From Flavobacteriales bacterium (GTDB lineage: Bacteria > Bacteroidota > Bacteroidia > Flavobacteriales_F > PHOS-HE28): DNA of 64,000 bases. How positions within the stretch are numbered: the stretch's first letter is position 1; each line of letters starts with the position of its first letter. A program made the position numbers and the translations under genes. The notes below the pieces were generated by a model. The model did no database searches. It was given only the letters and a program-made list of their open reading frames with translations, and had not been told where the DNA came from. Of the stretch, positions 1 through 64,000 are shown piece after piece. Location of the stretch: NCBI GenBank assembly GCA_017987115.1, contig JAGNUG010000001.1, forward strand, positions 33,405-97,404, in the 5' to 3' direction.

Positions 1-1127
1 CCGCCACCAGCCAGAAACCTCGTCGTGTGATCAAAGCGGAGAGCACGTATTACGCTACGATCAATGCCAACGTTCACCGTGGTGTGCATACGCTGAGCAC
101 CCTTGCGACCGAAGCACAAGAAGCAGCGCGTGAGACGATCCGCGAACACATCAACGCTGCTCATTCCCACGAGGTGATCTTTACCAGTGGCACCACAGCG
201 AGCATCAACCTAGCCGCGAACAGCCTTGGCAGTCTGCTTTTGAATAAGGGAGATGAAGTATTGATCTCCGGTATGGAACATCACGCGAACATTGTGCCGT
301 GGCAATTGGTTTGTGAACGGGCTGGCGCGGTTTTGAGGGCTATTCCGGTTACAGATGATGGTCAATTAGCTGATGCGATGATCAGCCAATTAGCTAATTG
401 CCGAATCCTCGCGCTTACACATGTGAGCAATACACTGGGGACGATCAATCCGATCAAGGAACTCATTGCTGAAGCAAAAAAACGCGGCATTGTTACCGTG
501 ATCGATGGTGCCCAGGCCATGCCGCATATACAAGTGGATGTGCAGGATCTCGGCTGCGACTTCTATGCGTTCAGCGGGCATAAATGTTATGGTCCGACCG
601 GTGTTGGCGTGTTGTATGGTCGTGAAGAACTGCTCGAAAAGATGCCGCCATGGCAAGGCGGTGGCGAGATGATCGATCAGGTCACGTTCGAGAAAACGAC
701 GTATGCCAAATTGCCTTTCAAGTTCGAGGCGGGCACACCGAACATTGCAGGTATCATCGGTTTAGGTGAAGCCATTCGTTGGATGCAGGACTACGACCTA
801 AGTGCCATGGCTGAGCATGAACACGTGCTTCTGGAACATGCTACTAAAGAGTTACTGACCATCGACGGCCTTCGGATCATCGGCACAGCAAAGGAGAAGG
901 TGGGCGTGATCTCTTTCGTCATTGAAGGAATTCACCATTACGATCTTGGAACGCTCTTGGACCAGCAAGGAATTGCTGTGCGAACGGGACACCACTGCAC
1001 ACAGCCGTTGATGGAACGATTCGGCGTGAGCGGAACAACGCGGGCGAGCTTCGCGTGCTTCAACACGATCCCGGAAGTGGATGCGATGCTCGCAGCGATT
1101 CAGAAAGCCGTGAAGATGTTGCGATGA
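1..1127 (+). CDS. sufS: Cysteine desulfurase SufS (5' end lies outside the window)
   Basis: PLP-fold class V aminotransferase motifs are present (FSGHKCYGPTGVGVLYG, TGHHCTQP, RASFACFNTIPEVD). The reading frame is open back to the window start. The gene sits upstream of sufE and DUF59. Confidence 0.8.
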   Translation, partial: ATSQKPRRVIKAESTYYATINANVHRGVHTLSTLATEAQEAARETIREHINAAHSHEVIFTSGTTASINLAANSLGSLLLNKGDEVLISGMEHHANIVPWQLVCERAGAVLRAIPVTDDGQLADAMISQLANCRILALTHVSNTLGTINPIKELIAEAKKRGIVTVIDGAQAMPHIQVDVQDLGCDFYAFSGHKCYGPTGVGVLYGREELLEKMPPWQGGGEMIDQVTFEKTTYAKLPFKFEAGTPNIAGIIGLGEAIRWMQDYDLSAMAEHEHVLLEHATKELLTIDGLRIIGTAKEKVGVISFVIEGIHHYDLGTLLDQQGIAVRTGHHCTQPLMERFGVSGTTRASFACFNTIPEVDAMLAAIQKAVKMLR

Positions 1128-1714
1128 ACTTGTACAAGGCCATAGCACAACTGAAGCCAGCGCTGCGCGATTCGCATCTCGCCATCATTTCCATAGATCA
1201 TCAACACCTCGAACTGCGCGGCCACAATCGTAACAACTTGGCTATTCTGCCGACCCTCATGTATGGTGCTCTTCCTCTCGTTGGAATATTCTACTTCTGG
1301 AGGAAGAAGGGTGCGGAATTAATAGTCGGCCTTTGCGCCTTGCTCTTTACCATGGTCCTAGTGGTACGTGTCCTGAGCATTGTCAATACCAAAAAGAGCT
1401 ATATCCTGTACGACCATGCCGAAGGCCAACTCTCCTTCAGAAATGCGGAGGTAAAGTATCAGGGTATCCGAACCTCAGGAATCGAAAGTGTTGGATCCTC
1501 TGTGACTCTCATCACGAACAGTCGATACCCACATAAGAATTGGTACGTAGCCAATGTTGACCTATTCGCCTCAGAGGGGACCAAGTACACAGTAGCGCAA
1601 TTCGAGGCTGAAACGCCATACGCACCCACCAAGCAAGCGCAGGTGCTTGGCCAACTCCTCGCGGCCTACTTGACCCGCCCTTTTGAGCATTCGGAAAAGA
1701 TAGTGGTGGCATGA
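1124..1714 (+). CDS. Hypothetical membrane protein
   Basis: The ATG at 1124 overlaps the sufS stop as ATGA. There are two hydrophobic helices (GALPLVGIFYFW, LIVGLCALLFTMVLVVRVLSIV). I recognise no family. The earlier ATG at 1055 would lie inside sufS. Confidence 0.45.
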   Translation: MNLYKAIAQLKPALRDSHLAIISIDHQHLELRGHNRNNLAILPTLMYGALPLVGIFYFWRKKGAELIVGLCALLFTMVLVVRVLSIVNTKKSYILYDHAEGQLSFRNAEVKYQGIRTSGIESVGSSVTLITNSRYPHKNWYVANVDLFASEGTKYTVAQFEAETPYAPTKQAQVLGQLLAAYLTRPFEHSEKIVVA

Positions 1715-2142
1715 GCACAACAAGCACTCTCGCCCAAGCCCAACAAGAAGTCGTTGACGAGTTCGCGATGTTCAGCGATTGGCAGGATCGTTACGAGCAC
1801 TTGATCGAACTTGGTAAAGACCTGCCGTTGATCGCTGCGGAACTTAAGACCGAGGAGAACATCGTGCGCGGTTGTCAGAGTCGTGTGTGGTTGAGCGCTG
1901 AACAACTGAATGGGCTCGTTCATTTCACTGCTGATAGCGATGCCATGATCACCAAAGGAATTGTTGCATTACTCGTACGCGTATTGAACGACCGCAAACC
2001 AGAAGAGATCCTGAATACACCACTCACGTTCATCGATTCAATAGGCTTGCGCGAACACCTTTCACCGAACCGTAGCAACGGACTTGTGGCAATGCTTGAT
2101 CAAATGAAGCGATACGCCCTGGCTTACTCCGCGACACAATGA
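1711..2142 (+). CDS. sufE: Cysteine desulfuration protein SufE
   Basis: The SufE signature around the persulfide Cys (RGCQSRVWL) is present. The size is 143 aa. Its start is coupled to the previous stop as ATGA. Confidence 0.8.
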   Translation: MSTTSTLAQAQQEVVDEFAMFSDWQDRYEHLIELGKDLPLIAAELKTEENIVRGCQSRVWLSAEQLNGLVHFTADSDAMITKGIVALLVRVLNDRKPEEILNTPLTFIDSIGLREHLSPNRSNGLVAMLDQMKRYALAYSATQ

Positions 2143-2459
2143 CCGTAGAAGAAAAACAACAATTGGAAGAGCGCGTGATCCTTACGCTGAAGTCGGTCTA
2201 CGATCCGGAGATCCCTGTCGATATTTACGAGTTAGGACTGATCTACGACGTGGTGATCCACGATGATGGTAGCGTGTACATCAAAATGACATTGACCAGT
2301 CCGGCATGTCCTGTTGCAGGAACATTACCCGGCGAAGTGGAGGATAAAGTCGCGACCGCCGAAGGTGTGAAAAGCGCTAAAGTGGAGATCACGTTCGAGC
2401 CCGCATGGGAGAAAAGCATGATGAGCGAGGCGGCGCAATTGGAATTGGGTTTCATGTGA
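2139..2459 (+). CDS. sufT: DUF59/MIP18-family Fe-S cluster assembly protein (SufT-like)
   Basis: It is 106 aa with the conserved TSPACP motif and the PEIPVDIYELGLIYD N-terminal motif of DUF59. The genes are packed with 4-nt overlaps within the suf cluster. Confidence 0.7.
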   Translation: MTVEEKQQLEERVILTLKSVYDPEIPVDIYELGLIYDVVIHDDGSVYIKMTLTSPACPVAGTLPGEVEDKVATAEGVKSAKVEITFEPAWEKSMMSEAAQLELGFM

Positions 2460-2992
2460 TGAACGATCAAGAAAACATCATCAATAAAGTAGCATCCAGC
2501 GGTATCATCACTCTTGATCTGGAAGAGCTCTACCCGCAAGGAAAGCGCGTGATTTTCGACCTGAAGCCATTGCTTTGGGAAGAGGTGGCGTTGAAAGAAG
2601 CCGACCTACGCGCATTCGTAAAGGAGCATGACTGGGCGCAGTACAAGGGCCAATTCGTAAGCGTGCATTGTTCTGCTGATGCGATCGTGCCTACTTGGGC
2701 GTATATGTTGGTAGCTACACAATTGCAACCACACGCAGCATTCGTTTCGCAAGGCGATCTTGAACAATTGGAGCGTGCGATCTTTACACGGTTCGTTGCG
2801 CAATTGGATGTTGCTCCTTACCAAGGTTCTCGTGTGGTGGTAAAGGGTTGCAGCAAAGTACACGTGCCACTTAATGCGTACGTGGAACTCAGTGCCAAAC
2901 TATTGCCCGTTGTGAAGAGCTTGATGTTCGGGGAACCTTGTAGCACGGTGCCTTTGTACAAAGCACCGAAAGCCGCGTCCTCCGAGTCATAG
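2459..2992 (+). CDS. DUF2480-family protein (suf-operon associated in Bacteroidota)
   Basis: The ATG at 2459 overlaps the upstream stop. The sequence (VASSGIITLDLEELYPQG..HCSADAIVPTWAYM) resembles the DUF2480 proteins found 3' of suf genes in Bacteroidota. The family assignment is from memory. Confidence 0.55.
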   Translation: MNDQENIINKVASSGIITLDLEELYPQGKRVIFDLKPLLWEEVALKEADLRAFVKEHDWAQYKGQFVSVHCSADAIVPTWAYMLVATQLQPHAAFVSQGDLEQLERAIFTRFVAQLDVAPYQGSRVVVKGCSKVHVPLNAYVELSAKLLPVVKSLMFGEPCSTVPLYKAPKAASSES

Positions 2993-3023
2993 CTTATTCA
3001 ACGGCTCAACGTATCTTCACGGC

Positions 3024-5132
3024 ATGCGTTCATTCGTTGTTCTGGTCGCGCTTGTTGCGCATGCTATTCTCTTTGCTCAAGTAGACACTGCCACTGTTCC
3101 ACATAGTGAGAACGGTTGGTCTCTTTCCCCACACGGAACCATACGCGTACTGCTGATCTTCGCCGAGATCGATTATAATAAGAACGCTAGCATGGACCCA
3201 CAACCGGGAGGTGCAGAGCACTGGCCAAAAGGGAAGTTGCCCATTTGGAAGGACGAGGTCTTCGAACCGTTCCACACGACGGACCCAAAGGCATCCGTAA
3301 CCCGTTATTACAACGATATTTCCTTAGGTCAGTTCGAGGTACTGGGGGATTATATCGATGAGGTCGTGGTGATCCCAGAGAGTGAATACAAAGTAAGCAG
3401 CGGATATTCCTTAGGGTCATACGCTGTAAAAGTACTTGCATCGCGCAATGCACTCAAGACACATCATGACCTAAAGGTCGACGATTTCGATATGTGGAAA
3501 CGAGGGGGCAAACCAGGAATGCCGAAAACCAAAGGTCCCGATGATCCGCATAGTTATGACCATGTGATGGTGATCGTGCGCAACAGTAATCTTACACATG
3601 GCCAAGGAAGTGTGGACAGTGGTAGTCCTGGTAAATTATTCGGTTATGAAAGCGATTCACAAAGTCGGTTCGGAGCGATGTACGGTATGCCGTTCGATAT
3701 CCTGAAACACGAATTCAACCACTTATTGCTCGGTGGGAACAACTTCCACAGTGGCGGTGGAAATGCTGCACAATTCCAAAGCTATTTCATCTGCCAACAG
3801 GGTGGTTGGAGCATTATGGGTGCGGCGAACAGCTCTTTGCTTACTGCCAGTGCATGGGACCGGGATCGACTCGGATGGCGCGCAGCGGATGCTTGTGAAA
3901 GGATCAATGCAAGGAACACCACCGGTCTGTGTGTGAATGGTGACCTGGACCCAATGCAAGGTGATACTGGAATGTTCATTATCCGCGACTTCGTAACGAC
4001 TGGTGATGCTTTGCGTATCCGCATGCCGTTCCTGGAAGAAGATGTTCTACCGCAATGGCTTTGGATCGAGAACCATCAAACCTTTGCTCGCAATGGTAGT
4101 CCCACGGACAGGTATCATTGGGAGGAGCAACAACCCTGCTCACCTAAAGCCGAGCCAGGTCTGTACATGACCATGCAAGTTGATCGTGAAAAGAAAAGTG
4201 GAAAGGATATCTATGGTGGTTCGGCGGACTACTTGCGTCCTGTTCCGGCCAGCGGTAATTACGACCTGGAACTTACAGGTGATACGGTCAAGAATAGTTG
4301 CCCGTTCGGCGGGTCCTACCTCGCCTATGGAAGAACGCCAAGTTCCGCGAATCCCCTGACCGGAAACCATGAACAAGAACTACCCGTGTATGACAAGAAC
4401 CATGACGGTGTTCTGAAACGGGGAGATCACTGGATACCCGGAACCCGGATCGAAAAAGGGAACACGATCTATGGAATGGTCTTTACCGGGGCTACGGACC
4501 ACGCGTTCAGAATGAATGGAAAGCGTAAGATCGCGATGGGAACAAATCCCTCAAGTTCAAATATGATGACCTTGGTGAGCGGTAACGGAAGCGACTCTTA
4601 CAAAAGGGGGAAACCGAACGTGCGCACTGTATTCTTGAATGGCCTAAGTGTCGAATTGCTGAACATGGATGCCGCTGGCAATGCTACGGTCCGGGTACGG
4701 ACCAACGATACCGAAATTCTGGAAGATGTGCGTTGGTGCGCAGATAGTATCGTCCTACCTCCATTGCAGGGAAATGATGGCTACGCGCTATCACTCTCAT
4801 CCGGCAAGAACTTAGTGTTGGATCGCTCCAGAACCCCAACGCGCATCAATGATCCAGAGGAACGATCCGGGACGATCTATTTCAGTTCACCTACCAAAAT
4901 GGTATTATTGGAAAACGCTCGGGTTAAAATAGGAACGAACGCCACCGTACAACTGGAAAATGATGCTGAGCTACACCTCCTGCCTGGTGCGACCATGTGC
5001 TTCGGCACACAAGCGAAACTGAAGATCAATGGTGGTTCTCGTGTATTCTTACATGGCAATGCATCGATCGACTGCTCTCCGAACTTGTTGAAGAAACTGA
5101 ATGCGTCCGGCAAGCTTGTTCGTATCCCTTGA
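3024..5132 (+). CDS. Secreted putative zinc metalloprotease (HExxH)
   Basis: It has an N-terminal signal peptide (MRSFVVLVALVAHAILFAQ). The only recognisable catalytic motif in the 702 aa is HEFNHLLLGGNNFH. No T9SS CTD was recognised. Confidence 0.5.
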   Translation: MRSFVVLVALVAHAILFAQVDTATVPHSENGWSLSPHGTIRVLLIFAEIDYNKNASMDPQPGGAEHWPKGKLPIWKDEVFEPFHTTDPKASVTRYYNDISLGQFEVLGDYIDEVVVIPESEYKVSSGYSLGSYAVKVLASRNALKTHHDLKVDDFDMWKRGGKPGMPKTKGPDDPHSYDHVMVIVRNSNLTHGQGSVDSGSPGKLFGYESDSQSRFGAMYGMPFDILKHEFNHLLLGGNNFHSGGGNAAQFQSYFICQQGGWSIMGAANSSLLTASAWDRDRLGWRAADACERINARNTTGLCVNGDLDPMQGDTGMFIIRDFVTTGDALRIRMPFLEEDVLPQWLWIENHQTFARNGSPTDRYHWEEQQPCSPKAEPGLYMTMQVDREKKSGKDIYGGSADYLRPVPASGNYDLELTGDTVKNSCPFGGSYLAYGRTPSSANPLTGNHEQELPVYDKNHDGVLKRGDHWIPGTRIEKGNTIYGMVFTGATDHAFRMNGKRKIAMGTNPSSSNMMTLVSGNGSDSYKRGKPNVRTVFLNGLSVELLNMDAAGNATVRVRTNDTEILEDVRWCADSIVLPPLQGNDGYALSLSSGKNLVLDRSRTPTRINDPEERSGTIYFSSPTKMVLLENARVKIGTNATVQLENDAELHLLPGATMCFGTQAKLKINGGSRVFLHGNASIDCSPNLLKKLNASGKLVRIP

Positions 5133-5140
5133 GACGAACC

Positions 5141-7042
5141 TCAGTAAGCTCTTACGTTCTTGCCCTCCCGATAGTTGATGAACGCACGGTTCACTACACG
5201 GTTTCCACCCGGTGTGGGATAGTTGCCCGTGAAGTACCAATCACCTAAATGGTCCGGACAAGCGGCGTGCAATCCTTCAATGCTCTGGTAGATCACCTTT
5301 ACCTCAGCTTCAATATCCGGAGGGGTTAACATCTCCGCGATCTTATCGCTGATCTGTTCCGCAGTGAACGGTGCATAGATCGCTTTTACCACATTCTCCT
5401 GCTCGGTGAACGGTCGCCTTACCATCTCAAGGGCGCGATCATAAACGTCGTCGATGATATTCTCTTGCTTGGTCTCTTGCAGTAGCGCAATGGCAGCACG
5501 GAAAGCTGCTAGATCACCCATCTTCGCCATGTCAATGCCGTAACAATCGGGATACCGGATCTGCGGCGCACTGCTTACTACGATGATCCGTTTCGGTCCG
5601 AGCCTATCAAGCATTTTAAGGATGCTCTGCTTCAATGTAGTACCGCGCACAATGCTGTCGTCGATCACCACCAGATCATCCAAACCGCGACGCACACTGC
5701 CATAAGTGATGTCGTAGACGTGTGCTACAAGATCATCGCGTGCGTCATCGGCTGTTATGAACGTGCGCAACTTCGCATCCTTGATCGCCACCTTTTCCAG
5801 ACGCGGTCGTAATGCCAAAATGGATCGGATCTTCTCTCCGGAAGGGTTCGCACCCAATGCAAGGATCCGTCGTTCCTTCAGCTTGTCCAATTGATCATCC
5901 AATTCCTTGAGCATTCCATAGAACGCTACCTCTGCGGTATTGGGAATGAAGCTGAAAACGGTGTTCTCCAGATCATGGTCCACAGCATCCAGAATGGCCG
6001 GACAGACCGATCGACCCAGCGCCATACGCTCTTGGTACACATCACGATCACTGCCGCGACTGAAATAGATCCGTTCAAAACTGCATGAACGTTTTTCCAA
6101 CGGTTCCAGGATCTTTTCTTCACTGAACATTCCATCTTTGCGAATGATCAACGCGCAACCCGGAGTCAATTCGTTCACGTTTTCCGTGTGCAGCGCGAAT
6201 GCTGTTTGAATGGCCGGACGTTCACTCGCTACCACCACAACTTCATCATCGGCATACCAATACGCCGGACGAATTCCCGCTGGATCCCGAAGTACGAACG
6301 CATCACCATGGCCGATCATTCCAGCCAACGCATAGCCGCCATCAAAATCGATCGCACTTTGCTTGAGTATGCTTTGCACATCCATTTTCTCGGCCATGAT
6401 CTTCGTCACTTGCCGATCGTTATATCCTAATTGTTGGTGGAGCTGCACCAAGCGATCGTTCTCCTTATCCAGAAAATGTCCGATCTTCTCCAGAACGGTC
6501 ATCGTGTCGCTGCGTTCCTTAGGATGCTGACCAATGCTCACCAACAGGTCGAAAAGCTCATCGACATTGGTCATGTTGAAATTCCCTGCAACGACGAGGT
6601 TACGCGTGATCCAGTTGTTCAACCGGCGTCTCGGATGGCAATTCTCCTCACCATCCTTCCCGAAGGTGGCATAACGCAAATGACCCATAAGCAATTCACC
6701 CATGAACGGCATACGCTCCTTCAAAGCGGCAACATCGTTCACACTATTCGGATCGCTTGCAACAGTTTCGTTATATCCGCCATGGATCTTTGCAAAGATC
6801 TTTTGGATCGCCTGCTTATCCGTACTACGGGAGCGGTCGATGAAATTGAGACCCGGCGTAGGATCCAATTTTATCGTTGCAACGCCTGCGCCATCCTGAC
6901 CTCGGTTGTGCTGTTTCTCCATCAAGAGATACAACTTATTGAGGCCATAAAGCGGTGTGCCGTACTTCTCCTTGTAATACGCCAATGGTTTCCGCAGGCG
7001 GATCAGGGCAATGCCACATTCATGCTTGATCGCATCGCTCAT
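5141..7042 (-). CDS. purF: Amidophosphoribosyltransferase (long-form PurF)
   Basis: It is a class II glutamine amidotransferase with N-terminal nucleophile Cys after a short propeptide (MSDAIKHECGIALIRL). The PRTase motif VVIDDSIVRGTTLKQSI is present. The ORF is open to 7114 but the Met at 7042 places the Cys near the N-terminus. Confidence 0.8.
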   Translation of the reverse strand: MSDAIKHECGIALIRLRKPLAYYKEKYGTPLYGLNKLYLLMEKQHNRGQDGAGVATIKLDPTPGLNFIDRSRSTDKQAIQKIFAKIHGGYNETVASDPNSVNDVAALKERMPFMGELLMGHLRYATFGKDGEENCHPRRRLNNWITRNLVVAGNFNMTNVDELFDLLVSIGQHPKERSDTMTVLEKIGHFLDKENDRLVQLHQQLGYNDRQVTKIMAEKMDVQSILKQSAIDFDGGYALAGMIGHGDAFVLRDPAGIRPAYWYADDEVVVVASERPAIQTAFALHTENVNELTPGCALIIRKDGMFSEEKILEPLEKRSCSFERIYFSRGSDRDVYQERMALGRSVCPAILDAVDHDLENTVFSFIPNTAEVAFYGMLKELDDQLDKLKERRILALGANPSGEKIRSILALRPRLEKVAIKDAKLRTFITADDARDDLVAHVYDITYGSVRRGLDDLVVIDDSIVRGTTLKQSILKMLDRLGPKRIIVVSSAPQIRYPDCYGIDMAKMGDLAAFRAAIALLQETKQENIIDDVYDRALEMVRRPFTEQENVVKAIYAPFTAEQISDKIAEMLTPPDIEAEVKVIYQSIEGLHAACPDHLGDWYFTGNYPTPGGNRVVNRAFINYREGKNVRAY

Positions 7043-7263
7043 GGAAGAAGGCTCATCGGTTAAGAATGCAAAGATAGTTCGTTGAAAATGCGTGATGGCC
7101 CAACGCGGATCCATGTTGACAGATCGAGCGTTCCGGGTCGGCTTGAAGGCCCATTCACACTAAAATCACTGTTCATGTTGGTTTCCAGAAGGTTTTGAGG
7201 CAACTGGAACGCCCTCTTTGATGTCTATCTGTTGTAATTTAGCTATTTCGCCGGCGCGGTTTT

Positions 7264-10200
7264 ATGCGAGCTACCCTTTCCATATTCTTCCTATGCCTTG
7301 TCGGCGTTGGGTTTGCGGCTGCTCCTGTTGCCTCGTTCACTGAGAATAAGGGGCAATGGCCGGTCCAAGTGCTTTATCGCGTGGAATTCCCTGGCGGAGC
7401 CTTGTTCGTTGAGCGAGAAGCCTTTACGTATGTGCTGCGTTCCGGAGGGCATCAGCACGGACATGGCGATGGAGCGCAGGATGCACCTGCTCGCGCCCAT
7501 GCCTATCGGGTCCATTTCGTGGGCGGACATGCTCAGGGTAGCGAAGGCCGGTTAAAACAACCCCACTACGAGAATTTCTTCCTCGGAAACGACCCCACCA
7601 AATGGGGAACCGGTTGTGCGCTGTTCGGAGAAGTGCTGCTCACCGATATTTGGCCTGGGATCGACCTTCGTTTCGATGGGCGTTCCGGACTGAAATACGA
7701 GTTCATCGTTGCTTCCGGAGCAGACCCCCATCTGATCAAGTTGCGCTTTGAAGGTCATGATGGCATAGTGGTCAAGGATGATCGGTTGTTCGTGCGTACA
7801 ACTGCCGGTGAGATGATCGAGGAAGCACCCGTAAGCTTTTATGCTGATGGGTCCGCTGAAGAAGAGGTCCTGTCCGCTTTCAGTTTGAAGGATGACTTAT
7901 TAGCATTTGATCTTCATGAAGGGACCGACGCATCACGTAAGTTGATCATCGACCCGATCCTCACCTTCGGTTCCTATTCCGGAAGTACCGGAGATAACTT
8001 CGGGTTCACAGCAACATACGATGCCACCGGGCACCTTTACGGGGGCGGCAATGTGTTCGACATCGGGTACCCAACGACCGTTGGTGTGCTTGATCCGATC
8101 TTCAATGGAGGTACGTGCGACGTTGGAATTTCCAAATGGTCGCCAGATGGAACAACATTAGTATGGAGCACCTATCTCGGTGGTACTGGCGATGATCTGC
8201 CACACAGTTTGGTGGTGAACACGAACAACGAACTTTTCGTGATGGGCTCAACTGGATCCAGCGATATGCCAGTCACGGCAGGGTGTTTTGACCCTTCTTT
8301 CAATAGCGGCACACCGAACTTCGTTAGCAGTTACAATTATCCGAACGGCTCCGATATCTACGTTGCACATTTCAACGCAGCGGCGACATCATTGATCGGT
8401 TGCACATACGTAGGAGGGTTGGGTAATGATGGCCTCAATACCGGTCCGCTGAACTTCAACTACGGTGATCAATTCAGAGGCGAGATCGCATTGGATGCCA
8501 ATGAAAAACCGGTGATCTCCACTGTTACCGCAAGTATCGATATGCCGACATCTCCTGGCGCGCCGCAGGCAGCCAATGCGGGTGGAGCACACGACGCATA
8601 TTTCTTCCGAATGAATGCCGCACTTACTGCGATGGAATGGGGCACCTACCACGGCGGAACGGAAGACGATACGGGATTCGGTGTGCAATTCGATAGTGCT
8701 GGAAACATCTTCACCACAGGCGGTACGCAAAGCTCCAACCTTCCAACTGCCGGCTCTCCAGCAGCAGGATCCTTCTTCGGTTCAAGTGACGGATACATCG
8801 CGCGCTATTCACCGGACGGTAGCACCTTGTTATCCACCACATTCGCTGGAACCAACAATTACGATCAAAGCTTTCTTGTGCAATTGGATCTACAGGACAA
8901 TGTCTACATCGTGGGTCAAACGCATGGTGCATATCCAGTTACACCGGGTAAATACGCTGTACCGAACAGCTCACAGTTCATCCATAAGTTCAGCAACGAC
9001 CTCAGCACTTCGCTTTGGAGCACCCGCATCGGTAACGGGAATGGGAATGAGGACATTTCACCCTCTGCTTTTCTGGTAAGCGATTGCGGCCAGATCTATT
9101 TCAGTGGCTGGGGTGGAGGTACCAACAACGTAGGTGTACCAATTAATAGCACGACCAATGGATTGCCGACAACACCCGGAGCATTCCAATCCACAACTGA
9201 TGGCAGTGACTTCTACCTGATGGTGCTTGAACCCGATGCCGATGCACTCAATTACGCAACATTCTTCGGCGGTGCAGTAAGCAGTGAACATGTGGACGGT
9301 GGCACATCGCGATTCGACAAGAACGGAACGGTATACCAAGCCGTTTGTGCAGGATGTGGCGCAAATAGCGATTTCCCAACAACTCCGGGTGCATGGAGCA
9401 ATACCAACAACAGTTTCAACTGCAACTTGGGTGTGTTCAAATTCGATCTTGCGGCGCCCAATGTGCAGATCGGGATCGCTGGACCCAACACGATCTGTTT
9501 CCCGAGCGATGTTCAATTCACGAACACCAGTACCGGAGGAAACACCTTCCTGTGGAACTTCGGTGATGGTGGCACCAGTACGGAATACTTGCCAACCCAT
9601 ACCTATACGGAGGAAGGCACCTTCACGGTCACCTTGGTCATGTCAGATAGCTACGGCTGCTCGCCTTCGGATAGCGCATCGATCACCATAGTCAGTAACA
9701 GCGGCCCGGTCGCGAACGTGGACCCCGCACCCATCATCTGCCCTGGAGGTTCGACCCAATTGAATGCTTCGGGTGGCGATACCTACAGTTGGTCGCCACC
9801 AACAGGATTGAGCGACCCGACCATTGCTGATCCGTTCGCGGCACCAGCAACCACTACGAATTACACCGTGGTCGCCAGTGGTATCTGCGGAACGGATACC
9901 GCATCCGTGAATGTGATCGTGGACATTCCGGCTGGAACCGCCATGCCCGATCCGACCATTTGCATTGGCGACGCTATTGAACTAAGTTTGCTTTCCGGTA
10001 CCGTACAAAGTTGGGAACCCGACCCTACCCTTTCCAGCACCACCAGTCAAACGCCTACGGCAACACCACTGGATACGACAACCTATTACGTCACGATCGT
10101 TTCCGACCAAGGATGCATTGTTACGGATTCGATCACCATTTACGTGATCGATGGACTACCGGAACCAGCGCTTGTGGACACCGCGATCTGCACCGGTTCT

Positions 10201-11100
10201 TCCGTTCTCCTCACCGGCCCGGTTGCGGATAGTTGGAGCTGGCAGGCTTCAGCGGATCTTACTGCATTGAATGCGCAAAGCACTACTGCAACGCCGGGTA
10301 TTGAAACAACCTATTACGTTGTTGCCACGAATGTTTGCGGCTCCATTACGGACAGTGTTCGTGTGAGCTTGATCACCGTGCAACCTGCAGCTTGGCCGGA
10401 TACCATTGTGTGCCCCGGCATGGAAGTGCAGCTCTTTGCGAACGGTGGTGTGGAATACAGTTGGTCGCCACCGGAAACGTTGAACTATCCGGATACCGCT
10501 TCGCCGGTCGCTGTGGTCTGGGGGCCGATCACCTACAGCATTGAAGTAACCGATGAGTACGGATGCATTGGCAACACCACGCTTTCATTGACCACCTGGC
10601 CATTACCGAATGTGTTGGCAGACCCGGACCAGATCATTGAATGGGGGCATACCGCACAACTGGGTGCCGTTGGCGATGGTCTTCTTGTTTGGGAAACCGT
10701 TGAAACCCTGAGCTGCGATACGTGTGATTCACCCATCGCGAAGCCGGATTCCAGCACGACCTATACCGTTACCGTTACCGATGTGAACGGCTGTAAGAAC
10801 ACCGATGTGGTTACGATATTATTGGATGGCTCGCTTTACGTGCCCAACACCTTTACACCGAACGGCGATGGTGTGAACGACGTGTTCCGCGCATGGGGCA
10901 AAGAGATCAAGACCTACAAACTGTACGTCTTCAACCGCTGGGGCGAGCAGATCTTCTCCACGGAGTCTTTGACCGGTTTTTGGGATGGCACCTACAAAGG
11001 CGTGGACTCACCCATAGACACCTACGTGTGGAAGATCCACGTGAGCGAGATCACCGGGAACCGACGCACGCTGTATGGGCATGTGAATTTGGTGCGGTGA
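7264..11100 (+). CDS. Large secreted SBBP/PKD-domain protein with T9SS type B (gliding-motility-associated) C-terminal sorting domain
   Basis: It has a signal peptide, beta-propeller-like SBBP repeats and a PKD domain (FLWNFGDGGTSTEYLPTHTYTEEGTFTVTL). Repeated Ig-like modules ending in SWSPP follow. The type B CTD motif is YVPNTFTPNGDGVNDVF...NRWGEQIF...GFWDGTYKG...DTYVWKI. Confidence 0.8.
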   Translation: MRATLSIFFLCLVGVGFAAAPVASFTENKGQWPVQVLYRVEFPGGALFVEREAFTYVLRSGGHQHGHGDGAQDAPARAHAYRVHFVGGHAQGSEGRLKQPHYENFFLGNDPTKWGTGCALFGEVLLTDIWPGIDLRFDGRSGLKYEFIVASGADPHLIKLRFEGHDGIVVKDDRLFVRTTAGEMIEEAPVSFYADGSAEEEVLSAFSLKDDLLAFDLHEGTDASRKLIIDPILTFGSYSGSTGDNFGFTATYDATGHLYGGGNVFDIGYPTTVGVLDPIFNGGTCDVGISKWSPDGTTLVWSTYLGGTGDDLPHSLVVNTNNELFVMGSTGSSDMPVTAGCFDPSFNSGTPNFVSSYNYPNGSDIYVAHFNAAATSLIGCTYVGGLGNDGLNTGPLNFNYGDQFRGEIALDANEKPVISTVTASIDMPTSPGAPQAANAGGAHDAYFFRMNAALTAMEWGTYHGGTEDDTGFGVQFDSAGNIFTTGGTQSSNLPTAGSPAAGSFFGSSDGYIARYSPDGSTLLSTTFAGTNNYDQSFLVQLDLQDNVYIVGQTHGAYPVTPGKYAVPNSSQFIHKFSNDLSTSLWSTRIGNGNGNEDISPSAFLVSDCGQIYFSGWGGGTNNVGVPINSTTNGLPTTPGAFQSTTDGSDFYLMVLEPDADALNYATFFGGAVSSEHVDGGTSRFDKNGTVYQAVCAGCGANSDFPTTPGAWSNTNNSFNCNLGVFKFDLAAPNVQIGIAGPNTICFPSDVQFTNTSTGGNTFLWNFGDGGTSTEYLPTHTYTEEGTFTVTLVMSDSYGCSPSDSASITIVSNSGPVANVDPAPIICPGGSTQLNASGGDTYSWSPPTGLSDPTIADPFAAPATTTNYTVVASGICGTDTASVNVIVDIPAGTAMPDPTICIGDAIELSLLSGTVQSWEPDPTLSSTTSQTPTATPLDTTTYYVTIVSDQGCIVTDSITIYVIDGLPEPALVDTAICTGSSVLLTGPVADSWSWQASADLTALNAQSTTATPGIETTYYVVATNVCGSITDSVRVSLITVQPAAWPDTIVCPGMEVQLFANGGVEYSWSPPETLNYPDTASPVAVVWGPITYSIEVTDEYGCIGNTTLSLTTWPLPNVLADPDQIIEWGHTAQLGAVGDGLLVWETVETLSCDTCDSPIAKPDSSTTYTVTVTDVNGCKNTDVVTILLDGSLYVPNTFTPNGDGVNDVFRAWGKEIKTYKLYVFNRWGEQIFSTESLTGFWDGTYKGVDSPIDTYVWKIHVSEITGNRRTLYGHVNLVR

Positions 11101-11232
11101 GGGTTATTAGAACGCGGATGACGTGGAAGGAGGTGATCTGCGCTGATCTGAATTTGTTCTTCGGAGTCCTTTTTGGGAGACATTACCCACGTTCTTAACT
11201 TAATATATTCGGAGACGATTTAGGAATAGACA

Positions 11233-12960
11233 ATGAAGAGTTTAGCACGTGTTCTACTTGTAATATTGGGGCTTACAATGGCTTTTGGTCTCATAGCGCA
11301 ACCAGCTATTCAATGGCAACGGTGTTTTGGAGGTGCAAGTGATGAAAATGAAGGTATCATTCATGAAACCACCGATGGTGGCTACATTATGGCTGGAAAC
11401 TCATACTCTAATGATGGCGATGTATCAGGAGGACATGGTTTGAGAGATGTCTGGGTAGTGAAGCTCTCTTCACTTGGCAATATTGAATGGCAGAGGTGCT
11501 TGGGTGGTTCAGATGAAGATCTCCTCTTGTCCATTGAAGAAGCTGCTGACAGTGGCTATATATTGACAGTGTGGACCCAATCCAATGATGGAGATGTTAC
11601 GGGCTATCACGGTGGAGGTGATGCCTGGATAGTGAAACTATCCTCTGCTGGTGCGTTACAATGGCAGAAGTGTTTAGGTGGTTCAAGCTATGAACAAAGC
11701 AAACCCCTTGAACAAACAAATGATGGCGGCTATATATTGGCGATGTGGACGCTTTCCAATGATGGGGATGTTTTGGGGTTTCATCAAAATTCACAAGGAT
11801 TACAGGATCAACTGGATATTTGGTTGGTGAAGTTGTCTTCCATGGGCGCCATTGAATGGCAACGCTGTTTAGGTGGCACTGGACCTGATTATGCCAACTC
11901 CATTCTGCAAACCCTTGACGGTGGCTACATATTGGCGGGGAGTACAGCATCTGGTGATGGAGATGTTACATGTTATACTGGTTCACAGGATATTTGGGTG
12001 GTTAAGTTGTCGGTAGCTGGCGCTATCGAATGGCAGAGGTGCCTGGGCGGTTCGCTTTCTGATTGGGCGACTATTAAAAATACGGTCGATGGTGGATATG
12101 TTGTTGCGGGACATACCCTTTCCAATGATGGAGATGTAATGGGATATCATGGCGGACAAGATATTTGGGTGATGAAGTTGTCGGCAATGGGCACAATAGA
12201 TTGGCAAAAGTGCTTGGGAGGAACCGGGGCTGAGTATCCATATACCTATCATCAGACTTTGGATGGAGGTTTTATTATCGCGGGGCATACCGATTCAAAC
12301 GATGGAGATGTATCAGGCTACCATGGTGACGAGGATGCGTGGGTCGTAAAATTGTCTTCCACAGGACAGATCCTATGGCAGAAATGCCTTGGAGGTACAG
12401 GCTATGATGGTCTTGAGGCGTTCCAAACACCTGATGGCGGTTACATTGCATCAGGACAGACAAACTCCAATGATGGGGATGTAACAGACAATCATGGAGG
12501 TACAGATATATGGGTGGTGAAACTATCGACCACGGGAGTAATCCAATGGCAGAAATGCTTTGGTGGTCTGGAAAATGAATCAGGAGGTATAATTCAGTCT
12601 ACAGACGGCAGTTATATTGCCATGGGTTATACCGATTCAAACGATGGTGATGTGTCTGGGAATCATGGAGGGAAGGATCTATGGGTAGTTAGGCTAGGTT
12701 CAGACGTGGGTATTACAGATAATGCGCAAGCCATGTTTACGCTTTCCCCGAACCCAGCGAACCATCTGGTAGCACTTAAGCTGCCCAATGCCCACAAGGG
12801 CATTATCGAAATGGTGAATACCCAAGGAGCGCTAGTATTACGAGGCCAAACTGTAGGTGAAATCACTGAGTTGAATATTAGCGAAATGATATCTGGTCTT
12901 TACATGATCACTGTTCGGACGTTGCAGGGACATAGCAGCCAGCGCTTTTTGGTAGAGTAA
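11233..12960 (+). CDS. Secreted beta-propeller repeat protein (11 x ~47-aa repeats) with T9SS type A CTD
   Basis: It has a signal peptide. The repeat unit is DGGYIxAGxTxSNDGDVxGxHGGxDxWVVKLSxxGxIxWQ[RK]CLGGS. The C-terminus carries the LSPNPAN...GLYMITVRT CTD. It is a paralog of the genes at 18919 and 20786. Confidence 0.75.
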   Translation: MKSLARVLLVILGLTMAFGLIAQPAIQWQRCFGGASDENEGIIHETTDGGYIMAGNSYSNDGDVSGGHGLRDVWVVKLSSLGNIEWQRCLGGSDEDLLLSIEEAADSGYILTVWTQSNDGDVTGYHGGGDAWIVKLSSAGALQWQKCLGGSSYEQSKPLEQTNDGGYILAMWTLSNDGDVLGFHQNSQGLQDQLDIWLVKLSSMGAIEWQRCLGGTGPDYANSILQTLDGGYILAGSTASGDGDVTCYTGSQDIWVVKLSVAGAIEWQRCLGGSLSDWATIKNTVDGGYVVAGHTLSNDGDVMGYHGGQDIWVMKLSAMGTIDWQKCLGGTGAEYPYTYHQTLDGGFIIAGHTDSNDGDVSGYHGDEDAWVVKLSSTGQILWQKCLGGTGYDGLEAFQTPDGGYIASGQTNSNDGDVTDNHGGTDIWVVKLSTTGVIQWQKCFGGLENESGGIIQSTDGSYIAMGYTDSNDGDVSGNHGGKDLWVVRLGSDVGITDNAQAMFTLSPNPANHLVALKLPNAHKGIIEMVNTQGALVLRGQTVGEITELNISEMISGLYMITVRTLQGHSSQRFLVE

Positions 12961-13000
12961 GCCCCTTGAAGTTTGCACGGTTAAAGCTGACCGTTTGCAT

Positions 13001-14032
13001 TTATCTATACCCAACCTTTACGAACTTCCCCTTCTCCAATCCCAACCATTGCAGCGCTGCACCGCTCAAGAGTTGTTCTTTGGTGGCATTGTCCCACGGC
13101 ATGCTTTTGATCAAGGTTCCGGGCTCCAATTCGCCGAGCGGGAATGGGTAATCGGTACCTAAGGCCACGCGTTCCGGGCCGAAGAGTTCCATGACGTATT
13201 GTAAGACCTTGGGGTCGTGTACGAGCGAGTCGATCCAGAACTTGCCGAGGTAGTCGCGTGGGTTCACGTTGTTGTCCACAGCGCAGAGATCCGGGCGTAC
13301 GTTGAAGCCGTGTTCGATGCGGCCGATCGTTGCTGGGAATGATCCGCCGCCGTGCGCAAAGGCTACACGCAATTTGGGTAAGCGTTCCAACACACCACCG
13401 AAGATCATGGAGGAAATAGCAACGGTTGTTTCAGCAGGCATGGCCACCAACCACGGCAACCAATACTTGTCCAACCGATCAGCACCCATCATATCCCACG
13501 GGTGTATGAACAATGCCATGTCCAATTCCTCGCACGCTTGAAAGATGGGAAAGAGGCGCGGCTCATTCAGGTTCACGCCGTGAATGTGCGTACCGATCTG
13601 AACACCCACAAGGCCGATCTTCTTGCAGCGTTCCAATTCTTGGATCGCAAGCTCCGTGTCCTGCATAGGCAATGTTCCGAGTCCGATGAAACGCGTTGGA
13701 TGCTTTTCTACGATGCCCGCAATATGATCGTTCAGGAACATGGAGAGGTCCAAGGTGTCCTTCGCCTTGGCCCAATAGCTGAACATCACCGGCACTGTGC
13801 TTAGCACTTGCACGTGCACATGTTGCTGATCGCATTCGTCCATGCGGGTTTGCGGGTCCCAACAGTTGGCCTGCACTTCGCGGAAGAATTTATCGTCCAT
13901 CATCATGCGCGCACAACCCGGCTTGTGGTGATCCAAGTGGATGAAGCCACGGTAGCCGTACTTCGATCCAAAATCCGGAATGTTCTCCGGTAGGATGTGC
14001 GTGTGGATGTCTATGGAGAAGATCTCGGCCAT
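13001..14032 (-). CDS. 2-amino-3-carboxymuconate-6-semialdehyde decarboxylase (ACMSD, amidohydrolase_2)
   Basis: It shows near-colinear similarity to eukaryotic ACMSD. Recognised segments include IDIHTHILPE, NCWDP, VLSTVPVMFSYWAK, LGTLPMQ, FIHPWDM, YWLPWLVAMPAETT, AFAHGGGSFP, RIEHGFNVRPDLCA and LGTDYPFPLGELEPG. Confidence 0.85.
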   Translation of the reverse strand: MAEIFSIDIHTHILPENIPDFGSKYGYRGFIHLDHHKPGCARMMMDDKFFREVQANCWDPQTRMDECDQQHVHVQVLSTVPVMFSYWAKAKDTLDLSMFLNDHIAGIVEKHPTRFIGLGTLPMQDTELAIQELERCKKIGLVGVQIGTHIHGVNLNEPRLFPIFQACEELDMALFIHPWDMMGADRLDKYWLPWLVAMPAETTVAISSMIFGGVLERLPKLRVAFAHGGGSFPATIGRIEHGFNVRPDLCAVDNNVNPRDYLGKFWIDSLVHDPKVLQYVMELFGPERVALGTDYPFPLGELEPGTLIKSMPWDNATKEQLLSGAALQWLGLEKGKFVKVGYR

Positions 14033-14103
14033 TCAAGCGATCGGAATATCAGACGATCAGAAAAAATACGGGTAAGAGTAAGAAGGTACTTGCACGAAGC
14101 GAT

Positions 14104-14634
14104 CTATATGAAGCGTGGGTCGGTCTCCATTTCGTGACCGCATTTTTTGCATGTACGCAGTTCTTTGCTCGCATAATATTCCCGGAAACGTGGAAGAAAA
14201 TCCTTCTCGATGTTGTGCAACACGAAGTAGGTATCGTGCAGTTTGTTGTTGCATTGCTCGCAGAACCACAGCAGACCGTCTTTCATTTCGCGGTCTTCTC
14301 GTTTGCATTCGATCACCAGACCAACGGAGCCTGCTGGCCTACGTGGTTGATGGGGTACGCGTGCAGGCAATAGGAACATCTCACCTTGTTTGATGGGTAC
14401 CGTCACTGCTTTGCCATCCTCTTGTATGCCCACTTCGATGTCGCCTTCCAATTGGTAGAAGAGCTCTTCCGTTTCGTTCCAATGGTAGTCCTTGCGCGCA
14501 TTGGGACCACCAACAGCCATAACAATGTAATCACCTGCTTCGCTGTACAGGTTCTTGTTGCCAACAGGTGGCTTGAGCAGGTCGCGGTTATCGGTGATCC
14601 ACTGTTGTACGTTGAAGGGTTTACGAATGGGCAT
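14104..14634 (-). CDS. 3-hydroxyanthranilate 3,4-dioxygenase (cupin)
   Basis: It shows strong similarity to the HAAO family across the MPIRKPFNVQQWI..YHWNETEELFYQLEGD..MFLLPARVPHQP segment. A C-terminal rubredoxin-like pair (CEQC..CKKCGH) is present. The ORF is open to 14673, and the Met at 14634 matches the family N-terminus. Confidence 0.85.
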   Translation of the reverse strand: MPIRKPFNVQQWITDNRDLLKPPVGNKNLYSEAGDYIVMAVGGPNARKDYHWNETEELFYQLEGDIEVGIQEDGKAVTVPIKQGEMFLLPARVPHQPRRPAGSVGLVIECKREDREMKDGLLWFCEQCNNKLHDTYFVLHNIEKDFLPRFREYYASKELRTCKKCGHEMETDPRFI

Positions 14635-14720
14635 GGCAGCTTTGGTTGATCGGCCTCTAAGGTAAGCCTTCAAGCTTATGCCGACAGCTCCGTAAAAAAC
14701 CGTTAAAGCGGCCGTTCACC

Positions 14721-15254
14721 CTATTTCCCTGATCGACCTGCTACCAAGAGCAGCGCTCCATTGGTGCGCATAACATCCGCCGTATACGCCGCGTCGTCGG
14801 TAAACCCGCCCAACTTGTGGTCGAATTTCAGAATAGCGAATGGGAAATCCAATGCGTCCGTATTGGCACCATCGAATTTATCGGCCTTGATCAAGTTGAT
14901 CTCCATATCCAACCGGAGTTCCGAAAAAACCTCCAGCGGGAGTTTGGCATGCGTATCGATCATGATCCGTTTGGGCACATAACCCTCCCGCATGAACACG
15001 ACACCATACTCTTGGTCCTTTTTCAAGAGTAGTTCGAATTTGCCCGAGCGTCCTGTGATCTGCGAATGGACACTGTCGTTGCCTTGATAGATGATCACCG
15101 TACAACTATCCAACTTTGCATTTTCCGACCTGACGGACCCATTGGAGAGCATTACAAGTTCACCTTCATTATTCAGCTCCTGAGCGGCGGAAGTAGTTGA
15201 AACGAGGACAAGCATCGCTAGCCCTATGTTTCGAAGTGCAGTGATAAAATTCAT
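14721..15254 (-). CDS. Hypothetical secreted protein
   Basis: The signal peptide is MNFITALRNIGLAMLVLVSTTSAAQ. No family was recognised. The longer ORF to 15335 lacks a signal peptide. Confidence 0.5.
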   Translation of the reverse strand: MNFITALRNIGLAMLVLVSTTSAAQELNNEGELVMLSNGSVRSENAKLDSCTVIIYQGNDSVHSQITGRSGKFELLLKKDQEYGVVFMREGYVPKRIMIDTHAKLPLEVFSELRLDMEINLIKADKFDGANTDALDFPFAILKFDHKLGGFTDDAAYTADVMRTNGALLLVAGRSGK

Positions 15255-15346
15255 TCGCGGTTCTACGCATTTGACGCAAGAAAAGTTCCAGAACAAGAAC
15301 GGGCGAGCATTTCTGCTCGCCCGTTTCCTATTCAATTCTCAACCGA

Positions 15347-17902
15347 TCAGCGTACAACAAAGCGCTGTTCCGCAACTCCTTGCGCCCCGCTCAAGCGAAG
15401 TAGATAAGAACCAGTTGCTAGTGTACCCGCCAAGTTCAACTGTACTTGTTGACCACTGGAAAGTGCACGTACTTCCGAATGGATCATACGACCGGTAAGA
15501 TCCAATACATCGAGAACGACCTTATCGCTTTCACCACCATAGGTTACCGTAATGTCACCATTGCTCGGATTAGGGAATACGCTCCAAGAAACCTCCTGGA
15601 CCGCATTCAAACCTGTACTTAGATCCACGTTGACCGTGTAATCCTCTACTTCGCCATATTGTGCGTTTCCACAAGGAGATGGATTGCCTGTGTAGAGCAT
15701 GCGGATCCGCATACGCGTGCTGCCTAATGATGCATTCAATGGAGCCGTGATGTCACCATTGAACGATACACCACCATCGGCAGATACCAACGCATACGCT
15801 TCGCCTACATCCGTGAAGTCCTCATCCTGGTTCCAGTCCACCCAAACTGCAACTTGGTCTTCCGCATAAACATCAGGACCGTTCAATACCGTCATGGACA
15901 CCGTTGACCCTTGCGTTATCGTGGTGCTTTGCAACGTATAGTCCACGACCGGCCCATCAGAACAACCACTCGTGTTGTTGATCATTCCGAAGGTGACCTG
16001 TGCGATGTACTCATCACATTCGGTCGCTCCTGCTGCGCAATAGCCAGGAAGACAAGCAACTGCAGAAACGTTGATGCTGTAGGGGCCATTTGCATTAGCA
16101 GCATCAAATTGCACAGGAAGGTAGTAGGTTCCCGCTGACAACGCGATGTACTCCATTGTAATATTTTCGGTAGCACATGTGGTGAAATCACTGGATGAAG
16201 CAAGCAAATAGTCATTCCCTGCAGGACAGCTAGGGCTAAGGAAGATCCATGCGTTTCCGAATGCTGGGTCCGTATCGCAGTATGAAATGGTCACATTCGT
16301 ACACTCAGTCGTTGTGAACGCATGCCAAACGGTAGGGTTAAGTCCCTCCAGATCGGACCCTGCTTCAAAGTCGTTGGTATCCGTAGCTCCAACTGTTGTG
16401 CCAGTGAATGTCAACGATCCACCCGCATTCAACGCTTGGGCCGTAACACCGGAACATTCGTCGTTCACGGGAGCTGCAATTGGTCCTACCACATTGACCG
16501 AATAATCCTCTACCTCGCCATACGCCGAAGTACCGCATGGAGATGGAGTGCCCGTGTACATCATTCTGATGCGCATCCGTGTCGACCCCAACGTAGCACC
16601 GATCGGTGCATCGATCGTCCCTGTGAATGTTACACCTGCGTCTGCTGAAGCCAGTAGGAATGCTTCGCCCGCATCCGAGAAATTCTCGTTCTGGTTCCAA
16701 TCCACCCAAACTGCAACCTGGTCTTCCTCATAAACATTCGGCCCGTTCAACACGGTGATCGCCACGGACGACCCCTGAGGAACATCGGTACTCTGTGCCG
16801 TGTAGTCAACTACAGGACCATCCGTACACATCGTTGTATTATCTATATTACCGCAGATCACTTGAGCGATGTATTCATCGCATTCATCCGCACTTGCATC
16901 GCAATAACCAGCAGGACATGCTACAGCGGTTACGGTGATCGAATAAGGACCGGTTGCATTGGCTGCCATCATCACTGGGTAGTAGTACGTTCCCGCAGGT
17001 ACGTACTCGTACTGTATGGTCAGGTTGTTATTACCACATGATGTGGTTTCAAAGCCCGAATTAAGGAATCCCTGTGTTGATGGGCAGTCCAATGAAAGGT
17101 TCACGAATGCATTCTCAAATGCGGGAGTGGTTGCGCAATATTCCAATATCAGGAACGCACAATCGGTGATCGTGAACGCCTCCCATACCTGTGGCGTACC
17201 AAAACCTTCGGTATCCAACGCACCCGTATTGTCTCCAATGAAGGTTACTGAACCACCGATGCTCAGATCCTGAACAACTGCACCAGTACATTGATCATTA
17301 GCTGGTACGTTCGTCGGCGTATAGACACAGGTAGTGAAGTCGAGAATGGTCTGCGCCGTTCCATAATCCCAATTATAGACACGGTAATAATAGGTGGTGC
17401 CGATCATTGTATTGATCGTGAGCATTTCCTCTTCGCCACGCAGCGCAGCATCGATACAGTTGATCGACAGCAGCGATGCGCAAGTTCCTGAATAAGCTTC
17501 AACGATCGGGTCATATCCATCAACATCATCACCTCCGCCGGTTACGGAGATCACCGAAATCGTGCCTGTTGCAACAAACGTGAACCAAACATCATTCGCA
17601 CTAGGCGAAAGAAATGTGCTGCATGTATTCGGCGGAAGTGACTCCGTTGCCCCAATAGCGGATCCTGCAACGGGCACACAAGCAGCGCCTACGGTCATGC
17701 TAATGGCATCAGTACATTCATCGTTTGCACTTCCACCGCGCGAAAGGTCGGCCGGACCGGCTATTCCGTTGGAATGCTTCTTCAATGCGTAATTTGCTTT
17801 CTGCGCAACACTCGTCACTGATGCATTCGTCTGCGCATAGGAATTTGCGGACATAAGTGCAGCAAGCACCATAATGGAAAAGGTCTGGTAGTAATTCTTC
17901 AT
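15347..17902 (-). CDS. Secreted protein with two tandem GEVED-domain modules and T9SS type A CTD
   Basis: The signal peptide is at the Met at 17902 (MKNYYQTFSIMVLAALMSANSYAQ). The ORF is open further to 18316. Two modules of about 330 aa each end in ...CG..YGEVEDYSVNV, which is the GEVED motif. The C-terminus carries FPNPSNG...GSYLLRL. Confidence 0.75.
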   Translation of the reverse strand: MKNYYQTFSIMVLAALMSANSYAQTNASVTSVAQKANYALKKHSNGIAGPADLSRGGSANDECTDAISMTVGAACVPVAGSAIGATESLPPNTCSTFLSPSANDVWFTFVATGTISVISVTGGGDDVDGYDPIVEAYSGTCASLLSINCIDAALRGEEEMLTINTMIGTTYYYRVYNWDYGTAQTILDFTTCVYTPTNVPANDQCTGAVVQDLSIGGSVTFIGDNTGALDTEGFGTPQVWEAFTITDCAFLILEYCATTPAFENAFVNLSLDCPSTQGFLNSGFETTSCGNNNLTIQYEYVPAGTYYYPVMMAANATGPYSITVTAVACPAGYCDASADECDEYIAQVICGNIDNTTMCTDGPVVDYTAQSTDVPQGSSVAITVLNGPNVYEEDQVAVWVDWNQNENFSDAGEAFLLASADAGVTFTGTIDAPIGATLGSTRMRIRMMYTGTPSPCGTSAYGEVEDYSVNVVGPIAAPVNDECSGVTAQALNAGGSLTFTGTTVGATDTNDFEAGSDLEGLNPTVWHAFTTTECTNVTISYCDTDPAFGNAWIFLSPSCPAGNDYLLASSSDFTTCATENITMEYIALSAGTYYLPVQFDAANANGPYSINVSAVACLPGYCAAGATECDEYIAQVTFGMINNTSGCSDGPVVDYTLQSTTITQGSTVSMTVLNGPDVYAEDQVAVWVDWNQDEDFTDVGEAYALVSADGGVSFNGDITAPLNASLGSTRMRIRMLYTGNPSPCGNAQYGEVEDYTVNVDLSTGLNAVQEVSWSVFPNPSNGDITVTYGGESDKVVLDVLDLTGRMIHSEVRALSSGQQVQLNLAGTLATGSYLLRLSGAQGVAEQRFVVR

Positions 17903-18027
17903 ATGTTCAATTCTGGTTTGAGGATCTAATTGATCGGGGCCAAACGTAACAATACAATTGATCGAACAGCGACTGCTTTGCACATCGCTTATCAACATGC
18001 ATTGAAGCATATCTACCTTTACCACCA

Positions 18028-18813
18028 ATGGATACGAACTTGATCGGTAAGCATGCCTTGGTATGCGGGAGCACGCAAGGCATTGGACATGCGGTGGCAA
18101 TGGAATTCGCAAAGCTTGGTGCGCGTGTAACCTTACTAGCCCGTAATGCTGACAAGTTGAAGGCAGCGGTCGCAATGCTTGAAACTTCGAAAGGACAACA
18201 ACATGGCGTTGTGGTCGTGGACATGGCTGATACCGAAGCATTGCAGAAGACTCTTGCCCAGTTGATGAAGAACGGGCCCGTGGATATTCTGGTGAACAAT
18301 ACCGGAGGTCCCCCACCCGGCCTGGCCCACGAAGCCGACACTACAGCATTCGCAGACGCGTTCCGCTTGCATTTGTTGAGCTACCAGACCTTGGTTCGCG
18401 CCGTTGTTCCACAAATGAAGGAACAGAGGTCAGGAAGGATCATCAATGTGATCAGTACAAGTGTGAAACAACCATTACCGAACCTCGGGGTGAGCAATAC
18501 GATCCGTGGTGCTGTTGCCAACTGGGCGAAAACGCTTGCAACGGAATTAGGCCCGTATGGCATTACCGTGAACAATGTTCTTCCGGGTGCTACAGGTACG
18601 GAACGCCTTGCTGCGATCGTGAAGAACAAAGCCGCAAAAGGTGGCACCAGCGAAGATGCTGCTTCCTCTTCCATGAAGAACGAAATACCGTTGAGACGCT
18701 TTGCCGAACCCGAGGAGATCGCATATGCCGTAGCATTTCTTGCCGGGCCCTCCGGTGCGTATGTGAACGGGATCAATCTGCCGGTTGATGGTGGACGCAC
18801 GGCGTGTTTGTGA
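18028..18813 (+). CDS. SDR-family oxidoreductase
   Basis: A Rossmann motif (GSTQGIGHAVA) and an NNTGG motif are present. The length, 261 aa, is typical of SDR enzymes. Confidence 0.75.
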   Translation: MDTNLIGKHALVCGSTQGIGHAVAMEFAKLGARVTLLARNADKLKAAVAMLETSKGQQHGVVVVDMADTEALQKTLAQLMKNGPVDILVNNTGGPPPGLAHEADTTAFADAFRLHLLSYQTLVRAVVPQMKEQRSGRIINVISTSVKQPLPNLGVSNTIRGAVANWAKTLATELGPYGITVNNVLPGATGTERLAAIVKNKAAKGGTSEDAASSSMKNEIPLRRFAEPEEIAYAVAFLAGPSGAYVNGINLPVDGGRTACL

Positions 18814-18918
18814 GACCTGGTGGTTGTTTGTTGAAGCTATGGCCCGAATGAACATTACAATATGACCCGGGTTGATGCAAAATGCACAAAGTGTCTAACA
18901 GCGCTTGCGCCGTGTTCA

Positions 18919-20463
18919 TTACTTCTTAATGAAGGGAATTGAACTACGTTCCGCACCACAATCCACAGTTAGTACATATGATCCAGGTGCCAACTGCTCT
19001 ACGGAAAGATCCATCTCAGAACGAATGATGGTTCCGGAATCTACGCGTTGGCCATTTACATTGCTAACTGTCCAACGGGCTTGGGCACCCAGTGTACAAG
19101 GGGAGGAAAGGTATAGTTGCCCTTCACTGGGATTCGGAAAAAGTGAAAATGATGATCCACTAGCGTTCTCACTAATTCCTACAGGATCGGGACCCAGTTT
19201 GACCAACCAAATATCATTCTCACCATAGTTTGATGGAAGGTTTGCGTCGCTTGATCTTGAAAAGCCCCATATTAAGGATCCGTTCGAGGTTGGCGCGCTA
19301 CATCCAACGAATCCATCACTAAGGCTACCACCCAGGGTCAGTTGCCATAAAATTGTACCATTGGAGTCCGTTCGGAAGACCAAGCCATCGAAGGAACCCG
19401 CATTCCCCACCACATCGCCGTCGGAGGATGATGAGGAACCTATCAACAATAGTCCAGAATCCGATAGCTCCTTGACCATTGAGCCACTATCGTCGTTTGA
19501 ACCACCATAGGTCATTTGGTCGATCAGGGATCCACTACTGGACAATTCTACGACCCAAAGATCATTTTGACCCATAGGTCCATTGACATCACCATCAGTT
19601 GAACTTGTTAAACCGATCGCCATTATATTTCCATTAGACAGTTCAATGATCGATGACCCCTGATCGTATCCACTTCCGCCGCAGGGTCGCTGCCATTCGA
19701 TCGCTCCCGTAGCATTCAACTTCACAACCCAAAAGTCATAATCTCCATGGTGTCCAGTGACATCTCCATCTTGGGAGTCCGTGAAGCCATTCAGAAAATA
19801 ACCACCATCTGAAGCGAGTGTGATCGCATAGGCGGTTTCACCGCCACTCCCACCATAAGAATGTTGCCATTGAATATCGAATACCTCATTCAGCTTTAAG
19901 ACCCAATAATCGGTAAAACCAGCATTAGAGGTTACATCACCATCAGAGGATCGCGCCTCACCAGCAATAACATATCCGCCATCCGGTGTCACTTTCATGT
20001 CGAATGGCACGTCGCTAAGTGAGCCACCATAGCATCGCTGCCAAACAGGTTCACCGCCGCTGTCCAGCCGCGCAAGCCATATGTCTGCTACACCATGGTT
20101 ACCATTCACGTCACCGTCGTCGGAGCGTGTACGACCTAATACCAAGTATCCACCATCAGCCAATTGTAAGATTGAATGTCCGGAATCCGGTAAAGAGCCA
20201 CCAAGACAGCGTTGCCATTGAATATCTCCATCGGCATTCAGCTTTACGACCCAAATGTCACCATTGCCATGGTTCCCGGATACGTCAACATTATTGGAAC
20301 TGGTAGTGCCGCACAGGATATAACCACCGTCGCTAGTTGGTTCTACGGAAGCAACTAGATCATCCAACGTGCCGCCCAAGTTACGCTGCCATTCTATAGT
20401 CGGTTGAGCCATACTGATAAACATCCAGCAATTGACCATTAAGAAGAAAAGAGAACGCCTCAT
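18919..20463 (-). CDS. Secreted beta-propeller repeat protein with T9SS CTD (paralog A)
   Basis: The signal peptide is MRRSLFFLMVNCWMFISMAQP. It carries the same DGGYxL.G.T.S.D.DV.GNHG..DxWVVKL...G.IQWQ repeats as the gene at 11233. The CTD is FPNPSEGQLYL...GSYVLTV. Confidence 0.75.
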   Translation of the reverse strand: MRRSLFFLMVNCWMFISMAQPTIEWQRNLGGTLDDLVASVEPTSDGGYILCGTTSSNNVDVSGNHGNGDIWVVKLNADGDIQWQRCLGGSLPDSGHSILQLADGGYLVLGRTRSDDGDVNGNHGVADIWLARLDSGGEPVWQRCYGGSLSDVPFDMKVTPDGGYVIAGEARSSDGDVTSNAGFTDYWVLKLNEVFDIQWQHSYGGSGGETAYAITLASDGGYFLNGFTDSQDGDVTGHHGDYDFWVVKLNATGAIEWQRPCGGSGYDQGSSIIELSNGNIMAIGLTSSTDGDVNGPMGQNDLWVVELSSSGSLIDQMTYGGSNDDSGSMVKELSDSGLLLIGSSSSSDGDVVGNAGSFDGLVFRTDSNGTILWQLTLGGSLSDGFVGCSAPTSNGSLIWGFSRSSDANLPSNYGENDIWLVKLGPDPVGISENASGSSFSLFPNPSEGQLYLSSPCTLGAQARWTVSNVNGQRVDSGTIIRSEMDLSVEQLAPGSYVLTVDCGAERSSIPFIKK

Positions 20464-20785
20464 GTTTTTGGAGTATGGGATGTTGGCTAAAGTTACCCGG
20501 CAGATTCTTTGCTACCAAGTTACAATGTGCCCCGTTCGCATAACTAAGTCTCATATTCATGCTGAACCATGGCGATGGCATTGCTAGCCGACCACCCTAC
20601 ACAATTGGTTCGATCCGACCCATAACTGGTCAACGTATGATCAACCCAAGCGACCACTTTCATTTTTGTAAATGATGAACCAAATTCCTGGAAAAGCAAC
20701 GAGTCCTCTATAGACAGTAAGCTTCCCTCAAATGAATTTGAAGCGAGGTATCTATCAATAGGAGTTTACTATGCTCCCAGCGGAC

Positions 20786-22330
20786 CTACTTCTTAATGAA
20801 AGGAACTGAACTACGTTCCGCACCACAATCCACGGTTAGTACATATGATCCAGGTGCCAACTGCTCTACGGAAAGATCCATCTCAGAACGAATGATGGTT
20901 CCGGAATCAACGCGTTGGCCATTTACATTGCTAATTGTCCAATGGGCTTGGGTGCCTTCTGTACATGGGGAGGTAATGTGCAATTGACCTTCGTTGGGAT
21001 TAGGGAAAAGAGAAAAAGACAAGCCACTTAAATTTTCAATAACGCCTACTGGATCTGCACCCAATTTGACCAACCAAATATCGGAACCACCAAAGTTGTT
21101 CGGTGGGTTTACGTCGCTTGAATTAGCCCCCCCCCACAACAAGAATCCATTCGAGGTGGGCATTGCGCAACCTCCAAAACCATCGCTCTGACTGCCACCT
21201 AGTGAAAGCTGCCACAGAATGGCACCATTCGGATCGGTACGAACAACCCAGCCATCAAATGACCCTGAATTCTGCTCAACATCATTATCTGATGATGACG
21301 AAGCTCCGATCAATAGAAAACCTGTGTTGGACATTGCAAAAATGGCGCGACCACGGTCCGTATTTGACCCACCGTACACCAAGCTGCTAATGAAAGCCCC
21401 CGAGCTTGTTAATTTTACCACCAAGTAATCGTCACCTCCGTGCGCACCTATTACATCACCATCATTCGAGCCGGACTCACCCAAAGCAATGATACTTCCA
21501 TCGCTCATTTCCTTCACATCGAAACCATAATCAATGTTGCTCCCGCCACAAGGGCGCTGCCATTCTATTTCTCCATTAATGTCGATCTTTAATACCCAAA
21601 AATCGCCAGTACCAATGCTGCCGATCACATCGCCATCTTGGGAGTCCGTGAAGCCATTCAGAAAATAACCACCATCTGAAGCGAGTGTGATCGTATAAGC
21701 CGTTTCTCCGCCGCTGCCACCATAAGAATGTTGCCATTGTATATCGAATGCAGCATCCAGCTTCAAGACCCAATAATCGGTAAAACCGGCATTCGCGGTT
21801 ACGTCACCATCTGTTGATCGCGACTCACCAGCCAAAACATAGCCTCCATCCGGTGTTGCCTCAAGTGCAAATGGTGCATCGTTCAATGATCCGCCATAGC
21901 ATCGCTGCCATATTGGATCACCATCGCTATCCAATCGAACAAGCCAGAAATCCACCCCACCATGGTTACCGCTTACATCACCGTCGTTTGAGCGCGTACT
22001 TCCTAACACCAAATAACTACCATCACCCAATTGTCTTGCTGAACGTCCAAAATCGGGTTGTGAGCCGCCAAGACAGCGTTGCCACTGAATATCTCCATTG
22101 CCATTGAGCTTTACGACCCAGATGTCACTGTTGCCATGATTTCCGGTAACGTCAACATTATTTGAATTCGTCGTACCGCAAAGAATATAACCCCCATCGC
22201 TTGTCTGTTCAATAGAAGCTCCGCTATCATCCAATGAGCCACCTAGGTTACGCTGCCATTCAATGGGCGGTTGTGCAACAACGACAAGTATGCTAAGCTG
22301 GAACATCAAAGCGGTTAGGAAGCGGCTCAT
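20786..22330 (-). CDS. Secreted beta-propeller repeat protein with T9SS CTD (paralog B)
   Basis: The signal peptide follows the Met at 22330 (MSRFLTALMFQLSILVVVAQP). The 3' 140 bp and an internal segment of about 75 bp are nearly identical at DNA level to paralog A. A G9 tract lies at 21127-21135. Confidence 0.75.
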   Translation of the reverse strand: MSRFLTALMFQLSILVVVAQPPIEWQRNLGGSLDDSGASIEQTSDGGYILCGTTNSNNVDVTGNHGNSDIWVVKLNGNGDIQWQRCLGGSQPDFGRSARQLGDGSYLVLGSTRSNDGDVSGNHGGVDFWLVRLDSDGDPIWQRCYGGSLNDAPFALEATPDGGYVLAGESRSTDGDVTANAGFTDYWVLKLDAAFDIQWQHSYGGSGGETAYTITLASDGGYFLNGFTDSQDGDVIGSIGTGDFWVLKIDINGEIEWQRPCGGSNIDYGFDVKEMSDGSIIALGESGSNDGDVIGAHGGDDYLVVKLTSSGAFISSLVYGGSNTDRGRAIFAMSNTGFLLIGASSSSDNDVEQNSGSFDGWVVRTDPNGAILWQLSLGGSQSDGFGGCAMPTSNGFLLWGGANSSDVNPPNNFGGSDIWLVKLGADPVGVIENLSGLSFSLFPNPNEGQLHITSPCTEGTQAHWTISNVNGQRVDSGTIIRSEMDLSVEQLAPGSYVLTVDCGAERSSVPFIKK

Positions 22331-22588
22331 GTCTTCGGGTCTATGGGATTTCGCTAAAGTTACCCGATGGATCACCTCGTACCAAACTACACCACGCCCT
22401 GTTCGCATATCTGGTCAATTCGATCGCATAAGTGGTCAAATAACCGAGAGACTTTACTATCGATGTTGAAATTTGTATTCGGCTTTCTACCAGAGCAACA
22501 CTTTCGTATTTTTGATAGTGTTCGATTGTCCAAGTGAATACAGCCGACGTTCCTGATGTATAACGAATAACCACAAACCAACAAATGC

Positions 22589-23284
22589 TCACTTCGTGAT
22601 CAACCGGAACCCCTTTCCGTGTACGTTGATGATCTCCAATGCCTCATCATCGCGCAGATACTTGCGCAGCTTTGCGATATACACATCCATACTTCGGCCA
22701 TTGAAGTAACTATCGTTGCCCCACACCTTGGTCAATGCTTCACCACGCTCCAATAGCTCATTCGCATTGGCACAGAGCAACCCCAACAGATCGCTTTCCT
22801 TGGTGGTGAGCTTGCGCTCGCCGGCAGGGGTACGCAGAAGTTGAAGTCGTGGTTCGAATGAACTGTTCCCTATTTCATAGCTATTCGTTTCCTCCGGCTT
22901 TGGAGTAATTCCTTTCGTTCTTCGAAGCACCGCATCCACGCGTAGGATCAACTCCTCCATACTAAAGGGCTTGCTGATATAATCATCCGCACCAAGCTGG
23001 AATCCTTGAATGGTATCCTGCTTCATGCTCTTGGCCGTTAGGAATACGATCGGCGTTGTCTGGTCCTTTGCGCGGATCTCACGTGCAAGGGTAAAGCCGT
23101 CCTTTACAGGCATCATCACATCCAATATCAACAGGTCGTATGCGCCTTTCGCATAGGCATCCCATCCTTGCTGGCCATCTATGCGCAAAGTGACGTCATG
23201 GTCTTTTGCGCGCAGGTATTCGGCCAAAAGATTACCGAGGTTGGGGTCATCTTCGACCAACAGAAGCTTGATCTTTTCGGACAT
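22589..23284 (-). CDS. OmpR-family response regulator
   Basis: The receiver domain shows KLLLVEDD..LLILDVMMP. A winged-helix C-terminus follows. The start at 23284 overlaps the upstream kinase by 38 nt. Confidence 0.8.
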   Translation of the reverse strand: MSEKIKLLLVEDDPNLGNLLAEYLRAKDHDVTLRIDGQQGWDAYAKGAYDLLILDVMMPVKDGFTLAREIRAKDQTTPIVFLTAKSMKQDTIQGFQLGADDYISKPFSMEELILRVDAVLRRTKGITPKPEETNSYEIGNSSFEPRLQLLRTPAGERKLTTKESDLLGLLCANANELLERGEALTKVWGNDSYFNGRSMDVYIAKLRKYLRDDEALEIINVHGKGFRLITK

Positions 23285-24779
23285 GTTCAAAGGGTAGGAA
23301 TATGCGGAAGGTACTACCTGTGCCGGGAGTGCTTTCCACGTTGATGGTGCCGTTGTGGCGCAAGACCACGGTGCGAACATAACTTAGACCAAGGCCGAAG
23401 CCTTTCGCATTATGAAGATTTCCGGTTGGTACACGGTACAGCCGATCGAATATTTTCTTCTGTTCTCCGGACGCGATACCGATACCATTGTCTGAGACAC
23501 TGATCGTAATACCAACATCATTGCTGCGCGACGAGATCCGCACGCGCGGTTCCTTCTCCGTGTACTTCACGGCATTGTCGATCAAGTTGTAGAACAAGTT
23601 GGTCAAATGAATGCGATCACCTTGTACATGATGGATCTCCGCTTGCAGGTCCAGTTCCATGCGTCCATTCCTACGCGAGACCTGGATGTTGCTGCTGTTC
23701 ATTACATCCTTCACCAGTTCATGGATATCCAGATCCACCAACTTCAAAACCATGAGGCCGCCATCCATGACAGCGCTCTGTAACACATTCTCGACCAAAG
23801 ACCCCAGCCGCTTATTCTCATCCCTGATCATGGTCACGAACGTGCGCACTTGCTGATCGGTTTTCGGCATACTGGGGTCAGTGAGCGCCTCGCATGCAAG
23901 ACCGATCGTACTTATCGGGGTCTTCAATTCATGGGTGAGATTGTTCACCAGGTCATTGCGTATGTCGTTGAGCCGCTTTTGGCGAAGGATCGTCCGGATG
24001 CTGTAAAAGAAGGCCATCATCAATACACCAATGAACAACGCTGAACTGATGATCAAGGGCAGAATGCTCTTGTAGATCGAACTTCCTTGGTCCGGTATGG
24101 CCACATGCAAGTAGAACGCAGGTCCGCTGATATCATGTCGGTACAACCGTTCCCTATACTGCGTATTCAACAACACGGTCGATGAAGCCTCCGGATTCTC
24201 TGGTAGCAGCACGAGTTCGTTATCCACCGAATAGATCGCGCGCGTCCACTTCACGTCGATATCATTCGCATGCAATTCCTGTACTAACAGCGAATCCAAT
24301 AGACCGGGCGACAACCGATCGTGGATATTGCGCCGTTGCTCCTTGGCCAGGATGGTACGTACAAGATCGGCAACCAGTTCTTCCTGTCCTGAGGGGTCGA
24401 ACTCATTGGTTGTCCTATCATTCCGTTCTCGCTCATGATCGAATTCGAATTCCATTCGACTACCCTGCTCGGTCGGTTCCAGCCTGAAGCGTTCCTGACC
24501 CGCGCCGATGTCCATCGCTGCTTCATGATCGTCCAATGCCCGCAGTGTATCCAATCGCAATAACAGTCTTCTCCCCGCTTCGTGTTGACCCAGTTCGCGC
24601 ATGCGGTCCATCCGCTCCAATCGATCACTTACTGAACGCAGCGCGTTGTTCACCCCCATAGCGAATTGAGCCTCTCGCAATACCAACGTGTCGTGCATCC
24701 ACTTCACTTGGATCGCCATTAGCCCTGCGAGTGCAATACTGATCGCAACCAATAATCCTATGACCCACCGCTTATTCAC
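23247..24779 (-). CDS. Sensor histidine kinase (HisKA/HATPase_c)
   Basis: An N-terminal TM segment is followed by the H-box LTHELKTPISTI, the N-box LIDNAVKYT and the G-boxes DNGIGI and GFGLGLS. Confidence 0.8.
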   Translation of the reverse strand: MNKRWVIGLLVAISIALAGLMAIQVKWMHDTLVLREAQFAMGVNNALRSVSDRLERMDRMRELGQHEAGRRLLLRLDTLRALDDHEAAMDIGAGQERFRLEPTEQGSRMEFEFDHERERNDRTTNEFDPSGQEELVADLVRTILAKEQRRNIHDRLSPGLLDSLLVQELHANDIDVKWTRAIYSVDNELVLLPENPEASSTVLLNTQYRERLYRHDISGPAFYLHVAIPDQGSSIYKSILPLIISSALFIGVLMMAFFYSIRTILRQKRLNDIRNDLVNNLTHELKTPISTIGLACEALTDPSMPKTDQQVRTFVTMIRDENKRLGSLVENVLQSAVMDGGLMVLKLVDLDIHELVKDVMNSSNIQVSRRNGRMELDLQAEIHHVQGDRIHLTNLFYNLIDNAVKYTEKEPRVRISSRSNDVGITISVSDNGIGIASGEQKKIFDRLYRVPTGNLHNAKGFGLGLSYVRTVVLRHNGTINVESTPGTGSTFRIFLPFEHVRKDQASVGRR

Positions 24780-25134
24780 GGAACGAAACTACCGGGATCC
24801 ATCCGGGTTCCTACCCCGCGATCTACCGTTTAACCCATTTTAACGTCCGTTCGCACATCCTTAACATCGGAAGCGGAAAGCGTTGGTTACGTTTGCTTCG
24901 TCGAAGGACCTAGTGTGCAGAATACGCATGACCAACGGTCAAGAGACAGGTGAAAGGTTATAAGGACGCTGGTCAAGTTTTGGAGGTTTTGGTCCATTTG
25001 ACTGCGCAAAGAGGGGTCGGAAGGTTCTTGTGCAAACAAGGGCCTTTCGATTTTTAATGGAGTTGCTTCATGGCAAGATGTATAACCTAAAGTCATTCGA
25101 CCGATCACGGTTGTTCCTTCTAACTTAGCGACCA

Positions 25135-26583
25135 TTGAACATGGAACAACTCTTGAATTTGATCAATGGCGAATTGCGACCAGCGGTCAGTGGTGCGAAC
25201 ATTGATGTCCATGGTCCTGCGACAGGTACTGTTATCGCACATGCTCCCGATAGTGATGAGCGCGATGTGCAAGCAGCAGTTGATGCTGCTACGAAAGCAT
25301 TTCCAGTGTGGACTGCAATGGGTGTGGAAGGTCGATCGAATGCGTTGTTACGACTAGCGGATGCGATCGAACGGGATATGGACGGGTTCGTTGCGGATGA
25401 ATCGCGTGACAATGGTAAACCCCTTTCATTGGCGCGTCGTGTCGACATTCCAAGAGCTGTGGCCAACTTCCGTTTTTTTGCTACGGCGGTGCTACACTTC
25501 AACAGTGAAGCGCACATGATGGATGATGTTGCCGTGAACTATACCGACCGCCAACCGATCGGTGTGGTAGGCTGCATCAGTCCATGGAACTTGCCGTTGT
25601 ACTTGTTCACATGGAAGATCGCACCGGCTTTGGCTGCGGGCAATTGTGTTGTAGCAAAACCTTCTGAAATAACCCCGATCACTGCGTACCGCATGAGCAA
25701 GTTGTGCAAAGCAGCCGGTATTCCTGATGGTGTGCTGAACATCGTTCATGGTCTTGGACCTAAGGTGGGGGCCGCTATCACAGCTCACCCTGCCATAACC
25801 GCGATCTCCTTTACCGGTGGTACACGAACGGGAGCTGAGATCGCGCGTGTTGCGGCACCCATGTTCAAGAAGTTGAGCTTGGAACTTGGCGGAAAGAACC
25901 CTGTGTTGATCTTCGATGATTGCGACTTCGAGGAAATGATGAAGACCACGGTGCGTAGTAGCTTCACCAATCAAGGACAGATCTGTCTCTGCGGCTCTCG
26001 GATCTTGGTGCAACGAGGGATCTATGATCGGTTCCGGGACGAATTCGTGAAGTGTGTTACCGCATTGAAGGTCGGTGATCCTGCCGATGCGAAAAGCGAC
26101 CTCGGCGCTGTGGTGTCACAACCGCATATGGAAAAGGTACTGGAACATATCCGCATTGCGAAAGCCGAAGGAGGCACGGTCCTCTGTGGCGGCGAACGCA
26201 TAGTATTGGAAGGCGAACTGAAACATGGTTGGTACATCGCACCTACTGTTATTGAGGGACTTGGACCAGCATGCCGGACCAATCAAGAAGAGATCTTTGG
26301 TCCGGTGGTGACCATTCAACCATTCGATGATGAAGAGGATGCAGTTGCCATGGCGAACAGCACGCCATACGGTCTTGCAAGTGTAGTGTGGACCCAGGAT
26401 GTGAAACGAAGTCACCGGGTTGCACGGAACATCAACGCCGGGATCGTGTGGGTGAATTGCTGGATGATCAGGGACCTACGCACCCCGTTCGGTGGCACTA
26501 AGCAGAGTGGCGTTGGGCGCGAAGGCGGTGTGGATGCGCTACGGTTCTTCACCGAAGCGAAGAACGTATGCATCCGGTTGTGA
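25135..26583 (+). CDS. Aldehyde dehydrogenase, ALDH8A1-like 2-aminomuconate-6-semialdehyde dehydrogenase
   Basis: The ALDH catalytic motifs LELGGKNP and the FTNQGQICLCGSRI region are present. There is colinear similarity to ALDH8A1/NbaE-type AMSDH (FRFFA, ISPWNLPLYLFTWKIAPALAAGN, TEEIFGPV, VWVNCW). The specific substrate is inferred. Confidence 0.7.
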   Translation: MNMEQLLNLINGELRPAVSGANIDVHGPATGTVIAHAPDSDERDVQAAVDAATKAFPVWTAMGVEGRSNALLRLADAIERDMDGFVADESRDNGKPLSLARRVDIPRAVANFRFFATAVLHFNSEAHMMDDVAVNYTDRQPIGVVGCISPWNLPLYLFTWKIAPALAAGNCVVAKPSEITPITAYRMSKLCKAAGIPDGVLNIVHGLGPKVGAAITAHPAITAISFTGGTRTGAEIARVAAPMFKKLSLELGGKNPVLIFDDCDFEEMMKTTVRSSFTNQGQICLCGSRILVQRGIYDRFRDEFVKCVTALKVGDPADAKSDLGAVVSQPHMEKVLEHIRIAKAEGGTVLCGGERIVLEGELKHGWYIAPTVIEGLGPACRTNQEEIFGPVVTIQPFDDEEDAVAMANSTPYGLASVVWTQDVKRSHRVARNINAGIVWVNCWMIRDLRTPFGGTKQSGVGREGGVDALRFFTEAKNVCIRL

Positions 26584-26890
26584 GCTTACGCGTGTTCTAC
26601 AATTCTTGGTCGCCGGCGATGGGCTTTCATACCATTGGTAAAGAACCATCCGAAACGCGCAGAGAACCAGCGATCAAATCGGCCGAAGACACTGGTCACT
26701 AAATGAAGTAGGGTGAACATGATGTTGCGGGTTTGTATACCAAATACTGTTTCGTATCAATGGCCACTCCGATCTATTCGCTCTTCGGATAGTCCTTTGC
26801 TGCGGAACAGTATAATAACCCCAACTACATACCGATCAGTATGTGAAAGCCGGATCAGTGGGCAACTTATCTTGAATTGCTACAACCTCA

Positions 26891-27955
26891 TCAAGCCACC
26901 ACCTCAATAACAACGAACTCCGTATCACCCTTCGGTGTTCGGTGCAATTTCAATGGTGCCACTTTCCGGTGAGCGAGCTCCAGCAAGCCCGAGGAGCGGA
27001 TCTCTCCTTCCTTTTGTTCACCCGAATACAAACGCTCAACATGTTCCTGGAGCTGGACCCCGGACAGTTCATTCAATGCATTTACCGTGGTCTCCAGCGC
27101 ACCTGCATCCGCATGTTCCATATCAGTACCCAACACAAATGAATGCCCTTGATCGACGCGCTGGATCAGGAAGAGCGCTTCCGGATCCTTCTTGCCCACC
27201 ACCTTTAAAAGTTCGGTAGCACCCTGATAGCACTTCGTCCATGTTTCAATCCTCTGAAAGCCCTCGTCCAGGTCCTTGGAGATCATCTCCACGACCGTTT
27301 GATGCAACTTGTCGGTACATCGTCCTTTACAAAGCAACAGGATATCCTCTGTGGCAACCAGGTCATGAAGTTCATCAATTTCACTATCCGAAAATCGCGG
27401 CAGTTCATTGTCCCCTATGAAAACACGCAATGCATAACGCTGGTGATCCGCACCAATACTTACCATATGATGCACCAGATCATGGCCCGATCGTCTTGCC
27501 ATTTCGATCAGCCCAAGTCCTGCACCACCTCTTTTGGAGCTGCTATCGTTCTGCAACCCGCTCAGGAACATTCGTTTCAGCTGATCAGGCCCCAGCTCGC
27601 TAACATTCTCCAACAACTTCGTCAATGGGCCCGCTTCATTGTTCGGAACAGCATTCACCGCCACCACTTCGAACGAAAGACCCTGATGGCGTATCAGGAA
27701 CATGCTTCGGCCAGCCTTTCTATCCTGTTCCTCCAATGATCTGACGCGGTGTCGGATGATGTTCTGATAGGATTCCACCATCAGGAACCCCACTTTATTC
27801 CGCAGCGCACGGACTCCATTCTCCTGGTCCACGAACTGCTCTCCCATGGAGATCAATTTAGCGGTATGCTCATCATGAAAGCTTCCGCTGTATAGGAACA
27901 AGGACCTGCCGCCCAAAAGAGCATTATTCACGTGATCAAGCGCTGAGAGCTCCAT
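26891..27955 (-). CDS. Hypothetical two-module GHKL/HATPase_c-like regulatory protein
   Basis: A G2-like box (KRGGAGLGLIEMARRSG) sits in the first half. A degenerate second copy follows, giving an internal duplication. There is no signal peptide. Its start codon overlaps the divergent ppk start in a CATG. Confidence 0.4.
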   Translation of the reverse strand: MELSALDHVNNALLGGRSLFLYSGSFHDEHTAKLISMGEQFVDQENGVRALRNKVGFLMVESYQNIIRHRVRSLEEQDRKAGRSMFLIRHQGLSFEVVAVNAVPNNEAGPLTKLLENVSELGPDQLKRMFLSGLQNDSSSKRGGAGLGLIEMARRSGHDLVHHMVSIGADHQRYALRVFIGDNELPRFSDSEIDELHDLVATEDILLLCKGRCTDKLHQTVVEMISKDLDEGFQRIETWTKCYQGATELLKVVGKKDPEALFLIQRVDQGHSFVLGTDMEHADAGALETTVNALNELSGVQLQEHVERLYSGEQKEGEIRSSGLLELAHRKVAPLKLHRTPKGDTEFVVIEVVA

Positions 27956-30716
27956 GGAACTGATGGGATCAAATATAGCTGGCGAGTGGCGCGTTCCGTT
28001 CTACGGTCGATCATCGTGGACAATCCTATCTTCGCCCGACTTCATGATCAACGAGGCAATTCTCCGATCCGTGCGCGCCTATGTGAGGCGTTGGTTCACA
28101 CAGAACATGCCGGAACATATGGTCTTTCACGACCTTGAGCATACACTCTCGGTGGCACGTGCTGCGATCGGGATCGGTGTAGGGATGCGCTTGACCACCG
28201 AGGAACTGGCTGAATTGGAATGTGCCGCACTATTCCATGATACGGGCTACGCGTGGGCCTATGAAGGACACGAAGAGCACAGCGCCGACCTTGCAGAACA
28301 ATACCTCACCAAGAAAGCGGTCGACAAGCGGATCATTGCCAGGATCCGTTCGTTGATCATGGCAACGAAGTACACGGCTTCGGCACGGACCGTATTGCAA
28401 AAAGTGATGCGTGATGCGGATTCCGCCAAAGCAGGTCAGATCGATTTCGCAGAAAAAAGCGAGCAATTGCGTTTGGAACTTGAGGTGATCCGCAAGAAGA
28501 AGTTAACAGCGGAGGCCTGGATAAACGAGAACCTGAATTATTTGGAAGAACATCGCTTCCTTACCGTTTTCGCAAAAGAGCGGTACGGCCAACAAAAAAG
28601 GCTCAATCTGGAAGTGCTCCGTGCCGAAAGCCAAAAACCGGCCAAGAACAGAAAGCCAACGGAGGTGGTGCATGAAAAATACTTCGATCGCGACCTGAGC
28701 TGGCTTTCATTCAACGACCGCGTGCTGCAGGAAGCGAAAGACCCGAACACACCGCTTTTGGAACGCATCAATTTCCTCGCGATCTATTCCAATAACCTCG
28801 ACGAATTCTACAGTGTGCGTGTTGCAGGGCTCAGAAGTCTGCTGAAACTGAAGAAGACCGATCGGAAAGTATGGGAAGTACCCCCGGATGATCTGGTGGA
28901 ACGGTTGAACCAAAAAGCGATATTACAGCAACGCGAATTCGGTACGTTGTACAGAGACACCCTTCTACCCGCCTTGGCCAAGAACGGCATCCGCATTCTG
29001 AATGAGAAGGAGATCTCCACCAAACAGCGAAAAAATGTGTTGGCGTTCTTCAACGAGGACGTCGCGCCATTGCTTCAGACCGCTGCGGTCCGGGAAGGGA
29101 ATGAACCCTTCATTGAGGACCGGAAACTCTATTTCGCTTGCCGCCTGCTCAAAAAGGGGAAACAAAAAGAACGCCTCGTGTTGCTGAATATTCCAAGCGA
29201 TAAGCTTGACCGGTTCGTGCGGTTACCATCGCAGGGAAAACGGACTGACCTGCTATTCCTGGATGATGCCGTAAGGATCGGGATGCCCGTTTTATTCAAG
29301 GACCATAAAGTTCTTGGTGCATATGCGATCAAGCTTTCGCGTGATGCGGAACTCTATCTGGACGAAGAGTTCGACGGCAATGTAAAAGACAAGGTGCGCA
29401 AAAGCCTCCGAAAACGAACGACCGGGGTGCCTTCGAGATTCCTTTACGACAGTTCAATTCCGGCACCCACGTTGAGCATTCTGCGCTCTTTATTCGGACT
29501 TGGCAAGCAGGACCTGGTACCCGGGGGGCGTTATCACAATTTCCGTGATCTGATGAATCTGCCCGTGAAGGGACACAGCAGCCTACGCAACAAGCCATGG
29601 CCGCCAATGACGCATCCGGCCATCCTATCATCCCGTGACGCGTTCCAGGCCATTGCAAAGAAGGATCTATTGTGGCATTACCCGTATCACGATCTCGGCA
29701 TGCTGGTCCACTGGTTGCAACGGGCCGCGGCTGACCCGACCGTCAAACACATTGCCATAACCTTGTATAGGGTCGCAAAAGAATCCGCGATCTGCGCGGC
29801 ATTGATCGATGCATTGCACAATGGAAAGAAAGTAACGGCATTTGTTGAGGTGCAGGCGCGGTTCGATGAAAAAGCCAACCTCTTTTGGGGTGAAGCGTTG
29901 GAGAATGCTGGTGCACGCGTGATGTACAGTTACGAGAACGTTAAGGTGCATTGCAAATTGTTATTGATCGAGCGGGTGGAGAATCGCAGGACCAGACGAT
30001 ACGCGTACCTGAGCACCGGAAACTTCAATGAGCGCACATCGAAGATCTATGCTGACAGCGCCTTGCTTACGGCCAACCCGGCCTTGACGGAAGAAGTTGC
30101 CCAAGTGTTCCGCCACCTGGAAGACCGCCGCTACAGCCCGCAATTGAAACAGTTGTTGCTTGCTCCATACGCACTCCGAAGCAACTTGGAGGCGCTTATC
30201 GATAAGGAGATCGAGCTTGCACAACTTGGTAAGCGAGCTGAGATCATGCTCAAGTTCAACAGTTTGGAAGACCACGCACTGATCCGCAAACTATATGATG
30301 CAAGCAATGCCGGTGTTAAGGTCCGTTTGATCATACGCGGAATCTGTTGCCTCGTGCCCGGTGTCAAAGGTCTAAGTGCGAACATCAAGGTGATCAGCAT
30401 TGTAGACCGGTACCTGGAACATTCACGGGTGTACGTGTTCAACAACGGTGGCAATAAGTTGATCTACCTCAGCAGTGCCGATTGGATGGGCCGTAACCTT
30501 GATCGACGCATTGAGGTCGCATTCCCCATCTTGGAACCCGATCTGAAAAGCGAGATGCTCGATCTTATGCAATTGCAGTGGAACGATAGGACCAAAGCAC
30601 GCTTGATCACTGCAAAACAGACCAACCCGTATGTTGGATCAAGGTCCAAGAAGCATACGCATTGGGCCCAACACGATACGTGGAAGTATTTGGAGCAGAA
30701 GCGGAACAGTGATTGA
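27954..30716 (+). CDS. ppk: HD-domain phosphohydrolase fused to polyphosphate kinase 1
   Basis: Residues about 40-230 form an HD domain (HDLEH...LFHDTGY...HEEHS). From about residue 240 the sequence is a canonical PPK1: DLSWLSFNDRVLQEA, NLDEFYSVRVAGL, and two PLD-like H-x-K motifs (HCKLLLIER, LEHSRVYVF). The start could alternatively be the Met at 28044. Confidence 0.75.
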   Translation: MELMGSNIAGEWRVPFYGRSSWTILSSPDFMINEAILRSVRAYVRRWFTQNMPEHMVFHDLEHTLSVARAAIGIGVGMRLTTEELAELECAALFHDTGYAWAYEGHEEHSADLAEQYLTKKAVDKRIIARIRSLIMATKYTASARTVLQKVMRDADSAKAGQIDFAEKSEQLRLELEVIRKKKLTAEAWINENLNYLEEHRFLTVFAKERYGQQKRLNLEVLRAESQKPAKNRKPTEVVHEKYFDRDLSWLSFNDRVLQEAKDPNTPLLERINFLAIYSNNLDEFYSVRVAGLRSLLKLKKTDRKVWEVPPDDLVERLNQKAILQQREFGTLYRDTLLPALAKNGIRILNEKEISTKQRKNVLAFFNEDVAPLLQTAAVREGNEPFIEDRKLYFACRLLKKGKQKERLVLLNIPSDKLDRFVRLPSQGKRTDLLFLDDAVRIGMPVLFKDHKVLGAYAIKLSRDAELYLDEEFDGNVKDKVRKSLRKRTTGVPSRFLYDSSIPAPTLSILRSLFGLGKQDLVPGGRYHNFRDLMNLPVKGHSSLRNKPWPPMTHPAILSSRDAFQAIAKKDLLWHYPYHDLGMLVHWLQRAAADPTVKHIAITLYRVAKESAICAALIDALHNGKKVTAFVEVQARFDEKANLFWGEALENAGARVMYSYENVKVHCKLLLIERVENRRTRRYAYLSTGNFNERTSKIYADSALLTANPALTEEVAQVFRHLEDRRYSPQLKQLLLAPYALRSNLEALIDKEIELAQLGKRAEIMLKFNSLEDHALIRKLYDASNAGVKVRLIIRGICCLVPGVKGLSANIKVISIVDRYLEHSRVYVFNNGGNKLIYLSSADWMGRNLDRRIEVAFPILEPDLKSEMLDLMQLQWNDRTKARLITAKQTNPYVGSRSKKHTHWAQHDTWKYLEQKRNSD

Positions 30717-30946
30717 GCTTTTAGGTCGTACGGTTCTAATTGATCAGGGGGTAGGATCCGTTTTACATTCGTAAGCACGTATCGCGTAGCGTTGCTGGGA
30801 TCCTTGTCCAAATACCGTAGGAGCTAATCAGGCTTTCCGCTGGCCGCACTTAGATGTCCGGTGGTTTCTGAACAGCACTTGGATCCTTACATCCGCGAAC
30901 AATGCCCGATCACCTTTTTTCATGTTCCTGATATGCGTGCTTTTCA

Positions 30947-30954
30947 TAGCTTTG
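30947..30954 (+). promoter_or_regulatory. Candidate Bacteroidota sigma-A -7 box (TAGCTTTG) for tRNA-Ala
   Basis: It matches the TAnnTTTG consensus. It lies 24 nt upstream of the tRNA 5' end. No clean -33 TTTG was found. Confidence 0.3.
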
Positions 30955-30975
30955 CGGCCCACTACAAAAAACAGC

Positions 30976-31053
<78 letters not shown>

Positions 31054-31254
31054 TGAAGGCGATCAGAAATGGTCGCCTTCCGTATTCAAGGCACAGCTGA
31101 ACAGAGCGGCCCGAGTACCATTCGGCAGGCGGGAAGGTCACAGGTTCTCCCGCTTGCATATGCGGGATCCGGATTCTCCACGAAAACGATCTATTGTAGG
31201 TCGCCTTTTCTTTTTTACCACAGCATCAGCACGGTTCCAGTTCTAAAACAGAAA

Positions 31255-31282
31255 GGGCCGTCTCGCAATTGCGAGACGGCCC
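31255..31282 (-). terminator. Rho-independent terminator for the beta-helix gene
   Basis: It is a perfect 12-bp stem (GGGCCGTCTCGC / GCGAGACGGCCC) with loop AATT. On the minus strand it is followed by a T-rich run (TTTCTGTTTT). It lies 23 nt after the stop at 31305. Confidence 0.7.
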
Positions 31283-31304
31283 CTTCTGGGTTTTGGACCA
31301 CGTA

Positions 31305-34300
31305 TTACGGTTGTATTGAGACCCTGTCGGTATAGATACGCTCACCGGCTGTGACGCGCACGAGGTACATGCCACTGGCAAGACCACCATCCAGAGCTAC
31401 CACATTATTCAAGCGACCGTCCTGTGTAAGGAGCTGCTTGCTTAATATGAGTTTTCCGCTCATGTCCATGATCTCAAAGCTCACGGTCTTGATCTCACTA
31501 TCCAGTGAATTGATCACTACGGTGAGTACCGTCCCTTGGTTCGGATTCGGGTACAAGGCGAGTACGCTACTGGCACTTTCCAACAACACATTTTGTTGTC
31601 CACCTGCAACCATTGTATTGATCGTTACAGTGCAGGACTCTCCGGCCTGGCAATAAACGCCGCCTTTGAACGCCTCTACAGTTACGTCGTATGTGCTACC
31701 CGGAGTTAGTGCAGGCGCTATGGCCGCACCCCATCCCAAGCTTACATAGTACGTAGGTACCACACGAACGATCGGAGAAACCAACTCTGCATTGGTGAAG
31801 GTAAACCGGTACTGCGTTGCACCACCAACAGGGCGTGCATACAAGCGATTTGCGCTATTGTTCACAAAATCACGTGTTACGTTGCAGCTCAGGAACTGAG
31901 GGAAACCAGGTACATCGAACAACTTGGTGGGTGGGCAATTGGCCAACGCTTCGTCCCTTGTGAACCGGCAAGCGGGACCATACGCTCCGGCCACACCATT
32001 CACAACACTGCGCACACGAACGTTGAGTTGTACGCCGTTCGGGATCTGATCCACTGCTGCCCAGTTATTGATCTTGGCATGGCATGTACGCGCTGAGCCG
32101 ATGTTCGCAAAGTTGTCCGATACGTTATGACGACGCTGGCGCACATAGCTGTAGGTACCGTTCGGATCGAAGAACAAGAAGTCGTATCCTGAATCCGCAC
32201 CAGCTGCTCCGCCACCGTTGTAGTCCGCTGCAACAGCAGCATCTTCATTGCACACGATGTACTCACCGTTCTTCCAGAAATACTTATCGCAACTTGTAAA
32301 GAGCAGTTCGTTGGCCGATGGCGGAACGCAGAATGGAACTGCTGCCATGCTTGTGGCTCCGGAAGTAAAGTTATCCGTGTTGTCGATCAGGCGAACTCCA
32401 TCCGAAGTACTCAACACGTAACCTCCATCGGTGATGCCATTGCCTCCTGCATCGGTTACAGTAAGATCGTAGCATCCATCAGCAACTGAGAACGTTGCAA
32501 TTTCCATGGATCCTCCTGGTACATCCGCGAACGGTCCGCCGCTCGCAACTGGGGCTCCACCACCAGCTGGTGTAACTTGGAAAGTGACTTCGCTACCGAA
32601 TGCATCCAGATCGAAGGCGAGTGATAACATGTTGTTTCCCATCACCGCTCCTTGGAATTCGAATGCACCGATATCACGCGTTCCGAACAATGGCAAGTTG
32701 CGTTGATCATTCTCCAGCAACGCTGGATCACCTGTGTTGTAGGCTGCACTACTTGTTGATGCAATTGCTTGCGTTTGCGTAATGCCACCGTTATCCGCCA
32801 ATGCACCCAGACCAGGATCTGTTCCAACAACATTCCCATTCACACCGTCGCTGATACCGGAAGCTCCCGTACCATCTTCGAGCAAGGTGAACATTGCTGA
32901 TACGAACGCACCATTCGCATCCGGACCTGTGCCGGCACCTGTAATGCTGTTATCTGCAATGATCGAACTATTACTATTCAACGTTCCCACCATCACATTC
33001 ACACCACCACCGTTATTATCCGCGCTATTGTTTGCGATCGTGGATGCTAGCAATGTCGCTGTTCCACCTTCAACACTTACACCACCGCCATCGTTGGTGG
33101 CCGTGTTGCCGCTAACCGTGCTGTAGTTCACATCCAACGTACCGGTTCCTGGGCCTCCACCTTGCAGAAAAAGACCACCTCCGTCAAGTGCATTGTTACC
33201 GCTTACTGTAGAACGGGTGATGGTCATGGCTCCTGCATTCGAAGCCCAGAGTCCACCACCTTCATTAACGGCCGTATTGCCGGATGCCGTGCTTGTGATG
33301 AAACTTGTAGTACCGGTTCCACTTACATGCACACCACCACCGTTAATGCCTGCATTGTTTCCCATCAACGTAATGTCAGTAAGTGAAGCTGAACCATTGA
33401 AATTCTCAATGGCACCACCTGCACGAGCACATGAGTTGCCCGATAACATGCTACCCGAAATGGTTACTGAACCACCATCGGTCATTACACCACCACCGTT
33501 ACCGGTGTTGATGGGTGCCGTGTTGTTGGTGATCATTGCACCGTTCTGAATGATGAGCGTTCCACCGATGTTGAAAACACCTCCACCTCCTTGGTCGTTG
33601 CCTGCGTTATTTCCTGCGTTCGCCGTATTGCTATCAACGGTAGTTCCGTCGATGGTCATGCTGCCACTTGCATTCCAAAGGCCACCACCTTCTTGACCCG
33701 CTACGTTGTTAGCGAATGTACCACCGTTCACATTGGTGGTTCCAGTTCCGCTTACGTGAATACCACCACCGTTAACTCCGGCCGTGTTACCATCTGCAAC
33801 AGCGGCTCCGCCAACTGTAGAACTGGTGATCGTTACTGTTCCATTGAAGTTCTCGATGCCACCACCTGCACGAGCGCATGAGTTGCCGGATAAAATGCTA
33901 CCCGAAATGGTCACGGATCCACCATCGGTCATTACACCACCACCGTTACCGGTGTTGATGGGTGCCGTGTTGTTGGTGATCATTGCACCGTTCTGAATGA
34001 TGAGCGTTCCACCAATGTTGAAAACACCTCCACCTCCTTGGTCGTTGCCTGCGTTATTTCCTGCGTTCGCCGTATTGCTATCAACGGTAGTTCCGTCGAT
34101 GGTCATGGTGCCACTTGCATTCCAAAGGCCACCACCTTCTTGACCGGCTACGTTGTTAGCGAATGTACCACCGTTCACATTGGTGGTTCCAGTTCCGCTT
34201 ACGTGAATACCACCACCGTTAACTCCGGCCGTGTTACCATCTGCAACAGCGGCTCCGCCAACTGTAGAACTGCTGATCGTTACTGTTCCATTGAAGTTCT

Positions 34301-36203
34301 CGATGCCACCACCTGCACGAGCGCAAGAGTTGCCAGTAAGTGTGCTTCCGGTAATGGTCACGGATCCACCATCGGTCATTACACCACCACCGTTACCGGT
34401 GTTGATGGGTGCCGTGTTGTTGGTGATCATTGCACCGTTCTGAATGATGAGCGTTCCACCGATGTTGAAAACACCTCCACCTCCTTGGTCGTTCCCTGCG
34501 TTATTTCCTGCGTTCGCCGTATTGCTGTCAACAGTGGTTCCGTCGATGGTCATGGTGCCACTTGCATTCCAAAGGCCACCACCTTCTTGACCGGCTACGT
34601 TGTTAGCGAATGTACCACCGTTCACATTGGTGGTTCCAGTTCCGCTTACGTGAATACCACCACCGTTAACTCCAGCCGTGTTACCATCGCCAGCAACCGC
34701 ACCACCTACTGTTCCTCCAGTAATGGTGACCATGCCACCGAAATTCTCGATACCACCACCGGCGCGAGCGCAAGAATTGGATGAGATCGTGCTACCCGTG
34801 ATGGTTACCGTACCGCCGTCGGTCATTACCCCGCCACCATTACCGAGGTTCATCATGGCCACATTGTTAGTGATCATTGCACCGTTCTGAATGATCAGTG
34901 TTCCACCGATGTTGAATACGCCGCCACCACCTTGGTCATTGTTAGCGTTGCTAGCAGCATTGGCCGTGTTGCTCTCAATGAGCGTTGCATCAATGGTCAT
35001 AATGCCGCTGGCATTCCACAAGCCACCGCCTTCTTGCCCTGCGACATTGTTCTGGAAAGTACCACCGTTCACATTGGTGGCACCAGTACCACTTACGTGT
35101 ATGCCACCTCCGTTGATGCCCGCCGTATTGCCATCAGCGACAAGAGCTCCGCCTACGACAGCGGAACTGATGGTTACAGTGGCATTGTTGTTCTCGATAC
35201 CACCACCTGCGCGAGCACATGAGTTCGAGGCAATGAGGCCACCAAGGATGTTCACCGAACCAGCTACGGCCATTATACCACCACCGTTACCGGCGTTGAT
35301 GGGTGCCAAATTGTTCGTGATCACCGTACCGTTCTGAATGATGGTCGAACCACCGTTCTCGAACACGCCACCACCACCTTGATCGTTACCGGCATTGCTG
35401 CCCGCATTGGCCGTGTTCCCATCGATGGTGCAACCATCAATGGTCATGGTGCTACCTGTGTTATTCCAAACACCACCTCCTTCTTGCCCGGCAGCGTTGT
35501 TGGCAATGGTCACACTATTGAAGACTACTGTTGAAGCCGTGGTAACGTGCAGTCCACCACCGTTACCAGGGTTGGGCGTACCTGCTCCGCCGTCCACATC
35601 GTTTCCGCTCAACGAACCTCCCGTCATGATAAGGGAACCGGATGCGATCTCGATTCCTCCACCAGCACGGTTGGCCGAGTTCCCATCAATAGTACATGCA
35701 GTAATGGTTACTGCACCACCGGCTATGAATAGACCACCACCGCTACCACTCACCCCATTGGCCACACTCGAGGTTATACTGGAATTGCTGAGGTTCAATG
35801 TCGTACTCGTGCTCAGAATAGCTCCGCCATCGATCGCAGTACCCATTGTAAGTTGAACTCCATCAATATTTACCGTCCCTGCGTTGCTAAGGGTGAAGAT
35901 GCGGCTGTTCGAGTTACCGTTCAACGTTGTGTTGATCGTACCATTTCCTGTGATCGTTACATCTTCGCTCACGACCAGCTCGCCGGTCAAGAGTATGATG
36001 GGTACACCATTTGTCGTTCCGTCGAATACGATGTCGTCCGCACCTAGGTTAGCGTTCGCATCAAGCACGGCTTGGCGCAAAGAGCCTGGACCAGAGTCCA
36101 GCGAGTTCATTACCGTAAACGTTGCTGCTGAAGAATTAGAAAGGCCCCATAAGGATAGGGCCGATGTCAACAGAAGATTTCGAAGCGTCCTATTCTGATT
36201 CAT
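31305..36203 (-). CDS. Giant secreted parallel beta-helix repeat protein (about 1630 aa) with T9SS type A CTD
   Basis: It has a signal peptide. Gly/Asn-rich beta-helix turns (GGGIHVSGTG..NNVAGQEGGGLWN..) are organised as 149-aa units repeated at least five times, with near-identical 447-bp DNA copies between about 33090 and 35330. The C-terminus is LALYPNPNQG...GMYLVRV. Confidence 0.8.
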   Translation of the reverse strand: MNQNRTLRNLLLTSALSLWGLSNSSAATFTVMNSLDSGPGSLRQAVLDANANLGADDIVFDGTTNGVPIILLTGELVVSEDVTITGNGTINTTLNGNSNSRIFTLSNAGTVNIDGVQLTMGTAIDGGAILSTSTTLNLSNSSITSSVANGVSGSGGGLFIAGGAVTITACTIDGNSANRAGGGIEIASGSLIMTGGSLSGNDVDGGAGTPNPGNGGGLHVTTASTVVFNSVTIANNAAGQEGGGVWNNTGSTMTIDGCTIDGNTANAGSNAGNDQGGGGVFENGGSTIIQNGTVITNNLAPINAGNGGGIMAVAGSVNILGGLIASNSCARAGGGIENNNATVTISSAVVGGALVADGNTAGINGGGIHVSGTGATNVNGGTFQNNVAGQEGGGLWNASGIMTIDATLIESNTANAASNANNDQGGGGVFNIGGTLIIQNGAMITNNVAMMNLGNGGGVMTDGGTVTITGSTISSNSCARAGGGIENFGGMVTITGGTVGGAVAGDGNTAGVNGGGIHVSGTGTTNVNGGTFANNVAGQEGGGLWNASGTMTIDGTTVDSNTANAGNNAGNDQGGGGVFNIGGTLIIQNGAMITNNTAPINTGNGGGVMTDGGSVTITGSTLTGNSCARAGGGIENFNGTVTISSSTVGGAAVADGNTAGVNGGGIHVSGTGTTNVNGGTFANNVAGQEGGGLWNASGTMTIDGTTVDSNTANAGNNAGNDQGGGGVFNIGGTLIIQNGAMITNNTAPINTGNGGGVMTDGGSVTISGSILSGNSCARAGGGIENFNGTVTITSSTVGGAAVADGNTAGVNGGGIHVSGTGTTNVNGGTFANNVAGQEGGGLWNASGSMTIDGTTVDSNTANAGNNAGNDQGGGGVFNIGGTLIIQNGAMITNNTAPINTGNGGGVMTDGGSVTISGSMLSGNSCARAGGAIENFNGSASLTDITLMGNNAGINGGGVHVSGTGTTSFITSTASGNTAVNEGGGLWASNAGAMTITRSTVSGNNALDGGGLFLQGGGPGTGTLDVNYSTVSGNTATNDGGGVSVEGGTATLLASTIANNSADNNGGGVNVMVGTLNSNSSIIADNSITGAGTGPDANGAFVSAMFTLLEDGTGASGISDGVNGNVVGTDPGLGALADNGGITQTQAIASTSSAAYNTGDPALLENDQRNLPLFGTRDIGAFEFQGAVMGNNMLSLAFDLDAFGSEVTFQVTPAGGGAPVASGGPFADVPGGSMEIATFSVADGCYDLTVTDAGGNGITDGGYVLSTSDGVRLIDNTDNFTSGATSMAAVPFCVPPSANELLFTSCDKYFWKNGEYIVCNEDAAVAADYNGGGAAGADSGYDFLFFDPNGTYSYVRQRRHNVSDNFANIGSARTCHAKINNWAAVDQIPNGVQLNVRVRSVVNGVAGAYGPACRFTRDEALANCPPTKLFDVPGFPQFLSCNVTRDFVNNSANRLYARPVGGATQYRFTFTNAELVSPIVRVVPTYYVSLGWGAAIAPALTPGSTYDVTVEAFKGGVYCQAGESCTVTINTMVAGGQQNVLLESASSVLALYPNPNQGTVLTVVINSLDSEIKTVSFEIMDMSGKLILSKQLLTQDGRLNNVVALDGGLASGMYLVRVTAGERIYTDRVSIQP

Positions 36204-36335
36204 GGTCTGATGGTTTTGGTAAAAGAATAATTAGAGGTCTGGAGTACTTACGATGCAAAATGCAGATCGGATCGGACAGGTGTCAAGATCTTTGAAATTG
36301 CAAGGAATAGCAGCTGCTTTGCGCTGCATTTTTTA

Positions 36336-37334
36336 ATGAACGCTTTTGGAACTTATCTTGGAATGGGATGTCCACTTTCTTCCATGATCCGAACAACCCC
36401 AAATTCTTTCCAACCGGAAGGCCGTACTTTCGAACCGCACAAAGTGGACATGACACCAAGCAAGGGAACGATCACGGAAGTTGAAGTTGTTCTGTCTGAA
36501 AAGCACGGTCTTCAGGTTACCGTGCGCAATTCATTTCCACTCACAGGTGGAAGCATCAATGATGCCTATCGCTTGGAAACATCGAAAGGTGAATTCTTCC
36601 TGAAAGTAAATTCCGCGGATGGTTTTCCGAGCATGTTCGCCGCAGAAGTGGATGGACTGGAACGCTTAAGTGCAACGAAGACCCTGCGTACACCGACGGT
36701 GATCGGTCATGGCGAAACGGATGATACCACATGGCTTTTGTTGGAGTTCGTCGGTGAAGGCAAACGGAATCCTTCTTTCTGGCATCACTTCGGCAAAGGG
36801 TTGGCGCAGTTGCACAGTAACGCGCATGCTCAGTTCGGACTGGAACGCAACAATTATATCGGGTCGTTGGAACAGATCAACACACAGGAAAAAGAATGGA
36901 GCACCTTCTTCATTCAACAGCGGTTGGAACCGTTGGTGAAACTAGCGCGCGACAAGAAACGCGTGGAGGCCGGTCTTGCGTTCCGGTTCGAACGGCTCTA
37001 TGGCAAACTGAATGATCTCTTTCCGAAAGAACCTCCCGCACTTTTGCATGGCGACCTCTGGCACGGAAACTTCATTTGTGATCCAGAAAGTAAACCCGTG
37101 CTGATAGATCCGGCGGTATACTTCGGTCATCGCGAAATGGACATCGCCATGCTGCATTTGTTCGGTTCTATTGATCCCGATCTCATTGTTGGCTACACTT
37201 CGGAAAAGCCCTTGGAGAAAGAGTGGGAAAAGCGCATGGAACTGTGCAACCTCTACCCTTTAATGGTCCACGTGAACCTGTTCGGTGGGCACTATGTGCA
37301 GGAAGTGGAAAAGGCTTTGGGGCATTGGGTGTGA
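36336..37334 (+). CDS. Fructosamine/ketosamine-3-kinase family protein
   Basis: PF03881-like motifs are present (TGGSINDAYRLETSKGEFFLKVN, LLHGDLWHGNF, DPAVYFGHREMDIAM). The true start may be the Met at 36450. Confidence 0.75.
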   Translation: MNAFGTYLGMGCPLSSMIRTTPNSFQPEGRTFEPHKVDMTPSKGTITEVEVVLSEKHGLQVTVRNSFPLTGGSINDAYRLETSKGEFFLKVNSADGFPSMFAAEVDGLERLSATKTLRTPTVIGHGETDDTTWLLLEFVGEGKRNPSFWHHFGKGLAQLHSNAHAQFGLERNNYIGSLEQINTQEKEWSTFFIQQRLEPLVKLARDKKRVEAGLAFRFERLYGKLNDLFPKEPPALLHGDLWHGNFICDPESKPVLIDPAVYFGHREMDIAMLHLFGSIDPDLIVGYTSEKPLEKEWEKRMELCNLYPLMVHVNLFGGHYVQEVEKALGHWV

Positions 37335-37378
37335 GTCGTGGCCTTCAGTCTTCTTCTGGAAGCTCATCGCTCGTACAT

Positions 37379-38230
37379 TCACTTGCACCCTTTTTTGAAG
37401 GTCTCCCAATCCAGATCAACACCATTGGGATACTTCTTTTCCAAATTGCTCTTGATCGTGGTCTCTACCTCAGCGAATGGAACTCCATAGACCCGCTCAA
37501 AACTTGTGAAGCCTTCTTGCCAAAGCATTGCAAACTTCTCGACACCTCCTACTTCCAATAGATGCTTCACGATATACGCCGCTTGATGATACGCGATCAT
37601 TTCATCGTTCTTGTAAAATTGGCTCACTAGGGAATCCATTGGAAAGAGCATGTCGGCCCCCATCAAATAGCAGTAGACCTTATCCACCGATGCCCCATTG
37701 CAGTTATTTGCCGCATACGTTGCCAACCCTTCGTTCAACCAGAGGTTATTCTCCGGTGGGAAACCCCACTTCTCCATAGCGATCATGTGCATGGTCTCAT
37801 GCACGATCGGTGCAGGTATGATATTCTCTTTTTCAATTGTTTCCGGATCATCCGTTACGACAAAGGCTACCTCCTTGTTCCAATGATCCGCATGACCGGA
37901 TACACCGATGTTGATGTCTTCCTTCATCTCCGCTTTCGATGGATAGAACTTGATCTTGTACGGGGCCTTGAATTCATCCAACCCCAGCAGTTCTTTGTTG
38001 TGCTCGATCGCTTTCATGCATGCATCCACGAGCGAATCTCGATGATCATAGGCATAACCCGGCATGGGAAACACGAACTCGATGCTGTCCATGCGTCTGG
38101 TCACGAACCGTTGGACCTCCCAACCTCCATCAACTTCTTGTTCGTTGACCGTTTCTCGGCCATCAGCAGCGCAGCTGGTCAGTATCAGTACAGGTGCAAA
38201 ATACTGGGCAAGTCGTAGAAGTCGCTTCAT
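37379..38230 (-). CDS. Lipoprotein, small gluzincin (MA-clan) zinc peptidase-like
   Basis: A lipoprotein signal (MKRLLRLAQYFAPVLILTSC) is followed by HETMH and, 20 residues later, NLWLNEGLATY, which is like the M1 NEGFA third-ligand motif. At 284 aa it is far smaller than M1 aminopeptidases. Confidence 0.55.
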   Translation of the reverse strand: MKRLLRLAQYFAPVLILTSCAADGRETVNEQEVDGGWEVQRFVTRRMDSIEFVFPMPGYAYDHRDSLVDACMKAIEHNKELLGLDEFKAPYKIKFYPSKAEMKEDINIGVSGHADHWNKEVAFVVTDDPETIEKENIIPAPIVHETMHMIAMEKWGFPPENNLWLNEGLATYAANNCNGASVDKVYCYLMGADMLFPMDSLVSQFYKNDEMIAYHQAAYIVKHLLEVGGVEKFAMLWQEGFTSFERVYGVPFAEVETTIKSNLEKKYPNGVDLDWETFKKGCK

Positions 38231-38332
38231 TGGTGGTTCAACGATCCGTTTCATGAATGACCTGAAAAACATAAGTGTTCCAAATAGATCATAAACCCGA
38301 ACAATGATCATGGACATTTCGCGAGACTGTTC

Positions 38333-38782
38333 TCACCTTGATCGCCACATTTCCCAGTTCCCGGAATGAACTTCTTGAAGGTAGGATGACTGGAATATTC
38401 CTTGCCTGTTCTCATGCGCGATCAGGTGCCACTCGCCTATGAATTTATTCTCATCCGCATCGAATTCACCCTCGTACTCACATCCAGGATAATCAGTCTC
38501 GTGATCGATCACAACACCTCCGTCTTCTCCAATAAGATAGTTGTGCGGATACATAACGATGAAGCTGATCTCGTTCTCTACAACAAAACCATTTACGGTG
38601 ATCGGTTCATCAAATAGCTCTTTGGTCTCTTCGTCAACTGTTGTTCCACTGAACGAACCATTGTCAAAGACCAACTCCATTTCGAACGACACCCGGTCTT
38701 CAGAGATCGTACCGTCCTCAAGTTCGTTCACATAGGTGAAATAACCTTCCCACTTTTGCCTTCCGATAGGGATGATCTTCAT
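38333..38782 (-). CDS. Hypothetical acidic cytoplasmic protein
   Basis: The ORF is 149 aa and lies in the intergenic context between flanking genes. No family was recognised. Confidence 0.4.
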   Translation of the reverse strand: MKIIPIGRQKWEGYFTYVNELEDGTISEDRVSFEMELVFDNGSFSGTTVDEETKELFDEPITVNGFVVENEISFIVMYPHNYLIGEDGGVVIDHETDYPGCEYEGEFDADENKFIGEWHLIAHENRQGIFQSSYLQEVHSGNWEMWRSR

Positions 38783-38867
38783 TTCATTCCATGATAAACA
38801 AAGGTACCCTACGCAAGGTGCAATACAATGATGCCGTTCGGTGTATTATAAGCAGAATAGCAACTCC

Positions 38868-39281
38868 TTATCTCTTTTCTTTGATCACATATGTGCGCGA
38901 TATCCTATCATGCCAGCCTCTTTGGTCGAACAGATAGGAAAGGTCATCGAACGGTATCAACCTGCACGCATTTCGAAACAGTAGCATCAAGAATTCAGGT
39001 TTGCTTCCATCCTTGTTCACCACCTTGGTCCGCGTAATAAACTTGCCAGGCGTTTTAGAGAAAGCGAATTCAAATCCGGTGAAGTAGAGAAGGTATAAGG
39101 CAAGTCCTCCTAAAGGTCTCATCACATCTCCTTCCGGAAGTACCCCATACAAGGTCTCCATTGAAAATACGTAAGTCAAGAATAGTGGAATGAAAACCAA
39201 CACGTCCATTAGGTGCACGTTGAACCGTGTCGCTTTGGATGCAAGGTCCAGTCCACCTTCGAGGCTCTCGTTATCGTCCAA
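38868..39281 (-). CDS. RDD-family membrane protein
   Basis: Two TM helices and the C-terminal GWHDRISRTYVI motif resemble RDD-family proteins. The start may be the Met at 39209. Confidence 0.5.
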   Translation of the reverse strand: MDDNESLEGGLDLASKATRFNVHLMDVLVFIPLFLTYVFSMETLYGVLPEGDVMRPLGGLALYLLYFTGFEFAFSKTPGKFITRTKVVNKDGSKPEFLMLLFRNACRLIPFDDLSYLFDQRGWHDRISRTYVIKEKR

Positions 39282-39343
39282 TTGGGATCAAGTTATAAAA
39301 CAGCAAATCGCAAGGTAGGACGGAAACGTAAACCTCCTAACCC

Positions 39344-40219
39344 CTATGCCTTATCACTCTTCCGCTCTACGCCGATAATGTCCTCGATCTTGCACAAAGC
39401 GCCAGCCATTGCGGCATAACCCGTGATCGCCGCGGCCTTGAACTTATTGCCTCCTTTTCTGAAGTTCCACACTTCACCTAAGAAGGGCATGAAGTTCTCC
39501 GCGTTCATCAGGTCATAGGCCACCGACATGGTGGTGGTGAGCGAACGTGCGGTGTGCCACAAGCCGAACGGAACGTATAACGATTCACCTGCCTTGATGG
39601 TGAATTTGTACGGCGTTACACCCTTGAACAACGGGAAGCGATCGTAGTCCGGGTTCTCTGGATCGTTGATCAAGGACTTCCAAGGGTCGTTCGGATCCGG
39701 GTACATCATGTGCGCTTGCTCGCGCGGATACACGGTGAATTCCTTTTCGCCATACAACTGATTGATCCACGCGCTGAGCCAGTAATAGTCGATGTGGATG
39801 TAGGGGAATTGACCGCCCGGACCACCGATGAACAGCTCGGTCGCATTGCCCCAATTGCCGCGTTGGAACCAACGGCTCTCCAACCAGTTCGGCCGTGCGT
39901 AACCCAGATCCAATGGATCCATGTGACCTGCCAGTTCAGGCAGTGAACCACGAATGTGGTACTTGCACGGATAAGGGACTGGTCGGGTAGTGTCCTTACC
40001 CTCTACCAGATCCATGATCTCTGCCATGGTGTAATCCGTACCATCCACATTGGTAGGACGGTCAGCGAAGTGTTCACGGAAGAAATCAGGGGTGAACGTA
40101 CCAGATGCTTTCCATACGCGGCTGGCCTCCGTAAATACCAAAGGGATGCCCTTTTTCCAGTATTCGTTGTAGAATTCCTTCTGGGTGATCTCGCCTTCGG
40201 CTACACGTCTGATCTCCAT
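39344..40219 (-). CDS. JmjC/cupin-like 2OG-Fe(II) oxygenase family protein
   Basis: It has an HxD...H iron triad (YIHIDYYW...LWHTARSL) and cupin_8/JmjC-like architecture. The Met at 40219 was chosen as start. Confidence 0.6.
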   Translation of the reverse strand: MEIRRVAEGEITQKEFYNEYWKKGIPLVFTEASRVWKASGTFTPDFFREHFADRPTNVDGTDYTMAEIMDLVEGKDTTRPVPYPCKYHIRGSLPELAGHMDPLDLGYARPNWLESRWFQRGNWGNATELFIGGPGGQFPYIHIDYYWLSAWINQLYGEKEFTVYPREQAHMMYPDPNDPWKSLINDPENPDYDRFPLFKGVTPYKFTIKAGESLYVPFGLWHTARSLTTTMSVAYDLMNAENFMPFLGEVWNFRKGGNKFKAAAITGYAAMAGALCKIEDIIGVERKSDKA

Positions 40220-40447
40220 GTCTATTGTCGTTTTGAGGTGATAAAAGTAAGCGCTTGATACGCTAATTGAGGTCAAAAGGATACCACCAAAGTCATGTTA
40301 GTGGCCTTTCCACCCAAGAGTACACACCTTGCATGGGATCTCTAGTGTTATTATGGCCCAGCCACCCTCCGGACCGTATTCGGTTCCCGTTCAGGATCCC
40401 TAGATATCACCATGATGTAATGCGATGATCGATCCAAGGTACTTACC

Positions 40448-42541
40448 TTGGAACGCATGAAACGAACCTTTACCCTTAACACAATCGCTTTTCTGATCGG
40501 ATCGGTATGCTCCACTAACGCGTTTTCCCAATGCGTTCCAGGTGAAGTTGAAGTGAGCATCGACGTGATCGTTGATGCCTATGGTTATGAGACCTACTGG
40601 GAATTGTTGCCGAACGGAAATGCCTGTGGCACAGGCACCATCTTCGCCGGAGGCAACACTGCTGTTGGGTGCAATGGTGGTGGCGCACAGACGCAAACAC
40701 CCGGTGGTTACGGAAACAACATCACCATCACCGAAGGGCCGTGGTGCTTAACGGCCGGCGCGCAATACGACATCTTCTGGGCGGATGATTATGGCGATGA
40801 TGGACTCGATTTCGAGGTGTCCGTGGATGGCACCTGTGTGGGCCAGTTCGATGGAACAGGAGTAGGACAGACCTTTACATTCTCAGCGCAGCAGCCCATA
40901 GCGCGGGATATGGCCGTGATACAGATCACCGCAGCGAAGTATGTATTCGAGAACATGGATGTGGCTGTGAGCGGCCAGGTCCAATCATTTGGTGCGGATG
41001 TGGTGACCAGCTATGACCTGAACTACCAAGTGAACAGTGGCCCTGTGGTGACCGAGACCGTGACACCCGTTTTCATGAATGCATGTGATATTGTTCTCTT
41101 TGAGCACAGCGTACCCTGGACACCGACCGCTGTGGGAGCGAACACGCTCACGGTGTGGGCTTCCAACATAAACGGCCAACCGGATATGGTGCCCGCGAAC
41201 GATGAAATGACCAACGCACTGATCGTGAGTGCTGCCATTCCCAACATCATCGACCAATACCTTATTGGCACACCTACCGTGCAAGTGATGGCCGGTTCCG
41301 CCGATGGGTTGAACATTCCACGCGACCTGGATTTCCACAAGGACCTTGCACGCAACGAGCTGTGGGTGGTGAACAAGGACACCGAAGAGAGCGGCAGTAG
41401 CACCGTTACCTTCATGGATGTGAACGCACCGGTGCTGGATGCACTCGTATTGGAGGATGCCAACAACTGGCATTTCATGTCGCTTACCACCGGACTGGCC
41501 ATGTCCGATAATGGCAACTTTGCCACCAGCCCCGGCGTGTACGATGCGAACCATAACGGCGGCGATGCCTTTACCGGACCTACGCTCTGGAGCAGCGACC
41601 TTGCCGTGTATGCGCAACCTTCCGGCGGCAACGGCAGCCACTTGGACATGCTGCACCAGAACCCCGAGAGCCAAGGCATTGCACTCGAAAGCCTGAACCG
41701 CTTCTGGGTAACCGACGGTTACAATGGCGACGTGACCATGAATGATTTCCGGAGCGACCACGGCCCAGGTGCGGATGACCATGTGGATGGCATCATTAAA
41801 CGCTACCAGGAATTCTCCATCACCAAAGACCCGAACGACCATATCGTTAGCCACTTGGTATTGGACAAACCAACTGGCTGGCTCTATGTGGTGGATCATG
41901 GCGCGCAACGCGTCATGCGCATCGACATCAACACGGGAACCACCGGACCCGCACCAACGTGGCCACCTACTGGCCCTTATGAGAACTATGCGGAGTACAC
42001 CACCGTGGTGAATTATGATTGGGAAGAAGTGATCAGCACCGGCCTTGTGGAGCCAGCGGGTATTGAAGTGATCGGAGATCGCCTCCTTGTTTCCGACCAT
42101 AGCAATGGCGATATCATCATCTACGATATCAGCTCAACGCCACTTGTAGAACTTGGTCGGATCCAAACGAACCTTCCCGGTATCATGGGGATCGTAGTTG
42201 GGCCGAGCGGGTATATCTGGGCAGTGAATGCCACAACCAGTGAACTGCTCAAACTAGAGCCGGATGCCATTGCTGGTGTACCGGATCTCAACACCACCAT
42301 CCTACTCAATGCCTACCCCAATCCTGCAAAGGATCGTGTGCAAGTTTCACTGGAGCATTATGCAGGCGGCAACGTGCGCATTGAGCTCCTGGATGCTACA
42401 GGTCGCGTGGTTCTTGGCACCACTGCAACCACCAACCGGCACGATCTGGATGTATCCGGATTACCCGCCGGACTCTACCAACTGCGTGCAACACTTGCCG
42501 ATGGGCACCAATTGCAACAGCCGCTCATGATCGCGCGGTGA
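40448..42541 (+). CDS. Secreted protein with T9SS type A CTD
   Basis: The signal peptide is MKRTFTLNTIAFLIGSVCSTNAFSQ. The C-terminus is LLNAYPNPAKDRVQV...GLYQLRATL. I recognise no central domain. Confidence 0.7.
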   Translation: MERMKRTFTLNTIAFLIGSVCSTNAFSQCVPGEVEVSIDVIVDAYGYETYWELLPNGNACGTGTIFAGGNTAVGCNGGGAQTQTPGGYGNNITITEGPWCLTAGAQYDIFWADDYGDDGLDFEVSVDGTCVGQFDGTGVGQTFTFSAQQPIARDMAVIQITAAKYVFENMDVAVSGQVQSFGADVVTSYDLNYQVNSGPVVTETVTPVFMNACDIVLFEHSVPWTPTAVGANTLTVWASNINGQPDMVPANDEMTNALIVSAAIPNIIDQYLIGTPTVQVMAGSADGLNIPRDLDFHKDLARNELWVVNKDTEESGSSTVTFMDVNAPVLDALVLEDANNWHFMSLTTGLAMSDNGNFATSPGVYDANHNGGDAFTGPTLWSSDLAVYAQPSGGNGSHLDMLHQNPESQGIALESLNRFWVTDGYNGDVTMNDFRSDHGPGADDHVDGIIKRYQEFSITKDPNDHIVSHLVLDKPTGWLYVVDHGAQRVMRIDINTGTTGPAPTWPPTGPYENYAEYTTVVNYDWEEVISTGLVEPAGIEVIGDRLLVSDHSNGDIIIYDISSTPLVELGRIQTNLPGIMGIVVGPSGYIWAVNATTSELLKLEPDAIAGVPDLNTTILLNAYPNPAKDRVQVSLEHYAGGNVRIELLDATGRVVLGTTATTNRHDLDVSGLPAGLYQLRATLADGHQLQQPLMIAR

Positions 42542-42660
42542 GGCATACGGTTTGATCGGATAACCACTTTCAACAAAAGCAACCCAAGTACAGCAGGTTC
42601 TTTGACCGACTGTACTTGGGAATTGCTGTTTCTTTGACCCGAACCAAATAACCAATACAC

Positions 42661-43296
42661 ATGAGAACAACACTTACACTACTTGCTGCGCTTCCACTTG
42701 CCTTAATGGCACAAACGAATTACGACATTGAGGTCGGTGGGTCCATGTTACAACCGAACAACCTGCCCTATTACGACCCGCAATTCCTAACGATCAACGT
42801 TGGCGATATGGTTACTTGGAATGGCGTAGATGGTTCACACAACGCGTGGGGTGAGTTGGATGTGTTCCCGAGCAACCCGGAAGGATTCGGAAGCGGTGTT
42901 CCACAACAAGCCCCATGGGTCTATTCGCACACCTTTACTATTCCTGGAACATACGATTTCCATTGCACGGCCGTATTCCAAGGAATGCCGCACAGCGCTA
43001 CCCAGTTCGGCTCCGTAACGGTGCTTGACCCCAACGGCATTGCAGAGGTAAGCCCGTGGGGCGAACTATCACTCTACCCGGTGCCTGCGCAAGAGCAATT
43101 GACCTTGAAGATCCCGACTACAACTCCGATCATGGTCGAGGTATTCAATAACAACGGTGCGTTGCAACAAGCACGTACCACGATCCAGAATGGTGTTTTA
43201 CAAGTGGATGTTTCCGACTGGAACGCGGGCTTGTACTTGTTGCGCTTGATGGATGACAACGGCGAACAGGTCGTGCGCTCATTCGTTGTTGAATAA
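42661..43296 (+). CDS. Small secreted cupredoxin-like (blue copper) protein with T9SS CTD
   Basis: It has a signal peptide. Cu-ligand-like residues are GSHNAW and YDFHCTAVFQGMPH within a Greek-key-sized region of about 110 aa. The CTD is LSLYPVPAQEQLTL...GLYLLRL. Confidence 0.55.
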   Translation: MRTTLTLLAALPLALMAQTNYDIEVGGSMLQPNNLPYYDPQFLTINVGDMVTWNGVDGSHNAWGELDVFPSNPEGFGSGVPQQAPWVYSHTFTIPGTYDFHCTAVFQGMPHSATQFGSVTVLDPNGIAEVSPWGELSLYPVPAQEQLTLKIPTTTPIMVEVFNNNGALQQARTTIQNGVLQVDVSDWNAGLYLLRLMDDNGEQVVRSFVVE

Positions 43297-43317
43297 CAGC
43301 ACATTGTATGCACTGAA

Positions 43318-43352
43318 GAACGGCGAGCTTGGCTCGCCGTTCTTGTTATTTT
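43318..43352 (+). terminator. Rho-independent terminator
   Basis: The structure is GAACGGCGAGC-TTGG-GCTCGCCGTTC followed by TTGTTATTTT. It lies 22 nt after the stop at 43296, between convergent genes. Confidence 0.75.
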
Positions 43353-43409
43353 AGGTTGACGGTCCTATTACATGAACTTAGAACCATCCTCAACAGGAAT
43401 GATCCTGTC

Positions 43410-44399
43410 CTAAGGGATGAAGATCCGTTGTCGATGGTTTAGCGTGGAGCGCGATCTAACTTCCAAGAAATAGATCCCAGGAACGAACCGAGCGGTCGAG
43501 ATGAACTGATCGCTGCATGCCCCTTGTGCGACTTGTTTTCCCATTTGGTCCGTTATCGAATAAACGGCATTAGCGCCCATCGACCCGTGCATCACTATGC
43601 GACCATCTTGCACATTAACGATGATCGGTTCTTCGTTATCCGATAAGAACGGATCCTGAATGCTTGTTTGCACACAAGGTGTTAGTGTAACAGAATCGAC
43701 CAAACAGTACACGAAATTGCCCGTGTTGGCCGGACCACCCGGTACAACCTCAGTGGACGTCTGCGCATTCCATTCGTAATTCCCGATCATCAAGAACCGT
43801 TCGCCGCCAGCAGCTGTGTACTCCCCTTCCAACACGGTCCATTCCTCACGGTCCAAATACGTCCCGGATGATAATGCCAAATGAGGCACCTCGCCCGGCG
43901 GATAAGGATCATTGCGAAGAACGGAGTCCGGATAGAAATGCACACCAAGCGCATCGGTGGTCCTTCCACTGAAATCGGCCAAGTTCGCATACATGTGGAA
44001 GCGGTAACATTCGCCTGCCTGTAACTCGCTCATCAATTCCACTTCTATATATTCTCGCCAATCGGTCAGCACATTTTCTATCCATAAGAAGATACCGACA
44101 TACGCCTTGCCTTGAACGGATTGTTGGAACCCGACGGTACTGTTCGGTACTGAATAAAGCCCGCCATTGCATTCATGATAATAGTCCGGCGTGCCATCCT
44201 CACTGGGATCGAACCAGAAGGCCGTGCGGTCCAATTGACTTTGGAAATCCGGGCAGAGCAAGCGCTCCTCGAAACTTGGGTTCGGAACCAAGTTCTGCGC
44301 AACGGCGATCGCGGACCACAACAGGAAAACGTGGGGCAGGCACAAGACACGGTAAACAGATGTTGCACAGATCAACGAACGCGCATTTCCTGTATTCAT
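43410..44399 (-). CDS. Secreted hypothetical protein with T9SS CTD
   Basis: A signal peptide follows the Met at 44399 (..VFLLWSAIAVAQN). The C-terminus is VYSITDQMGKQV...GIYFLEVRS. Confidence 0.6.
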   Translation of the reverse strand: MNTGNARSLICATSVYRVLCLPHVFLLWSAIAVAQNLVPNPSFEERLLCPDFQSQLDRTAFWFDPSEDGTPDYYHECNGGLYSVPNSTVGFQQSVQGKAYVGIFLWIENVLTDWREYIEVELMSELQAGECYRFHMYANLADFSGRTTDALGVHFYPDSVLRNDPYPPGEVPHLALSSGTYLDREEWTVLEGEYTAAGGERFLMIGNYEWNAQTSTEVVPGGPANTGNFVYCLVDSVTLTPCVQTSIQDPFLSDNEEPIIVNVQDGRIVMHGSMGANAVYSITDQMGKQVAQGACSDQFISTARFVPGIYFLEVRSRSTLNHRQRIFIP

Positions 44400-44483
44400 A
44401 TCGGATGGGGAATATGGTTCTGTCATGTTTGATCGATCATCTTGGTTCAACGCATGCTATGCAATACATACTGGATCCCATCA

Positions 44484-45209
44484 TCACTCCTCATTCGTTC
44501 CACGCCATTTTTGAAGGAGGGCCGCACGGTGTGTTCTCCCTACCGGCAGCACCACATCACCGATCATGGCCTCGCGTTCCCGCAATGCGGTGATCTTTCT
44601 AACGTCAACCAAATATCCGCGATGGATGCGCAAGAAATGCGGTGAACCTATCCGCGCTTCAAGTGCATGCAATGTCTCAGAGATCACGTATCGACGGTCC
44701 TTGGTATGGATCACCACATAGTTGTTATCCGCCTCCGCATACATGATCGCGTTCACTGCTACTTTAACCAGGCGCCCCTTATCCCGGAGTAATAATTCAT
44801 GGGTCCGATCGGCAACTTCAGCAACTGCGCCATCCGTTAACCTCGCCAATGCAATGGTGAGCTGGGTGCGCACATCATCCGCCTCAAACGGCTTTATGAT
44901 GAAACCCTGTGGCTTGGTAGCAGCCACTCTTTGCATGGTGGCAGGATCCGTATGCGAGGTAACAAATAGAAAAGGGATCACCAATTGTTTCAAGCGTTGC
45001 GCCACCTCCACCCCATCTGCTCCATTCCCCAATTGAATGTCCAGTAGAACAATGTCCGGTCGCTCCCGTTCCGCAGCATCCATTGCATTGATCGCTTCAT
45101 GGGCACGCGCACATACCACATGCCCCAGGTCTTCCACCATGTTCGCAAGGTCTTCTGCGATCAACGGTTCGTCCTCAACAATTAGGATGCGCGCTTTTTC
45201 CATGATCAA
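44484..45209 (-). CDS. LytTR-family response regulator
   Basis: The receiver domain shows ILIVEDEPLIAEDL..IVLLDIQL. A LytTR DNA-binding C-terminus follows. A 4-nt overlap with the upstream kinase suggests an operon. Confidence 0.8.
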   Translation of the reverse strand: MIMEKARILIVEDEPLIAEDLANMVEDLGHVVCARAHEAINAMDAAERERPDIVLLDIQLGNGADGVEVAQRLKQLVIPFLFVTSHTDPATMQRVAATKPQGFIIKPFEADDVRTQLTIALARLTDGAVAEVADRTHELLLRDKGRLVKVAVNAIMYAEADNNYVVIHTKDRRYVISETLHALEARIGSPHFLRIHRGYLVDVRKITALREREAMIGDVVLPVGRTHRAALLQKWRGTNEE

Positions 45210-47023
45210 CCGGTGATCTTGTAATTGTGGATCCGCATGGAGATCGTTGTGCCACCAACTCCATTCACCTGGTACTCGGCTTGTAGTTTTTCTGCGAACG
45301 TTCGGAGCATGACCATCCCGAATCCGCTGCCTTTTGCAACAGCATCTTCATCCAGATCCATACCAGCTCCATTGTCACTTACCTCCAGGTCTAATGCACT
45401 TTCCTGTTCTCGCAGTGCAACGTTCAGCAGGCCGGTTCGCTCATCCGGGTATGCATACTTCAAGGCATTCACTATGAGTTCATTCAATATAAGGCCGATC
45501 GGAATGGCCGTGTCCAGATCAATTCGGATCGGATCCACATTGACCTGAACTGTGATGCGCTGCGGGTCGACTTCATGACTTTTAATAAGTCCTTTCACCA
45601 GTTTCTCAATGTAGATGACCATGTCCACACCACGCAGGTCATCGGCATGGTAAAGGTCCTGGTGGATCAATGCCATGCTGCGAACCCTGTCCTGCCCATC
45701 GCGTATGGCATTTCGCGCAGCAGGGTCAGAGATCGTGCGCATCTGCATGCGTAGAAGACCCGCGATCGTCTGTAGGTTGTTCTTTACACGGTGATGAAGC
45801 TCACGCAGCAAAAGTTCCTTGTCGGCCAATGCTTGTTCAACCTCTTTGTTCTTTATGGATAATGCCGCTATCGATCTTCTTCGTTGGTAGTATGCAACAA
45901 AAAAGGCGAAGCCTGCGATCGTAGCAGCAATGGCCAGTGCAATCGCCGCGTTGAGCCCCGTAGCACGCTTCTCCAACAACGCTTTGTTGCGTTGCAGTTC
46001 CAGGTCTTTCTGGCGCATAGCATACCGCTCCTGTACTTCCAACAGTGCTTCCGTTCGCTCCTGGTTGTGCAAACTATCCCGCCATTGCATGTGGAACGTT
46101 AGCGCATCGTACGCATTGGTAAGATCACCTGAACGGTGGTAGTGTTCCGCCAATGCTTTGTAGGAATCGGCAACACCTCCGTTCAACCGAAGTTCCTTGG
46201 ACAAACGCAATGCACTGTTCAAGTGCTGCAGCGCTTCATCCATTGATCCGGTCTGCGACAACGCGGTACCAAGACCCAATTCGATCTCGGACCGCGCCGG
46301 CGCATCCCCTCCTTCTCCCAACTGTTCCAATGCTTGCCGATACAATGGGATCGCACCCGCAGGATCTCCACGCGCGGCATGCAAAGCTGCTTGTTCACTC
46401 CGTGCCGAAGCGCCATGTGTTCCACCGACCTCTACCAGGATATCAGCTGCTTTTCCGTAGGCCACTTCCGCACTATCCAACCAACCCATTTGCCTGTAGA
46501 CCTTGCCCAGTTCATTGGCAATTCCGGCTTCCCAGAGCGGTTCTCCTGATCGTGCGTACCCCGCAATGGATCTTCTGTAATGGTCCACGGCCTTTTCGAA
46601 TTGCCCAAGACCTGCAAATGAATTCGCTATGCTCGAATGGAGGAGTGCGGCATTGGAGATCTCGCCACGTTCTTCCATGATGTTCAACGCCAAGAAAAAA
46701 TGTTCCAGTGCTTGGGTCTGGTCTCCCTTCATGGTGTACGCAACGCCGAGTTTATTCTCCGCATCCGCAATGCGTTCTTGGTCCTGATGCGCGCGTGCCA
46801 ACGTCAGGAATTCATTGGCGTAGTCCACCGCTTTGTCCGGGTTGGTGCGTGCGGCGTTGTTGAAGAGAACGTTCAGAACAGGAAAGCGCGTCGTATCATG
46901 CGGCAGTTCTTCCAGCACCGTGCGCAAGCTGTCCATGCGTTGTTGGTCCTGCGCGTTCGTGAACCTGCTCGTGATGAACAGGCAAACAAGAATGCACACA
47001 CGCAACGCACCGGACCTTAACAT
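45206..47023 (-). CDS. TPR-repeat sensor histidine kinase (HisKA_2 / HATPase_c_2 type)
   Basis: A signal/TM segment follows the Met at 47023. Multiple TPR repeats precede a TM helix. The H-box is LHHRVKNNLQTIAGLL, followed by an ATPase domain (ELIVNALKYA, DNGAG). Confidence 0.75.
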   Translation of the reverse strand: MLRSGALRVCILVCLFITSRFTNAQDQQRMDSLRTVLEELPHDTTRFPVLNVLFNNAARTNPDKAVDYANEFLTLARAHQDQERIADAENKLGVAYTMKGDQTQALEHFFLALNIMEERGEISNAALLHSSIANSFAGLGQFEKAVDHYRRSIAGYARSGEPLWEAGIANELGKVYRQMGWLDSAEVAYGKAADILVEVGGTHGASARSEQAALHAARGDPAGAIPLYRQALEQLGEGGDAPARSEIELGLGTALSQTGSMDEALQHLNSALRLSKELRLNGGVADSYKALAEHYHRSGDLTNAYDALTFHMQWRDSLHNQERTEALLEVQERYAMRQKDLELQRNKALLEKRATGLNAAIALAIAATIAGFAFFVAYYQRRRSIAALSIKNKEVEQALADKELLLRELHHRVKNNLQTIAGLLRMQMRTISDPAARNAIRDGQDRVRSMALIHQDLYHADDLRGVDMVIYIEKLVKGLIKSHEVDPQRITVQVNVDPIRIDLDTAIPIGLILNELIVNALKYAYPDERTGLLNVALREQESALDLEVSDNGAGMDLDEDAVAKGSGFGMVMLRTFAEKLQAEYQVNGVGGTTISMRIHNYKITG

Positions 47024-47028
47024 TCCGA

Positions 47029-49242
47029 TCAAGGTAACTGTTCCGCGCGTGTTGCCGTTGGTACCACACCACCAATTACCAGCAGTACCTGATCGCGATC
47101 GTTGTTCACTCCCGTATACCGCACCACGCCATCCAAGTTCACATCCTCCGGCCAGTAGCCAACTACTGAATTCGTTGGCACCACACCGCCGATACGCGCG
47201 AGGATGGGATCGCGATCGTTTTCCGTTCCGGTATACTTCACTTCCGTGTTCGGGGTGACGTTTCCTTGCCATAAACCCATTACATCATTCAGTTGCGCAC
47301 GGGCATCCGTGCCATACACCGGCGTTGTCGGGTCCGTGAGATCCACCATTGTTGGTGCAGCGGAGAGCGCTATGGGTGCAGCCGTCATTACACCCAAGTG
47401 ATTGCGGTGGCGCACCACTACATAGTAGTCACCGTGCGGTACGCAGAACCCTACCGTGGCAACGCCATCCACCGCTACGATCTTGCCATCCCTGCGCAGC
47501 AATGCGGCTTTGCGCGCCACGATATCCGTTGGGTCCGTTGCATCGCGCAATTCTAGCAACACCCAATCTACAATTGCTGCGCTCAATGTCCAGTCCAATG
47601 CTTGTTCCGTTGTGGTTGCCGGTTCATCCAATACAAAGCCCATGGCCGTGTACGGCTCAGCAAGCGGGATCAGATCCGCGATCCGCAGATCATCATACAT
47701 CACTGAAAAACCACCTTGTTCGTACGCACCGGAAAGTATAGCGCGTGCATCCACGAACACGCCTTCACAATCCGGTTTGTTGTAGACTGCTGTGAACGCA
47801 TCCTGGCCACCTGCGCTTGTAAGCAACGTAACACCCGGACCGGGATCCATGTCCACCGTCTGCCGGAATTCACCAACTATGATGATGCGTTTGGTGGGTG
47901 TTAACGCAATGCCGTGCGGCACATCATTCTGTGCACTGCCAACTCCGAAACCCCAGCGGAATGTGCCTGTTGCCGTATAGCTTGCCAAGTACGCATCACT
48001 GCCGCCATTATCCACCAGCAACGTGGAACCGGGACCGGGATCCAGATCCAATGGATTGCTTGAAAGTGCGCCGAATTCTCCACACGCATAAATGTTGTTC
48101 TGCGCATCGACGGCCACACCGGAACCTTCATTCAGGAACGACTTCAGCAAGAACGCAAATACCAGATCACCGCTCGCGGTCAGTTTCAACACGAACGCAT
48201 CTTCCGTACCAGAGCCCGGCAATATGAGCGTGCCCGGACCGGGATCAAAATCCGTTGGACTGGTAATGCGACCAGTATAAACCGGCCCACCGTCAGGACC
48301 TACTGCAACACTTCGCGCGCGTTCGCTGCTGGTGCCACCGAAGCCATGTGCCCATTGCAGAACGCCAAGAGCACTCAACTTCAGCGCGAACATATCCGTG
48401 CTGCCGGCGCTCGTAAGCGTTGTTACACCCGCACCAGCATCGGCATCCATGCTCACTTGGTACTCTCCGGTAATGAAGATGTTCCCGGTCGCATCCACAG
48501 CACATCCATGCCCGCTATCATTCCCCATACCGCCGATCGCTTGGCCCCAGACAAAGGTGCCGGACGCATCCAACTGTTGCACGAATACATCCTGCGCTCC
48601 GTTGCCACCAACGGTTACAACACTTGGTCCCGGGTCAATGTCTCCATTGAAACCGAAGTACCCGGTAGTAATGATCGATCCATTGGCCGTGGTGGCAATG
48701 CTGGTCCCGGCATCGTTGCTATTGCCACCGAACAACTTCGCCCACTGGAAAACACCGGCGCTGCTCAAGCTGATCACGAACACATCGAACCCGGTGTTGA
48801 GCGAGGTTGCCATGAAAACGCCTGCCGTTGGATCCAGGTCCACTGTGCCACTGACTTTGCCTGTAATAAGCACATTGTTGTTCGCATCCGTTGCAACACC
48901 CAAGGCCTGGTCGGCGCCGCCTGCACCGAACGCGTAGCCCCAAACGAAGGCGCCATCGGCATCGAGTTTCTGTACGAACGCATCGCTGCTTCCATTGGAA
49001 GAGACCATGCTTACGCCAGCGCCGGGATCCAGATCAACGGTAAAGGCAATGGACCCAACGGTGATCACCGAACCTTCGGTATCCGCAGCGGTGGCAAAGG
49101 CGATCTCTTGCCCGGAAGAGTCAATTGATCGAGCCCACTCCAAGAACTGAGCGTTCGTGGTGGTGAATAGTAAACCGCATAACAGCGCGCTAAAGAATGA
49201 TCGTACCATGGTTACCGCGCCACCCGCTGAATGCGGAACCAA
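47029..49242 (-). CDS. Secreted SBBP beta-propeller repeat protein with dockerin-like C-terminal repeats
   Basis: It has a signal peptide. Repeats of the form GSSDAFVQKLDADGAFVWGYAFGG are SBBP-like. The C-terminus carries DVNLDGVVRYTGVNNDRD-type calcium-binding repeats. No T9SS CTD was recognised. Confidence 0.6.
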   Translation of the reverse strand: MVPHSAGGAVTMVRSFFSALLCGLLFTTTNAQFLEWARSIDSSGQEIAFATAADTEGSVITVGSIAFTVDLDPGAGVSMVSSNGSSDAFVQKLDADGAFVWGYAFGAGGADQALGVATDANNNVLITGKVSGTVDLDPTAGVFMATSLNTGFDVFVISLSSAGVFQWAKLFGGNSNDAGTSIATTANGSIITTGYFGFNGDIDPGPSVVTVGGNGAQDVFVQQLDASGTFVWGQAIGGMGNDSGHGCAVDATGNIFITGEYQVSMDADAGAGVTTLTSAGSTDMFALKLSALGVLQWAHGFGGTSSERARSVAVGPDGGPVYTGRITSPTDFDPGPGTLILPGSGTEDAFVLKLTASGDLVFAFLLKSFLNEGSGVAVDAQNNIYACGEFGALSSNPLDLDPGPGSTLLVDNGGSDAYLASYTATGTFRWGFGVGSAQNDVPHGIALTPTKRIIIVGEFRQTVDMDPGPGVTLLTSAGGQDAFTAVYNKPDCEGVFVDARAILSGAYEQGGFSVMYDDLRIADLIPLAEPYTAMGFVLDEPATTTEQALDWTLSAAIVDWVLLELRDATDPTDIVARKAALLRRDGKIVAVDGVATVGFCVPHGDYYVVVRHRNHLGVMTAAPIALSAAPTMVDLTDPTTPVYGTDARAQLNDVMGLWQGNVTPNTEVKYTGTENDRDPILARIGGVVPTNSVVGYWPEDVNLDGVVRYTGVNNDRDQVLLVIGGVVPTATRAEQLP

Positions 49243-49342
49243 CGCAGTTCGAAACCTACGGAATACGATCCGGAAACCGAAGTGGAGATCCGTGAATTAC
49301 AGGTGGATCATGGTGAACTGCATGAAGCTATCGTTCTTCGCT

Positions 49343-49600
49343 CTATTCCTTAACAAAGCGTGCCTTCACCACCAACCCTTCTCCGGTGATCACATCCAAG
49401 ACATACATACCGCTTGCCAAGGATGCAACATGCAACGTACCGTTGGAGATCGCCAAAGGCAAAGCACGGCCGTCCGCGCCGATCACCCTTCCTTGCATGG
49501 TTGTTACTGAACGACCATCAACATACACTTGGATCCGATCCGTTGCCGTGTTCGGTACCAGTTGCACATCCTTGCTGTTGTAGCGCATAAGGTTGCCCAC
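49343..49600 (-). pseudogene. Orphan T9SS C-terminal sorting domain (remnant of a cargo gene)
   Basis: The 85-aa ORF is essentially only a CTD (LVPNTATDRIQVYV...GMYVLDVI). It has no signal peptide or passenger domain. No in-frame upstream extension exists. Confidence 0.45.
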
Positions 49601-49767
49601 AGTGCGCGGATGTGATCGTGCGCTTTATGGGTATACTTTTTTCAGAAACTGCGAATGGAATGCGTCGAACAACTAGCGGATGAATGTCGGCCGACCATGA
49701 TCGGGAAAGGTGGAGAAGCGGGCCATTGCGCCGCTAACGTGCCACCAACTCCTACGCAGCGTCAATA

Positions 49768-50889
49768 CTAAATGATCGTAAGCTTTTGCACGACCCTTCG
49801 GTCCTGATCGATCAGAAAAACGAGCACATAACTTCCAGGTGGAACACTGCTTAGGTCATGCACACTTATTCCGTTCATATTCTTGGTGGACCGTATTAAC
49901 TTTCCTTGTAGATCCACGATCTCCATGCTCACCTTACAATTGTTGCATCCAAGATCCACGCGCAGTTTCCTGTTCACGGAGTCGTAAATGAAATTCGACG
50001 CATGGGTTGGTTCGCCAACTCCCAGCACACCTTGATCAGCAACTACCACCTCAATGTTCTGGGTGCATCCGTTCACATCCGTAACATCAATGAAATAAAT
50101 TCCTGCTCCGAGATTATGCCGCGCTAAAGAATCCTGTACACCATCAGACCAGGTCAGATCATACGGACCATAGGCAGCATCCACCAGCAAGGTTGCACCG
50201 CCATCATTATTACCTGTAGTTGCACTCACCGTACTCAACGCGTATGGGAAACATTGCACAGGGGTTGCTTCAAAGTCTGTATATACGGCAGGGGAAATAG
50301 GCCAACAATGGGCACGCAAGCAGATCGAGAACCGGGATATGGAAGTTAACGAAGGACTGGAAACCTGAAGATAGTAGGGTCCATCATATAAAGGGATCAA
50401 GCTATCATTCAAGGCCGTATTGGCCGCCAGTGTATAACACTTCAACGGTACCAGTTGACTACAATCCGGTCCTAACCAAAGGCTCATGTGTAGTGTATCG
50501 GTCGGGTAGGCAATGCCGGGTTCTACTTCAATGGAGAACCAACACCCTGGATAAAATTTGTACCACATATCATTGGAGGGTACGGTTACTGCCGGTGCAT
50601 ATCCATTACACGTTAGCGGCATAGCAGGGTACGGAAAGTCAGGCACGGCCAGTACCGTGGAATCACTGAATGGAAATGCCGTAGGCTCGCCGTTCGCATT
50701 ATTGAATGTACACGTTGGCTGGACTTGCAGTACCCCCAGATCCATTGCACTGCTACAAGCATCGTTCGGCACTTGCGCTTTAACCACCGCGCCTGGCCCC
50801 AATGCCAATATGGTCCACAACAGAACTGCAAGCAGTCTTGTGGGTGTTGGATCTGTTCTTAACCGTATACCCCAATGCTTCTTGGTCAT
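49768..50889 (-). CDS. Secreted hypothetical protein with T9SS type A CTD
   Basis: It has a signal peptide. The C-terminus is RVDLGCNNCKVSMEIVDLQGKLI...GSYVLVFLI. Confidence 0.65.
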   Translation of the reverse strand: MTKKHWGIRLRTDPTPTRLLAVLLWTILALGPGAVVKAQVPNDACSSAMDLGVLQVQPTCTFNNANGEPTAFPFSDSTVLAVPDFPYPAMPLTCNGYAPAVTVPSNDMWYKFYPGCWFSIEVEPGIAYPTDTLHMSLWLGPDCSQLVPLKCYTLAANTALNDSLIPLYDGPYYLQVSSPSLTSISRFSICLRAHCWPISPAVYTDFEATPVQCFPYALSTVSATTGNNDGGATLLVDAAYGPYDLTWSDGVQDSLARHNLGAGIYFIDVTDVNGCTQNIEVVVADQGVLGVGEPTHASNFIYDSVNRKLRVDLGCNNCKVSMEIVDLQGKLIRSTKNMNGISVHDLSSVPPGSYVLVFLIDQDRRVVQKLTII

Positions 50890-51061
50890 TGTCGTTGTGC
50901 GTTCGTGTATGTCAAATATAAGCCTTCACAACCAGTTGTTTGAACGGCTGCACAACTGTACGCGCTTTGGCAGATCACTCCTGCGCTAACACTGTACAAG
51001 GTACCCGTATTCTTGGTACGGTGTGCAACTAGTGAAACAACGAACCCACCCCACACAACGC

Positions 51062-51093
51062 AAAAAACCCCGGCACAACGGCCGGGGCTTTTT
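51062..51093 (-). terminator. Bidirectional rho-independent terminator
   Basis: The stem-loop is CCCCGGC-ACAACG-GCCGGGG, flanked by AAAAAA 5' and CTTTTT 3'. It lies about 55 nt past the stop at 51147. Confidence 0.7.
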
Positions 51094-51146
51094 ACAGTTC
51101 GTAGAAGGTAGTTCATGCTGCCCGCTCGTGGCAGCGCGCGGTTGGC

Positions 51147-51767
51147 TTATGCAGCGCGTACTATTGCAGGATCGCTCTTAAGGCCTTCGCCCGCTGCGCC
51201 AATTGCGCTAATAGCGAACCAATAGGGCTTGTAGCTCTCCAAATTATCCACCGTGTGGTTCACCTTGGTGGTAATGGCTACAACTGCCCAGCTGCTGAAC
51301 TCGGCCGGGTCCTTGTCCGTCATCCACACATGGTAGGCACTTGTACCGTTCTCACCGGTCCAACGCAACTGCGCTTGGCCTTGCTTACCGGTCATCTTCG
51401 CGATCTTTATCTCCGGTGTGCCGGGTAACCCAATACGCTCCGGCTGCTTGCGCAGGTCGAAACCGCTGCTTTCCAGCATTACGCGATCGCCCAAGCAAAC
51501 ACTGCGCACATAGTCCGCCTGTGCCCGCAGCATTTCACCGATATCGAGTGCTAATGCATCGCGCATCAGCTTACTCTGCCTGCTGCCCGCAGTAGCCGCT
51601 TGTATGGCTACTTCGAACTCATCGGCCTTTGCCGTCATGGTTGCCAAGCTCACCACGGGTGTGGGGAAGAAGGCATTGCCCGTTAACTTGGTTATTACGT
51701 TACGTACCAGCGCAAGCAACGCAATAGGGATCAATTTGTAGAGGGATAGTTTGATATTGCTTTTCAT
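51147..51767 (-). CDS. Hypothetical protein with C-terminal fibronectin type III-like domain
   Basis: The N-terminus is hydrophobic. An FN3-like region is present (QAQLRWTGENGTSAYHVWMTDKD...YKPYWFAISAIGAAG). Confidence 0.45.
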   Translation of the reverse strand: MKSNIKLSLYKLIPIALLALVRNVITKLTGNAFFPTPVVSLATMTAKADEFEVAIQAATAGSRQSKLMRDALALDIGEMLRAQADYVRSVCLGDRVMLESSGFDLRKQPERIGLPGTPEIKIAKMTGKQGQAQLRWTGENGTSAYHVWMTDKDPAEFSSWAVVAITTKVNHTVDNLESYKPYWFAISAIGAAGEGLKSDPAIVRAA

Positions 51768-52019
51768 CGTTTTTGTTTTAGTCCCCGGCAGAACCGGGGT
51801 GGTTAGGGCCTCTCAACGCCGCCAATTCCAGAAGGTTCAGAACCGCTCCTGGTTATGCCAATTCCGCATATTCGCATACTGCGGAACAGGCCTGTACCAT
51901 GCGGGCAATTCCAGATCCTATGCGGAATCGGAATAGTTTATTCCAGTTCGGAATAATGGGCCGTGTTCGCATGCACATGCCTCTTAAGCATACCTCGTGT
52001 TGAAGTGTCTAGTGGTAAT

Positions 52020-52364
52020 ACTTCAATCTAAGTCGTCCATGACCTCAACATAAGTCGACCCATACTTCAACATAAGGTGACCATGACCTTAACATAAGTC
52101 GCCCCATACTTCAACATAAGGTGACCATGACCTCAACATAAGTCGACCCATACTTCAACATAAGGTGACCATGACCTCAACCTAAGTTGACCCATACTTC
52201 AACATAAGGTGACCACGACCTAAACATAAGTTGCCCTATACTTCAACATAAGGTGACCATGACCTCAACATAAGTCGACCCATACTTCAACATAAGGTGA
52301 CTATGACCTCAACATAAGTTGCCCTATACTTCAACATAAGGTGACCATGACCTAAACCTAAGTA
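52020..52364. repeat. Tandem direct-repeat array: 8 x 44 bp, each made of two related 22-bp half-units (16 x 22 bp)
   Basis: The unit is ACTTCAACATAAGGTGACCATG + ACCTCAACATAAGTCGACCCAT, repeated head-to-tail with only point substitutions. There are no spacers. Stop codons occur in all frames. Confidence 0.9.
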
Positions 52365-52436
52365 TTCGCTGAACAAGGGAATAATGCACGCACGGCAGCC
52401 ACCATTGCTGGTGCGCCTTGCCCGGCTGTAAAGACC

Positions 52437-52754
52437 CTACGCGCTAGGCGGTGCGTCTCCTGCTGGTGGTGGTATGCCCAACGCCTGTTGCCTGCTTTCA
52501 TAGTTGAGCTGTTGCCTGCGTGGGTGTTGCTCCATTAGGAACTCACCGATGTCGCAACCGAACACACGTGCATAGCAGACCGCACTGTGCAAGCCCAGTT
52601 CATGCCGCCCATTTTCCGTTTTGCTGATCACGCTTTGGCAAATACCTACCTCCAGCGCCAAGGCGGTCTGTTTCCAATTATACTGTTTACGCAATTCGTA
52701 CAAACGGGCGCCATACATTTCATTGATCGCTTTCTTGTCTTTTTTAGAGGCCAT
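52437..52754 (-). CDS. XRE-family helix-turn-helix transcriptional regulator
   Basis: The HTH_3 motif is QTALALEVGICQSVISKTENG. The Met at 52754 was chosen. The C-terminal tail is Pro-rich. Confidence 0.65.
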   Translation of the reverse strand: MASKKDKKAINEMYGARLYELRKQYNWKQTALALEVGICQSVISKTENGRHELGLHSAVCYARVFGCDIGEFLMEQHPRRQQLNYESRQQALGIPPPAGDAPPSA

Positions 52755-52997
52755 CTTGGATCTGTGTTCGTAAGGAAAAGGGGCTCCGCGCCAAAGTGGG
52801 TGAAAGGATGAACCTTTTCCCAACTCCCGAAATACCTGTTTATGGGTATTTTTTAGTGCGCGCTATAGAGTAAGGATGAGGTGTGTGGGTTTTGTAAGGG
52901 ATAAAGTACATGGAGTAGACCGCTATTTGCTTTTGCGCAAACCACAAAACGCAAGGCATGTGCCGTGCATTAATATGGTTGGTCTAAGTTTACCAAC

Positions 52998-54659
52998 GTG
53001 ATGACGAAAACTGCCGAGAAACCGAAGCCGAAAGGCAAAACTGCCAAGCAACCAAAAGCCACTGAGCACGCCACGCTCCAGCGTGGCCGCACTGAAAATG
53101 CCGGGCAGGCCGAAGGCCGGGAGCCCGGCGAACCCAGCAACGGTGGTAAGAAGAAAAGGGCCACGCTGGAGCGTGGTGAGCCCAGCAAGAAGAACAATGG
53201 TTCCGCTTTCGAGCAAGCTTTTAAGAACATCGATGATGCGCTCTGGAAGGACCCCGGCTGCACCAGCGAACTGGACTACACCGAGCAGACCAGCTGGATA
53301 CTCTTTTTAAAATACCTCGAAGACCTGGAGGAGACCAAGCAGATGGATGCCGAGTTGCAAGACAAGAAGTATGTGCCCATTATTGCAAGCAGTTTCCGTT
53401 GGCCGGTATGGGCTTGCCCGAAGGACAAGGAAGGAAAGCTGGACCACCACAAAGCCCTGAGCGGAACGGACCTTGTGGAGTTCGTGAACCAGCAGCTCTT
53501 CCCTTACCTGAAGGGCTTCAAGCAGAAGGCCACCGGACCCAACACCATCGAATACAAGATCGGCGAGATCTTCTCGGAGATCAACAACAAGGTGCAGAGC
53601 GGCTACACCCTGCGCGATGTGCTGGACCATGTGGATGCCCTGCACTTCCGCAGCCAGGAGGAGAAGCACGAGCTGAGCCACCTCTACGAGGCCAAGATCA
53701 AGAACATGGGCAATGCCGGGCGCAACGGCGGCGAGTACTACACCCCGCGCCCGCTCATCAAAGCCATTGTGCAAGTGGTGGACCCACAAGTGGGCGAAAC
53801 CGTGTATGACGGTGCCGTGGGCAGCGCGGGCTTCCTGTGCGAGGCCTTCGACCACATGAGCGCCAGCGCCAAGAGCACCAGCGCGCAGAAGACCTTGCAG
53901 GAAAAAACCTTCTACGGCAAGGAGAAGAAGAGCCTGGCCTATGTGATCGGCATCATGAACATGATCCTGCACGGCATCGAGGCGCCCAACATCATCCACA
54001 CCAACACGCTCAGCGAGAACCTCGGCGACATACAGCCGAAGGACCAATACGATGTGGTGCTGGCCAACCCGCCCTTCGGTGGCAAGGAGCGGCCGGAAGT
54101 GCAGCAGAACTTCCCGATCAAGACGGGCGAGACCGCCTTCCTCTTCCTACAGCACTTCATCAAAAGCCTGAAGGCGGGCGGCCGCGCGGGCATCGTGATC
54201 AAGAACACCTTCTTGAGCAACACCGACAACGCCAGCATCAGCTTGCGGCGCAAGTTGCTGGAGGACTGCGACCTGCACACCATCCTGGACATGCCCAGCG
54301 GCACCTTCCAAGGGGCGGGCGTAAAGACCGTGGTGCTCTTTTTTGAGAAAGGGAAGAAGACGCGGAAGACTTGGTACTACCAGCTGGACCCCGGCCGCAA
54401 CATGGGCAAGACCAACCCGCTGAACGAGGCGGACATGGCCGAGTTCGTAAAGCTGGCGAAGACCAAGGGCGATAGCGCGAACAGTTGGTGTGTGAACACG
54501 AGCGAGGTGAACACGGATACCTACGACCTCAGTGCGAAGAACCCGAACGGACCGGAGGAAGCCCCGCTGCGCGACCCTAAGACCATCCTGCACGAAATGC
54601 GCGACCTGGATGCCAAGACCAAGGGCTTGTTGGACAACATCATGACGCTGCTGAAATGA
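52998..54659 (+). CDS. hsdM: Type I restriction-modification system methyltransferase subunit HsdM, with a Lys-rich REP-derived N-terminal extension
   Basis: It is an N6-adenine MTase with motif I GSAGFL and motif IV NPPFGGKE. HsdM-type TRD-contact regions are present (YYTPRPLIKAIV). The first 65 aa or so have no HsdM counterpart and contain translated REP palindromes. Confidence 0.85.
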   Translation: MMTKTAEKPKPKGKTAKQPKATEHATLQRGRTENAGQAEGREPGEPSNGGKKKRATLERGEPSKKNNGSAFEQAFKNIDDALWKDPGCTSELDYTEQTSWILFLKYLEDLEETKQMDAELQDKKYVPIIASSFRWPVWACPKDKEGKLDHHKALSGTDLVEFVNQQLFPYLKGFKQKATGPNTIEYKIGEIFSEINNKVQSGYTLRDVLDHVDALHFRSQEEKHELSHLYEAKIKNMGNAGRNGGEYYTPRPLIKAIVQVVDPQVGETVYDGAVGSAGFLCEAFDHMSASAKSTSAQKTLQEKTFYGKEKKSLAYVIGIMNMILHGIEAPNIIHTNTLSENLGDIQPKDQYDVVLANPPFGGKERPEVQQNFPIKTGETAFLFLQHFIKSLKAGGRAGIVIKNTFLSNTDNASISLRRKLLEDCDLHTILDMPSGTFQGAGVKTVVLFFEKGKKTRKTWYYQLDPGRNMGKTNPLNEADMAEFVKLAKTKGDSANSWCVNTSEVNTDTYDLSAKNPNGPEEAPLRDPKTILHEMRDLDAKTKGLLDNIMTLLK

Positions 54660-55753
54660 GAACCGCACATCCTTGGCCATTGGAAAGATTCGGCGAGGTA
54701 CTTGAGATCCGAAACGGTCGCAACCAACGTGAGGTTGAGAACGCTTCCGGACCTTATCCGATTTACGGCAGTGGTGGCGTCATGGGCTACGCCTCCGACT
54801 ATATCTGCGAAGCCAATACGACCATCATTGGACGTAAAGGCTCGATCAATAACCCGCTTTATGTTGAAGAGCGGTTCTGGACAGTTGACACTGCATTTGG
54901 CCTACATCACAAAGAGCGGCTTCATCCCCGCTTTTTGTATTACTACTGTTTGCATTATGATTTCAGCAAGCACAATCGCGGGACAACGATTCCAAGTCTG
55001 GTAAAGACAGAGTTACTGGAGATACGAATGCCCATTCCGCCCCTCCCCGAACAACAGCGGATCGTGGGGAAGTTGGATGCGGCCTTTGCAGCGCTCACGG
55101 AGGCGCAGGCCCACGTGGAGCGCAACCGGGCCAACGCGCGGGAGCTGTTCGAGAGCTATTTGAATGGGGTGCGCAACGAAATATCTTCAAATTGGCCTGA
55201 GAAATCTTTAGGGGAAGTTTGTGAGTATCAGAATGGAAAAGCACATGAAAAATGCATTGACCCAAATGGAAAATACATTGTCATAAACTCTAAATTCGTT
55301 TCTACTGAAGGCAAAAAATTTAAAAGGTCAAAACATAACTTGTTGCCGTTGGTACCTAACGATATCGTAATGGTCCTAAGTGACGTGCCGAATGGCAGAG
55401 CTTTAGCTAAATGCTTTTTAGTAGATAAGGCCAATACATATACATTGAATCAGCGAATATGCGTATTTCGTTCAAGCCATTTTGACACTAACTTTCTATT
55501 CTTTCAGCTAAACCGCAACAAGCACTTTTTAGCTTTCAACAACGGTGAGAATCAAACCAATATGCGGTTGAATCAGGTTCTTAGTTGCCCATTATTTGTT
55601 CCGCCTATTGCTGAGCAGAAAGAATTTGAATCAAGGCTTCGTAAAATGTCGGAAAAAGCTGAACACCTCGAAACCACCTACGCCCAAAAGCTGAGCGAGC
55701 TGGAGGAGTTGAAGAAAAGTATATTGGGTGCGGCGTTTAGGGGGGAGTTATGA
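54656..55753 (+). CDS. hsdS: Type I R-M specificity subunit HsdS
   Basis: Two target-recognition domains are separated by conserved helical spacers (LPEQQRIVGKLDAAFAALTEAQ, LFVPPIAEQKEFE). It is coupled with 4-nt overlaps to both hsdM and the downstream ORF. Confidence 0.8.
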   Translation: MRTAHPWPLERFGEVLEIRNGRNQREVENASGPYPIYGSGGVMGYASDYICEANTTIIGRKGSINNPLYVEERFWTVDTAFGLHHKERLHPRFLYYYCLHYDFSKHNRGTTIPSLVKTELLEIRMPIPPLPEQQRIVGKLDAAFAALTEAQAHVERNRANARELFESYLNGVRNEISSNWPEKSLGEVCEYQNGKAHEKCIDPNGKYIVINSKFVSTEGKKFKRSKHNLLPLVPNDIVMVLSDVPNGRALAKCFLVDKANTYTLNQRICVFRSSHFDTNFLFFQLNRNKHFLAFNNGENQTNMRLNQVLSCPLFVPPIAEQKEFESRLRKMSEKAEHLETTYAQKLSELEELKKSILGAAFRGEL

Positions 55754-56823
55754 AGCAGTACATTTACACTGGGCTCGCCGGGCTCCAGCCCGGCTCTTCA
55801 GCCACTACTGGCAATAGTCGGTTCGCCACGCTCCAGCGTGGCTCTTCAATACAGGCCAAGCTAGAGCTTGGCGAACCCAGCAATAGTGCCAAGCTGGAGC
55901 TTGGCGAACCCAGTGTTGGTGCAGTTGGTAATAGTGCCAAGCTGGAGCTTGGCGAACCCAGTGTTGGTGCAGTTGGTAATAGTGCCAAGCTGGAGCTTGG
56001 CGAGCCCAGTGGTGGTGCAGTTGGTAGTAGTGCCAAGCTGGAGCTTGGCGAACCCAGTGGTGGTGCAGCTGGTAATAGTGCCAAGCTGGAGCTTGGCGAG
56101 CCCAGTGGGGAGCCCAGTGGTGAATTGAAGTGGACGGACCGGGGTTATATGCCACACGTCGATGGCCAACATTTGATCCAACACGTTAGCTATCATCTAG
56201 CGGATAGTTTGCCGAAGGAGGCGCTGGAGCAGATGAGTGTTCAATTGAAAAGCCTACCTCCGAAGTTGCGCGATGCGGAGAAGGAAAAACGTATTGCGGC
56301 GTACATCGATGCAGGAAAAGGCAGTTGTGTGCTGCGTGTTCCGGAGATCGCTGAGATGGTACAGAACGCATTCCTGTTGTTCCATGGTGAGCGGTACATC
56401 TTGCATGCGTGGTGTGTGATGCCTAACCATGTGCATGTCCTCTTTCAACCAGTGCAAGGTTGGTCAATGAGCAAGATCGTGGCTTCGTGGAAGTCCTATA
56501 CCGGGCGGCGCATCAGTGAGTATTTGAAATCCACTGGGCTCGCCGGGCTCCCGGCCTATGGCCTGCCCGGCTCTTCAGCTACTGCTAACAACAGTCGGTA
56601 CGCGCTCCAGCGTGGCACTTCCTCTTCTAAACACTCCCCGATCTGGCATCGCGAGTACTGGGACCGCTATATTCGGGACCGCACGCATTATTCGAACGTT
56701 GTGAAATACATCCACGAGAATCCGGTGAAGGCCAAGTTGGTATCGAGGCCGGAGGATTGGAAATGGTCGTCTGCATTTGCTGGGCTCGCCACTCACCAGC
56801 GTGGCTCTTCCTCTGAACAATGA
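55750..56823 (+). CDS. rayT: REP-associated tyrosine transposase (RayT, IS200/IS605 Y1 family) with REP-derived in-frame segments
   Basis: The HuH motif is HAWCVMPNHVHVLF. The C-terminal motif WHREYWDRYIRDRTHYSNVVKYIHENPVKAKLV is typical of RayT/TnpA_REP. The core probably starts at the Met at 56149. The first 133 codons are translated REP repeats. Confidence 0.75.
   Translation: MKQYIYTGLAGLQPGSSATTGNSRFATLQRGSSIQAKLELGEPSNSAKLELGEPSVGAVGNSAKLELGEPSVGAVGNSAKLELGEPSGGAVGSSAKLELGEPSGGAAGNSAKLELGEPSGEPSGELKWTDRGYMPHVDGQHLIQHVSYHLADSLPKEALEQMSVQLKSLPPKLRDAEKEKRIAAYIDAGKGSCVLRVPEIAEMVQNAFLLFHGERYILHAWCVMPNHVHVLFQPVQGWSMSKIVASWKSYTGRRISEYLKSTGLAGLPAYGLPGSSATANNSRYALQRGTSSSKHSPIWHREYWDRYIRDRTHYSNVVKYIHENPVKAKLVSRPEDWKWSSAFAGLATHQRGSSSEQ
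55769..56105. repeat. REP/BIME-like palindrome cluster: composite 80-bp element plus 6 tandem 48-bp units carrying GCCAAGCTGGAGCTTGGC
   Basis: The 18-bp palindromes fit GCCNNGCTSSAGCNNGGC. Instances are GCCGGGCTCCAGCCCGGC at 55777, GCCACGCTCCAGCGTGGC at 55825, and six GCCAAGCT(GG/AG)AGCTTGGC copies with 48-bp period. Further copies lie at 53070, 53160, about 56535-56612, 56780-56810 and 57210. Confidence 0.85.
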
Positions 56824-59153
56824 ACGAAGCCGAAACACGCGCCGAACTGATCGACCCCGCACTACTTGCGGCGGGCTGGGGCGTTGTGGAGGGCAGTCGC
56901 GTGCGGCGTGAGTACATTATTACCCTGGGCCGTTTGCAGGGCGCTGCTGGCAAACGCAACACCCCGGAGATCGCCGACTACGTGCTGGAATACAAAGGCC
57001 GTATGGTCGCCGTGATAGAGGCAAAGAAGGCAAGTCTACCGGTAAGTCAAGGATTGGGCCAAGCCAAGAAGTATGCAGATAAATTGAGGGTGCGGCACGC
57101 ATACAGCACCAACGGCAAAGGCATCTACGCCTTGGACATGCTGGTAGGCCGTGAGGGTGACATTGCAGGATGGCCTACACCGGATGAGTTGTGGAAGTTG
57201 GTACAACCGGCCACGCTGGAGCGCGGCCAGCCCAACGTTAATTGGACGGACCGTTTCGGTCTTGTACCCTTCGAAGACAAAAGCGGTAGCTGGCAACCGC
57301 GCTACTACCAAGACCTCGCCATTCAACGCGTGTTGGATAAGATCGCAGAGGGTAAGGATCGCATCTTGCTTACGCTTGCTACCGGCACGGGCAAAACGGC
57401 GATCGCATTCCAGATCGCTTGGAAATTATTCGAGAGCCGATGGAATTTGAAACGCGATGGCGAACGTCGTCCGCGCATTCTGTTTTTAGCGGATCGGAAT
57501 ATTCTTGCCAACCAAGCATTCAATTCATTCAGCGCATTTCCGGAGGATGCCTTGGTGCGCATCGATCCGGCGAGCATCAAGAAGAAAGGCAAGGTGCCGA
57601 CCAACGGCAGCATCTTCTTTACCATCTTCCAAACGTTCATGTCAGGACCGGATGATACACCCTACTTCGGTGATTATCCAGTTGACTTCTTTGATCTGAT
57701 CATCATCGATGAGTGCCACCGCGGTGGTGCCAATGATGAAAGCTCGTGGCGCGATATCCTCACCTATTTCAAACCGGCAGTGCAACTGGGCCTCACCGCA
57801 ACACCCAAGCGCGACCAGAATGTGGATACCTACAAGTACTTCGGTGATCCGGTGTATGTGTATTCGCTCAAAGAAGGGATCAACGACGGGTACCTAACGC
57901 CATTCAAAGTGCGGCAGATCACCACCACGTTGGATGAATACACCTACACGAATGATGATGGGGTGGAAGAAGGCGAGGCCGAACAAGGGCGTACCTACAG
58001 CGAAGCAGATTTCAACAAGATCATCGAGATCAAGGAACGGGAAGCCTATCGCGTAAGGACCTTCATGGACATGATCGATCAGCGGCAGAAAACGTTGGTG
58101 TTCTGTGCCACACAATTGCACGCCTTGGCGGTGCGCGATCTGATCAACCAATACAAGACCAGCCCGGACCCGCACTACTGCGAGCGGGTTACAGCGGATG
58201 ACGGCAAGATCGGCGAACAACACCTGCGCAATTTTCAGGACAACGAACACACCATCCCTACCATCCTCACCACCAGTCAAAAACTGAGCACCGGTGTTGA
58301 TGCCCGCAACATCCGCAACATCGTATTGATGCGGCCGGTGAACAGTATGATCGAGTTCAAGCAGATCGTTGGTCGCGGTACGCGCTTGTATGATGGCAAG
58401 GACTATTTCACCATCTATGATTTCGTTAAAGCGCATCAGCATTTCCAAGACCCTGAATGGGATGGTGAGCCGCTGGATCCGGGTCCTCCACGGGAGCCGA
58501 AGATCAGCGCACCGTACCCGCCTCCCGATCCGAATGACCAATTGGTCGATCCACCAGGAGAGGTGGAGCGCAAGATCCTACGTATAAAACTTGCAGATGG
58601 CAAGGAGCGGCAGATCCAGCACACATCAAAAACATCGTTCTGGAGTCCGGATGGTACACCGATCAGTGCACCGGAATTCATCAAGTTGCTATTTGGAGAA
58701 TTGCCGCAATTGTTCAAGAATGAAGATGAGCTACGCGCGTTGTGGAGCCGGCCGGATACCCGCAAAAAGTTGTTGGAAGAACTCGGTGAGAAAGGCTTCC
58801 CAATGAATCAATTGGAAGACCTGCAACGCTTGATCGATGCAGAGAAAAGCGACCTCTTCGATGTACTCGCCTACGTGGCTTACAACAATGCCACGCAACT
58901 GCGCACGGAGCGAGCAAACGCAGCCCGCAACCACTTCGATACCTATGCGGACAAGCAACGCGCATTCCTCGATTTTGTACTACAGCATTACGTGCGGGAC
59001 GGAGTAAAGGAACTGGACCAAGAGAAACTACCGCAACTGCTCTTGCTCAAATACAAGACGCTACCCGATGCCACAAAAGAGCTCGGCGACATAGCAGCCA
59101 TCCGCGAAACCTTCTTCGGGTTCCAGCAGTGGTTGTATGGGGGAGTAGGGTAA
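56820..59153 (+). CDS. hsdR: Type I restriction enzyme R subunit HsdR
   Basis: The N-terminal nuclease-domain start (MNEAETRAELIDPALLAAGW) is canonical. SF2 helicase motifs are LATGTGKT (I) and DECHRG (II). An ATLERG palindrome insertion lies at 57210. Confidence 0.85.
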   Translation: MNEAETRAELIDPALLAAGWGVVEGSRVRREYIITLGRLQGAAGKRNTPEIADYVLEYKGRMVAVIEAKKASLPVSQGLGQAKKYADKLRVRHAYSTNGKGIYALDMLVGREGDIAGWPTPDELWKLVQPATLERGQPNVNWTDRFGLVPFEDKSGSWQPRYYQDLAIQRVLDKIAEGKDRILLTLATGTGKTAIAFQIAWKLFESRWNLKRDGERRPRILFLADRNILANQAFNSFSAFPEDALVRIDPASIKKKGKVPTNGSIFFTIFQTFMSGPDDTPYFGDYPVDFFDLIIIDECHRGGANDESSWRDILTYFKPAVQLGLTATPKRDQNVDTYKYFGDPVYVYSLKEGINDGYLTPFKVRQITTTLDEYTYTNDDGVEEGEAEQGRTYSEADFNKIIEIKEREAYRVRTFMDMIDQRQKTLVFCATQLHALAVRDLINQYKTSPDPHYCERVTADDGKIGEQHLRNFQDNEHTIPTILTTSQKLSTGVDARNIRNIVLMRPVNSMIEFKQIVGRGTRLYDGKDYFTIYDFVKAHQHFQDPEWDGEPLDPGPPREPKISAPYPPPDPNDQLVDPPGEVERKILRIKLADGKERQIQHTSKTSFWSPDGTPISAPEFIKLLFGELPQLFKNEDELRALWSRPDTRKKLLEELGEKGFPMNQLEDLQRLIDAEKSDLFDVLAYVAYNNATQLRTERANAARNHFDTYADKQRAFLDFVLQHYVRDGVKELDQEKLPQLLLLKYKTLPDATKELGDIAAIRETFFGFQQWLYGGVG

Positions 59154-59201
59154 AGCATCGAATATATCAGAATCAAACAAATTTCATTTCAACGACCACT
59201 A

Positions 59202-60032
59202 ATGAGTTACGAACCTCTCCGTCCTATCGGTATCCATTGGATACTTCTATGTGTCTTATTCAGTACTTCATGTGCTTCATCAAAAGTCTATCAGGTCTTC
59301 GAGGCTAGCAGTGAGAATGTCAGCACATCAAATGGCTTCTATGTCTATGAGAATGACGACGTTCAGGTTATGTATGATTTCTGGGGTTATGGTGGGCGTG
59401 TTGCCTTCAGGCTTACCAATAAAACGGATGCTCCATTGACCATCGACTGGACAAAGAGCCATCTGGTCCATGATGAAATTTCCTACGACTATTGGAACGA
59501 TACTGAAGAAACGTCTTCTTTCTATTTCTCCAATTCATCAAGTTACGGAACGTCTAATTCCACCTTACAATTCAACCCTTTGGATGTCGCGGTAGCAACT
59601 GTAGCGAGAGGAAGTCGCAATTCCTCGTCGCAAACGACCACAGTGCGCAGCAAGCCAAAGCAGACCACACACCTACCGCCGCATAGTTCGATCGAGCTCG
59701 AGGGGTTGAGGATCATGTCCTCAATGCTCTTCGACTGTGACTATAACTGGGCCACAGCGAAGAAAACCCAGAACTACAAAAGGACTTACACGTCAGTAGA
59801 TTCGCCGTTGCATTTCAGAAATTACTTGAGTTATTCCACTCAGTACCCGGATGCGCAGCCGCATATCATCGATAATGATTTCTACATCTCCTCGGCTGAA
59901 TTCGTCTCGGAAAAGGGATACTGGGGGCCTCAGGAAAAGAAGATGAATTGCACGGTTTCTGGTTTACCTGTCGTGAATTATCAGCGTGAGCGAATGTTCA
60001 AGAAGGCTGTTTCCTGGTATTTGGTGGAATAA
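59202..60032 (+). CDS. Hypothetical lipoprotein
   Basis: The lipoprotein signal is LLCVLFSTSC. The protein is Ser/Thr/Asn-rich. No family was recognised. Confidence 0.45.
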   Translation: MSYEPLRPIGIHWILLCVLFSTSCASSKVYQVFEASSENVSTSNGFYVYENDDVQVMYDFWGYGGRVAFRLTNKTDAPLTIDWTKSHLVHDEISYDYWNDTEETSSFYFSNSSSYGTSNSTLQFNPLDVAVATVARGSRNSSSQTTTVRSKPKQTTHLPPHSSIELEGLRIMSSMLFDCDYNWATAKKTQNYKRTYTSVDSPLHFRNYLSYSTQYPDAQPHIIDNDFYISSAEFVSEKGYWGPQEKKMNCTVSGLPVVNYQRERMFKKAVSWYLVE

Positions 60033-60145
60033 ATGTGAAGGCTAAAGTTGCGTAAGGTCTGCGTCTTCGAGATCCCGCGCTTTCCGCATAAATCGTCCCA
60101 CGATCTCTGTGCGATACATAAGTGACTTTAGCTTAATTTACCGGC

Positions 60146-60736
60146 ATGACTGCTTTTAGCATTTACGAAGCGATAGATGAGATCAAAGCAAAATTCAATG
60201 TTCGGTTCCATTCGAAGAAGGACGGTAGTGTGCCTGATACTGTAGAGGGCCGTAAGAATTGGACATGGGCGATCAAGAAGGCATTCATTGAGTTGGGCGA
60301 TCACAATGGCTACAAAGTTTGTACAGCGTGCAACGATGGACAACATGCAGACCTAAAAAAAGGAAATATTGAGTGTGTTGAATGGGGCGAGTGGCTCTAT
60401 GATCTGGTTTGGTACACGGATGTGATCTATAACGCACCGCTAACAACGCGCACACTATCCGTCCCACTTGTAGTGGAGTGCGAATGGGACAATTCCATTA
60501 GTGCCATTGCAATGGATTTTGATAAGCTACTTGTGGCAAATGCAGATCTGCGTGTTTTGGTCTGTAGCGCTTACAACAATTTCCCAGCGCAGCACATCAT
60601 TGATTATTGCGAAGCCGCGGTTCGCGGATATGAACAGGGCAGGAAAGGAGACTGTTTTTTGTTGTGCATCATGGATGGGCGTATCGTCGACGGCAAGAAG
60701 GTGACCTTATTTCACACAATTGTCAAGATCCAATGA
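60146..60736 (+). CDS. Hypothetical cytoplasmic protein
   Basis: The ORF is 196 aa. I recognise no family. Confidence 0.4.
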   Translation: MTAFSIYEAIDEIKAKFNVRFHSKKDGSVPDTVEGRKNWTWAIKKAFIELGDHNGYKVCTACNDGQHADLKKGNIECVEWGEWLYDLVWYTDVIYNAPLTTRTLSVPLVVECEWDNSISAIAMDFDKLLVANADLRVLVCSAYNNFPAQHIIDYCEAAVRGYEQGRKGDCFLLCIMDGRIVDGKKVTLFHTIVKIQ

Positions 60737-61206
60737 ATGTCAAAACGATCATTCAACTTATCATGTTTGGCGCGTTGCTCGTTTCATGTAATTCGGCAGT
60801 TCAACAAGAGCAGGGCAAGGAGCGAAGAATGCTATTGGCCCAAGTAGATTCATTAAAGACGACAGGAGAGCACGGATACTTTATTGCGACTTATTTAGTA
60901 GGGCGTTACAACACACGGCGTTTCTATAAAATGCCCATCAATATTGTTGTGCAACGCTTGCAAGCGGATCTGACCGATGTGCCCTTTGGGCTTGAGATAA
61001 TTGATAGCACGACATACAAAGTAGTGGTGCCAAGAAACGGAACAGCCGTATCTATGATCGGTGAATTTGGTAAACCATTGGTTACGCCGGAATTTGAATG
61101 GATAATGGATCTGGAGGCGTTCATGGCAGCTTCATTAGAAGCGAACAAACAGGTGGCCAAGATGACAACCGCTTTTTCATATGAATTTCGCGTGTTCCCG
61201 TATTGA
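60733..61206 (+). CDS. Hypothetical lipoprotein
   Basis: The ATG at 60733 overlaps the upstream stop. The lipoprotein signal is MNVKTIIQLIMFGALLVSC. Confidence 0.45.
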   Translation: MNVKTIIQLIMFGALLVSCNSAVQQEQGKERRMLLAQVDSLKTTGEHGYFIATYLVGRYNTRRFYKMPINIVVQRLQADLTDVPFGLEIIDSTTYKVVVPRNGTAVSMIGEFGKPLVTPEFEWIMDLEAFMAASLEANKQVAKMTTAFSYEFRVFPY

Positions 61207-61367
61207 CCCGCCTTGTAAACCTACGCAAGCTTTGGTCAAAACCGCAACGTCTTCGTTTTCGGGGCCCTGCACCGCTGCACCCGTGCGCAGGTGGTGAACA
61301 ACCCGTACCTACGTTCTGAACCGCAGGCACGCCCAATGCGCGTAGAACCGGAGGTGGTCCAGCAGCT

Positions 61368-62975
61368 TCAATAATCCAGATACAACAGATCGCCTGGCTG
61401 TGGGCGGTCAGGAAACCCTTTGGTTCTCTTCCACATCGCTGTTCCTGTTGTGTCATACAACGTGAGTACCTTCCCACTCACATTGATATCGTAAGCGAAG
61501 GCCGCTTCAGGCCGGGGTTCTTGGCGAGCCATTTCCGTCGAGTCGGTCAATAGACTTACCACGCATGCTGCGCATGTATCTTCCGTTCTATGGTAAGCCA
61601 GTTTAGCCCAGATACGTTCCGACCATTGTCGCTGTCCCGCGATGCCCTTGTACTCACGCATGAACCGCAATGGAGTCCCCTTCACGAGTATCGCACCACT
61701 ATCAAGGCGGAAGGTGAGCTGCTCATCCTGAACAACTAGGACGCGCGCTTGGATCGTCCATGCTTTTGTGGACATGTACATTGCTTGCACAAGCGGACCG
61801 ATGGAATGGTCCATGCTGGTAGAAGTGAGAACCATGTTTTTGCCGGCTATTGAGGGCGATTTGTCGTAGTGCATGACTAGTTCCATATACATCCATACTG
61901 AATCCCCTTTCACGCCCAAGTACTTGTCCGGTGAAACATGCAGCACCCCACCCAAGCCCAGGGTGTCCCGGAAATACTCGCTGCCGATGGACCCGTTGAT
62001 GCTGTGCCGTTGATAGAGCTGTCCTTTACTGGCCAGTGATGCGCTGAGCGCTTCCTCGTCGATCACCCGGTACGGGTACAATGCGCCGATGGCCTGCGTC
62101 ATGAAGGTCTCCTTGAAGGCGATCGTGTCCACTAGGCCTGCTGCATGCGACCGGGCCAACGAATCCAGTTCAAACTGAACGTAGATGGGCCCCAACGTGG
62201 CTGGTAGATCGGGTTTTGCCGAACCTGTGATGCCCGATCGGAAAAGCAAGATGAAAAGAGCAAGAGTGCAGATACTCCCCACGGTATACAATGCTAGCTT
62301 CCTGCTCCGTTGTTTCCGGATCAGTTGCGGGACCGCCGGAGCCGGAAGTTCGCTCGGGAAAAAACCGAACAGTTCCACCGGTTCATCGATGCCCTTCAAT
62401 CTCGCCTTGCCATAAGCGGCCTGGTCGATGTTGGAACCCTTTTGCGTCTTTAGCCAGCCGACCGTGTTCTCCTGCACCGAACGGGAGGTGAGCACCTGGC
62501 CAGCGGATGCAGCGGATTCGATCCGGGCCGCCCTGTTCACATGGCCACCGAAAACATCCTTTTGCAAGGCGTTCTCTACTGCGACCTGTCCCAGATGGAT
62601 ACCGATGCGGACCTTGATGGTATAACCTCCCGAGGTCAGGTGCTCCCTATTGCCGTGCAGTGCGCGCTGGAATTCCACAGCCCGGGCAACGGCGACTGAA
62701 GGTTCCGCGAAAACGCAGAGGAATGAGTCACCGATCTGCTTCACCACAGTACCAGCGTCATCTCGACCCATGATGCGCATGAACAGTTCGTCGTGCAGAT
62801 GCCTCAGTCGTGCATACACCTCCTCGCCAAGTTGCTCCGTGGCTCTGGTGCTCCCAACTATATCCGTGAAGAGGATCGCAAGGATGGCGGTGTGCTTGTG
62901 CCGACGAAAAGTCTCGATCGACTGGAGTTCTTCTTGACTGAGCGCTCCGGTCATGGTTGCATCCCCTTCTTCCAT
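61368..62975 (-). CDS. Membrane-anchored class III adenylate/guanylate cyclase
   Basis: An N-terminal cyclase catalytic domain (ILFTDIVGSTR...KQIGDSFLCVF...RIGIHLGQV...GGHVNRAARIE) is followed by a TM helix (LALYTVGSICTLALFILLF). The C-terminal domain of about 300 aa is uncharacterised. Confidence 0.7.
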   Translation of the reverse strand: MEEGDATMTGALSQEELQSIETFRRHKHTAILAILFTDIVGSTRATEQLGEEVYARLRHLHDELFMRIMGRDDAGTVVKQIGDSFLCVFAEPSVAVARAVEFQRALHGNREHLTSGGYTIKVRIGIHLGQVAVENALQKDVFGGHVNRAARIESAASAGQVLTSRSVQENTVGWLKTQKGSNIDQAAYGKARLKGIDEPVELFGFFPSELPAPAVPQLIRKQRSRKLALYTVGSICTLALFILLFRSGITGSAKPDLPATLGPIYVQFELDSLARSHAAGLVDTIAFKETFMTQAIGALYPYRVIDEEALSASLASKGQLYQRHSINGSIGSEYFRDTLGLGGVLHVSPDKYLGVKGDSVWMYMELVMHYDKSPSIAGKNMVLTSTSMDHSIGPLVQAMYMSTKAWTIQARVLVVQDEQLTFRLDSGAILVKGTPLRFMREYKGIAGQRQWSERIWAKLAYHRTEDTCAACVVSLLTDSTEMARQEPRPEAAFAYDINVSGKVLTLYDTTGTAMWKRTKGFPDRPQPGDLLYLDY

Positions 62976-63024
62976 GGCGCGTGAAGATAAACTATACCCC
63001 TTTGGGCTCTACGCCCTGGGTCCC

Positions 63025-63140
63025 TAAACCCCCGCAGGCTCTTCATCTGCGAGCCCCTGCGTTTTTAAACCCGCGCAGGGTCTTCGGTTTCGAGACCCTA
63101 AACCGCCGCAAGGTCTTCGACTTCGAGACCTTGCGTTCTT
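63025..63140. repeat. Three tandem degenerate hairpin repeats of about 33-42 bp
   Basis: Each unit is TAAACC-[CG]CGCAGG[CG]TCTTC-loop-[TC]CGAG[AC]CC-TGCG. The third forms a perfect 10-bp stem (CGCAAGGTCT/AGACCTTGCG). The first is followed by TTTTT. Confidence 0.6.
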
Positions 63141-63300
63141 GTGGAAAAGCGGCACGATCCATAGGTAGTGGTCATGCCGAAGCTTAAATCACTTTACTGA
63201 ACATTCACTCCAAGAGCGGGAAGGAGGGCAGTGCGCACGCCTCCTTGTTCGGGACGAGCCACTTCACAGGCGGCCGAGCGAGAACAAGAGGCGCCGTTCC

Positions 63301-64000
63301 CTATTCCTTCACGAACCGTACGTAACGTACGTCGTAGGCAGCTGATGTGAGCCGGAGCAAGTAGACCCCGGAGGTCAAGGCGCTCACATCAACCGGCGTT
63401 CGCGAACGCATGGTGCCTAGGGGTAGCACTAAACGTCCGTCCAGGCCGATCACGTCGGCGCGGTAAGCGCGCGAATCGGGCAATAGCACGTTCAGCACAT
63501 CCCATGTCGGCACGGGGAAGACGAGCAGGTCCGTGGTGGTGTGGGTGAGGTCCAGGCCGGTGGAAATATCGCCTTCCGCGAAGAGGTAGGCGGACCCTGC
63601 TTCTGCGAGCGTGTTGTTCCCGAATACATCCTCATCCTCCCTTTTCGCCCCCACAATGACATGATCACTGCTGATCGCCACGCTCTCTCCGAAAACATCC
63701 ACGGTGGCCCGGTCACTGGCCACTATTTTCTGATGCAGGGCCCAATCGTAGCCTTCGCGCAAGAAGATGTACGCAGCACCGGCGTTATTGTCGAAATTGC
63801 CTCCCGTGGCGTCACGATCCTCATACCGAGCGCCTACGATGGCCCGGTCCCCGCTGATCGCCACGCTCACACCGAACTCGTCACCCTCGTCCCGGTCGCT
63901 GGCTATGGCTACGATCTTCTGCTGCTGGGTCCAAGCGCCGCCGCTATGAACGAAGATGTAGGCAGAACCGGCTTTCCATACGTAATCACCTCCAGATGCA
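63301..64000 (-). CDS. Secreted FG-GAP-like repeat protein with T9SS CTD (5' end beyond window)
   Basis: Repeats of the form AGAAYIF...DVFGESVAIS.D..IVGA resemble FG-GAP. The CTD is LLVFPVPTWD...GVYLLRLTS. The frame stays open with no stop from the GTG at 63870 to the window edge. Confidence 0.65.
   Translation of the reverse strand, partial: ASGGDYVWKAGSAYIFVHSGGAWTQQQKIVAIASDRDEGDEFGVSVAISGDRAIVGARYEDRDATGGNFDNNAGAAYIFLREGYDWALHQKIVASDRATVDVFGESVAISSDHVIVGAKREDEDVFGNNTLAEAGSAYLFAEGDISTGLDLTHTTTDLLVFPVPTWDVLNVLLPDSRAYRADVIGLDGRLVLPLGTMRSRTPVDVSALTSGVYLLRLTSAAYDVRYVRFVKE

Follow-up and report, generated by a model that had tools for sequence, protein, structure and literature searches.

How is a long tandem array of 22-bp repeats, lodged between two small genes at the edge of a restriction-modification (R-M) island in a Flavobacteriales bacterium, best explained: as a replication origin or centromere, a minisatellite, an RNA, or a binding site for a protein? 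The array lies in a 64,000-nucleotide stretch of DNA, here called the window. An earlier inspection, which we refer to as the sequence-only reading, had described sixteen perfectly phased repeats and had proposed that they might be an iteron-type origin or a binding array for the adjacent XRE-family protein. The features discussed below are listed in Table 1.

Table 1. Positions of the array, its flanking genes and the associated sequence elements in the window.
Feature	Position	Strand	Description	Basis
GC-rich hairpin with T-runs on both strands	51058..51087		Downstream of the 206-aa gene	Terminator-scan match 51068-51087, plus strand; minus-strand T-run read from sequence
Gene for 206-aa protein	51147..51767	minus	Last cassette gene; N-terminal three-helix bundle and C-terminal FN3 domain	AlphaFold2, mean pLDDT 90.9
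5'-leader hairpin	51783..51799	minus	CCCCGG-ttctg-CCGGGG, then A-rich stretch and ATG	Read from sequence
Promoter-like block	51815..51839	minus	TGAAC (51839-51835), 16-nt spacer, CGTT (51818-51815); 51 nt upstream of ATG	
Leader with two operator-like palindromes	51862..51955		TTCCGCATATTCGCATACTGCGGAA (51862-51886) and TATTCCAGTTCGGAATA (51939-51955)	Read from sequence
Inverted unit core	51992..52006		ACCTCGTGTTGAAGT versus ACTTCAACATAAGGT; 12 bp past gene-proximal array end	Inverted pairs 87% complementary; own-motif z = 3.9
Tandem array	52018..52363	minus	15.7 units of 22 bp (7.9 A/B higher-order units of 44 bp)	Tandem Repeats Finder, motif scan, register print-out
Array unit sequences		minus	cCTTATGTTGAAGTATgGGTCg / ACTTATGTTGAgGTcaTGGTCA (cassette orientation)	
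XRE-family HTH gene	52437..52754	minus	First cassette gene; 105 aa from ATG	Pfam HTH_3 E 4.8e-9, HTH_19 E 1.7e-7
Palindrome in XRE/hsdM divergent intergenic region	52830..52851		AAATACC-N8-GGTATTT; unrelated to array unit	Read from sequence

The sixteen repeats are real, with the sixteenth truncated: there are 15 full 22-bp half-sites and one partial unit at the end of the array, and no indels. In this manuscript, we use the term unit to refer to a single 22-bp repeat. Tandem Repeats Finder reports a 44-bp period in 7.9 copies (90% matches, 0% indels, score 552) or, alternatively, a 22-bp period in 15.2 copies; since two subtypes of unit, A and B, alternate along the array, the 44-bp period is a higher-order repeat of the 22-bp unit. 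The register shows zero net indel. When the 64-kb window was scanned with the consensus of the sequence-only reading (three mismatches or fewer), 15 in-phase sites were found in the array, spaced by exactly 22 bp, and only one site with three mismatches outside it, at 26860 on the minus strand (0.06 expected from shuffles). An independently assembled Logan unitig (L007, from SRR28148165) matches the flank exactly and ends within the first repeat unit, which is the behavior of a de Bruijn assembler at a true tandem repeat and so supports a genuine array. There are no spacers between the units, and A and B are homologous halves, which rules out a CRISPR array, in agreement with the sequence-only reading. 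Coding potential is also lacking, the unit having stop codons on both strands and no ORF of at least 40 aa running across the array. The array starts 73 bp past the XRE stop codon and is locally the lowest-GC segment (39-45%). The earlier statement that 22 bp is about two helical turns holds, but its corollary, that all sites face one side of the DNA, does not: 22 bp correspond to 2.1 turns of B-DNA, so that each unit drifts by ~34 degrees, and the sites would share one face only if the DNA were slightly underwound.

The array lies, as first described, between the XRE stop codon and the start of the gene for the 206-aa FN3 protein. The mechanically called XRE ORF runs out to a TTG at 52823, and its protein matches transcriptional regulators in PHROG (about 2e-8); on the far side of this gene, hsdM of a type I R-M operon begins at 52998. 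For the 206-aa protein, Foldseek matches in the PDB and BFVD cover the FN3 half only, the Pfam fn3 match falls below threshold (E 0.0027), and there is no match in PHROG or PADLOC. Its 67 homologues are named only as proteins of Flavobacteriales MAGs, and the full-length relatives found by profile search are all compact proteins of about 205 aa. The C-terminus, ...RAA, is conserved in the family.

Comparison of homologous loci shows the array to be a position-fixed part of a three-part cassette, which consists of the XRE gene, the array and the FN3-protein gene. More than 20 diverged loci with a homologue of the 206-aa protein carry a tandem array of 8-22 units with a period of exactly 22 bp. 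Its location is constant: it follows a small XRE gene and precedes a conserved promoter-like block by about 150-190 bp (measured from its gene-proximal end, the distance is about 142-186 bp in 10 of 13 loci). The period is 22 bp in every homologous locus with enough upstream sequence, with higher-order periods of 44, 66, 88, 110 and 132 bp, and complete arrays contain 8.5-21.5 units, with none below 8. The first and last thirds are in exact register in 17 of 18 arrays, and in 6284 bp there are about 825 substitutions versus about 25 indel positions. Copy number differs between strains (16.7 units in L040 and 19.9 in L041; L013 and L014 differ by 66 bp), and the arrays have the satellite-like features of higher-order repeats (44/66/110) and decayed edge units. 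Two observations that, according to the sequence-only reading, would have undermined it, absence of the array from all related strains and a motif scattered as a minisatellite, were not made: arrays occur across the homologous loci, with a degenerate, quasi-periodic remnant alone in L011 and L012, and neither the 64-kb window nor about 300 kb of loci contains a second period-22 array. Searches of species-representative genomes and viral contigs with the exact 22-bp motif gave single chance matches and no arrays.

A small HTH gene is found upstream of the array in 13 of the 14 first-batch loci with enough sequence, and also in L039, L040/L041 and L043; in L013 and L038 the XRE gene is absent and the array is intact and well homogenized. 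The distance from the XRE stop to the array is 6-250 bp (only 6-15 bp in four loci), and the leader between array and gene, which has its own promoter-like block, is typically about 250 nt (range 196-599 nt; 148 nt in L043). In 14 of 15 loci no intrinsic terminator was found between the XRE stop and the array, and 14 of 15 likewise lack a terminator-like hairpin between the array and the 206-aa gene. The outer flanks are unrelated between loci, and the contigs that carry these loci are chromosomal, with lengths of up to 1.6 Mb. R-M or defense genes flank the XRE side in eight of 12 long contexts, confirming the placement at the edge of an R-M island, and the neighboring slot is occupied, depending on the genome, by type I, type ISP or type IIG R-M systems, or by Dsr1. 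A literature search returned no description of an XRE/array/FN3 module, and we regard the cassette as previously undescribed; it recurs in uncultured Flavobacteriales, usually beside restriction or defense genes.

Despite the conserved anatomy, the unit sequences are mostly unrelated between loci, and most pairs of arrays are no closer than column-shuffled controls. The array type of L013 is common to L019, L023 and L038 despite 46-48% protein identity, and the arrays of L008/L020 (83%) and L016/L017 (87%) show only background similarity; such sharing and turnover of array types would be expected if specificity switches. The arrays of L018 and L028 are alike, and their XRE proteins are just 26% identical. 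Evolution is fast in the XRE proteins (identity 23-55%, with 70% in the closest pair) and slow in the FN3 proteins (41-85%). One short word is shared by many arrays: in 10 of 20 arrays, half or more of the units contain CATG (null 1.2, z = 8.2), and its density in arrays is 26 per kb versus 5 per kb in the flanks. ATG and CAT are about equally enriched, and palindromic 4-mers as a class only marginally so (p = 0.03-0.05). Dyad symmetry is significant in three of 18 loci by a column-shuffle control, and the units were rejected as palindromic operators; a half-period of 11 bp, with one core per helical turn, was not robust. Excess folding energy over column-permuted controls is alike on both strands (z = -0.94 and -0.88), and the array in the window folds no better than its permuted controls (z = +0.65 sense, -0.28 antisense). 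Rfam contained nothing relevant, either for the window at a permissive E-value or for 17 loci at gathering thresholds. Neither symmetry nor folding favors one strand over the other, which points to a feature of double-stranded DNA.

The explanation that we favor, tentatively, is that the array may be a helically phased protein-binding platform that belongs to the cassette. As the middle part of a conserved chromosomal cassette, it would act in cis and as double-stranded DNA, with a sequence-specific DNA-binding protein loading side by side, one copy per 22 bp, to give a cooperative nucleoprotein filament between the XRE gene and the downstream promoter. The prime candidate for this protein is the fast-evolving XRE protein of the cassette, and the alternative is an unlinked factor. 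The filament could sequester its regulator and thereby set a sharp concentration threshold, and could also block or insulate transcription leaving the XRE gene toward the FN3 gene; given the general absence of a terminator between the XRE stop and the array, a bound array would lie in the path of XRE read-through. We infer protein binding, the identity of the binder and the regulatory consequence from several observations taken together: the anatomy that is conserved despite sequence turnover, the strict register, the lineage-specific sequence, the shared CATG core, the double-strand signal, the position in the read-through path, and the precedents for this geometry in BvgA~P and BldC.

Several observations count against such a platform. 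The proposal that the array binds the adjacent XRE protein survives to the extent that this protein is the leading candidate. The array motif does not reappear ahead of each locus's own XRE gene, where an autoregulating XRE protein should bind (own-motif z about 0, ranks 2-13 of 13), and was rejected as an XRE auto-operator; array-like half-sites in each locus's own leader, as in an iteron-plus-operator layout, were likewise negative (mean rank 8.2 of 17), and no words common to the XRE upstream region and the leader were found (p = 0.32). XRE proteins usually bind palindromes as dimers, and the general lack of dyad symmetry in the units therefore counts against an XRE platform. Partial Mantel tests with the array gave p = 0.046 for XRE and p = 0.013 for FN3, which does not single out XRE as the co-varying partner, and the ATG core keeps no fixed helical phase relative to the -10 anchor (Rayleigh R = 0.16, n = 9). 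The arrays without XRE in L013 and L038, the similar arrays with unlike XREs in L018 and L028, the remnant in L011 and L012, and the gap that in most loci separates the array end from the -35 also count against a platform.

Two known systems come close to the proposed geometry. At the Bordetella promoter Pptx, six BvgA~P dimers are bound 22 bp apart on one helical face (PMC7250471). The BvgA~P stacks of Pptx and Pfha resemble the array in having HTH-dimer sites spaced by 22 bp upstream of a promoter, and they show how individually weak sites can function through multiplicity (PMC7250471). The integral-turn spacing of 22 bp is shared by the candidate binding sites of 17 of 18 arrays. The BvgA stacks comprise only three to six sites, which are not near-identical tandem copies and of which the last abuts the -35, whereas the array in the window has 16 and ends 179 bp away (about 150-185 bp in most loci). 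BldC, in turn, oligomerizes head-to-tail on direct repeats (PMC5859096); it is a small HTH protein that binds cooperatively to variable numbers of asymmetric direct repeats (PMC5859096), which fits the asymmetric units of the array. Its repeats, however, are 9 bp long and few, and BldC is MerR-like rather than XRE, the XRE protein being a candidate binder here.

Other explanations start from the same anatomy. One that we think unlikely is a selfish or neutral minisatellite: the array, possibly the old core of a BrickBuilt-like MITE that was inserted once, would have been kept by unequal crossing-over and inherited with the cassette, with promoter or insulator effects that are incidental at most. 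The satellite-typical traits noted above (higher-order repeats, decayed edge units, and copy-number differences between strains) fit this explanation, as do the ability of the array to degenerate, seen in L011 and L012, and the uniformly negative direct tests for a binding partner. There is also a Bacteroidota precedent for a spacer-less intergenic repeat of 22-23 nt: the BrickBuilt element of Porphyromonas gingivalis has a spacer-less 23-nt tandem repeat in 1-22.8 copies, always intergenic, with conserved and variable unit positions and with leader and tail flanks of about 300 nt (PMC4596501). The likeness to the array thus extends to the phylum, the repeat length, a copy number of up to about 22, the mixture of conserved and variable positions in the unit, the intergenic location and the structured flanks. 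BrickBuilt, however, has 19 dispersed copies per genome, carries terminal inverted repeats and is species-specific (PMC4596501). The cassette has one array, always between the same two genes, with a different unit in each lineage, and no terminal inverted repeats bracket it, the only inverted pairs being unit-derived. MITE insertions are normally species-specific and dispersed, whereas more than 20 loci, with unrelated outer flanks and proteins as diverged as 41-48% identity, carry the array at a constant position. A second copy of the unit is absent from the 64-kb window and another array from about 300 kb, where, at BrickBuilt density, just about 2-3 extra copies would be expected. Moreover, the exact 22-bp period and the register persist under saturating sequence divergence, and complete arrays never fall below 8 units; the retention of one clade's array type across deep protein divergence, together with the shared CATG core, argues for constraint. 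It is similarly improbable that the array functions as RNA. In that case it would form the untranslated 3' end of the XRE mRNA, or be copied when transcription reads through toward the FN3 gene, and the multivalent repeat RNA would scaffold, sponge or neutralize a protein, possibly the 206-aa protein, in loose analogy with ToxI antitoxin repeats or CsrB-type sponge RNAs. Transcription of the array is itself very probable, given the missing terminators and, in four loci, gaps of just 6-15 bp. Type III toxin-antitoxin loci (toxIN, cptIN, tenpIN) are often found in defense islands and have repeats whose sequence co-varies with lineage; here too, a direct-repeat array of lineage-specific sequence lies upstream of a co-oriented small protein gene, and the defense-gene neighborhood fits toxin-antitoxin or abortive-infection logic. 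The conserved ...RAA C-terminus of the 206-aa protein hints, in our own estimation, at regulated proteolysis. Against an RNA stand the structure signals, identical on both strands and in the window no stronger than in permuted controls, the lack of Rfam matches in the window and 17 loci, and the CATG enrichment, which is palindromic and thus a double-strand feature. In addition, the 206-aa protein, which combines a helical bundle with FN3, has neither a nuclease nor an endoribonuclease fold, and shows no similarity to ToxN, CptN or TenpN by Pfam, PADLOC or fold comparison. The type III order of repeats, terminator and toxin was looked for and rejected, as 14 of 15 loci have no terminator-like hairpin there; array and gene are instead separated by a leader, about 250 nt long, that contains a promoter-like block of its own. 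The repeats differ as well, with 22/44 nt in 8-22 copies here and 34-45 nt in 2-5.5 copies in type III loci.

Least probable by far is the iteron-type origin or partition centromere (sopC/parC-like) of an integrated plasmid, ICE or satellite, in which XRE would be the initiator or centromere-binding protein. The geometry is suggestive: iterons, such as those of R6K and pPS10, classically recur every 22 bp, and with 15.7 units the array has the several in-phase direct repeats of ~17-22 bp by which iterons are recognized. F sopC consists of 12 spacer-less repeats of 43 bp that immediately follow the gene of the protein that binds it, a layout that is closely matched by an XRE gene followed by 8 x 44 bp. 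More generally, the array shares with sopC, P1 incA and the R6K iterons the spacer-less, in-phase direct repeats (43-44 or 19-22 bp) beside a DNA-binding-protein gene and the lineage-specific sequence, and both the low local GC of the array and its location in a variable island would suit an origin. What is missing is the rest of such a system. Genes for Rep, ParA/ParM, a relaxase or an integrase are absent from the module and immediate flanks of every locus, and no partner NTPase gene (ParA, ParM, TubZ) occurs in the window neighborhood or the homologous loci. The 206-aa protein lacks a winged-helix Rep fold and belongs to no Rep family by Pfam or fold comparison. The family has no match in 72,556 plasmids (PLSDB) or 50,697 phages (INPHARED) by tblastn, nor in IMG/VR contigs, and the loci are chromosomal, on contigs that reach 1.6 Mb. 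There is no DnaA box within 10 kb (a single TTWTNCACA in 64 kb, at 63140, versus 5.6 expected), and no AT-rich unwinding element nearby (local GC 39-63%). The claim of an integrated plasmid or ICE origin thus found no support, and the cassette differs from sopC, P1 incA and R6K in each of these respects: partner protein, plasmid or phage context, DnaA boxes and AT-rich element.

To our knowledge, long phased non-coding arrays whose position and period are conserved while their sequence is not are seldom found in bacterial chromosomes except as origins, centromeres, CRISPR or type III antitoxins, and the array has the defining features of none of these. A broader view, which we hold with some reserve, is that the cassette might be a new functional system tied to R-M/defense hotspots. 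The array would then be its essential nucleic-acid component, either as a DNA platform or as a transcribed repeat, partnering with the cassette proteins to sense or control something related to the neighboring defense cargo, for example as a threshold switch or as an immunity-like specificity pair that diversifies by array-type switching. If functional, the array would represent a new kind of cis-element or protein module, possibly one that regulates or marks defense hotspots in an uncultured lineage, and would illustrate multi-site titration or filament control in nature. Short-read assemblies break at the array (most contigs with the gene do not reach 3 kb), so that the cassette is under-represented in MAGs.

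The remaining elements of the cassette lie on either side of the array. An inverted unit core close to its gene-proximal end (Table 1) was considered as a general terminal feature and rejected, being present in only three of 16 loci. The palindrome between XRE and hsdM is a candidate XRE auto-operator, and in L008 a comparable GGGTATGTAGAAATACATACC x 2.6 repeat lies upstream of that locus's own XRE gene. The two operator-like palindromes of the leader have counterparts at the matching position in other loci, with the form TATTCC-N4-6-GGAATA or GATCCATGCG. Across the 18 loci of leader alignment A2, the CGT of the promoter-like block has an invariant G, with C and T conserved in at least 90%, and an AAC-type -35 is placed 16-17 nt upstream in 13 of 19 loci; the block is shaped like an ECF-sigma-type -35/-10 pair and is a putative promoter. 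At the downstream end, the GC-rich hairpin is likely a bidirectional terminator that closes the 206-aa gene. The hairpin of the 5' leader keeps its position in other loci with a different stem sequence (GGATC...GATCC; short-loop forms in L016 and L017).

The array in the window is a genuine tandem repeat, as the sequence-only reading had claimed. Tandem Repeats Finder describes it as 7.9 copies of a 44-bp period (90% matches, 0% indels, score 552), with period 22 as a secondary reading, and because two unit subtypes alternate, the 44-bp period is a higher-order repeat of the 22-bp unit. When the window is scanned with the degenerate consensus of the earlier reading (≤3 mismatches), 15 sites spaced exactly 22 bp are found in the array and a single match outside it (26860, minus strand, 3 mismatches); shuffles predict 0.06 matches. 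The array ends in a truncated sixteenth unit. An independent Logan unitig (L007, 982 bp, run SRR28148165) is identical to the flank base for base and ends inside the first unit, as a de Bruijn assembly would be expected to do where a repeat is genuine, and so supports a real array. The array has no spacers and is thus distinct from CRISPR, also as previously stated. The sole sigma-70-like promoter match of the region lies within the array, antisense to the cassette, and is repeated, more weakly, in each 44-bp unit; Bacteroidota promoters deviate from that consensus, and the match is probably meaningless.

The array is a conserved, phase-constrained, lineage-specific non-coding part of an undescribed XRE-array-FN3 cassette at the edge of a defence hotspot. 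In the window, the XRE gene, the array and the 206-aa protein gene are all on the minus strand, and the cassette runs from right to left, with 73 bp between XRE gene and array and 250 bp between array and 206-aa gene (see the table). The predicted model of the 206-aa protein (mean pLDDT 90.9) has an N-terminal three-helix bundle and a C-terminal FN3 sandwich, and its Foldseek matches (PDB, BFVD) are confined to the FN3 half. There is no match in PHROG or PADLOC, and a profile search of 1.84 billion representatives returned full-length relatives that are all compact (~205 aa) and otherwise giant multi-FN3 proteins. The protein is neither a nuclease nor a Rep protein, and its fold is no recognisable DNA-binding one. 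The C-terminus of the family is near-invariant (...RAA-COOH; A205 and A206 at least 90% conserved in the protein alignment); it resembles C-terminal degradation tags, which hints at a proteolytically unstable protein. Among the XRE proteins of L008, L015, L018, L019, L020, L023 and L039, many carry a short beta-strand-like motif after the HTH (ITITF, YTVVVNT, FTLVVNT, VQVTF) and then a proline-rich tail. This motif may be a strand by which the XRE protein docks on the FN3 sheet.

Features of the cassette and its surroundings (L numbers denote fetched homologous loci)
Feature	Locus	Position	Strand	Detail
Repeat array	window	52018-52363
XRE-family HTH gene	window	52437-52754	minus	Pfam HTH_3, E 4.8e-9
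206-aa protein gene	window	51147-51767	minus
C-terminal ...RAA of 206-aa protein	window	51147-51155
Leader hairpin	window	51783-51799		CCCCGG-ttctg-CCGGGG
Two operator-like palindromes	window	51862-51886 and 51939-51955		upstream of -35
Inverted unit core	window	51992-52006
Sigma-70-like match	window	52303-52330	plus	ATGACC-16-TATACT
hsdM	window	52998
CCACGCTSSAGCGTGG copies	window	53071-57226
IS200-like Y1_Tnp (RAYT-like) ORF	window	55750-56823		between hsdS and hsdR
48-bp tandem repeat	window	55882-56108		4.7 copies
447-bp tandem repeat	window	33394-35508		4.7 copies, 84% matches
Decayed array	L011	5420-5790
Type I R-M	window, L019, L039
Type ISP or methyltransferases	L008, L010
MmeI-like enzyme and Mrr	L038
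Type IIG enzyme	L030			PADLOC E 8.5e-130
Dsr1	L013			E = 0
HIRAN-domain gene	L030	2931-3446		upstream of cassette
HIRAN-domain gene	L039	7207-7809		downstream of cassette
AAGCC...GGCC repeat	L019	3532-3710		upstream of XRE gene
AAGCC...GGCC repeat	L023	661-689		between XRE gene and array
AAGCC...GGCC repeat	L038	about 4940-5113		directly upstream of array
AAGCC...GGCC repeat	L013	about 5290-5470		directly upstream of array

The 206-aa protein has 67 homologues, and all named ones come from Flavobacteriales MAGs; homologous loci were obtained by exact-protein look-up and one metagenome scan. Of the 14 first-batch loci whose sequence reaches far enough, 13 have a small XRE/HTH gene upstream, as do L039, L040/L041 and L043. 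The gene-free gap between the two genes is 450-920 bp, and in all loci with enough upstream sequence, except L011/L012, it contains an array of period exactly 22 bp or a multiple (44, 66, 88, 110, 132), with 8.5-21.5 units where complete. Many gene-carrying contigs end at the repeat, 250-800 bp upstream of the 206-aa gene, and the outer flanks vary between loci. L011/L012 are a natural case of a decayed array, in which both genes are kept and only a degenerate, weakly 22-periodic remnant persists (9-16 of 22 matches per unit, no Tandem Repeats Finder call). The XRE gene is lost in L013 and L038, which retain well-homogenised arrays.

Unit sequences are mostly unrelated across loci. In circular position-matrix comparisons with column-shuffled controls, the window array stays within the range of the controls against every other array (best score 9.6; null 95th percentile 9.8), and a few similarity clusters comprise L013/L019/L023/L038, L018/L021/L027/L028 and L008/L010. 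The L013 protein is only 46-48% identical to those of L019, L023 and L038, yet its array resembles theirs significantly (scores 11.4-13.4; null 99th percentile 10.7), while L008/L020 and L016/L017 show background-level array similarity despite close proteins (83% and 87% identical). This discordance with the protein tree means that array types are long held in some lineages and abruptly replaced in others, a pattern that smooth neutral drift would not predict. The XRE proteins evolve fast (23-55% identity, closest pair 70%) and the FN3 proteins slowly (41-85%). Exact register is held from first to last third in 17 of 18 arrays, and changes within arrays amount to ~825 substitutions versus ~25 indel positions in 6284 bp. 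Copy number is polymorphic: L040 and L041 encode an identical protein and have 16.7 and 19.9 units, and between L013 and L014, assemblies of the same organism, the difference is 66 bp, or three units. In 10 of 20 arrays, half or more of the units contain CATG (null 1.2, z = 8.2), whose density is 26 per kb in arrays and 5 per kb outside, in the flanks. Enrichment is about equal for ATG and CAT, so the signal is palindromic, or double-strand, rather than one of start codons. One clade carries a second short repeat, AAGCC...GGCC, with a period of about 13-16 bp, which may be an operator cluster.

When the 135 nt that precede the ATG of the 206-aa gene are aligned across 18 loci, CGT(T) stands out as conserved, with G invariant and C and T at least 90% conserved, and ...GCA(A/G)GCCCCGGATC follows downstream. 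In 13 of 19 loci, CGT(T) is preceded at 16-17 nt by an AAC-type pentamer (GGAAC, TGAAC, GCAAC and similar), and we take the pair to have the shape of an ECF-sigma-type promoter, as a candidate assignment. Beyond this block is a hairpin whose position is fixed and whose stem sequence is locus-specific. The array thus lies upstream of the putative promoter of the 206-aa gene; in 10 of 13 loci it ends 142-186 bp from the -35-like element (window: 179 bp).

The adjacent XRE protein had been proposed to bind the array. It is still the favoured candidate binder, but the direct tests were negative: a locus's array matrix scores no better than chance upstream of the XRE gene of the same locus (z about 0 for the own motif, ranks 2-13 of 13) and in its own leader (mean rank 8.2 of 17), and these two regions share no words beyond cross-locus controls (p = 0.32). 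Since dyad symmetry is significant in just 3 of 18 arrays, the units do not suggest palindromic sites for a classical XRE dimer, and binding would require a head-to-tail mode as demonstrated for BldC (PMC5859096). The arrays also persist in the two loci that have lost the XRE gene. Partial Mantel tests are marginal for both XRE and FN3 proteins, and the ATG core keeps no constant phase to the -10 anchor. An inverted unit core lies 12 bp past the gene-proximal end of the window array, as in only 3 of 16 loci.

The mechanism that we tentatively rank first is a platform of double-stranded DNA that binds protein at helically phased sites. BvgA stacks have the same pitch, 22 bp, a proven spacing for HTH dimers lined up on one face of the helix, upstream of a promoter (PMC7250471). 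Such a platform might titrate or threshold the bound protein, or alternatively stand as a roadblock that separates the downstream promoter from the XRE gene. That the array instead works as a transcribed repeat RNA has a lower but real probability. In 14 of 15 loci, the stretch from the XRE stop codon to the array contains no intrinsic terminator, and in four loci it measures just 6-15 bp; on these grounds the XRE mRNA almost certainly includes the array as its tail. However, against column-permuted arrays, which retain composition and repetitiveness, the arrays fold only slightly better and equally on both strands (mean z = -0.94 sense, -0.88 antisense), which points to weak double-strand self-complementarity rather than strand-specific RNA structure. 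The window array has no folding excess, and Rfam gives no array match, either for the window at a permissive threshold or for 17 loci at gathering thresholds. The cassette does not fit a type III toxin-antitoxin: layout, unit size, protein fold and strand symmetry all differ.

Anatomically, the nearest ordinary explanation would be BrickBuilt of P. gingivalis, a MITE-borne, species-specific 23-nt minisatellite with terminal inverted repeats and 19 copies per genome (PMC4596501). A minisatellite of MITE-like origin with little function is about as probable as the RNA reading. The array, unlike BrickBuilt, is single (no further period-22 array in the 64-kb window or ~300 kb of fetched loci), keeps its syntenic position between deeply diverged loci and has no terminal inverted repeats. 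The earlier suggestion of an iteron-type, plasmid or ICE origin fits the repeat geometry alone, and an origin or centromere is very improbable: no Rep, ParA, integrase or relaxase gene was found around the array, the protein family has no relatives in PLSDB plasmids, INPHARED phages or IMG/VR viral contigs, the one DnaA box in 64 kb is distant, and there is no AT-rich element. Some of the probability is assigned to none of these readings.

The placement of the array at the edge of an R-M island has been confirmed. The window's type I R-M operon (hsdM, hsdS, an IS200-like Y1_Tnp ORF, hsdR) is divergent from the XRE gene, with hsdM directly so here and in L019, and in 8 of 12 independent long contexts the XRE-side neighbours include restriction or defence genes, with none in L011, L031, L040/L041 and L043. 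The variety of these genes means that the cassette marks one edge of a slot with variable defence cargo. HIRAN-domain genes occur near the cassette in two unrelated loci, a Na+/H+ exchanger gene lies downstream of it in L019 and L038, and Y1_Tnp genes are also nearby in L040 and L043. The 16-nt palindrome CCACGCTSSAGCGTGG (≤2 mismatches) has 11 copies versus 0.05 expected, every one within an ORF of the type I R-M operon, namely the N-terminal part of hsdM (translated as ATLQRG / ATLERG), the IS200-like ORF or hsdR. They resemble REP-type palindromes that have entered coding sequence in frame. The 48-bp tandem repeat of the Y1_Tnp ORF encodes ...AKLELGEPS... units built on the same palindrome. 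Elsewhere in the window, the 447-bp tandem repeat presumably encodes repeated domains of a big secreted protein.

Follow-up and report, generated by a model that had tools for sequence, protein, structure and literature searches.

We analysed a 64-kb stretch of DNA from a Flavobacteriales bacterium (the window), in which the genes hsdM, hsdS, rayT and hsdR follow one another on the plus strand at positions 52998-59153. All three junctions are 4-nt overlaps, with the sequence ATGA at hsdS/rayT and rayT/hsdR. A preliminary description of the locus had placed a RayT gene between hsdS and hsdR with 4-nt overlaps on both sides; this was borne out, and the overlap of hsdM and hsdS can be added. The genes and the REP sites within them are listed here:

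52998..54659, + strand: hsdM, type I methyltransferase, 553 aa (Pfam, PADLOC)
53062..53186, + strand: REP cluster in the hsdM extension (pattern scan, single-stranded DNA fold)
54656..55753, + strand: hsdS, specificity subunit with two target-recognition domains (Pfam Methylase_S, 1.1e-37, two stretches)
55750..56823, + strand: rayT, REP-associated tyrosine (HUH/Y1) transposase, 357 aa (NCBIfam, Pfam, fold)
55768..55850, + strand: 80-bp REP composite at the 5' end of the rayT ORF, encoding TGLAGLQPGSSATTGNSRFATLQRGSS (palindromes 55777 and 55825, minus orientation)
55855..56120, + strand: six plus-oriented REP units, AATAGT-GCCAAGCTGGAGCTTGGC-GARCCCAGT (repeat scan)
56533..56625, + strand: degenerate second composite in rayT, between the HUH and YWDR motifs (similarity to 55768-55850)
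56779..56811, + strand: degenerate REP unit in the RayT C-terminal tail, just 5' of the ATGA junction with hsdR (palindrome 56788-56805, 2 mismatches)
56820..59153, + strand: hsdR, EcoAI-family (type IB) restriction subunit, 777 aa (NCBIfam, Pfam)
57210..57227, + strand: REP copy encoding ATLERG in the HsdR nuclease-motor linker (1 stem mismatch)

Together in one operon, hsdM, hsdS and hsdR make up a predicted type I restriction-modification (R-M) system of the EcoAI family (type IB). HsdR matches the NCBIfam model restrict_EcoAI from end to end (aa 1-773; 806 bits, cut-off 550) and contains the Pfam domains HSDR_N (aa 2-88), ResIII (aa 159-331) and EcoEI_R_C. The hsdM product is recognized by Pfam N6_Mtase (4.7e-63), with HsdM_N beginning at aa 76, and by the PADLOC model MTase_I (8.3e-160), which covers aa 71-552. 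Its first ~68 aa form a Lys/Pro-rich, lineage-specific N-terminal extension, which must be translated because the start Met of the orthologues (MFEQxFKNIDD in RayT-less operons) is a GCT codon here.

By NCBIfam, Pfam and fold the rayT ORF encodes a genuine RayT. The profile match anticipated in the preliminary description was obtained with NCBIfam NF047646 REP_Tyr_transpos (88.4 bits, cut-off 80) and with Pfam Y1_Tnp (1.7e-08, 35 bits against 23), and the score with the NCBIfam IS200 model is below its cut-off (19.7, cut-off 55). The sole phmmer match was 4ER8, and 4er8_A was also the best Foldseek match for the RayT model (E = 1.5e-4, target-normalised TM-score 0.61), with TnpA structures of IS200/IS605 ranking next; the mean pLDDT of this model is just 56, with 60-88 in the core, and the conserved core spans ~aa 125 to 345. 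The HUH motif is HVHVL (H227 and H229, at 56428-56436) and Y320 lies within VKYIHENPVK (at 56707-56709), all three residues being invariant across 23 homologues. Y320 is aligned to Y115 of E. coli TnpArep (4ER8), which we take to be the catalytic residue of that enzyme. RayT also carries YWDRYIRD; the WxRxYWDRxIRD stretch noted earlier is a conserved RayT motif, and the putative catalytic tyrosine is instead Y320 in VKYIHENPVK. The rayT gene is under purifying selection, with dN/dS values of 0.08-0.18 against close relatives linked to R-M systems and of 0.08-0.38 overall (≤0.2 in 19 of 22 pairs).

The palindrome GCCNNGCTSSAGCNNGGC occurs in the window nine times as an exact match (expected 0.00; zero in any of 100 shuffles) and 13 times with ≤2 mismatches (expected 0.78, shuffle maximum 3), in agreement with the earlier count of at least 13 in-frame copies. 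Every copy is intragenic, given the ORFs as they stand, and all are read in a single frame with GCC = Ala; the other two frames are stop-free too. All 13 matches fall within 53070-57227 (4.2 kb) and none was found in the other ~58 kb of the window, so that the distribution is operon-local and the genome-wide REP family suggested at first was not shown. Each of the palindrome positions given earlier was checked and is occupied, several with a mismatch, an insert or a missing loop. The palindromes at 53070, 55777 and 55825 are perfect, as are those at 55888, 55936, 55984, 56032 and 56080, which belong to a 48-bp tandem array (4.7 copies, 96% matches). The copy at 55855 shows a 1-nt loop difference, those at 53160 and 57210 have one stem mismatch apiece and those at 56599 and 56788 two apiece; a 12-nt insert interrupts the copy at ~56540, and site 53116 is a 14-nt palindrome that lacks the 4 central bases and is followed by a GAACCCAGC tail. 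The stems are GC-rich, 7-8 bp long, and occur singly and as inverted doublets. Oriented copies have a common 3' GARCCCAGY tail and a 5' flank of AATAGT or GAAGA, and a conserved GTAG (or CGTC) tag beside the stem is absent from them. Since the flanks of the non-tandem copies differ from one another, the window shows no sign of very recent transposition. Rfam gave no match to the hairpins, and no T-run lies 3' of them in the operon sequence.

Within the hsdM cluster, a perfect palindrome (53070-53087) is followed by the degenerate 14-nt palindrome with its tail (53116-53138) and by a third copy with a GAGCCCAGC tail (53160-53186). The outer copies are inverted and able to pair as one long REPIN-like hairpin, and the single-stranded DNA fold of 53060-53185 reaches -40.8 kcal/mol (z = -6.8). 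The syntenic sister L226 has the first copy only, the window having ~105 additional in-frame nt. A pattern scan of hsdS found zero palindrome matches inside the gene. The 80-bp composite for which a search had been proposed lies at 55768-55850, where it folds into a pair of 7-bp hairpins (-21 kcal/mol, z = -4.3); a second copy with ~85% identity, set apart by 12-nt and 3-nt indels, lies at 56533-56625. In the array at 55855-56120, which encodes (NS)AKLELGEPS repeats, five units make up the 48-bp tandem repeat. All REP-bearing parts of RayT have a pLDDT below 50, namely the first composite, aa 1-121, aa 266-305 (the region of the second composite) and aa 346-357. An internal hairpin at the second-composite site was found in 28 of 78 relatives, with an arm identical to a flanking arm in 22 of the 28. 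The HsdR site falls between HSDR_N and ResIII, as positioned by Pfam.

When compared with RayT-less orthologues, the palindromes appear as insertions in hsdM and hsdR that keep the reading frame. The alignment called for in the preliminary description revealed that the HsdM tail and the HsdR loop insert are both missing from RayT-less orthologues, and GC-rich perfect hairpins number zero in RayT-less orthologous operons versus 2-15 in RayT-bearing ones. In 39 of 76 homologues the HsdR loop measures 9 aa; in the closer ones it has 14-48 aa, often with one to four palindrome-encoded hexapeptides. Close relatives differ in REP copy number through in-frame indels (multiples of 3), and a syntenic sister genome that lacks rayT retains two copies, one intact and the other decayed. 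The peptide segments had been regarded as additions to the genes rather than ancient sequence: they are indeed absent from RayT-less orthologues, but the insertion sites are common to related operons (HsdM N-terminal tail, HsdR linker at codon ~130, three rayT sites), so much of the pattern is inherited and not fresh. The inserts occupy tolerant places, i.e. the HsdM N-terminal tail, the HsdR interdomain linker and predicted-disordered RayT segments, and all reading frames stay open, as had been stated. In sequence comparison the AdoMet-binding (YDGAVGSAGFL) and NPPF motifs of HsdM are unchanged relative to orthologues, and HsdR fits its family profile over the full length. With the inserts so placed, the earlier view that RayT-driven REP spread is remodelling the restriction system is partly supported, as regards local in-frame spread, but the term remodelling is too strong.

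We found that similar hairpins flank or invade rayT in 85 non-redundant relatives. Hairpin layout was scored in 78 relatives, with GC-rich perfect hairpins upstream of rayT in 74 and downstream in 60, and the stems are lineage-specific. For the covariation sample, 18-mers were picked solely as GCC-N12-GGC; at least four of five inner pairs were present in 73% of those near rayT versus 3% at >6 kb. At stem positions 4-7, 1141 of 1392 cells hold Watson-Crick pairs, compared with a mean of 556 and a maximum of 614 in shuffles, and there are 23 distinct stem arms. Standalone members of the RayT clade show the classic layout, RayT with REPs on either side, and in related loci the hairpins are likewise confined, with flanks free of copies. 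The operon palindromes thus behave as the cognate REPs of RayT, with stems that covary with the RayT lineage.

The arrangement is no oddity of this genome, as had first been supposed. In 21 of 62 testable relatives hsdR lies immediately 3' of rayT, in at least two type I families (EcoAI-type operons and operons of the ~1000-aa HsdR type) and, by the source records' own names, in several phyla. Within restriction operons rayT is always found in the hsdS-hsdR slot on the same strand, usually ATGA-coupled to hsdR, and the RayT and HsdR subclades mirror one another. RayT-less relatives carry toxin-antitoxin pairs, a PDDEXK nuclease, DUF3800 with a Schlafen/AlbA_2 ATPase, or nothing in the slot, and the cargo swaps between close relatives while hsdM and hsdR remain 65-88% identical. 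Many uncultured bacteria share this arrangement, so it is no one-off: a known element has taken up a new habitat.

The enzyme belongs to the same HUH/Y1 RayT family as that of the RAYT/REP systems or REPtrons (E. coli TnpArep with REP/BIME, PDB 4ER8; Pseudomonas RAYT-REPIN). As in REPtrons, short GC-rich hairpins lie on both sides of the gene and have stems that co-evolve with its product, inverted doublets are able to form a REPIN-like long hairpin, and the gene is under purifying selection. Unlike in REPtrons, with hundreds of dispersed, extragenic copies, the hairpins here are few, local within the window and mostly in coding sequence, rayT itself included; moreover, rayT is nested and translationally coupled inside a type I restriction operon, and the self-complementary palindrome carries a 9-nt GARCCCAGY tail but no conserved GTAG tag. 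IS200/IS605 elements use an enzyme of the same superfamily, which recognizes subterminal hairpins on single-stranded DNA, but here there is no tnpB, the IS200 model score is below its cut-off, and we found no evidence of rayT moving as a discrete multi-copy unit. An accessory gene between hsdS and hsdR is also seen in EcoprrI, where it is prrC. Slot, orientation and exchangeable cargo are the same as in such type I operons (prrC; toxin-antitoxin, PDDEXK, Schlafen-like genes), whereas here the cargo is a transposase-family gene with no known defence role (no PADLOC match), whose own DNA repeats spill into the flanking hsd genes. REPs inside genes had been called unusual, yet in-frame intragenic GTAG/CGTC REPs were already described in Opitutus, Thauera and others, often as dimers or groups that encode 20-30 aa or more, often N-terminally, and frequently in enzymes that handle DNA, helicases and repair proteins among them (Di Nocera et al. 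2013, PMC3733652). Like these and like Rickettsia palindromic elements, the present copies are short in-frame palindromic inserts in genes that remain open. They differ from both in that the invaded genes are the immediate operon neighbours of RayT and rayT itself, and in the single reading frame throughout; restriction genes are unmentioned in the survey of Di Nocera et al., in which the word 'restriction' has zero occurrences.

We consider it probable that the variable cargo slot of this EcoAI-type (type IB) operon houses a RayT/REP element and that its hairpins have spread locally in frame, local in-frame REP spread being the best reading. This view builds on what was shown here: the identities of the parts, stems that covary with the RayT lineage, inserts that orthologues lack, copies confined to the operon, the recurrence of the arrangement and purifying selection on rayT. 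The element would consist of a HUH/Y1 single-strand DNA transposase and the ~18-bp GC-rich hairpins that RayT would recognize; selection keeps RayT intact, and the cognate hairpins would have multiplied near it. With no non-coding DNA to spare in the operon, surviving copies would add whole numbers of codons in tolerant places: the HsdM N-terminal tail, the HsdR nuclease-motor linker and, in RayT, both ends and an internal loop. The restriction operon would be a stable home for the element, one also moving between genomes. We infer that RayT itself produces the new copies and acts mainly in cis, and its association with the operon would be parasitic or commensal rather than useful for restriction; to our knowledge RayT-catalysed REP copying has been demonstrated for no RayT. 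Several points stand against this reading, the lack of any sign of very recent transposition among them. The single shared reading frame is not predicted by random insertion with simple stop-codon filtering, and a purely selfish element gives no obvious reason for the same slot and strand, and the usual coupling, across two or more unrelated type I families, a pattern also expected from a selected functional link.

Such a link would exist if RayT were a co-opted functional accessory that acts on the operon hairpins to regulate, rearrange or mobilise hsd, or a single-stranded DNA nuclease effector like the other defence cargo of the slot, which we regard as unlikely. The recurrent, orientation-specific and translationally coupled position in EcoAI-type and ~1000-aa HsdR-type operons, the mirrored subclades, the strong purifying selection on rayT and the toxin-antitoxin and nuclease genes that fill the slot in relatives are consistent with it. 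However, close relatives manage without RayT, a sister genome with an 88% identical HsdR has different cargo in the slot, and sister RayTs (52-55% identity) stand alone, adjoining housekeeping genes. RayT matches no PADLOC model, a literature search found no paper, and its specificity is for its own co-evolving hairpins, with no obvious route to the recognition of foreign DNA.

The stretch from hsdS to the rayT core is crowded with eight hairpins, and REPs between cistrons are known to stabilise the upstream mRNA, with malE-malF as the precedent. Di Nocera et al. see many REPs as RNA elements (PMC3733652). The hairpins might be kept chiefly as cis-acting RNA or DNA elements, with the hsdS-hsdR array, for example, stabilising the hsdMS message and lowering hsdR expression, and RayT only seeding or maintaining them. 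This is rather improbable, as RayT-less orthologous operons do without any hairpins, no regulatory position is obvious for the copies in hsdM codons or in the hsdR linker, and both the T-run and an Rfam match are lacking. Selection for the repeated peptides (AxL[QE]xG-EPS and similar) as flexible linkers or tails, with incidental palindromy, would suit the one reading frame and the Gly/Pro/Ser-rich, predicted-disordered products, but is already disfavoured and very improbable, since the two variable residues change together precisely as reverse-complement codons (T/R, K/L, G/P, R/P, N/I) with both orientations present, the same hairpins also lie outside ORFs (L025; 5' of rayT in L004 and L007; an array 5' of hsdM in L154), and a RayT-less sister genome keeps a decayed copy.

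Beyond the preferred reading of a locally spreading element, there is a small chance that this RayT clade is a working part of type I R-M operons, acting on hairpins embedded in the hsd genes. Possible roles of such a clade are the balance of M:R expression, the excision or exchange of the hsdM-hsdS module as single-stranded DNA, or a back-up single-strand nuclease. If this were true, RayTs, so far without a known cellular role, would gain a defined function and a compact, assayable target set.

The window lies on a 102-kb contig of a metagenome-assembled genome recorded as 'Flavobacteriales bacterium'. The restriction operon consists of four tightly packed genes, which were assigned by profile matches as follows.

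Genes of the type I restriction operon (window coordinates)
52998-54659, plus strand: hsdM, type I methyltransferase (profiles)
54656-55753, plus strand: hsdS, two-domain specificity subunit (profiles)
55750-56823, plus strand: rayT, 357-aa ORF, REP-associated tyrosine transposase (NCBIfam)
56820-59153, plus strand: hsdR, EcoAI-family (type IB) restriction subunit (profile, 806 bits, cut-off 550)

All junctions are 4-nt overlaps, with ATGA at both the hsdS/rayT and the rayT/hsdR junction, in agreement with the preliminary description, which had placed a RayT with an HUH motif between hsdS and hsdR with such overlaps on both sides. Its assignment was borne out by the NCBIfam model for REP-associated tyrosine transposases (88.4 bits, cut-off 80); the NCBIfam IS200 model stayed below threshold (19.7 bits, cut-off 55). 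The sole PDB sequence match of RayT is E. coli TnpArep (4ER8), which is also the top fold match of its predicted AlphaFold model. Residues H227, H229 and Y320 are invariant across 23 homologues, and the alignment pairs Y320 with Y115 of 4ER8, taken to be the catalytic tyrosine. Purifying selection acts on rayT (dN/dS 0.08-0.38, with 19 of 22 pairs at ≤0.2). No PADLOC model matched RayT, Rfam yielded no match within the operon, and tblastn of the RayT core against plasmids turned up no relative exceeding 25% identity. A look-up of contigs for the exact RayT sequence gave no match, although NCBI contains an identical protein.

Several other features were noted in the window. Divergent from hsdM lies a gene for a 128-aa XRE/Cro-type HTH_3 protein (52437-52823, minus strand), which could be a controller protein of the restriction operon, and about 630 bp upstream of hsdM a tandem repeat at 52018-52363 (44 bp with a 22-bp sub-period, 7.9 copies, 90% matches) resembles an array of iterons or binding sites. 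A second tandem repeat (33394-35508; 447 bp, 4.7 copies, 84% matches) falls within a 1632-aa ORF (31305-36203, minus strand), presumably encoding a repetitive surface protein. The sole Rfam or ARAGORN match in the window is tRNA-Ala(GGC) at 30978-31052.

The palindrome GCCNNGCTSSAGCNNGGC has 9 exact matches and 13 at ≤2 mismatches (shuffle expectation 0.00 and 0.78), all within 53070-57227, and no copy was found in the remaining ~58 kb of the window. Once oriented by their loop, the copies conform to one asymmetric unit, (AATAGT or GAAGA)-palindrome-GARCCCAGY, with 8 pointing one way and 5 the opposite way.

Layout of the REP copies
55768-55850: two-hairpin composite of 80 bp, in the rayT ORF
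55855-56120: array of six units, five of them a 48-bp tandem repeat
56533-56625: degenerate second copy of the composite, ~85% identical to 55768-55850, with 12-nt and 3-nt indels
3' end of rayT: degenerate unit
hsdM 5' region: three copies, the outer pair inverted
hsdR codon 131: single copy, encoding ATLERG

The outer hsdM copies are predicted to be able to pair into a REPIN-like hairpin of 126 nt (-40.8 kcal/mol, z = -6.8). A reading of the hairpins as terminators was rejected, T-runs being absent after them. In every window copy GCC is read as Ala, giving ATLQRG, AKLELG(EPS) and AGLQPG; the count of at least 13 in-frame palindromes and the peptides originally listed for them (ATL[QE]RG, AKLELG, AGLQPG) hold. 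A single reading frame is common to every bona fide intragenic copy, at no fewer than 8 independent sites and for two REP types; at standalone loci in high-GC genomes, frame calls are overlaid by many spurious open frames. Stop-codon filtering was rejected as the cause of the single frame because the other two frames of the 18-mer are stop-free as well.

We collected 85 non-redundant loci with RayT relatives (36-79% identity) and scored the 78 with both landmark motifs for hairpins. GC-rich perfect hairpins lie upstream of rayT in 74 and downstream in 60 of these 78 loci, with stem arms that vary by lineage (GCCNNGCT.., GCCAATC.., GCCGACG.., GCCGAGC.., GCGGACG.., GCCGGTT..). When every GCC-N12-GGC 18-mer was taken, with no selection on pairing, at least four of the five inner pairs were formed in 73% near rayT vs 3% at >6 kb. 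Stem positions 4-7, which use 2-4 pair types each in 23 distinct arms, were Watson-Crick paired in 1141 of 1392 cells (shuffles: mean 556, maximum 614), and the two variable residues of the encoded hexapeptide AxL[QE]xG change together in the manner of codons that are reverse complements (T/R, K/L, G/P, R/P). The covariation is a constraint on nucleic acid, not peptide conservation, and the palindromes are the RayT's own REPs. Standalone relatives carry REPs on both flanks of rayT, the textbook layout. A hairpin between the HUH and YWDR motifs was present in 28 of the 78 loci, its arm being identical to a flanking arm in 22 of them; REPs inside rayT are thus typical of the clade. Among individual loci, L222 (643-1779) has two different palindromes alternating in arrays on either side of a standalone rayT (six copies upstream, nine downstream), and L165 contains a perfect 36-nt palindrome of two fused REPs (2806-2841).

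Among the matches listed from a scan of genome contigs for GCCNNGCTGGAGCNNGGYGARCC, most were lone chance matches in high-GC genomes; the informative ones were L026 (rayT-hsdR), L042/L062 and L025, a Chitinophagales metagenome-assembled genome. In the latter, four palindromes of the window family form an intergenic cluster (2457-2710) flanked by an amino-acid permease-like and a hemerythrin-like ORF, and rayT is absent from the 3.5 kb of sequence examined. Viral contigs gave 7 stray matches, and a search for other proteins with REP peptides, using the repeat-only N-terminal 127 aa, returned 1 weak match.

Type IB operons lacking rayT are found on cyanobacterial and proteobacterial plasmids, with HsdR 53-67% identical to that of the window, and contain no GC-rich perfect hairpins. 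Alignment to such orthologues bore out the proposal of peptide insertions, as both an N-terminal extension of HsdM and the ATLERG insert of HsdR are absent from them. Their HsdM begins at MFEQxFKNIDD; the corresponding ancestral Met codon in the window is GCT, and the 68-aa extension must therefore be translated. At the ATLERG site, between the nuclease and motor domains (Pfam), RayT-less HsdR has a 9-residue loop, the length seen in 39 of 76 homologues, while in closer homologues it spans 14-48 aa with 1-4 palindrome-encoded hexapeptides or degenerate remnants. In other lineages a second REP type (GCCAATC/GCCATTC) has in-frame copies at other variable loops, namely HsdM aa ~146 and ~303-321 and HsdR ~281, the last invaded in both L152 and L154. 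Judged by these alignments, the REP copies in the restriction genes are insertions. The REP-encoded segments of RayT (aa 1-121, 266-305 and 346-357) are predicted to be disordered. An extreme case is L154 (1-7197): hsdM is preceded by seven REPs, the rayT ORF of 470 aa contains nine, and the HsdR loop also invaded in L152 holds a REP-rich insert of 76 aa. According to Pfam, the close HsdR relative P0129 (904 aa) carries an extra GIY-YIG domain (PF01541).

The closest relative, the sister genome locus L226 (GCA_016708985.1), has syntenic flanks and 86-87% identical DNA (HsdM 84%, HsdR 88%). In place of rayT it carries genes for DUF3800 and a 652-aa SLFN_AlbA_2/HATPase_c_4 protein, a Schlafen/AlbA_2 ATPase (7122-10004). 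Since the ATPase gene, like rayT, is ATGA-coupled to hsdR, the exchange of cargo was clean at the start codon of hsdR. Only one intact palindrome (hsdM) and one decayed palindrome (hsdR) are left in L226, and the window hsdM is longer by ~105 in-frame nt, with two additional REP units; REP number thus goes with the presence of rayT, and the indels that alter it preserve the frame.

RayT relatives at 46-77% identity occupy the position that rayT has in the window, and most are ATGA-coupled to hsdR; according to the source record names, their hosts include Flavobacteriales as well as a Candidatus Kryptoniota genome. On the same strand, hsdR follows rayT immediately in 21 of 62 loci with ≥400 nt downstream, and type I genes occur in 13 of 25 loci with ≥3 kb either side. 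Two HsdR architectures stand beside rayT, the EcoAI type and a ~1000-aa HSDR_N/SWI2_SNF2/T1R_D3/T1RH-like_C type. In neighbor-joining trees, the two subclades formed by the restriction-linked RayTs mirror two subclades of HsdR, with operons lacking rayT scattered among them; standalone genes encode sister RayTs at 52-55% identity.

RayT between hsdS and hsdR in a different type I family (HsdR ~1000-1056 aa)
L192, 6260-14522
L194, 1789-9679
L160, 156-11200

In L192 a YgjP-like metallopeptidase gene follows hsdR, and in L160 a SLFN_AlbA_2/HATPase_c_4 gene separates rayT from hsdR.

Probably, then, a RayT/REP element is resident in the cargo slot between hsdS and hsdR of a mobile, addictive operon. 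Its REPs would multiply near rayT, and survival would be limited to copies that are codon-neutral and lie in tolerant loops. RayT-driven, in-frame REP proliferation had been proposed from the outset; the local copies, the open frames and the match between REP number and the presence of rayT were observed, and local, in-frame spread of the REPs, which RayT itself may drive, is the best-supported reading. A functional role of RayT in the restriction system is rather unlikely, although its constant slot, strand and coupling across type I families speak for it. A cis-regulatory role of the hairpins, which would fit a hitchhiking as well as a functional RayT, appears improbable. An explanation of the repeats at the protein level is disfavoured and was rejected, given the covariation of paired stem positions and of reverse-complement codons.

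Di Nocera et al. 2013 (PMC3733652) reported in-frame REPs within genes, often those for helicases or repair proteins, as well as REPs that overlap the ends of RayT ORFs, and also cite the Rickettsia palindromic elements; some known RAYT groups are accompanied by few repeats (PMC5581495). For a RayT nested in a type I operon we found no report in the literature searched, an absence that is not proof.

The effect of RayTs and REPs on their host is a long-standing open question, hard to address with hundreds of dispersed REPs. Here one RayT has ~12 targets, all in one operon with easily measured methylation, restriction and M:R expression ratio, and natural controls are at hand in the RayT-less orthologues and the syntenic sister genome with its decaying relics. 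The repeated nesting in different type I families points either to a selfish element specialised on another selfish, mobile element or to an unrecognised restriction accessory, and the locus is a clean example of repeat-driven, in-frame lengthening of protein tails and linkers.

Follow-up and report, generated by a model that had tools for sequence, protein, structure and literature searches.

The E. coli TnpAREP system, or REPtron (4ER8; Ton-Hoang 2012; Messing 2012), comprises a Y1 HUH nuclease whose gene is flanked by REP hairpins in both orientations. The E. coli REPs carry a GTAG foot, are strictly extragenic and occur in hundreds of dispersed copies. In-frame REPs within tnpAREP genes are already known; they are a hallmark of subclass 2.4 (RAYT group 4), to which the intragenic feature was considered unique, and were read as occupying a tolerated peripheral loop (Quentin et al. 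2018, BMC Genomics 19:475, PMC6006769). In that subclass cognate REPs of variable length and sequence lie between the HUH and Tyr motifs, in the beta3/alphaC loop, and leave the frame unbroken. The REPs have GT[AG]G feet, the proteins are without a C-terminal Ser-containing extension, and no restriction-modification context is reported. Subclass 2.6 (RAYT group 5), mostly from Bacteroidetes, displays the motifs NH[LIV]H, WQ and YIH[QN]NP with a C-terminal 'SS' domain, and has about 21 extra residues between alphaC and beta4, seen as a protein domain possibly aiding REP recognition (Quentin 2018). The hairpins flanking its genes are 'atypical', non-GTAG, some having GCTGG feet and TCC loops. 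Outside transposase genes, in-frame intragenic REPs have been described as singles, dimers or clusters of about 10-80 aa in scattered unrelated genes, often of DNA repair (Di Nocera et al. 2013, PMC3733652). In that work, which also cites the Rickettsia palindromic elements (RPEs), tolerance is ascribed to loops and linkers, and REPs overlapping the ends of RAYT ORFs are noted.

The locus considered here lies in a 64-kb stretch of Flavobacteriales DNA, referred to as the window. It carries a rayT gene with REPs on both sides, in both orientations, and a further pair of REPs in frame inside the gene. The Y1 HUH fold and the flanking hairpins are common to the E. coli system, but the window protein has 40 residues where E. 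coli TnpAREP has few, and its REPs are, within the 64 kb, confined to one operon and mostly translated. The position of cognate REPs between the HUH and Tyr motifs recalls subclass 2.4. The loop, the clade and the operon context are different: the insert is in the alphaC/beta4 loop, the beta3-alphaC connection being short (QPVQGW), the foot is GARCCCAG, and the protein has a C-terminal WKWSSA. A preliminary description of this DNA had called a transposase carrying its own substrate within its ORF unusual; this calls for some qualification, as subclass 2.4 also has in-frame REPs, albeit in another loop. Compared with the published motif table only, the window protein is a candidate member of subclass 2.6, with NHVH, WH (W[HQ] in the clade), YIHENP and WKWSSA, and GCTGG feet and TCC loops occur here also, but the alphaC/beta4 residues described there as a protein domain are here encoded by REP DNA. 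Finally, in contrast to the Di Nocera and RPE cases, the hosts are the transposase itself and its operon partners, and one loop has been hit repeatedly across phyla.

The RayT protein and its operon

Within a type I restriction-modification operon with the gene order hsdM-hsdS-rayT-hsdR, rayT occupies third place; all the genes are on one strand, and 4-nt overlaps join the four ORFs (Table 1). The product of the full ORF is identical to P0001, which carries the NCBI name 'MAG: transposase [Flavobacteriales bacterium]', and the TTG codon at 56125 is a possible internal start of the conserved core. The restriction subunit has a PADLOC REase_I match at 2.7e-136. The first 70 or so codons of hsdM form a non-conserved extension that contains REPs, and homologs align only from about residue 69 of the window protein onward.

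Table 1. Features of the hsdM-hsdS-rayT-hsdR locus, in window coordinates
Feature	Position	Strand	Evidence or remarks
hsdM, type I methyltransferase subunit	52998..54659	+	Pfam HsdM_N, N6_Mtase, Eco57I
Perfect REP hairpin GCCACGC-TCCA-GCGTGGC, reverse	53070..53087	+	In frame in hsdM 5' extension; reads ATLQRG
REP, forward, one defect, plus GAGCCCAG tail	53160..53185	+	In frame in hsdM 5' extension; reads ATLERGEPS
hsdS, specificity subunit	54656..55753	+	Pfam Methylase_S; 4-nt overlaps with hsdM and rayT ORF
Full rayT ORF, 357 aa	55750..56823	+	ATG overlaps hsdS stop (ATGA); TGA overlaps hsdR ATG (ATGA)
5' composite REP doublet, two reverse-orientation hairpins	55769..55847	+	Two 7-bp hairpins; fold z = -4.2
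Six forward-orientation REPs (GCCAAGC-TGGA-GCTTGGC + GARCCCAG)	55855..56108	+	Five in 48-nt tandem array
Conserved RayT core (LKWTDRGY...WKWSSA)	56125..56775	+	Homolog alignments; Pfam Y1_Tnp; NCBIfam NF047646; AF2 model; Foldseek
HUH motif, H102-V-H104 of NHVHVL	56428..56436	+	NHVHVL at 56425-56442, strand beta3
Decayed in-frame REP doublet in alphaC/beta4 loop	56534..56621	+	Encodes most of KSTGLAGLPAYGLPGSSATANNSRYALQRGTSS
Codon of putative catalytic Tyr, Y195 in KYIHENP	56707..56709	+	Aligns with DYIYINP of 4er8
3' REP, reverse orientation	56780..56810	+	One stem mismatch, one loop change; encodes C-terminal AGLATHQRGSS
hsdR, type I restriction subunit, EcoEI-type C-terminus	56820..59153	+	Pfam ResIII, EcoEI_R_C, HSDR_N
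REP, forward, one stem defect	57210..57235	+	In frame in HsdR linker after DELWK; reads ATLERGQP

Does the gene encode a REP-associated tyrosine transposase (RayT / TnpAREP, Y1 HUH), as first described? The assignment is supported by a score of 89.8 bits against the NCBIfam model REP_Tyr_transpos (NF047646, cut-off 80); the IS200 model NF033573 gives 20.9 bits, below its cut-off of 55. An AF2 model of the protein (mean pLDDT 83, pTM 0.79) has as its best Foldseek match 4er8_A, with E = 1.1e-6 and a target-normalised TM of 0.58. Among 120 homologs H102 never varies and conservation of H104 is at least 90%, the pair aligning with the HMH of EHMHCI in 4er8. Conservation of the putative catalytic Y195 likewise reaches at least 90%, and no homolog departs from N199 or P200; N199 stands four residues after the tyrosine (Y-x-x-x-N), as in TnpAREP (Quentin 2018). 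The C-terminal DW.WSS motif contributes the invariant W212 together with S215 and S216, each at least 90% conserved. The window protein, used as the reference row of the alignment, retains each of the 26 positions that are invariant in the family. In pairwise comparisons with four to five relatives the core has pN of 0.07-0.15 against pS of 0.62-0.84, a dN/dS of about 0.06. These values indicate strong purifying selection on the core, and as pairwise ratios they are also compatible with constraint having been lost recently on the branch that leads to the window sequence. The window RayT may still be active.

The association with restriction-modification extends beyond the window. In 38 of 84 loci rayT of this clade sits between hsdS and hsdR, often as a translationally coupled cistron. 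Where it is embedded in this way the gene ends in an ATGA overlap with hsdR in 27 of 32 cases, having run through 3-279 nt of REP DNA, and such overlaps suggest that translation of hsdR is coupled to that of rayT. Identity of HsdM correlates with that of RayT at r = 0.92, and identity of HsdR at r = 0.72-0.73. We asked whether hsdM-hsdS might be a cassette exchanged between flanking REPs, much as integron cassettes are at attC sites; since HsdM and HsdR identity both track that of RayT, swapping has left no sign. Nor is RayT a known defence accessory, as no PADLOC model matches it. Annotated plasmids gave a single distant match to RayT at 25% identity. Rfam at the gathering threshold returned only a tRNA (30978-31051) and no known RNA family at the REPs. 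In the literature searched no relevant report links RayT with type I restriction-modification. Restriction goes unmentioned in Quentin 2018 and Corneloup 2021, and in Bertels 2017 the word occurs only in one reference title. The papers searched make no mention of RayT being tightly embedded between hsdS and hsdR in many phyla, and the arrangement is apparently unreported.

REPs of the operon and the doublet within rayT

Each REP forms a stem of 7 bp closed by a loop of 4 nt (GCC-NNN-C-WGGA-G-nnn-GGC) and is succeeded by the foot GARCCCAG, or CTGGGYTC in the opposite orientation, in place of the GT[AG]G guide tetranucleotide of the canonical subclasses. Near rayT 465 matches to this skeleton were found, and in 393 the three variable base pairs are perfectly paired, for which the chance expectation is 1/64; 16 different triplets are represented.

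In the window rayT has eight perfect hairpins on its 5' side and one imperfect hairpin on its 3' side. The 5' doublet consists of hairpins at 55777-55794 (stem GGG) and 55825-55842 (stem ACG) in a 48-nt register. The six forward REPs that follow are in frame and read AKLELGEPS. The 3' REP, which supplies the last 15 codons of the gene, agrees with the second REP of the 5' doublet at 25 of 28 positions and is, as had been proposed, a third, truncated copy. The REP in the HsdR linker is missing from HsdR orthologs outside Flavobacteriales, and REP-coded inserts are seen at two HsdR linkers in some relatives only. A target-site rule could not be drawn from these filled and empty HsdR sites, as the junctions are not clean: 'PPKDGK' in the empty state stands opposite a REPIN with 'SK' after it, and there is a third state, shorter still.

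No hairpin with one defect or fewer was found in the 64-kb window outside 53070-57235, and over the 84 loci, with 161 hairpins in the 5' flanks and 83 in the 3' flanks, hairpin density falls to about zero beyond a few kb from rayT. Copies of the element also occur in non-coding flanks, and dispersed doublets of the same skeleton are present in other metagenomes. The latter seemed at first sight to lie inside long ORFs, but these are stop-poor frames of seemingly G+C-rich contigs and the doublets are ordinary intergenic REPINs; their hairpins are mostly near frame ends and are distributed over the three frames 25:14:21, with no bias.

The insert within the gene is a 38-aa segment, KSTGLAGL...SSSKHSP, encoded at 56527-56640 between ...SWKSYTGRRISEYL and IWHREYWDRYIRD. 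It falls between the HUH motif and the catalytic Tyr, splitting the RayT motifs, and leaves the ORF intact. The preliminary description had taken its DNA for a diverged copy of the 5' doublet, and the alignment bears this out: 69 of 76 ungapped columns are identical, and the local alignment score of 90 compares with 15.5 ± 2.6 for 1000 shuffles (z = 28.6) and with a best score of 27 among 2312 other segments of the window. Relative to the 5' doublet the internal copy is expanded by 12 nt in the loop of its first hairpin and has lost 3 nt from the left arm of its second, both differences being multiples of three. Its two hairpins are decayed, and its predicted folding as single-stranded DNA does not exceed that of shuffled sequence (z = -1.2 against -4.2 for the upstream doublet). 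The 5' doublet has the appearance of a source for the internal copy.

Two blocks of the protein that align with E. coli TnpAREP (4er8) are separated by 58 residues in the window RayT and by 21 in the E. coli enzyme. In the AF2 model a helix spans residues 115-136 and a strand residues 174-182; pLDDT is below 50 at 146-167 and mostly above 87 in the core. In the alignment with 4er8 the insert comes after alphaC, and it is predicted to occupy a disordered loop between helix alphaC and strand beta4. The expanded first hairpin is found again in a homolog, P0002, of about 80% identity (loop ...AGLAGLPASGLPGSS...FATLQRG). Doublet and expansion being common to both proteins, the gene has long persisted with the insert.

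Recurrence at the alphaC/beta4 loop

Is the long loop native to the family? In REP-free relatives the loop has 12 residues and follows a helix of 22 residues, as against 40 residues in the window protein, and orthologs of this kind in the same clade identify the window segment as an insertion and not as a native linker of some 40 aa. We asked whether 12-aa loops (e.g. RRDSGEGPGAPV) might themselves be relics of REPs; in about 20 orthologs loops of 11-12 aa show no similarity to the REPs in their own flanks (p = 0.1-0.9) and are taken as REP-free and native. About 28 of 75 orthologs have no recognisable loop REP and are otherwise intact.

The remaining 47, from at least eight phyla, carry one to five REPs (one defect or fewer) at the alphaC/beta4 site, and the ortholog tree requires at least 14 changes of state, gains or losses. 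As to orientation, 24 are forward and 23 reverse. Among the 120 protein homologs there are loops of 12-74 aa that read REP peptides; the shortest loop in an ortholog is 4 aa and the largest inserts reach 78 aa, in proteins that are equally conserved. The stem triplet in the loop is the lineage's own. Frame is closely kept, 54 of 57 loop hairpins being in frame 0, and the spacing of neighbouring hairpins is a multiple of three in 146 of 165 rayT-linked cases against 16 of 29 among dispersed copies. The window insert has every property of an intragenic in-frame palindromic repeat: it is a member of a repeat family, in frame and free of stop codons, it is absent from empty homologs and it lies in a disordered loop.

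A perfect hairpin is found in the loop at 41 of 77 loci, and many loops keep one although synonymous sites between relatives are saturated. Such preservation implies that the hairpins are continually renewed, by re-insertion or conversion, or else that they are themselves under selection, and the second would favour a function for them.

Origin of the insert and alternative readings

We consider it likely that the segment is a worn head-to-tail REP pair that represents a tolerated, recurrent loop insertion in RayT. Of the two readings offered in the preliminary description, tolerated insertion and self-inactivation, the former is preferred on account of the intact core and the recurrence at the same site. 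The pair would have been copied as a single composite unit, either from the 5' flanking doublet or into it, landing in DNA that encodes the alphaC-beta4 loop of a Y1 HUH nuclease. Because that loop is disordered, extra residues would be tolerated and the protein would keep its fold with the HUH and Tyr residues. The survivors would be insertions whose length is divisible by three, that contain no stop codon and whose hairpin is in the phase that reads Ala-x-(Leu/Gln/Arg)-x-x-Gly. This filter would be doubly strict because rayT is coupled between hsdS and hsdR, so that a frameshift would also uncouple hsdR. In the orthologs REPs have repeatedly been gained, multiplied, inverted and lost at the alphaC/beta4 site, and the same process may have placed REPs in the HsdM and HsdR linkers of the operon. 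This copying over short distances would be the work of RayT itself, which would cut hairpins on single-stranded DNA and join them again.

To our knowledge no RayT has been watched moving a REP in a cell. Three places in this clade, the alphaC/beta4 loop of RayT and the two HsdR linkers, are naturally filled in some members and empty in others; since orientation and copy number vary between close relatives the chemistry of insertion and its local range are testable. REPs can, moreover, persist as translated sequence under a strict codon-phase filter in more than the single RayT subclass for which this was reported.

According to Quentin et al. 2018 (PMC6006769), the surface of 4er8 that recognises REPs borders on the alphaC/beta4 region, and the loop may for that reason not be functionally neutral. 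On one reading rayT of this clade would have become fixed as the fourth cistron of an EcoEI-type operon that spreads horizontally, and the HUH nuclease and its hairpins would contribute to the working of that system. Its basis is that rayT is co-inherited with HsdM and HsdR and locked to its neighbour by ATGA, with hairpins in frame throughout the operon. If true, the role might lie in setting the HsdR:HsdMS ratio in a new host, in processing single-stranded DNA or in moving the operon, and a loop REP beside the REP-binding surface would be part of that control. We regard this as unlikely. Should the nuclease or the hairpins affect expression of the restriction subunit, they would represent a previously unrecognised accessory layer in type I restriction-modification; should they not, rayT would be a selfish gene whose deletion is hindered because its translation is coupled to that of its neighbours in an addictive operon.

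A narrower proposal, to which we attach little probability, is that the intragenic REP is a functional cis-element, either limiting the expression of RayT and the coupled hsdR or acting as a 'reference copy' for the co-evolution of enzyme and REP; in one form RayT would act on the hairpin in its own gene or transcript, by binding or nicking. That over 60% of orthologs have a REP at this single site, with the lineage's own triplet and often as a perfect hairpin despite saturated synonymous divergence, is in keeping with the proposal, as is proximity to the recognition surface, and coupling to hsdR would let a hairpin tune the output of the restriction subunit. Yet the orthologs without a loop REP are otherwise intact, and where REPs occur their number (0-5 across orthologs), their orientation and their exact position in the loop all vary. 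The window's internal copies have decayed to the point where they fold no better than shuffles, and equivalent inserts in the unrelated linkers of HsdR and HsdM are better explained by generic tolerance.

Decay of the hairpins might instead mean that the window RayT has been inactivated by the insertion or is a relic, its frame open only for the passage of ribosomes to the hsdR start. With the internal and 3' hairpins degraded and the 64 kb free of REPs outside the operon, the window gives no sign that REPs have moved recently or that RayT is currently active; the ATGA coupling gives a reason for an open ORF that is independent of RayT, and coupling to hsdR alone could maintain it. We nevertheless judge inactivation improbable, and the earlier suggestion of a self-inactivated element is not upheld. 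The ORF, the HUH and Tyr residues and the full set of invariant positions are retained, the core has the low dN/dS given above, and the doublet with its 12-nt expansion is inherited in P0002. Most orthologs carry loop REPs, and those with inserts larger than that of the window are no less conserved.

Last, that the segment is a native low-complexity linker or peptide repeat under selection at the protein level, its DNA palindromes incidental, is scarcely credible: Gly, Pro, Ala and Ser abound in the peptides, as they do in many natural linkers, and the family is longer here than E. coli TnpAREP, but REP-free orthologs exist, both DNA orientations occur, the same elements are found in non-coding flanks and in dispersed metagenomic doublets with no frame bias, and the second and fifth residues of the hexapeptide change together exactly as expected if their codons are reverse complements (T/R, G/P, K/L, N/I, I/N and D/I), which already contradicts such a reading.

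The REP copy within rayT

The transposase ORF of the window is the third of four genes on the plus strand (hsdM, hsdS, rayT and hsdR) in which consecutive neighbours overlap by 4 nt. With 89.8 bits the protein exceeds the cut-off (80) of the NCBIfam model for REP-associated tyrosine transposases, and it does not pass the NCBIfam IS200 model. A structure model derived from 120 homologs has a pLDDT of 83 and finds its best PDB match in E. coli TnpAREP (PDB code 4er8). The conserved core starts at LKWTDRGY. HUH and the tyrosine of KYIHENP, both conserved across the family, line up with the corresponding E. coli motifs. Values for the core (pN 0.07–0.15, pS 0.62–0.84, dN/dS about 0.06 where computable) indicate strong purifying selection.

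The preliminary description placed a 38-residue segment derived from a REP doublet inside this ORF, and this observation stands on alignment scores and on the match of a third copy. The segment is flanked by SWKSYTGRRISEYL and IWHREYWDRYIRD. Its DNA is a diverged copy of the doublet at the 5′ end of the gene: it is identical in 69 of 76 ungapped columns, has gained 12 nt and has lost 3 nt. The alignment has a local score of 90 against 15.5 ± 2.6 for shuffled sequences (z = 28.6), and window-wide local alignment finds no other segment that scores above 27. The third, 3′ copy matches the second unit of the doublet at 25 of 28 positions. In the predicted model the insert follows helix αC (residues 115–136) and precedes strand β4 (174–182), with pLDDT below 50 at residues 146–167.

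Folding of the 5′ doublet yields two well-formed hairpins (z = −4.2). In the internal copy stem 1 survives around a loop that has grown, and stem 2 is partly lost (z = −1.2); the 3′ copy carries one mismatch in its stem. The intragenic copies of the window are thus old and decayed. A homolog about 80% identical (P0002) shares the enlarged first hairpin and its second hairpin is intact.

Features of the window and of related loci
Feature	Position or locus	Strand	Remarks
tRNA gene	30978-31051
Tandem repeat	33394-35508		447-nt period, 4.7 copies, 84% matches, no indels
22/44-nt tandem array	52018-52363		about 15 x 22 nt, consensus TAAGTCGACCATGACCTCAACA
128-aa ORF	52437-52823	-	divergent
hsdM	52998-54659	+	HsdM_N, N6_Mtase
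hsdM 5′ extension	52998-53200	+	first ~70 codons
hsdS	54656-55753	+	Methylase_S
rayT (357-aa ORF)	55750-56823	+	Y1_Tnp
5′ doublet	55769-55847
RayT core	from 56125
HUH	56428-36
38-aa segment	56527-56640
Internal REP copy	56534-56621
Tyr of KYIHENP	56707-09
3′ REP copy	56780-56810
hsdR	56820-59153	+	ResIII, EcoEI_R_C
REP in hsdR	57210-57235		first hot spot
HsdR REP hot-spot loci	L001 11245-11290; L013 (HsdR aa ~125-190); L004 11691-11750; L026, L033, L036, L038, L050, L051, L055, L082
Dispersed-doublet contigs	L110, L119, L122, L130, L131, L139, L145, L147, L151, L153, L154, L158, L160		JGI samples Ga0268264, Ga0068860, Ga0134122

Recurrence and codon phase of the insertions

Is the segment an insertion or a native linker? 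In the best 120 of 4994 homologs detected the loop is 12–74 residues long and consists mostly of REP peptides, which match the N- and C-terminal REP peptides of the same protein (ATLERGEPS, AGLEPGGP, GNANLPIG, ANREIGVP). A DNA set of 84 non-redundant loci from at least eight phyla gives a perfect hairpin in the loop at 41 of 77 loci and one with no more than one defect at 47 of 75, in either orientation (24 forward, 23 reverse). The shortest loop has four residues, and in about 20 loci loops of 11–12 residues display no similarity to the REPs of their own flanks. A native linker of 40 residues with unrelated DNA is therefore not what the orthologues present. The REP state of the loop changes at least 14 times on the tree of the core, a count that rests on quick neighbour-joining. 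The loop thus has a REP-free state, and REPs have been gained, multiplied and lost at the site on many occasions.

The hairpin that makes up the REP unit, GCC-NNN-C-WGGA-G-nnn-GGC, has a stem of 7 bp and a loop of 4 nt, and GARCCCAG follows it. Twelve copies with at most one defect occur in the window, all within 53070-57235, with none in the remaining ~58 kb. Near rayT in the 84 loci the fixed skeleton has 465 matches, of which 393 have perfectly complementary variable triplets (chance, 1 in 64), and 16 different triplets are in use (ACG, GGG and AAG in the window, AAT, ATT and GAT elsewhere). Such covariation reflects selection at the nucleic-acid rather than the protein level.

The hairpin begins on the first base of a codon in 54 of 57 loop copies, in 132 of 161 5′-flank copies and in 65 of 83 3′-flank copies. 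Of 165 spacings that separate adjacent rayT-linked hairpins, 146 are divisible by three. The control comprised copies, found by scanning metagenome contigs for the REP skeleton, that lie apart from any RayT or Hsd gene. These dispersed doublets have frames of 25:14:21 and multiple-of-three spacings in 16 of 29, so the bias belongs to the rayT-linked copies and not to REP itself. A few metagenomes contain, on numerous contigs, convergent doublets of the same skeleton 61–63 nt apart with stem AGG or ACG and no RayT nearby; some organisms thus also have this REP type in the form of ordinary dispersed REPINs.

The restriction-modification operon

The order hsdM-hsdS-rayT-hsdR on one strand is found in 38 of the 84 loci, by a tblastn search with the Hsd proteins of the window that would miss other restriction-modification families beside ‘stand-alone’ RayTs. 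Of 32 such loci, 27 have a rayT frame that traverses 3–279 nt of 3′ REP DNA and whose stop overlaps the hsdR start as ATGA; the first start codon in the rayT frame overlaps the hsdS stop in 17 of 27 loci of this order. RayT and HsdR distances are correlated (r = 0.72, Mantel p ≤ 0.0005), as are RayT identity to the window and HsdM identity (r = 0.92), so the operon travels as one unit.

The density of hairpins is 1.5–2.8 per kb in the kilobase upstream of rayT, 1.0–1.4 in that downstream and 0.5–0.6 over hsdM and hsdS of restriction-modification-embedded loci; at 5 kb and beyond it is practically zero, over flanks that add up to about 500 kb. Extra REPs occupy recurrent linker positions of HsdM and HsdR, each with filled and empty relatives. 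One HsdR hot spot, with 1–4 units, follows DELWK (residue ~125, Flavobacteriales) and a second follows FQTFMSGP (residue ~270, Acidobacteriota, Chloroflexota and Lentisphaerota); all inserts at both are in frame.

Several loci have peculiarities of their own. The first codons of the window hsdM (GTG start) lack conservation in homologs and contain two or three in-frame REP units (ATLQRG, a degenerate AGQAEGREPGEPS and ATLERGEPS); as no start codon lies nearer the conserved HsdM_N domain this extension may be translated. The tandem array just upstream and the ORF adjoining it, by the look of its sequence presumably a helix-turn-helix regulator, might be the controller region of the operon. Among relatives with a long contig, the closest (L001) carries DUF4145, DUF4357 and Tis1_ImmP-like genes between hsdS and rayT (8095-10004), with a REP pair between the first two, within a called 39-aa ORF. 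MAG MFD01299.bin.3.148 has two RayT copies, one in a restriction-modification operon and one stand-alone (L080, L065); the L080 rayT frame continues without a stop for about 990 nt beyond the core and enters hsdR. In an Acidobacteriota MAG (L040, about 10633-12931) the HsdR translation is unrelated beyond FGEYS, probably a frameshift or pseudogene.

Precedents and probable origin of the insert

The core phenomenon is already known. A catalogue by Di Nocera et al. (2013) covers in-frame intragenic REPs as well as REPs that overlap the ends of RAYT ORFs. Quentin et al. (2018) described REPs that lie in frame between the HUH and Tyr motifs of tnpAREP genes, in the β3/αC loop, as unique to subclass 2.4. 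The present clade resembles subclass 2.6 (RAYT group 5) by motifs only, and there the additional αC/β4 residues were described as a protein domain (Quentin et al., 2018). Restriction-modification is not mentioned by Quentin et al. (2018) or Corneloup (2021) and appears in Bertels (2017) only in a reference title; a full-text literature search for RayT with restriction-modification gave nothing relevant. New here are the extension to a second subclass and to another loop, the strength of recurrence and phase filter, and the embedding in a restriction-modification operon.

The window insert is most likely an old product of short-range REP copying and selection. REP units would most likely have been copied into nearby DNA, presumably by RayT acting on single-stranded DNA by analogy with E. 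coli TnpAREP and IS200/IS605. Selection would keep only copies in disordered loops or linkers, with a length divisible by three and in the benign Ala-x-Leu-x-x-Gly phase, and coupling to hsdR would be a second reason for an open rayT frame. The intragenic REP could instead be a functional cis-element, consistent with the persistence of perfect hairpins and with a loop that adjoins the REP-recognition surface (Quentin et al., 2018), but REP-free orthologues exist, the architecture varies and the window copy has decayed. For this one lineage rayT could also be a dead gene held open by coupling, although the conserved catalytic residues and the long time for which the gene has kept the insert speak against this. 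A linker at the protein level is contradicted by the covariation.

The tRNA gene is the only Rfam match in the whole window at gathering threshold, and the 447-nt repeat probably codes for repetitive domains within a large protein.
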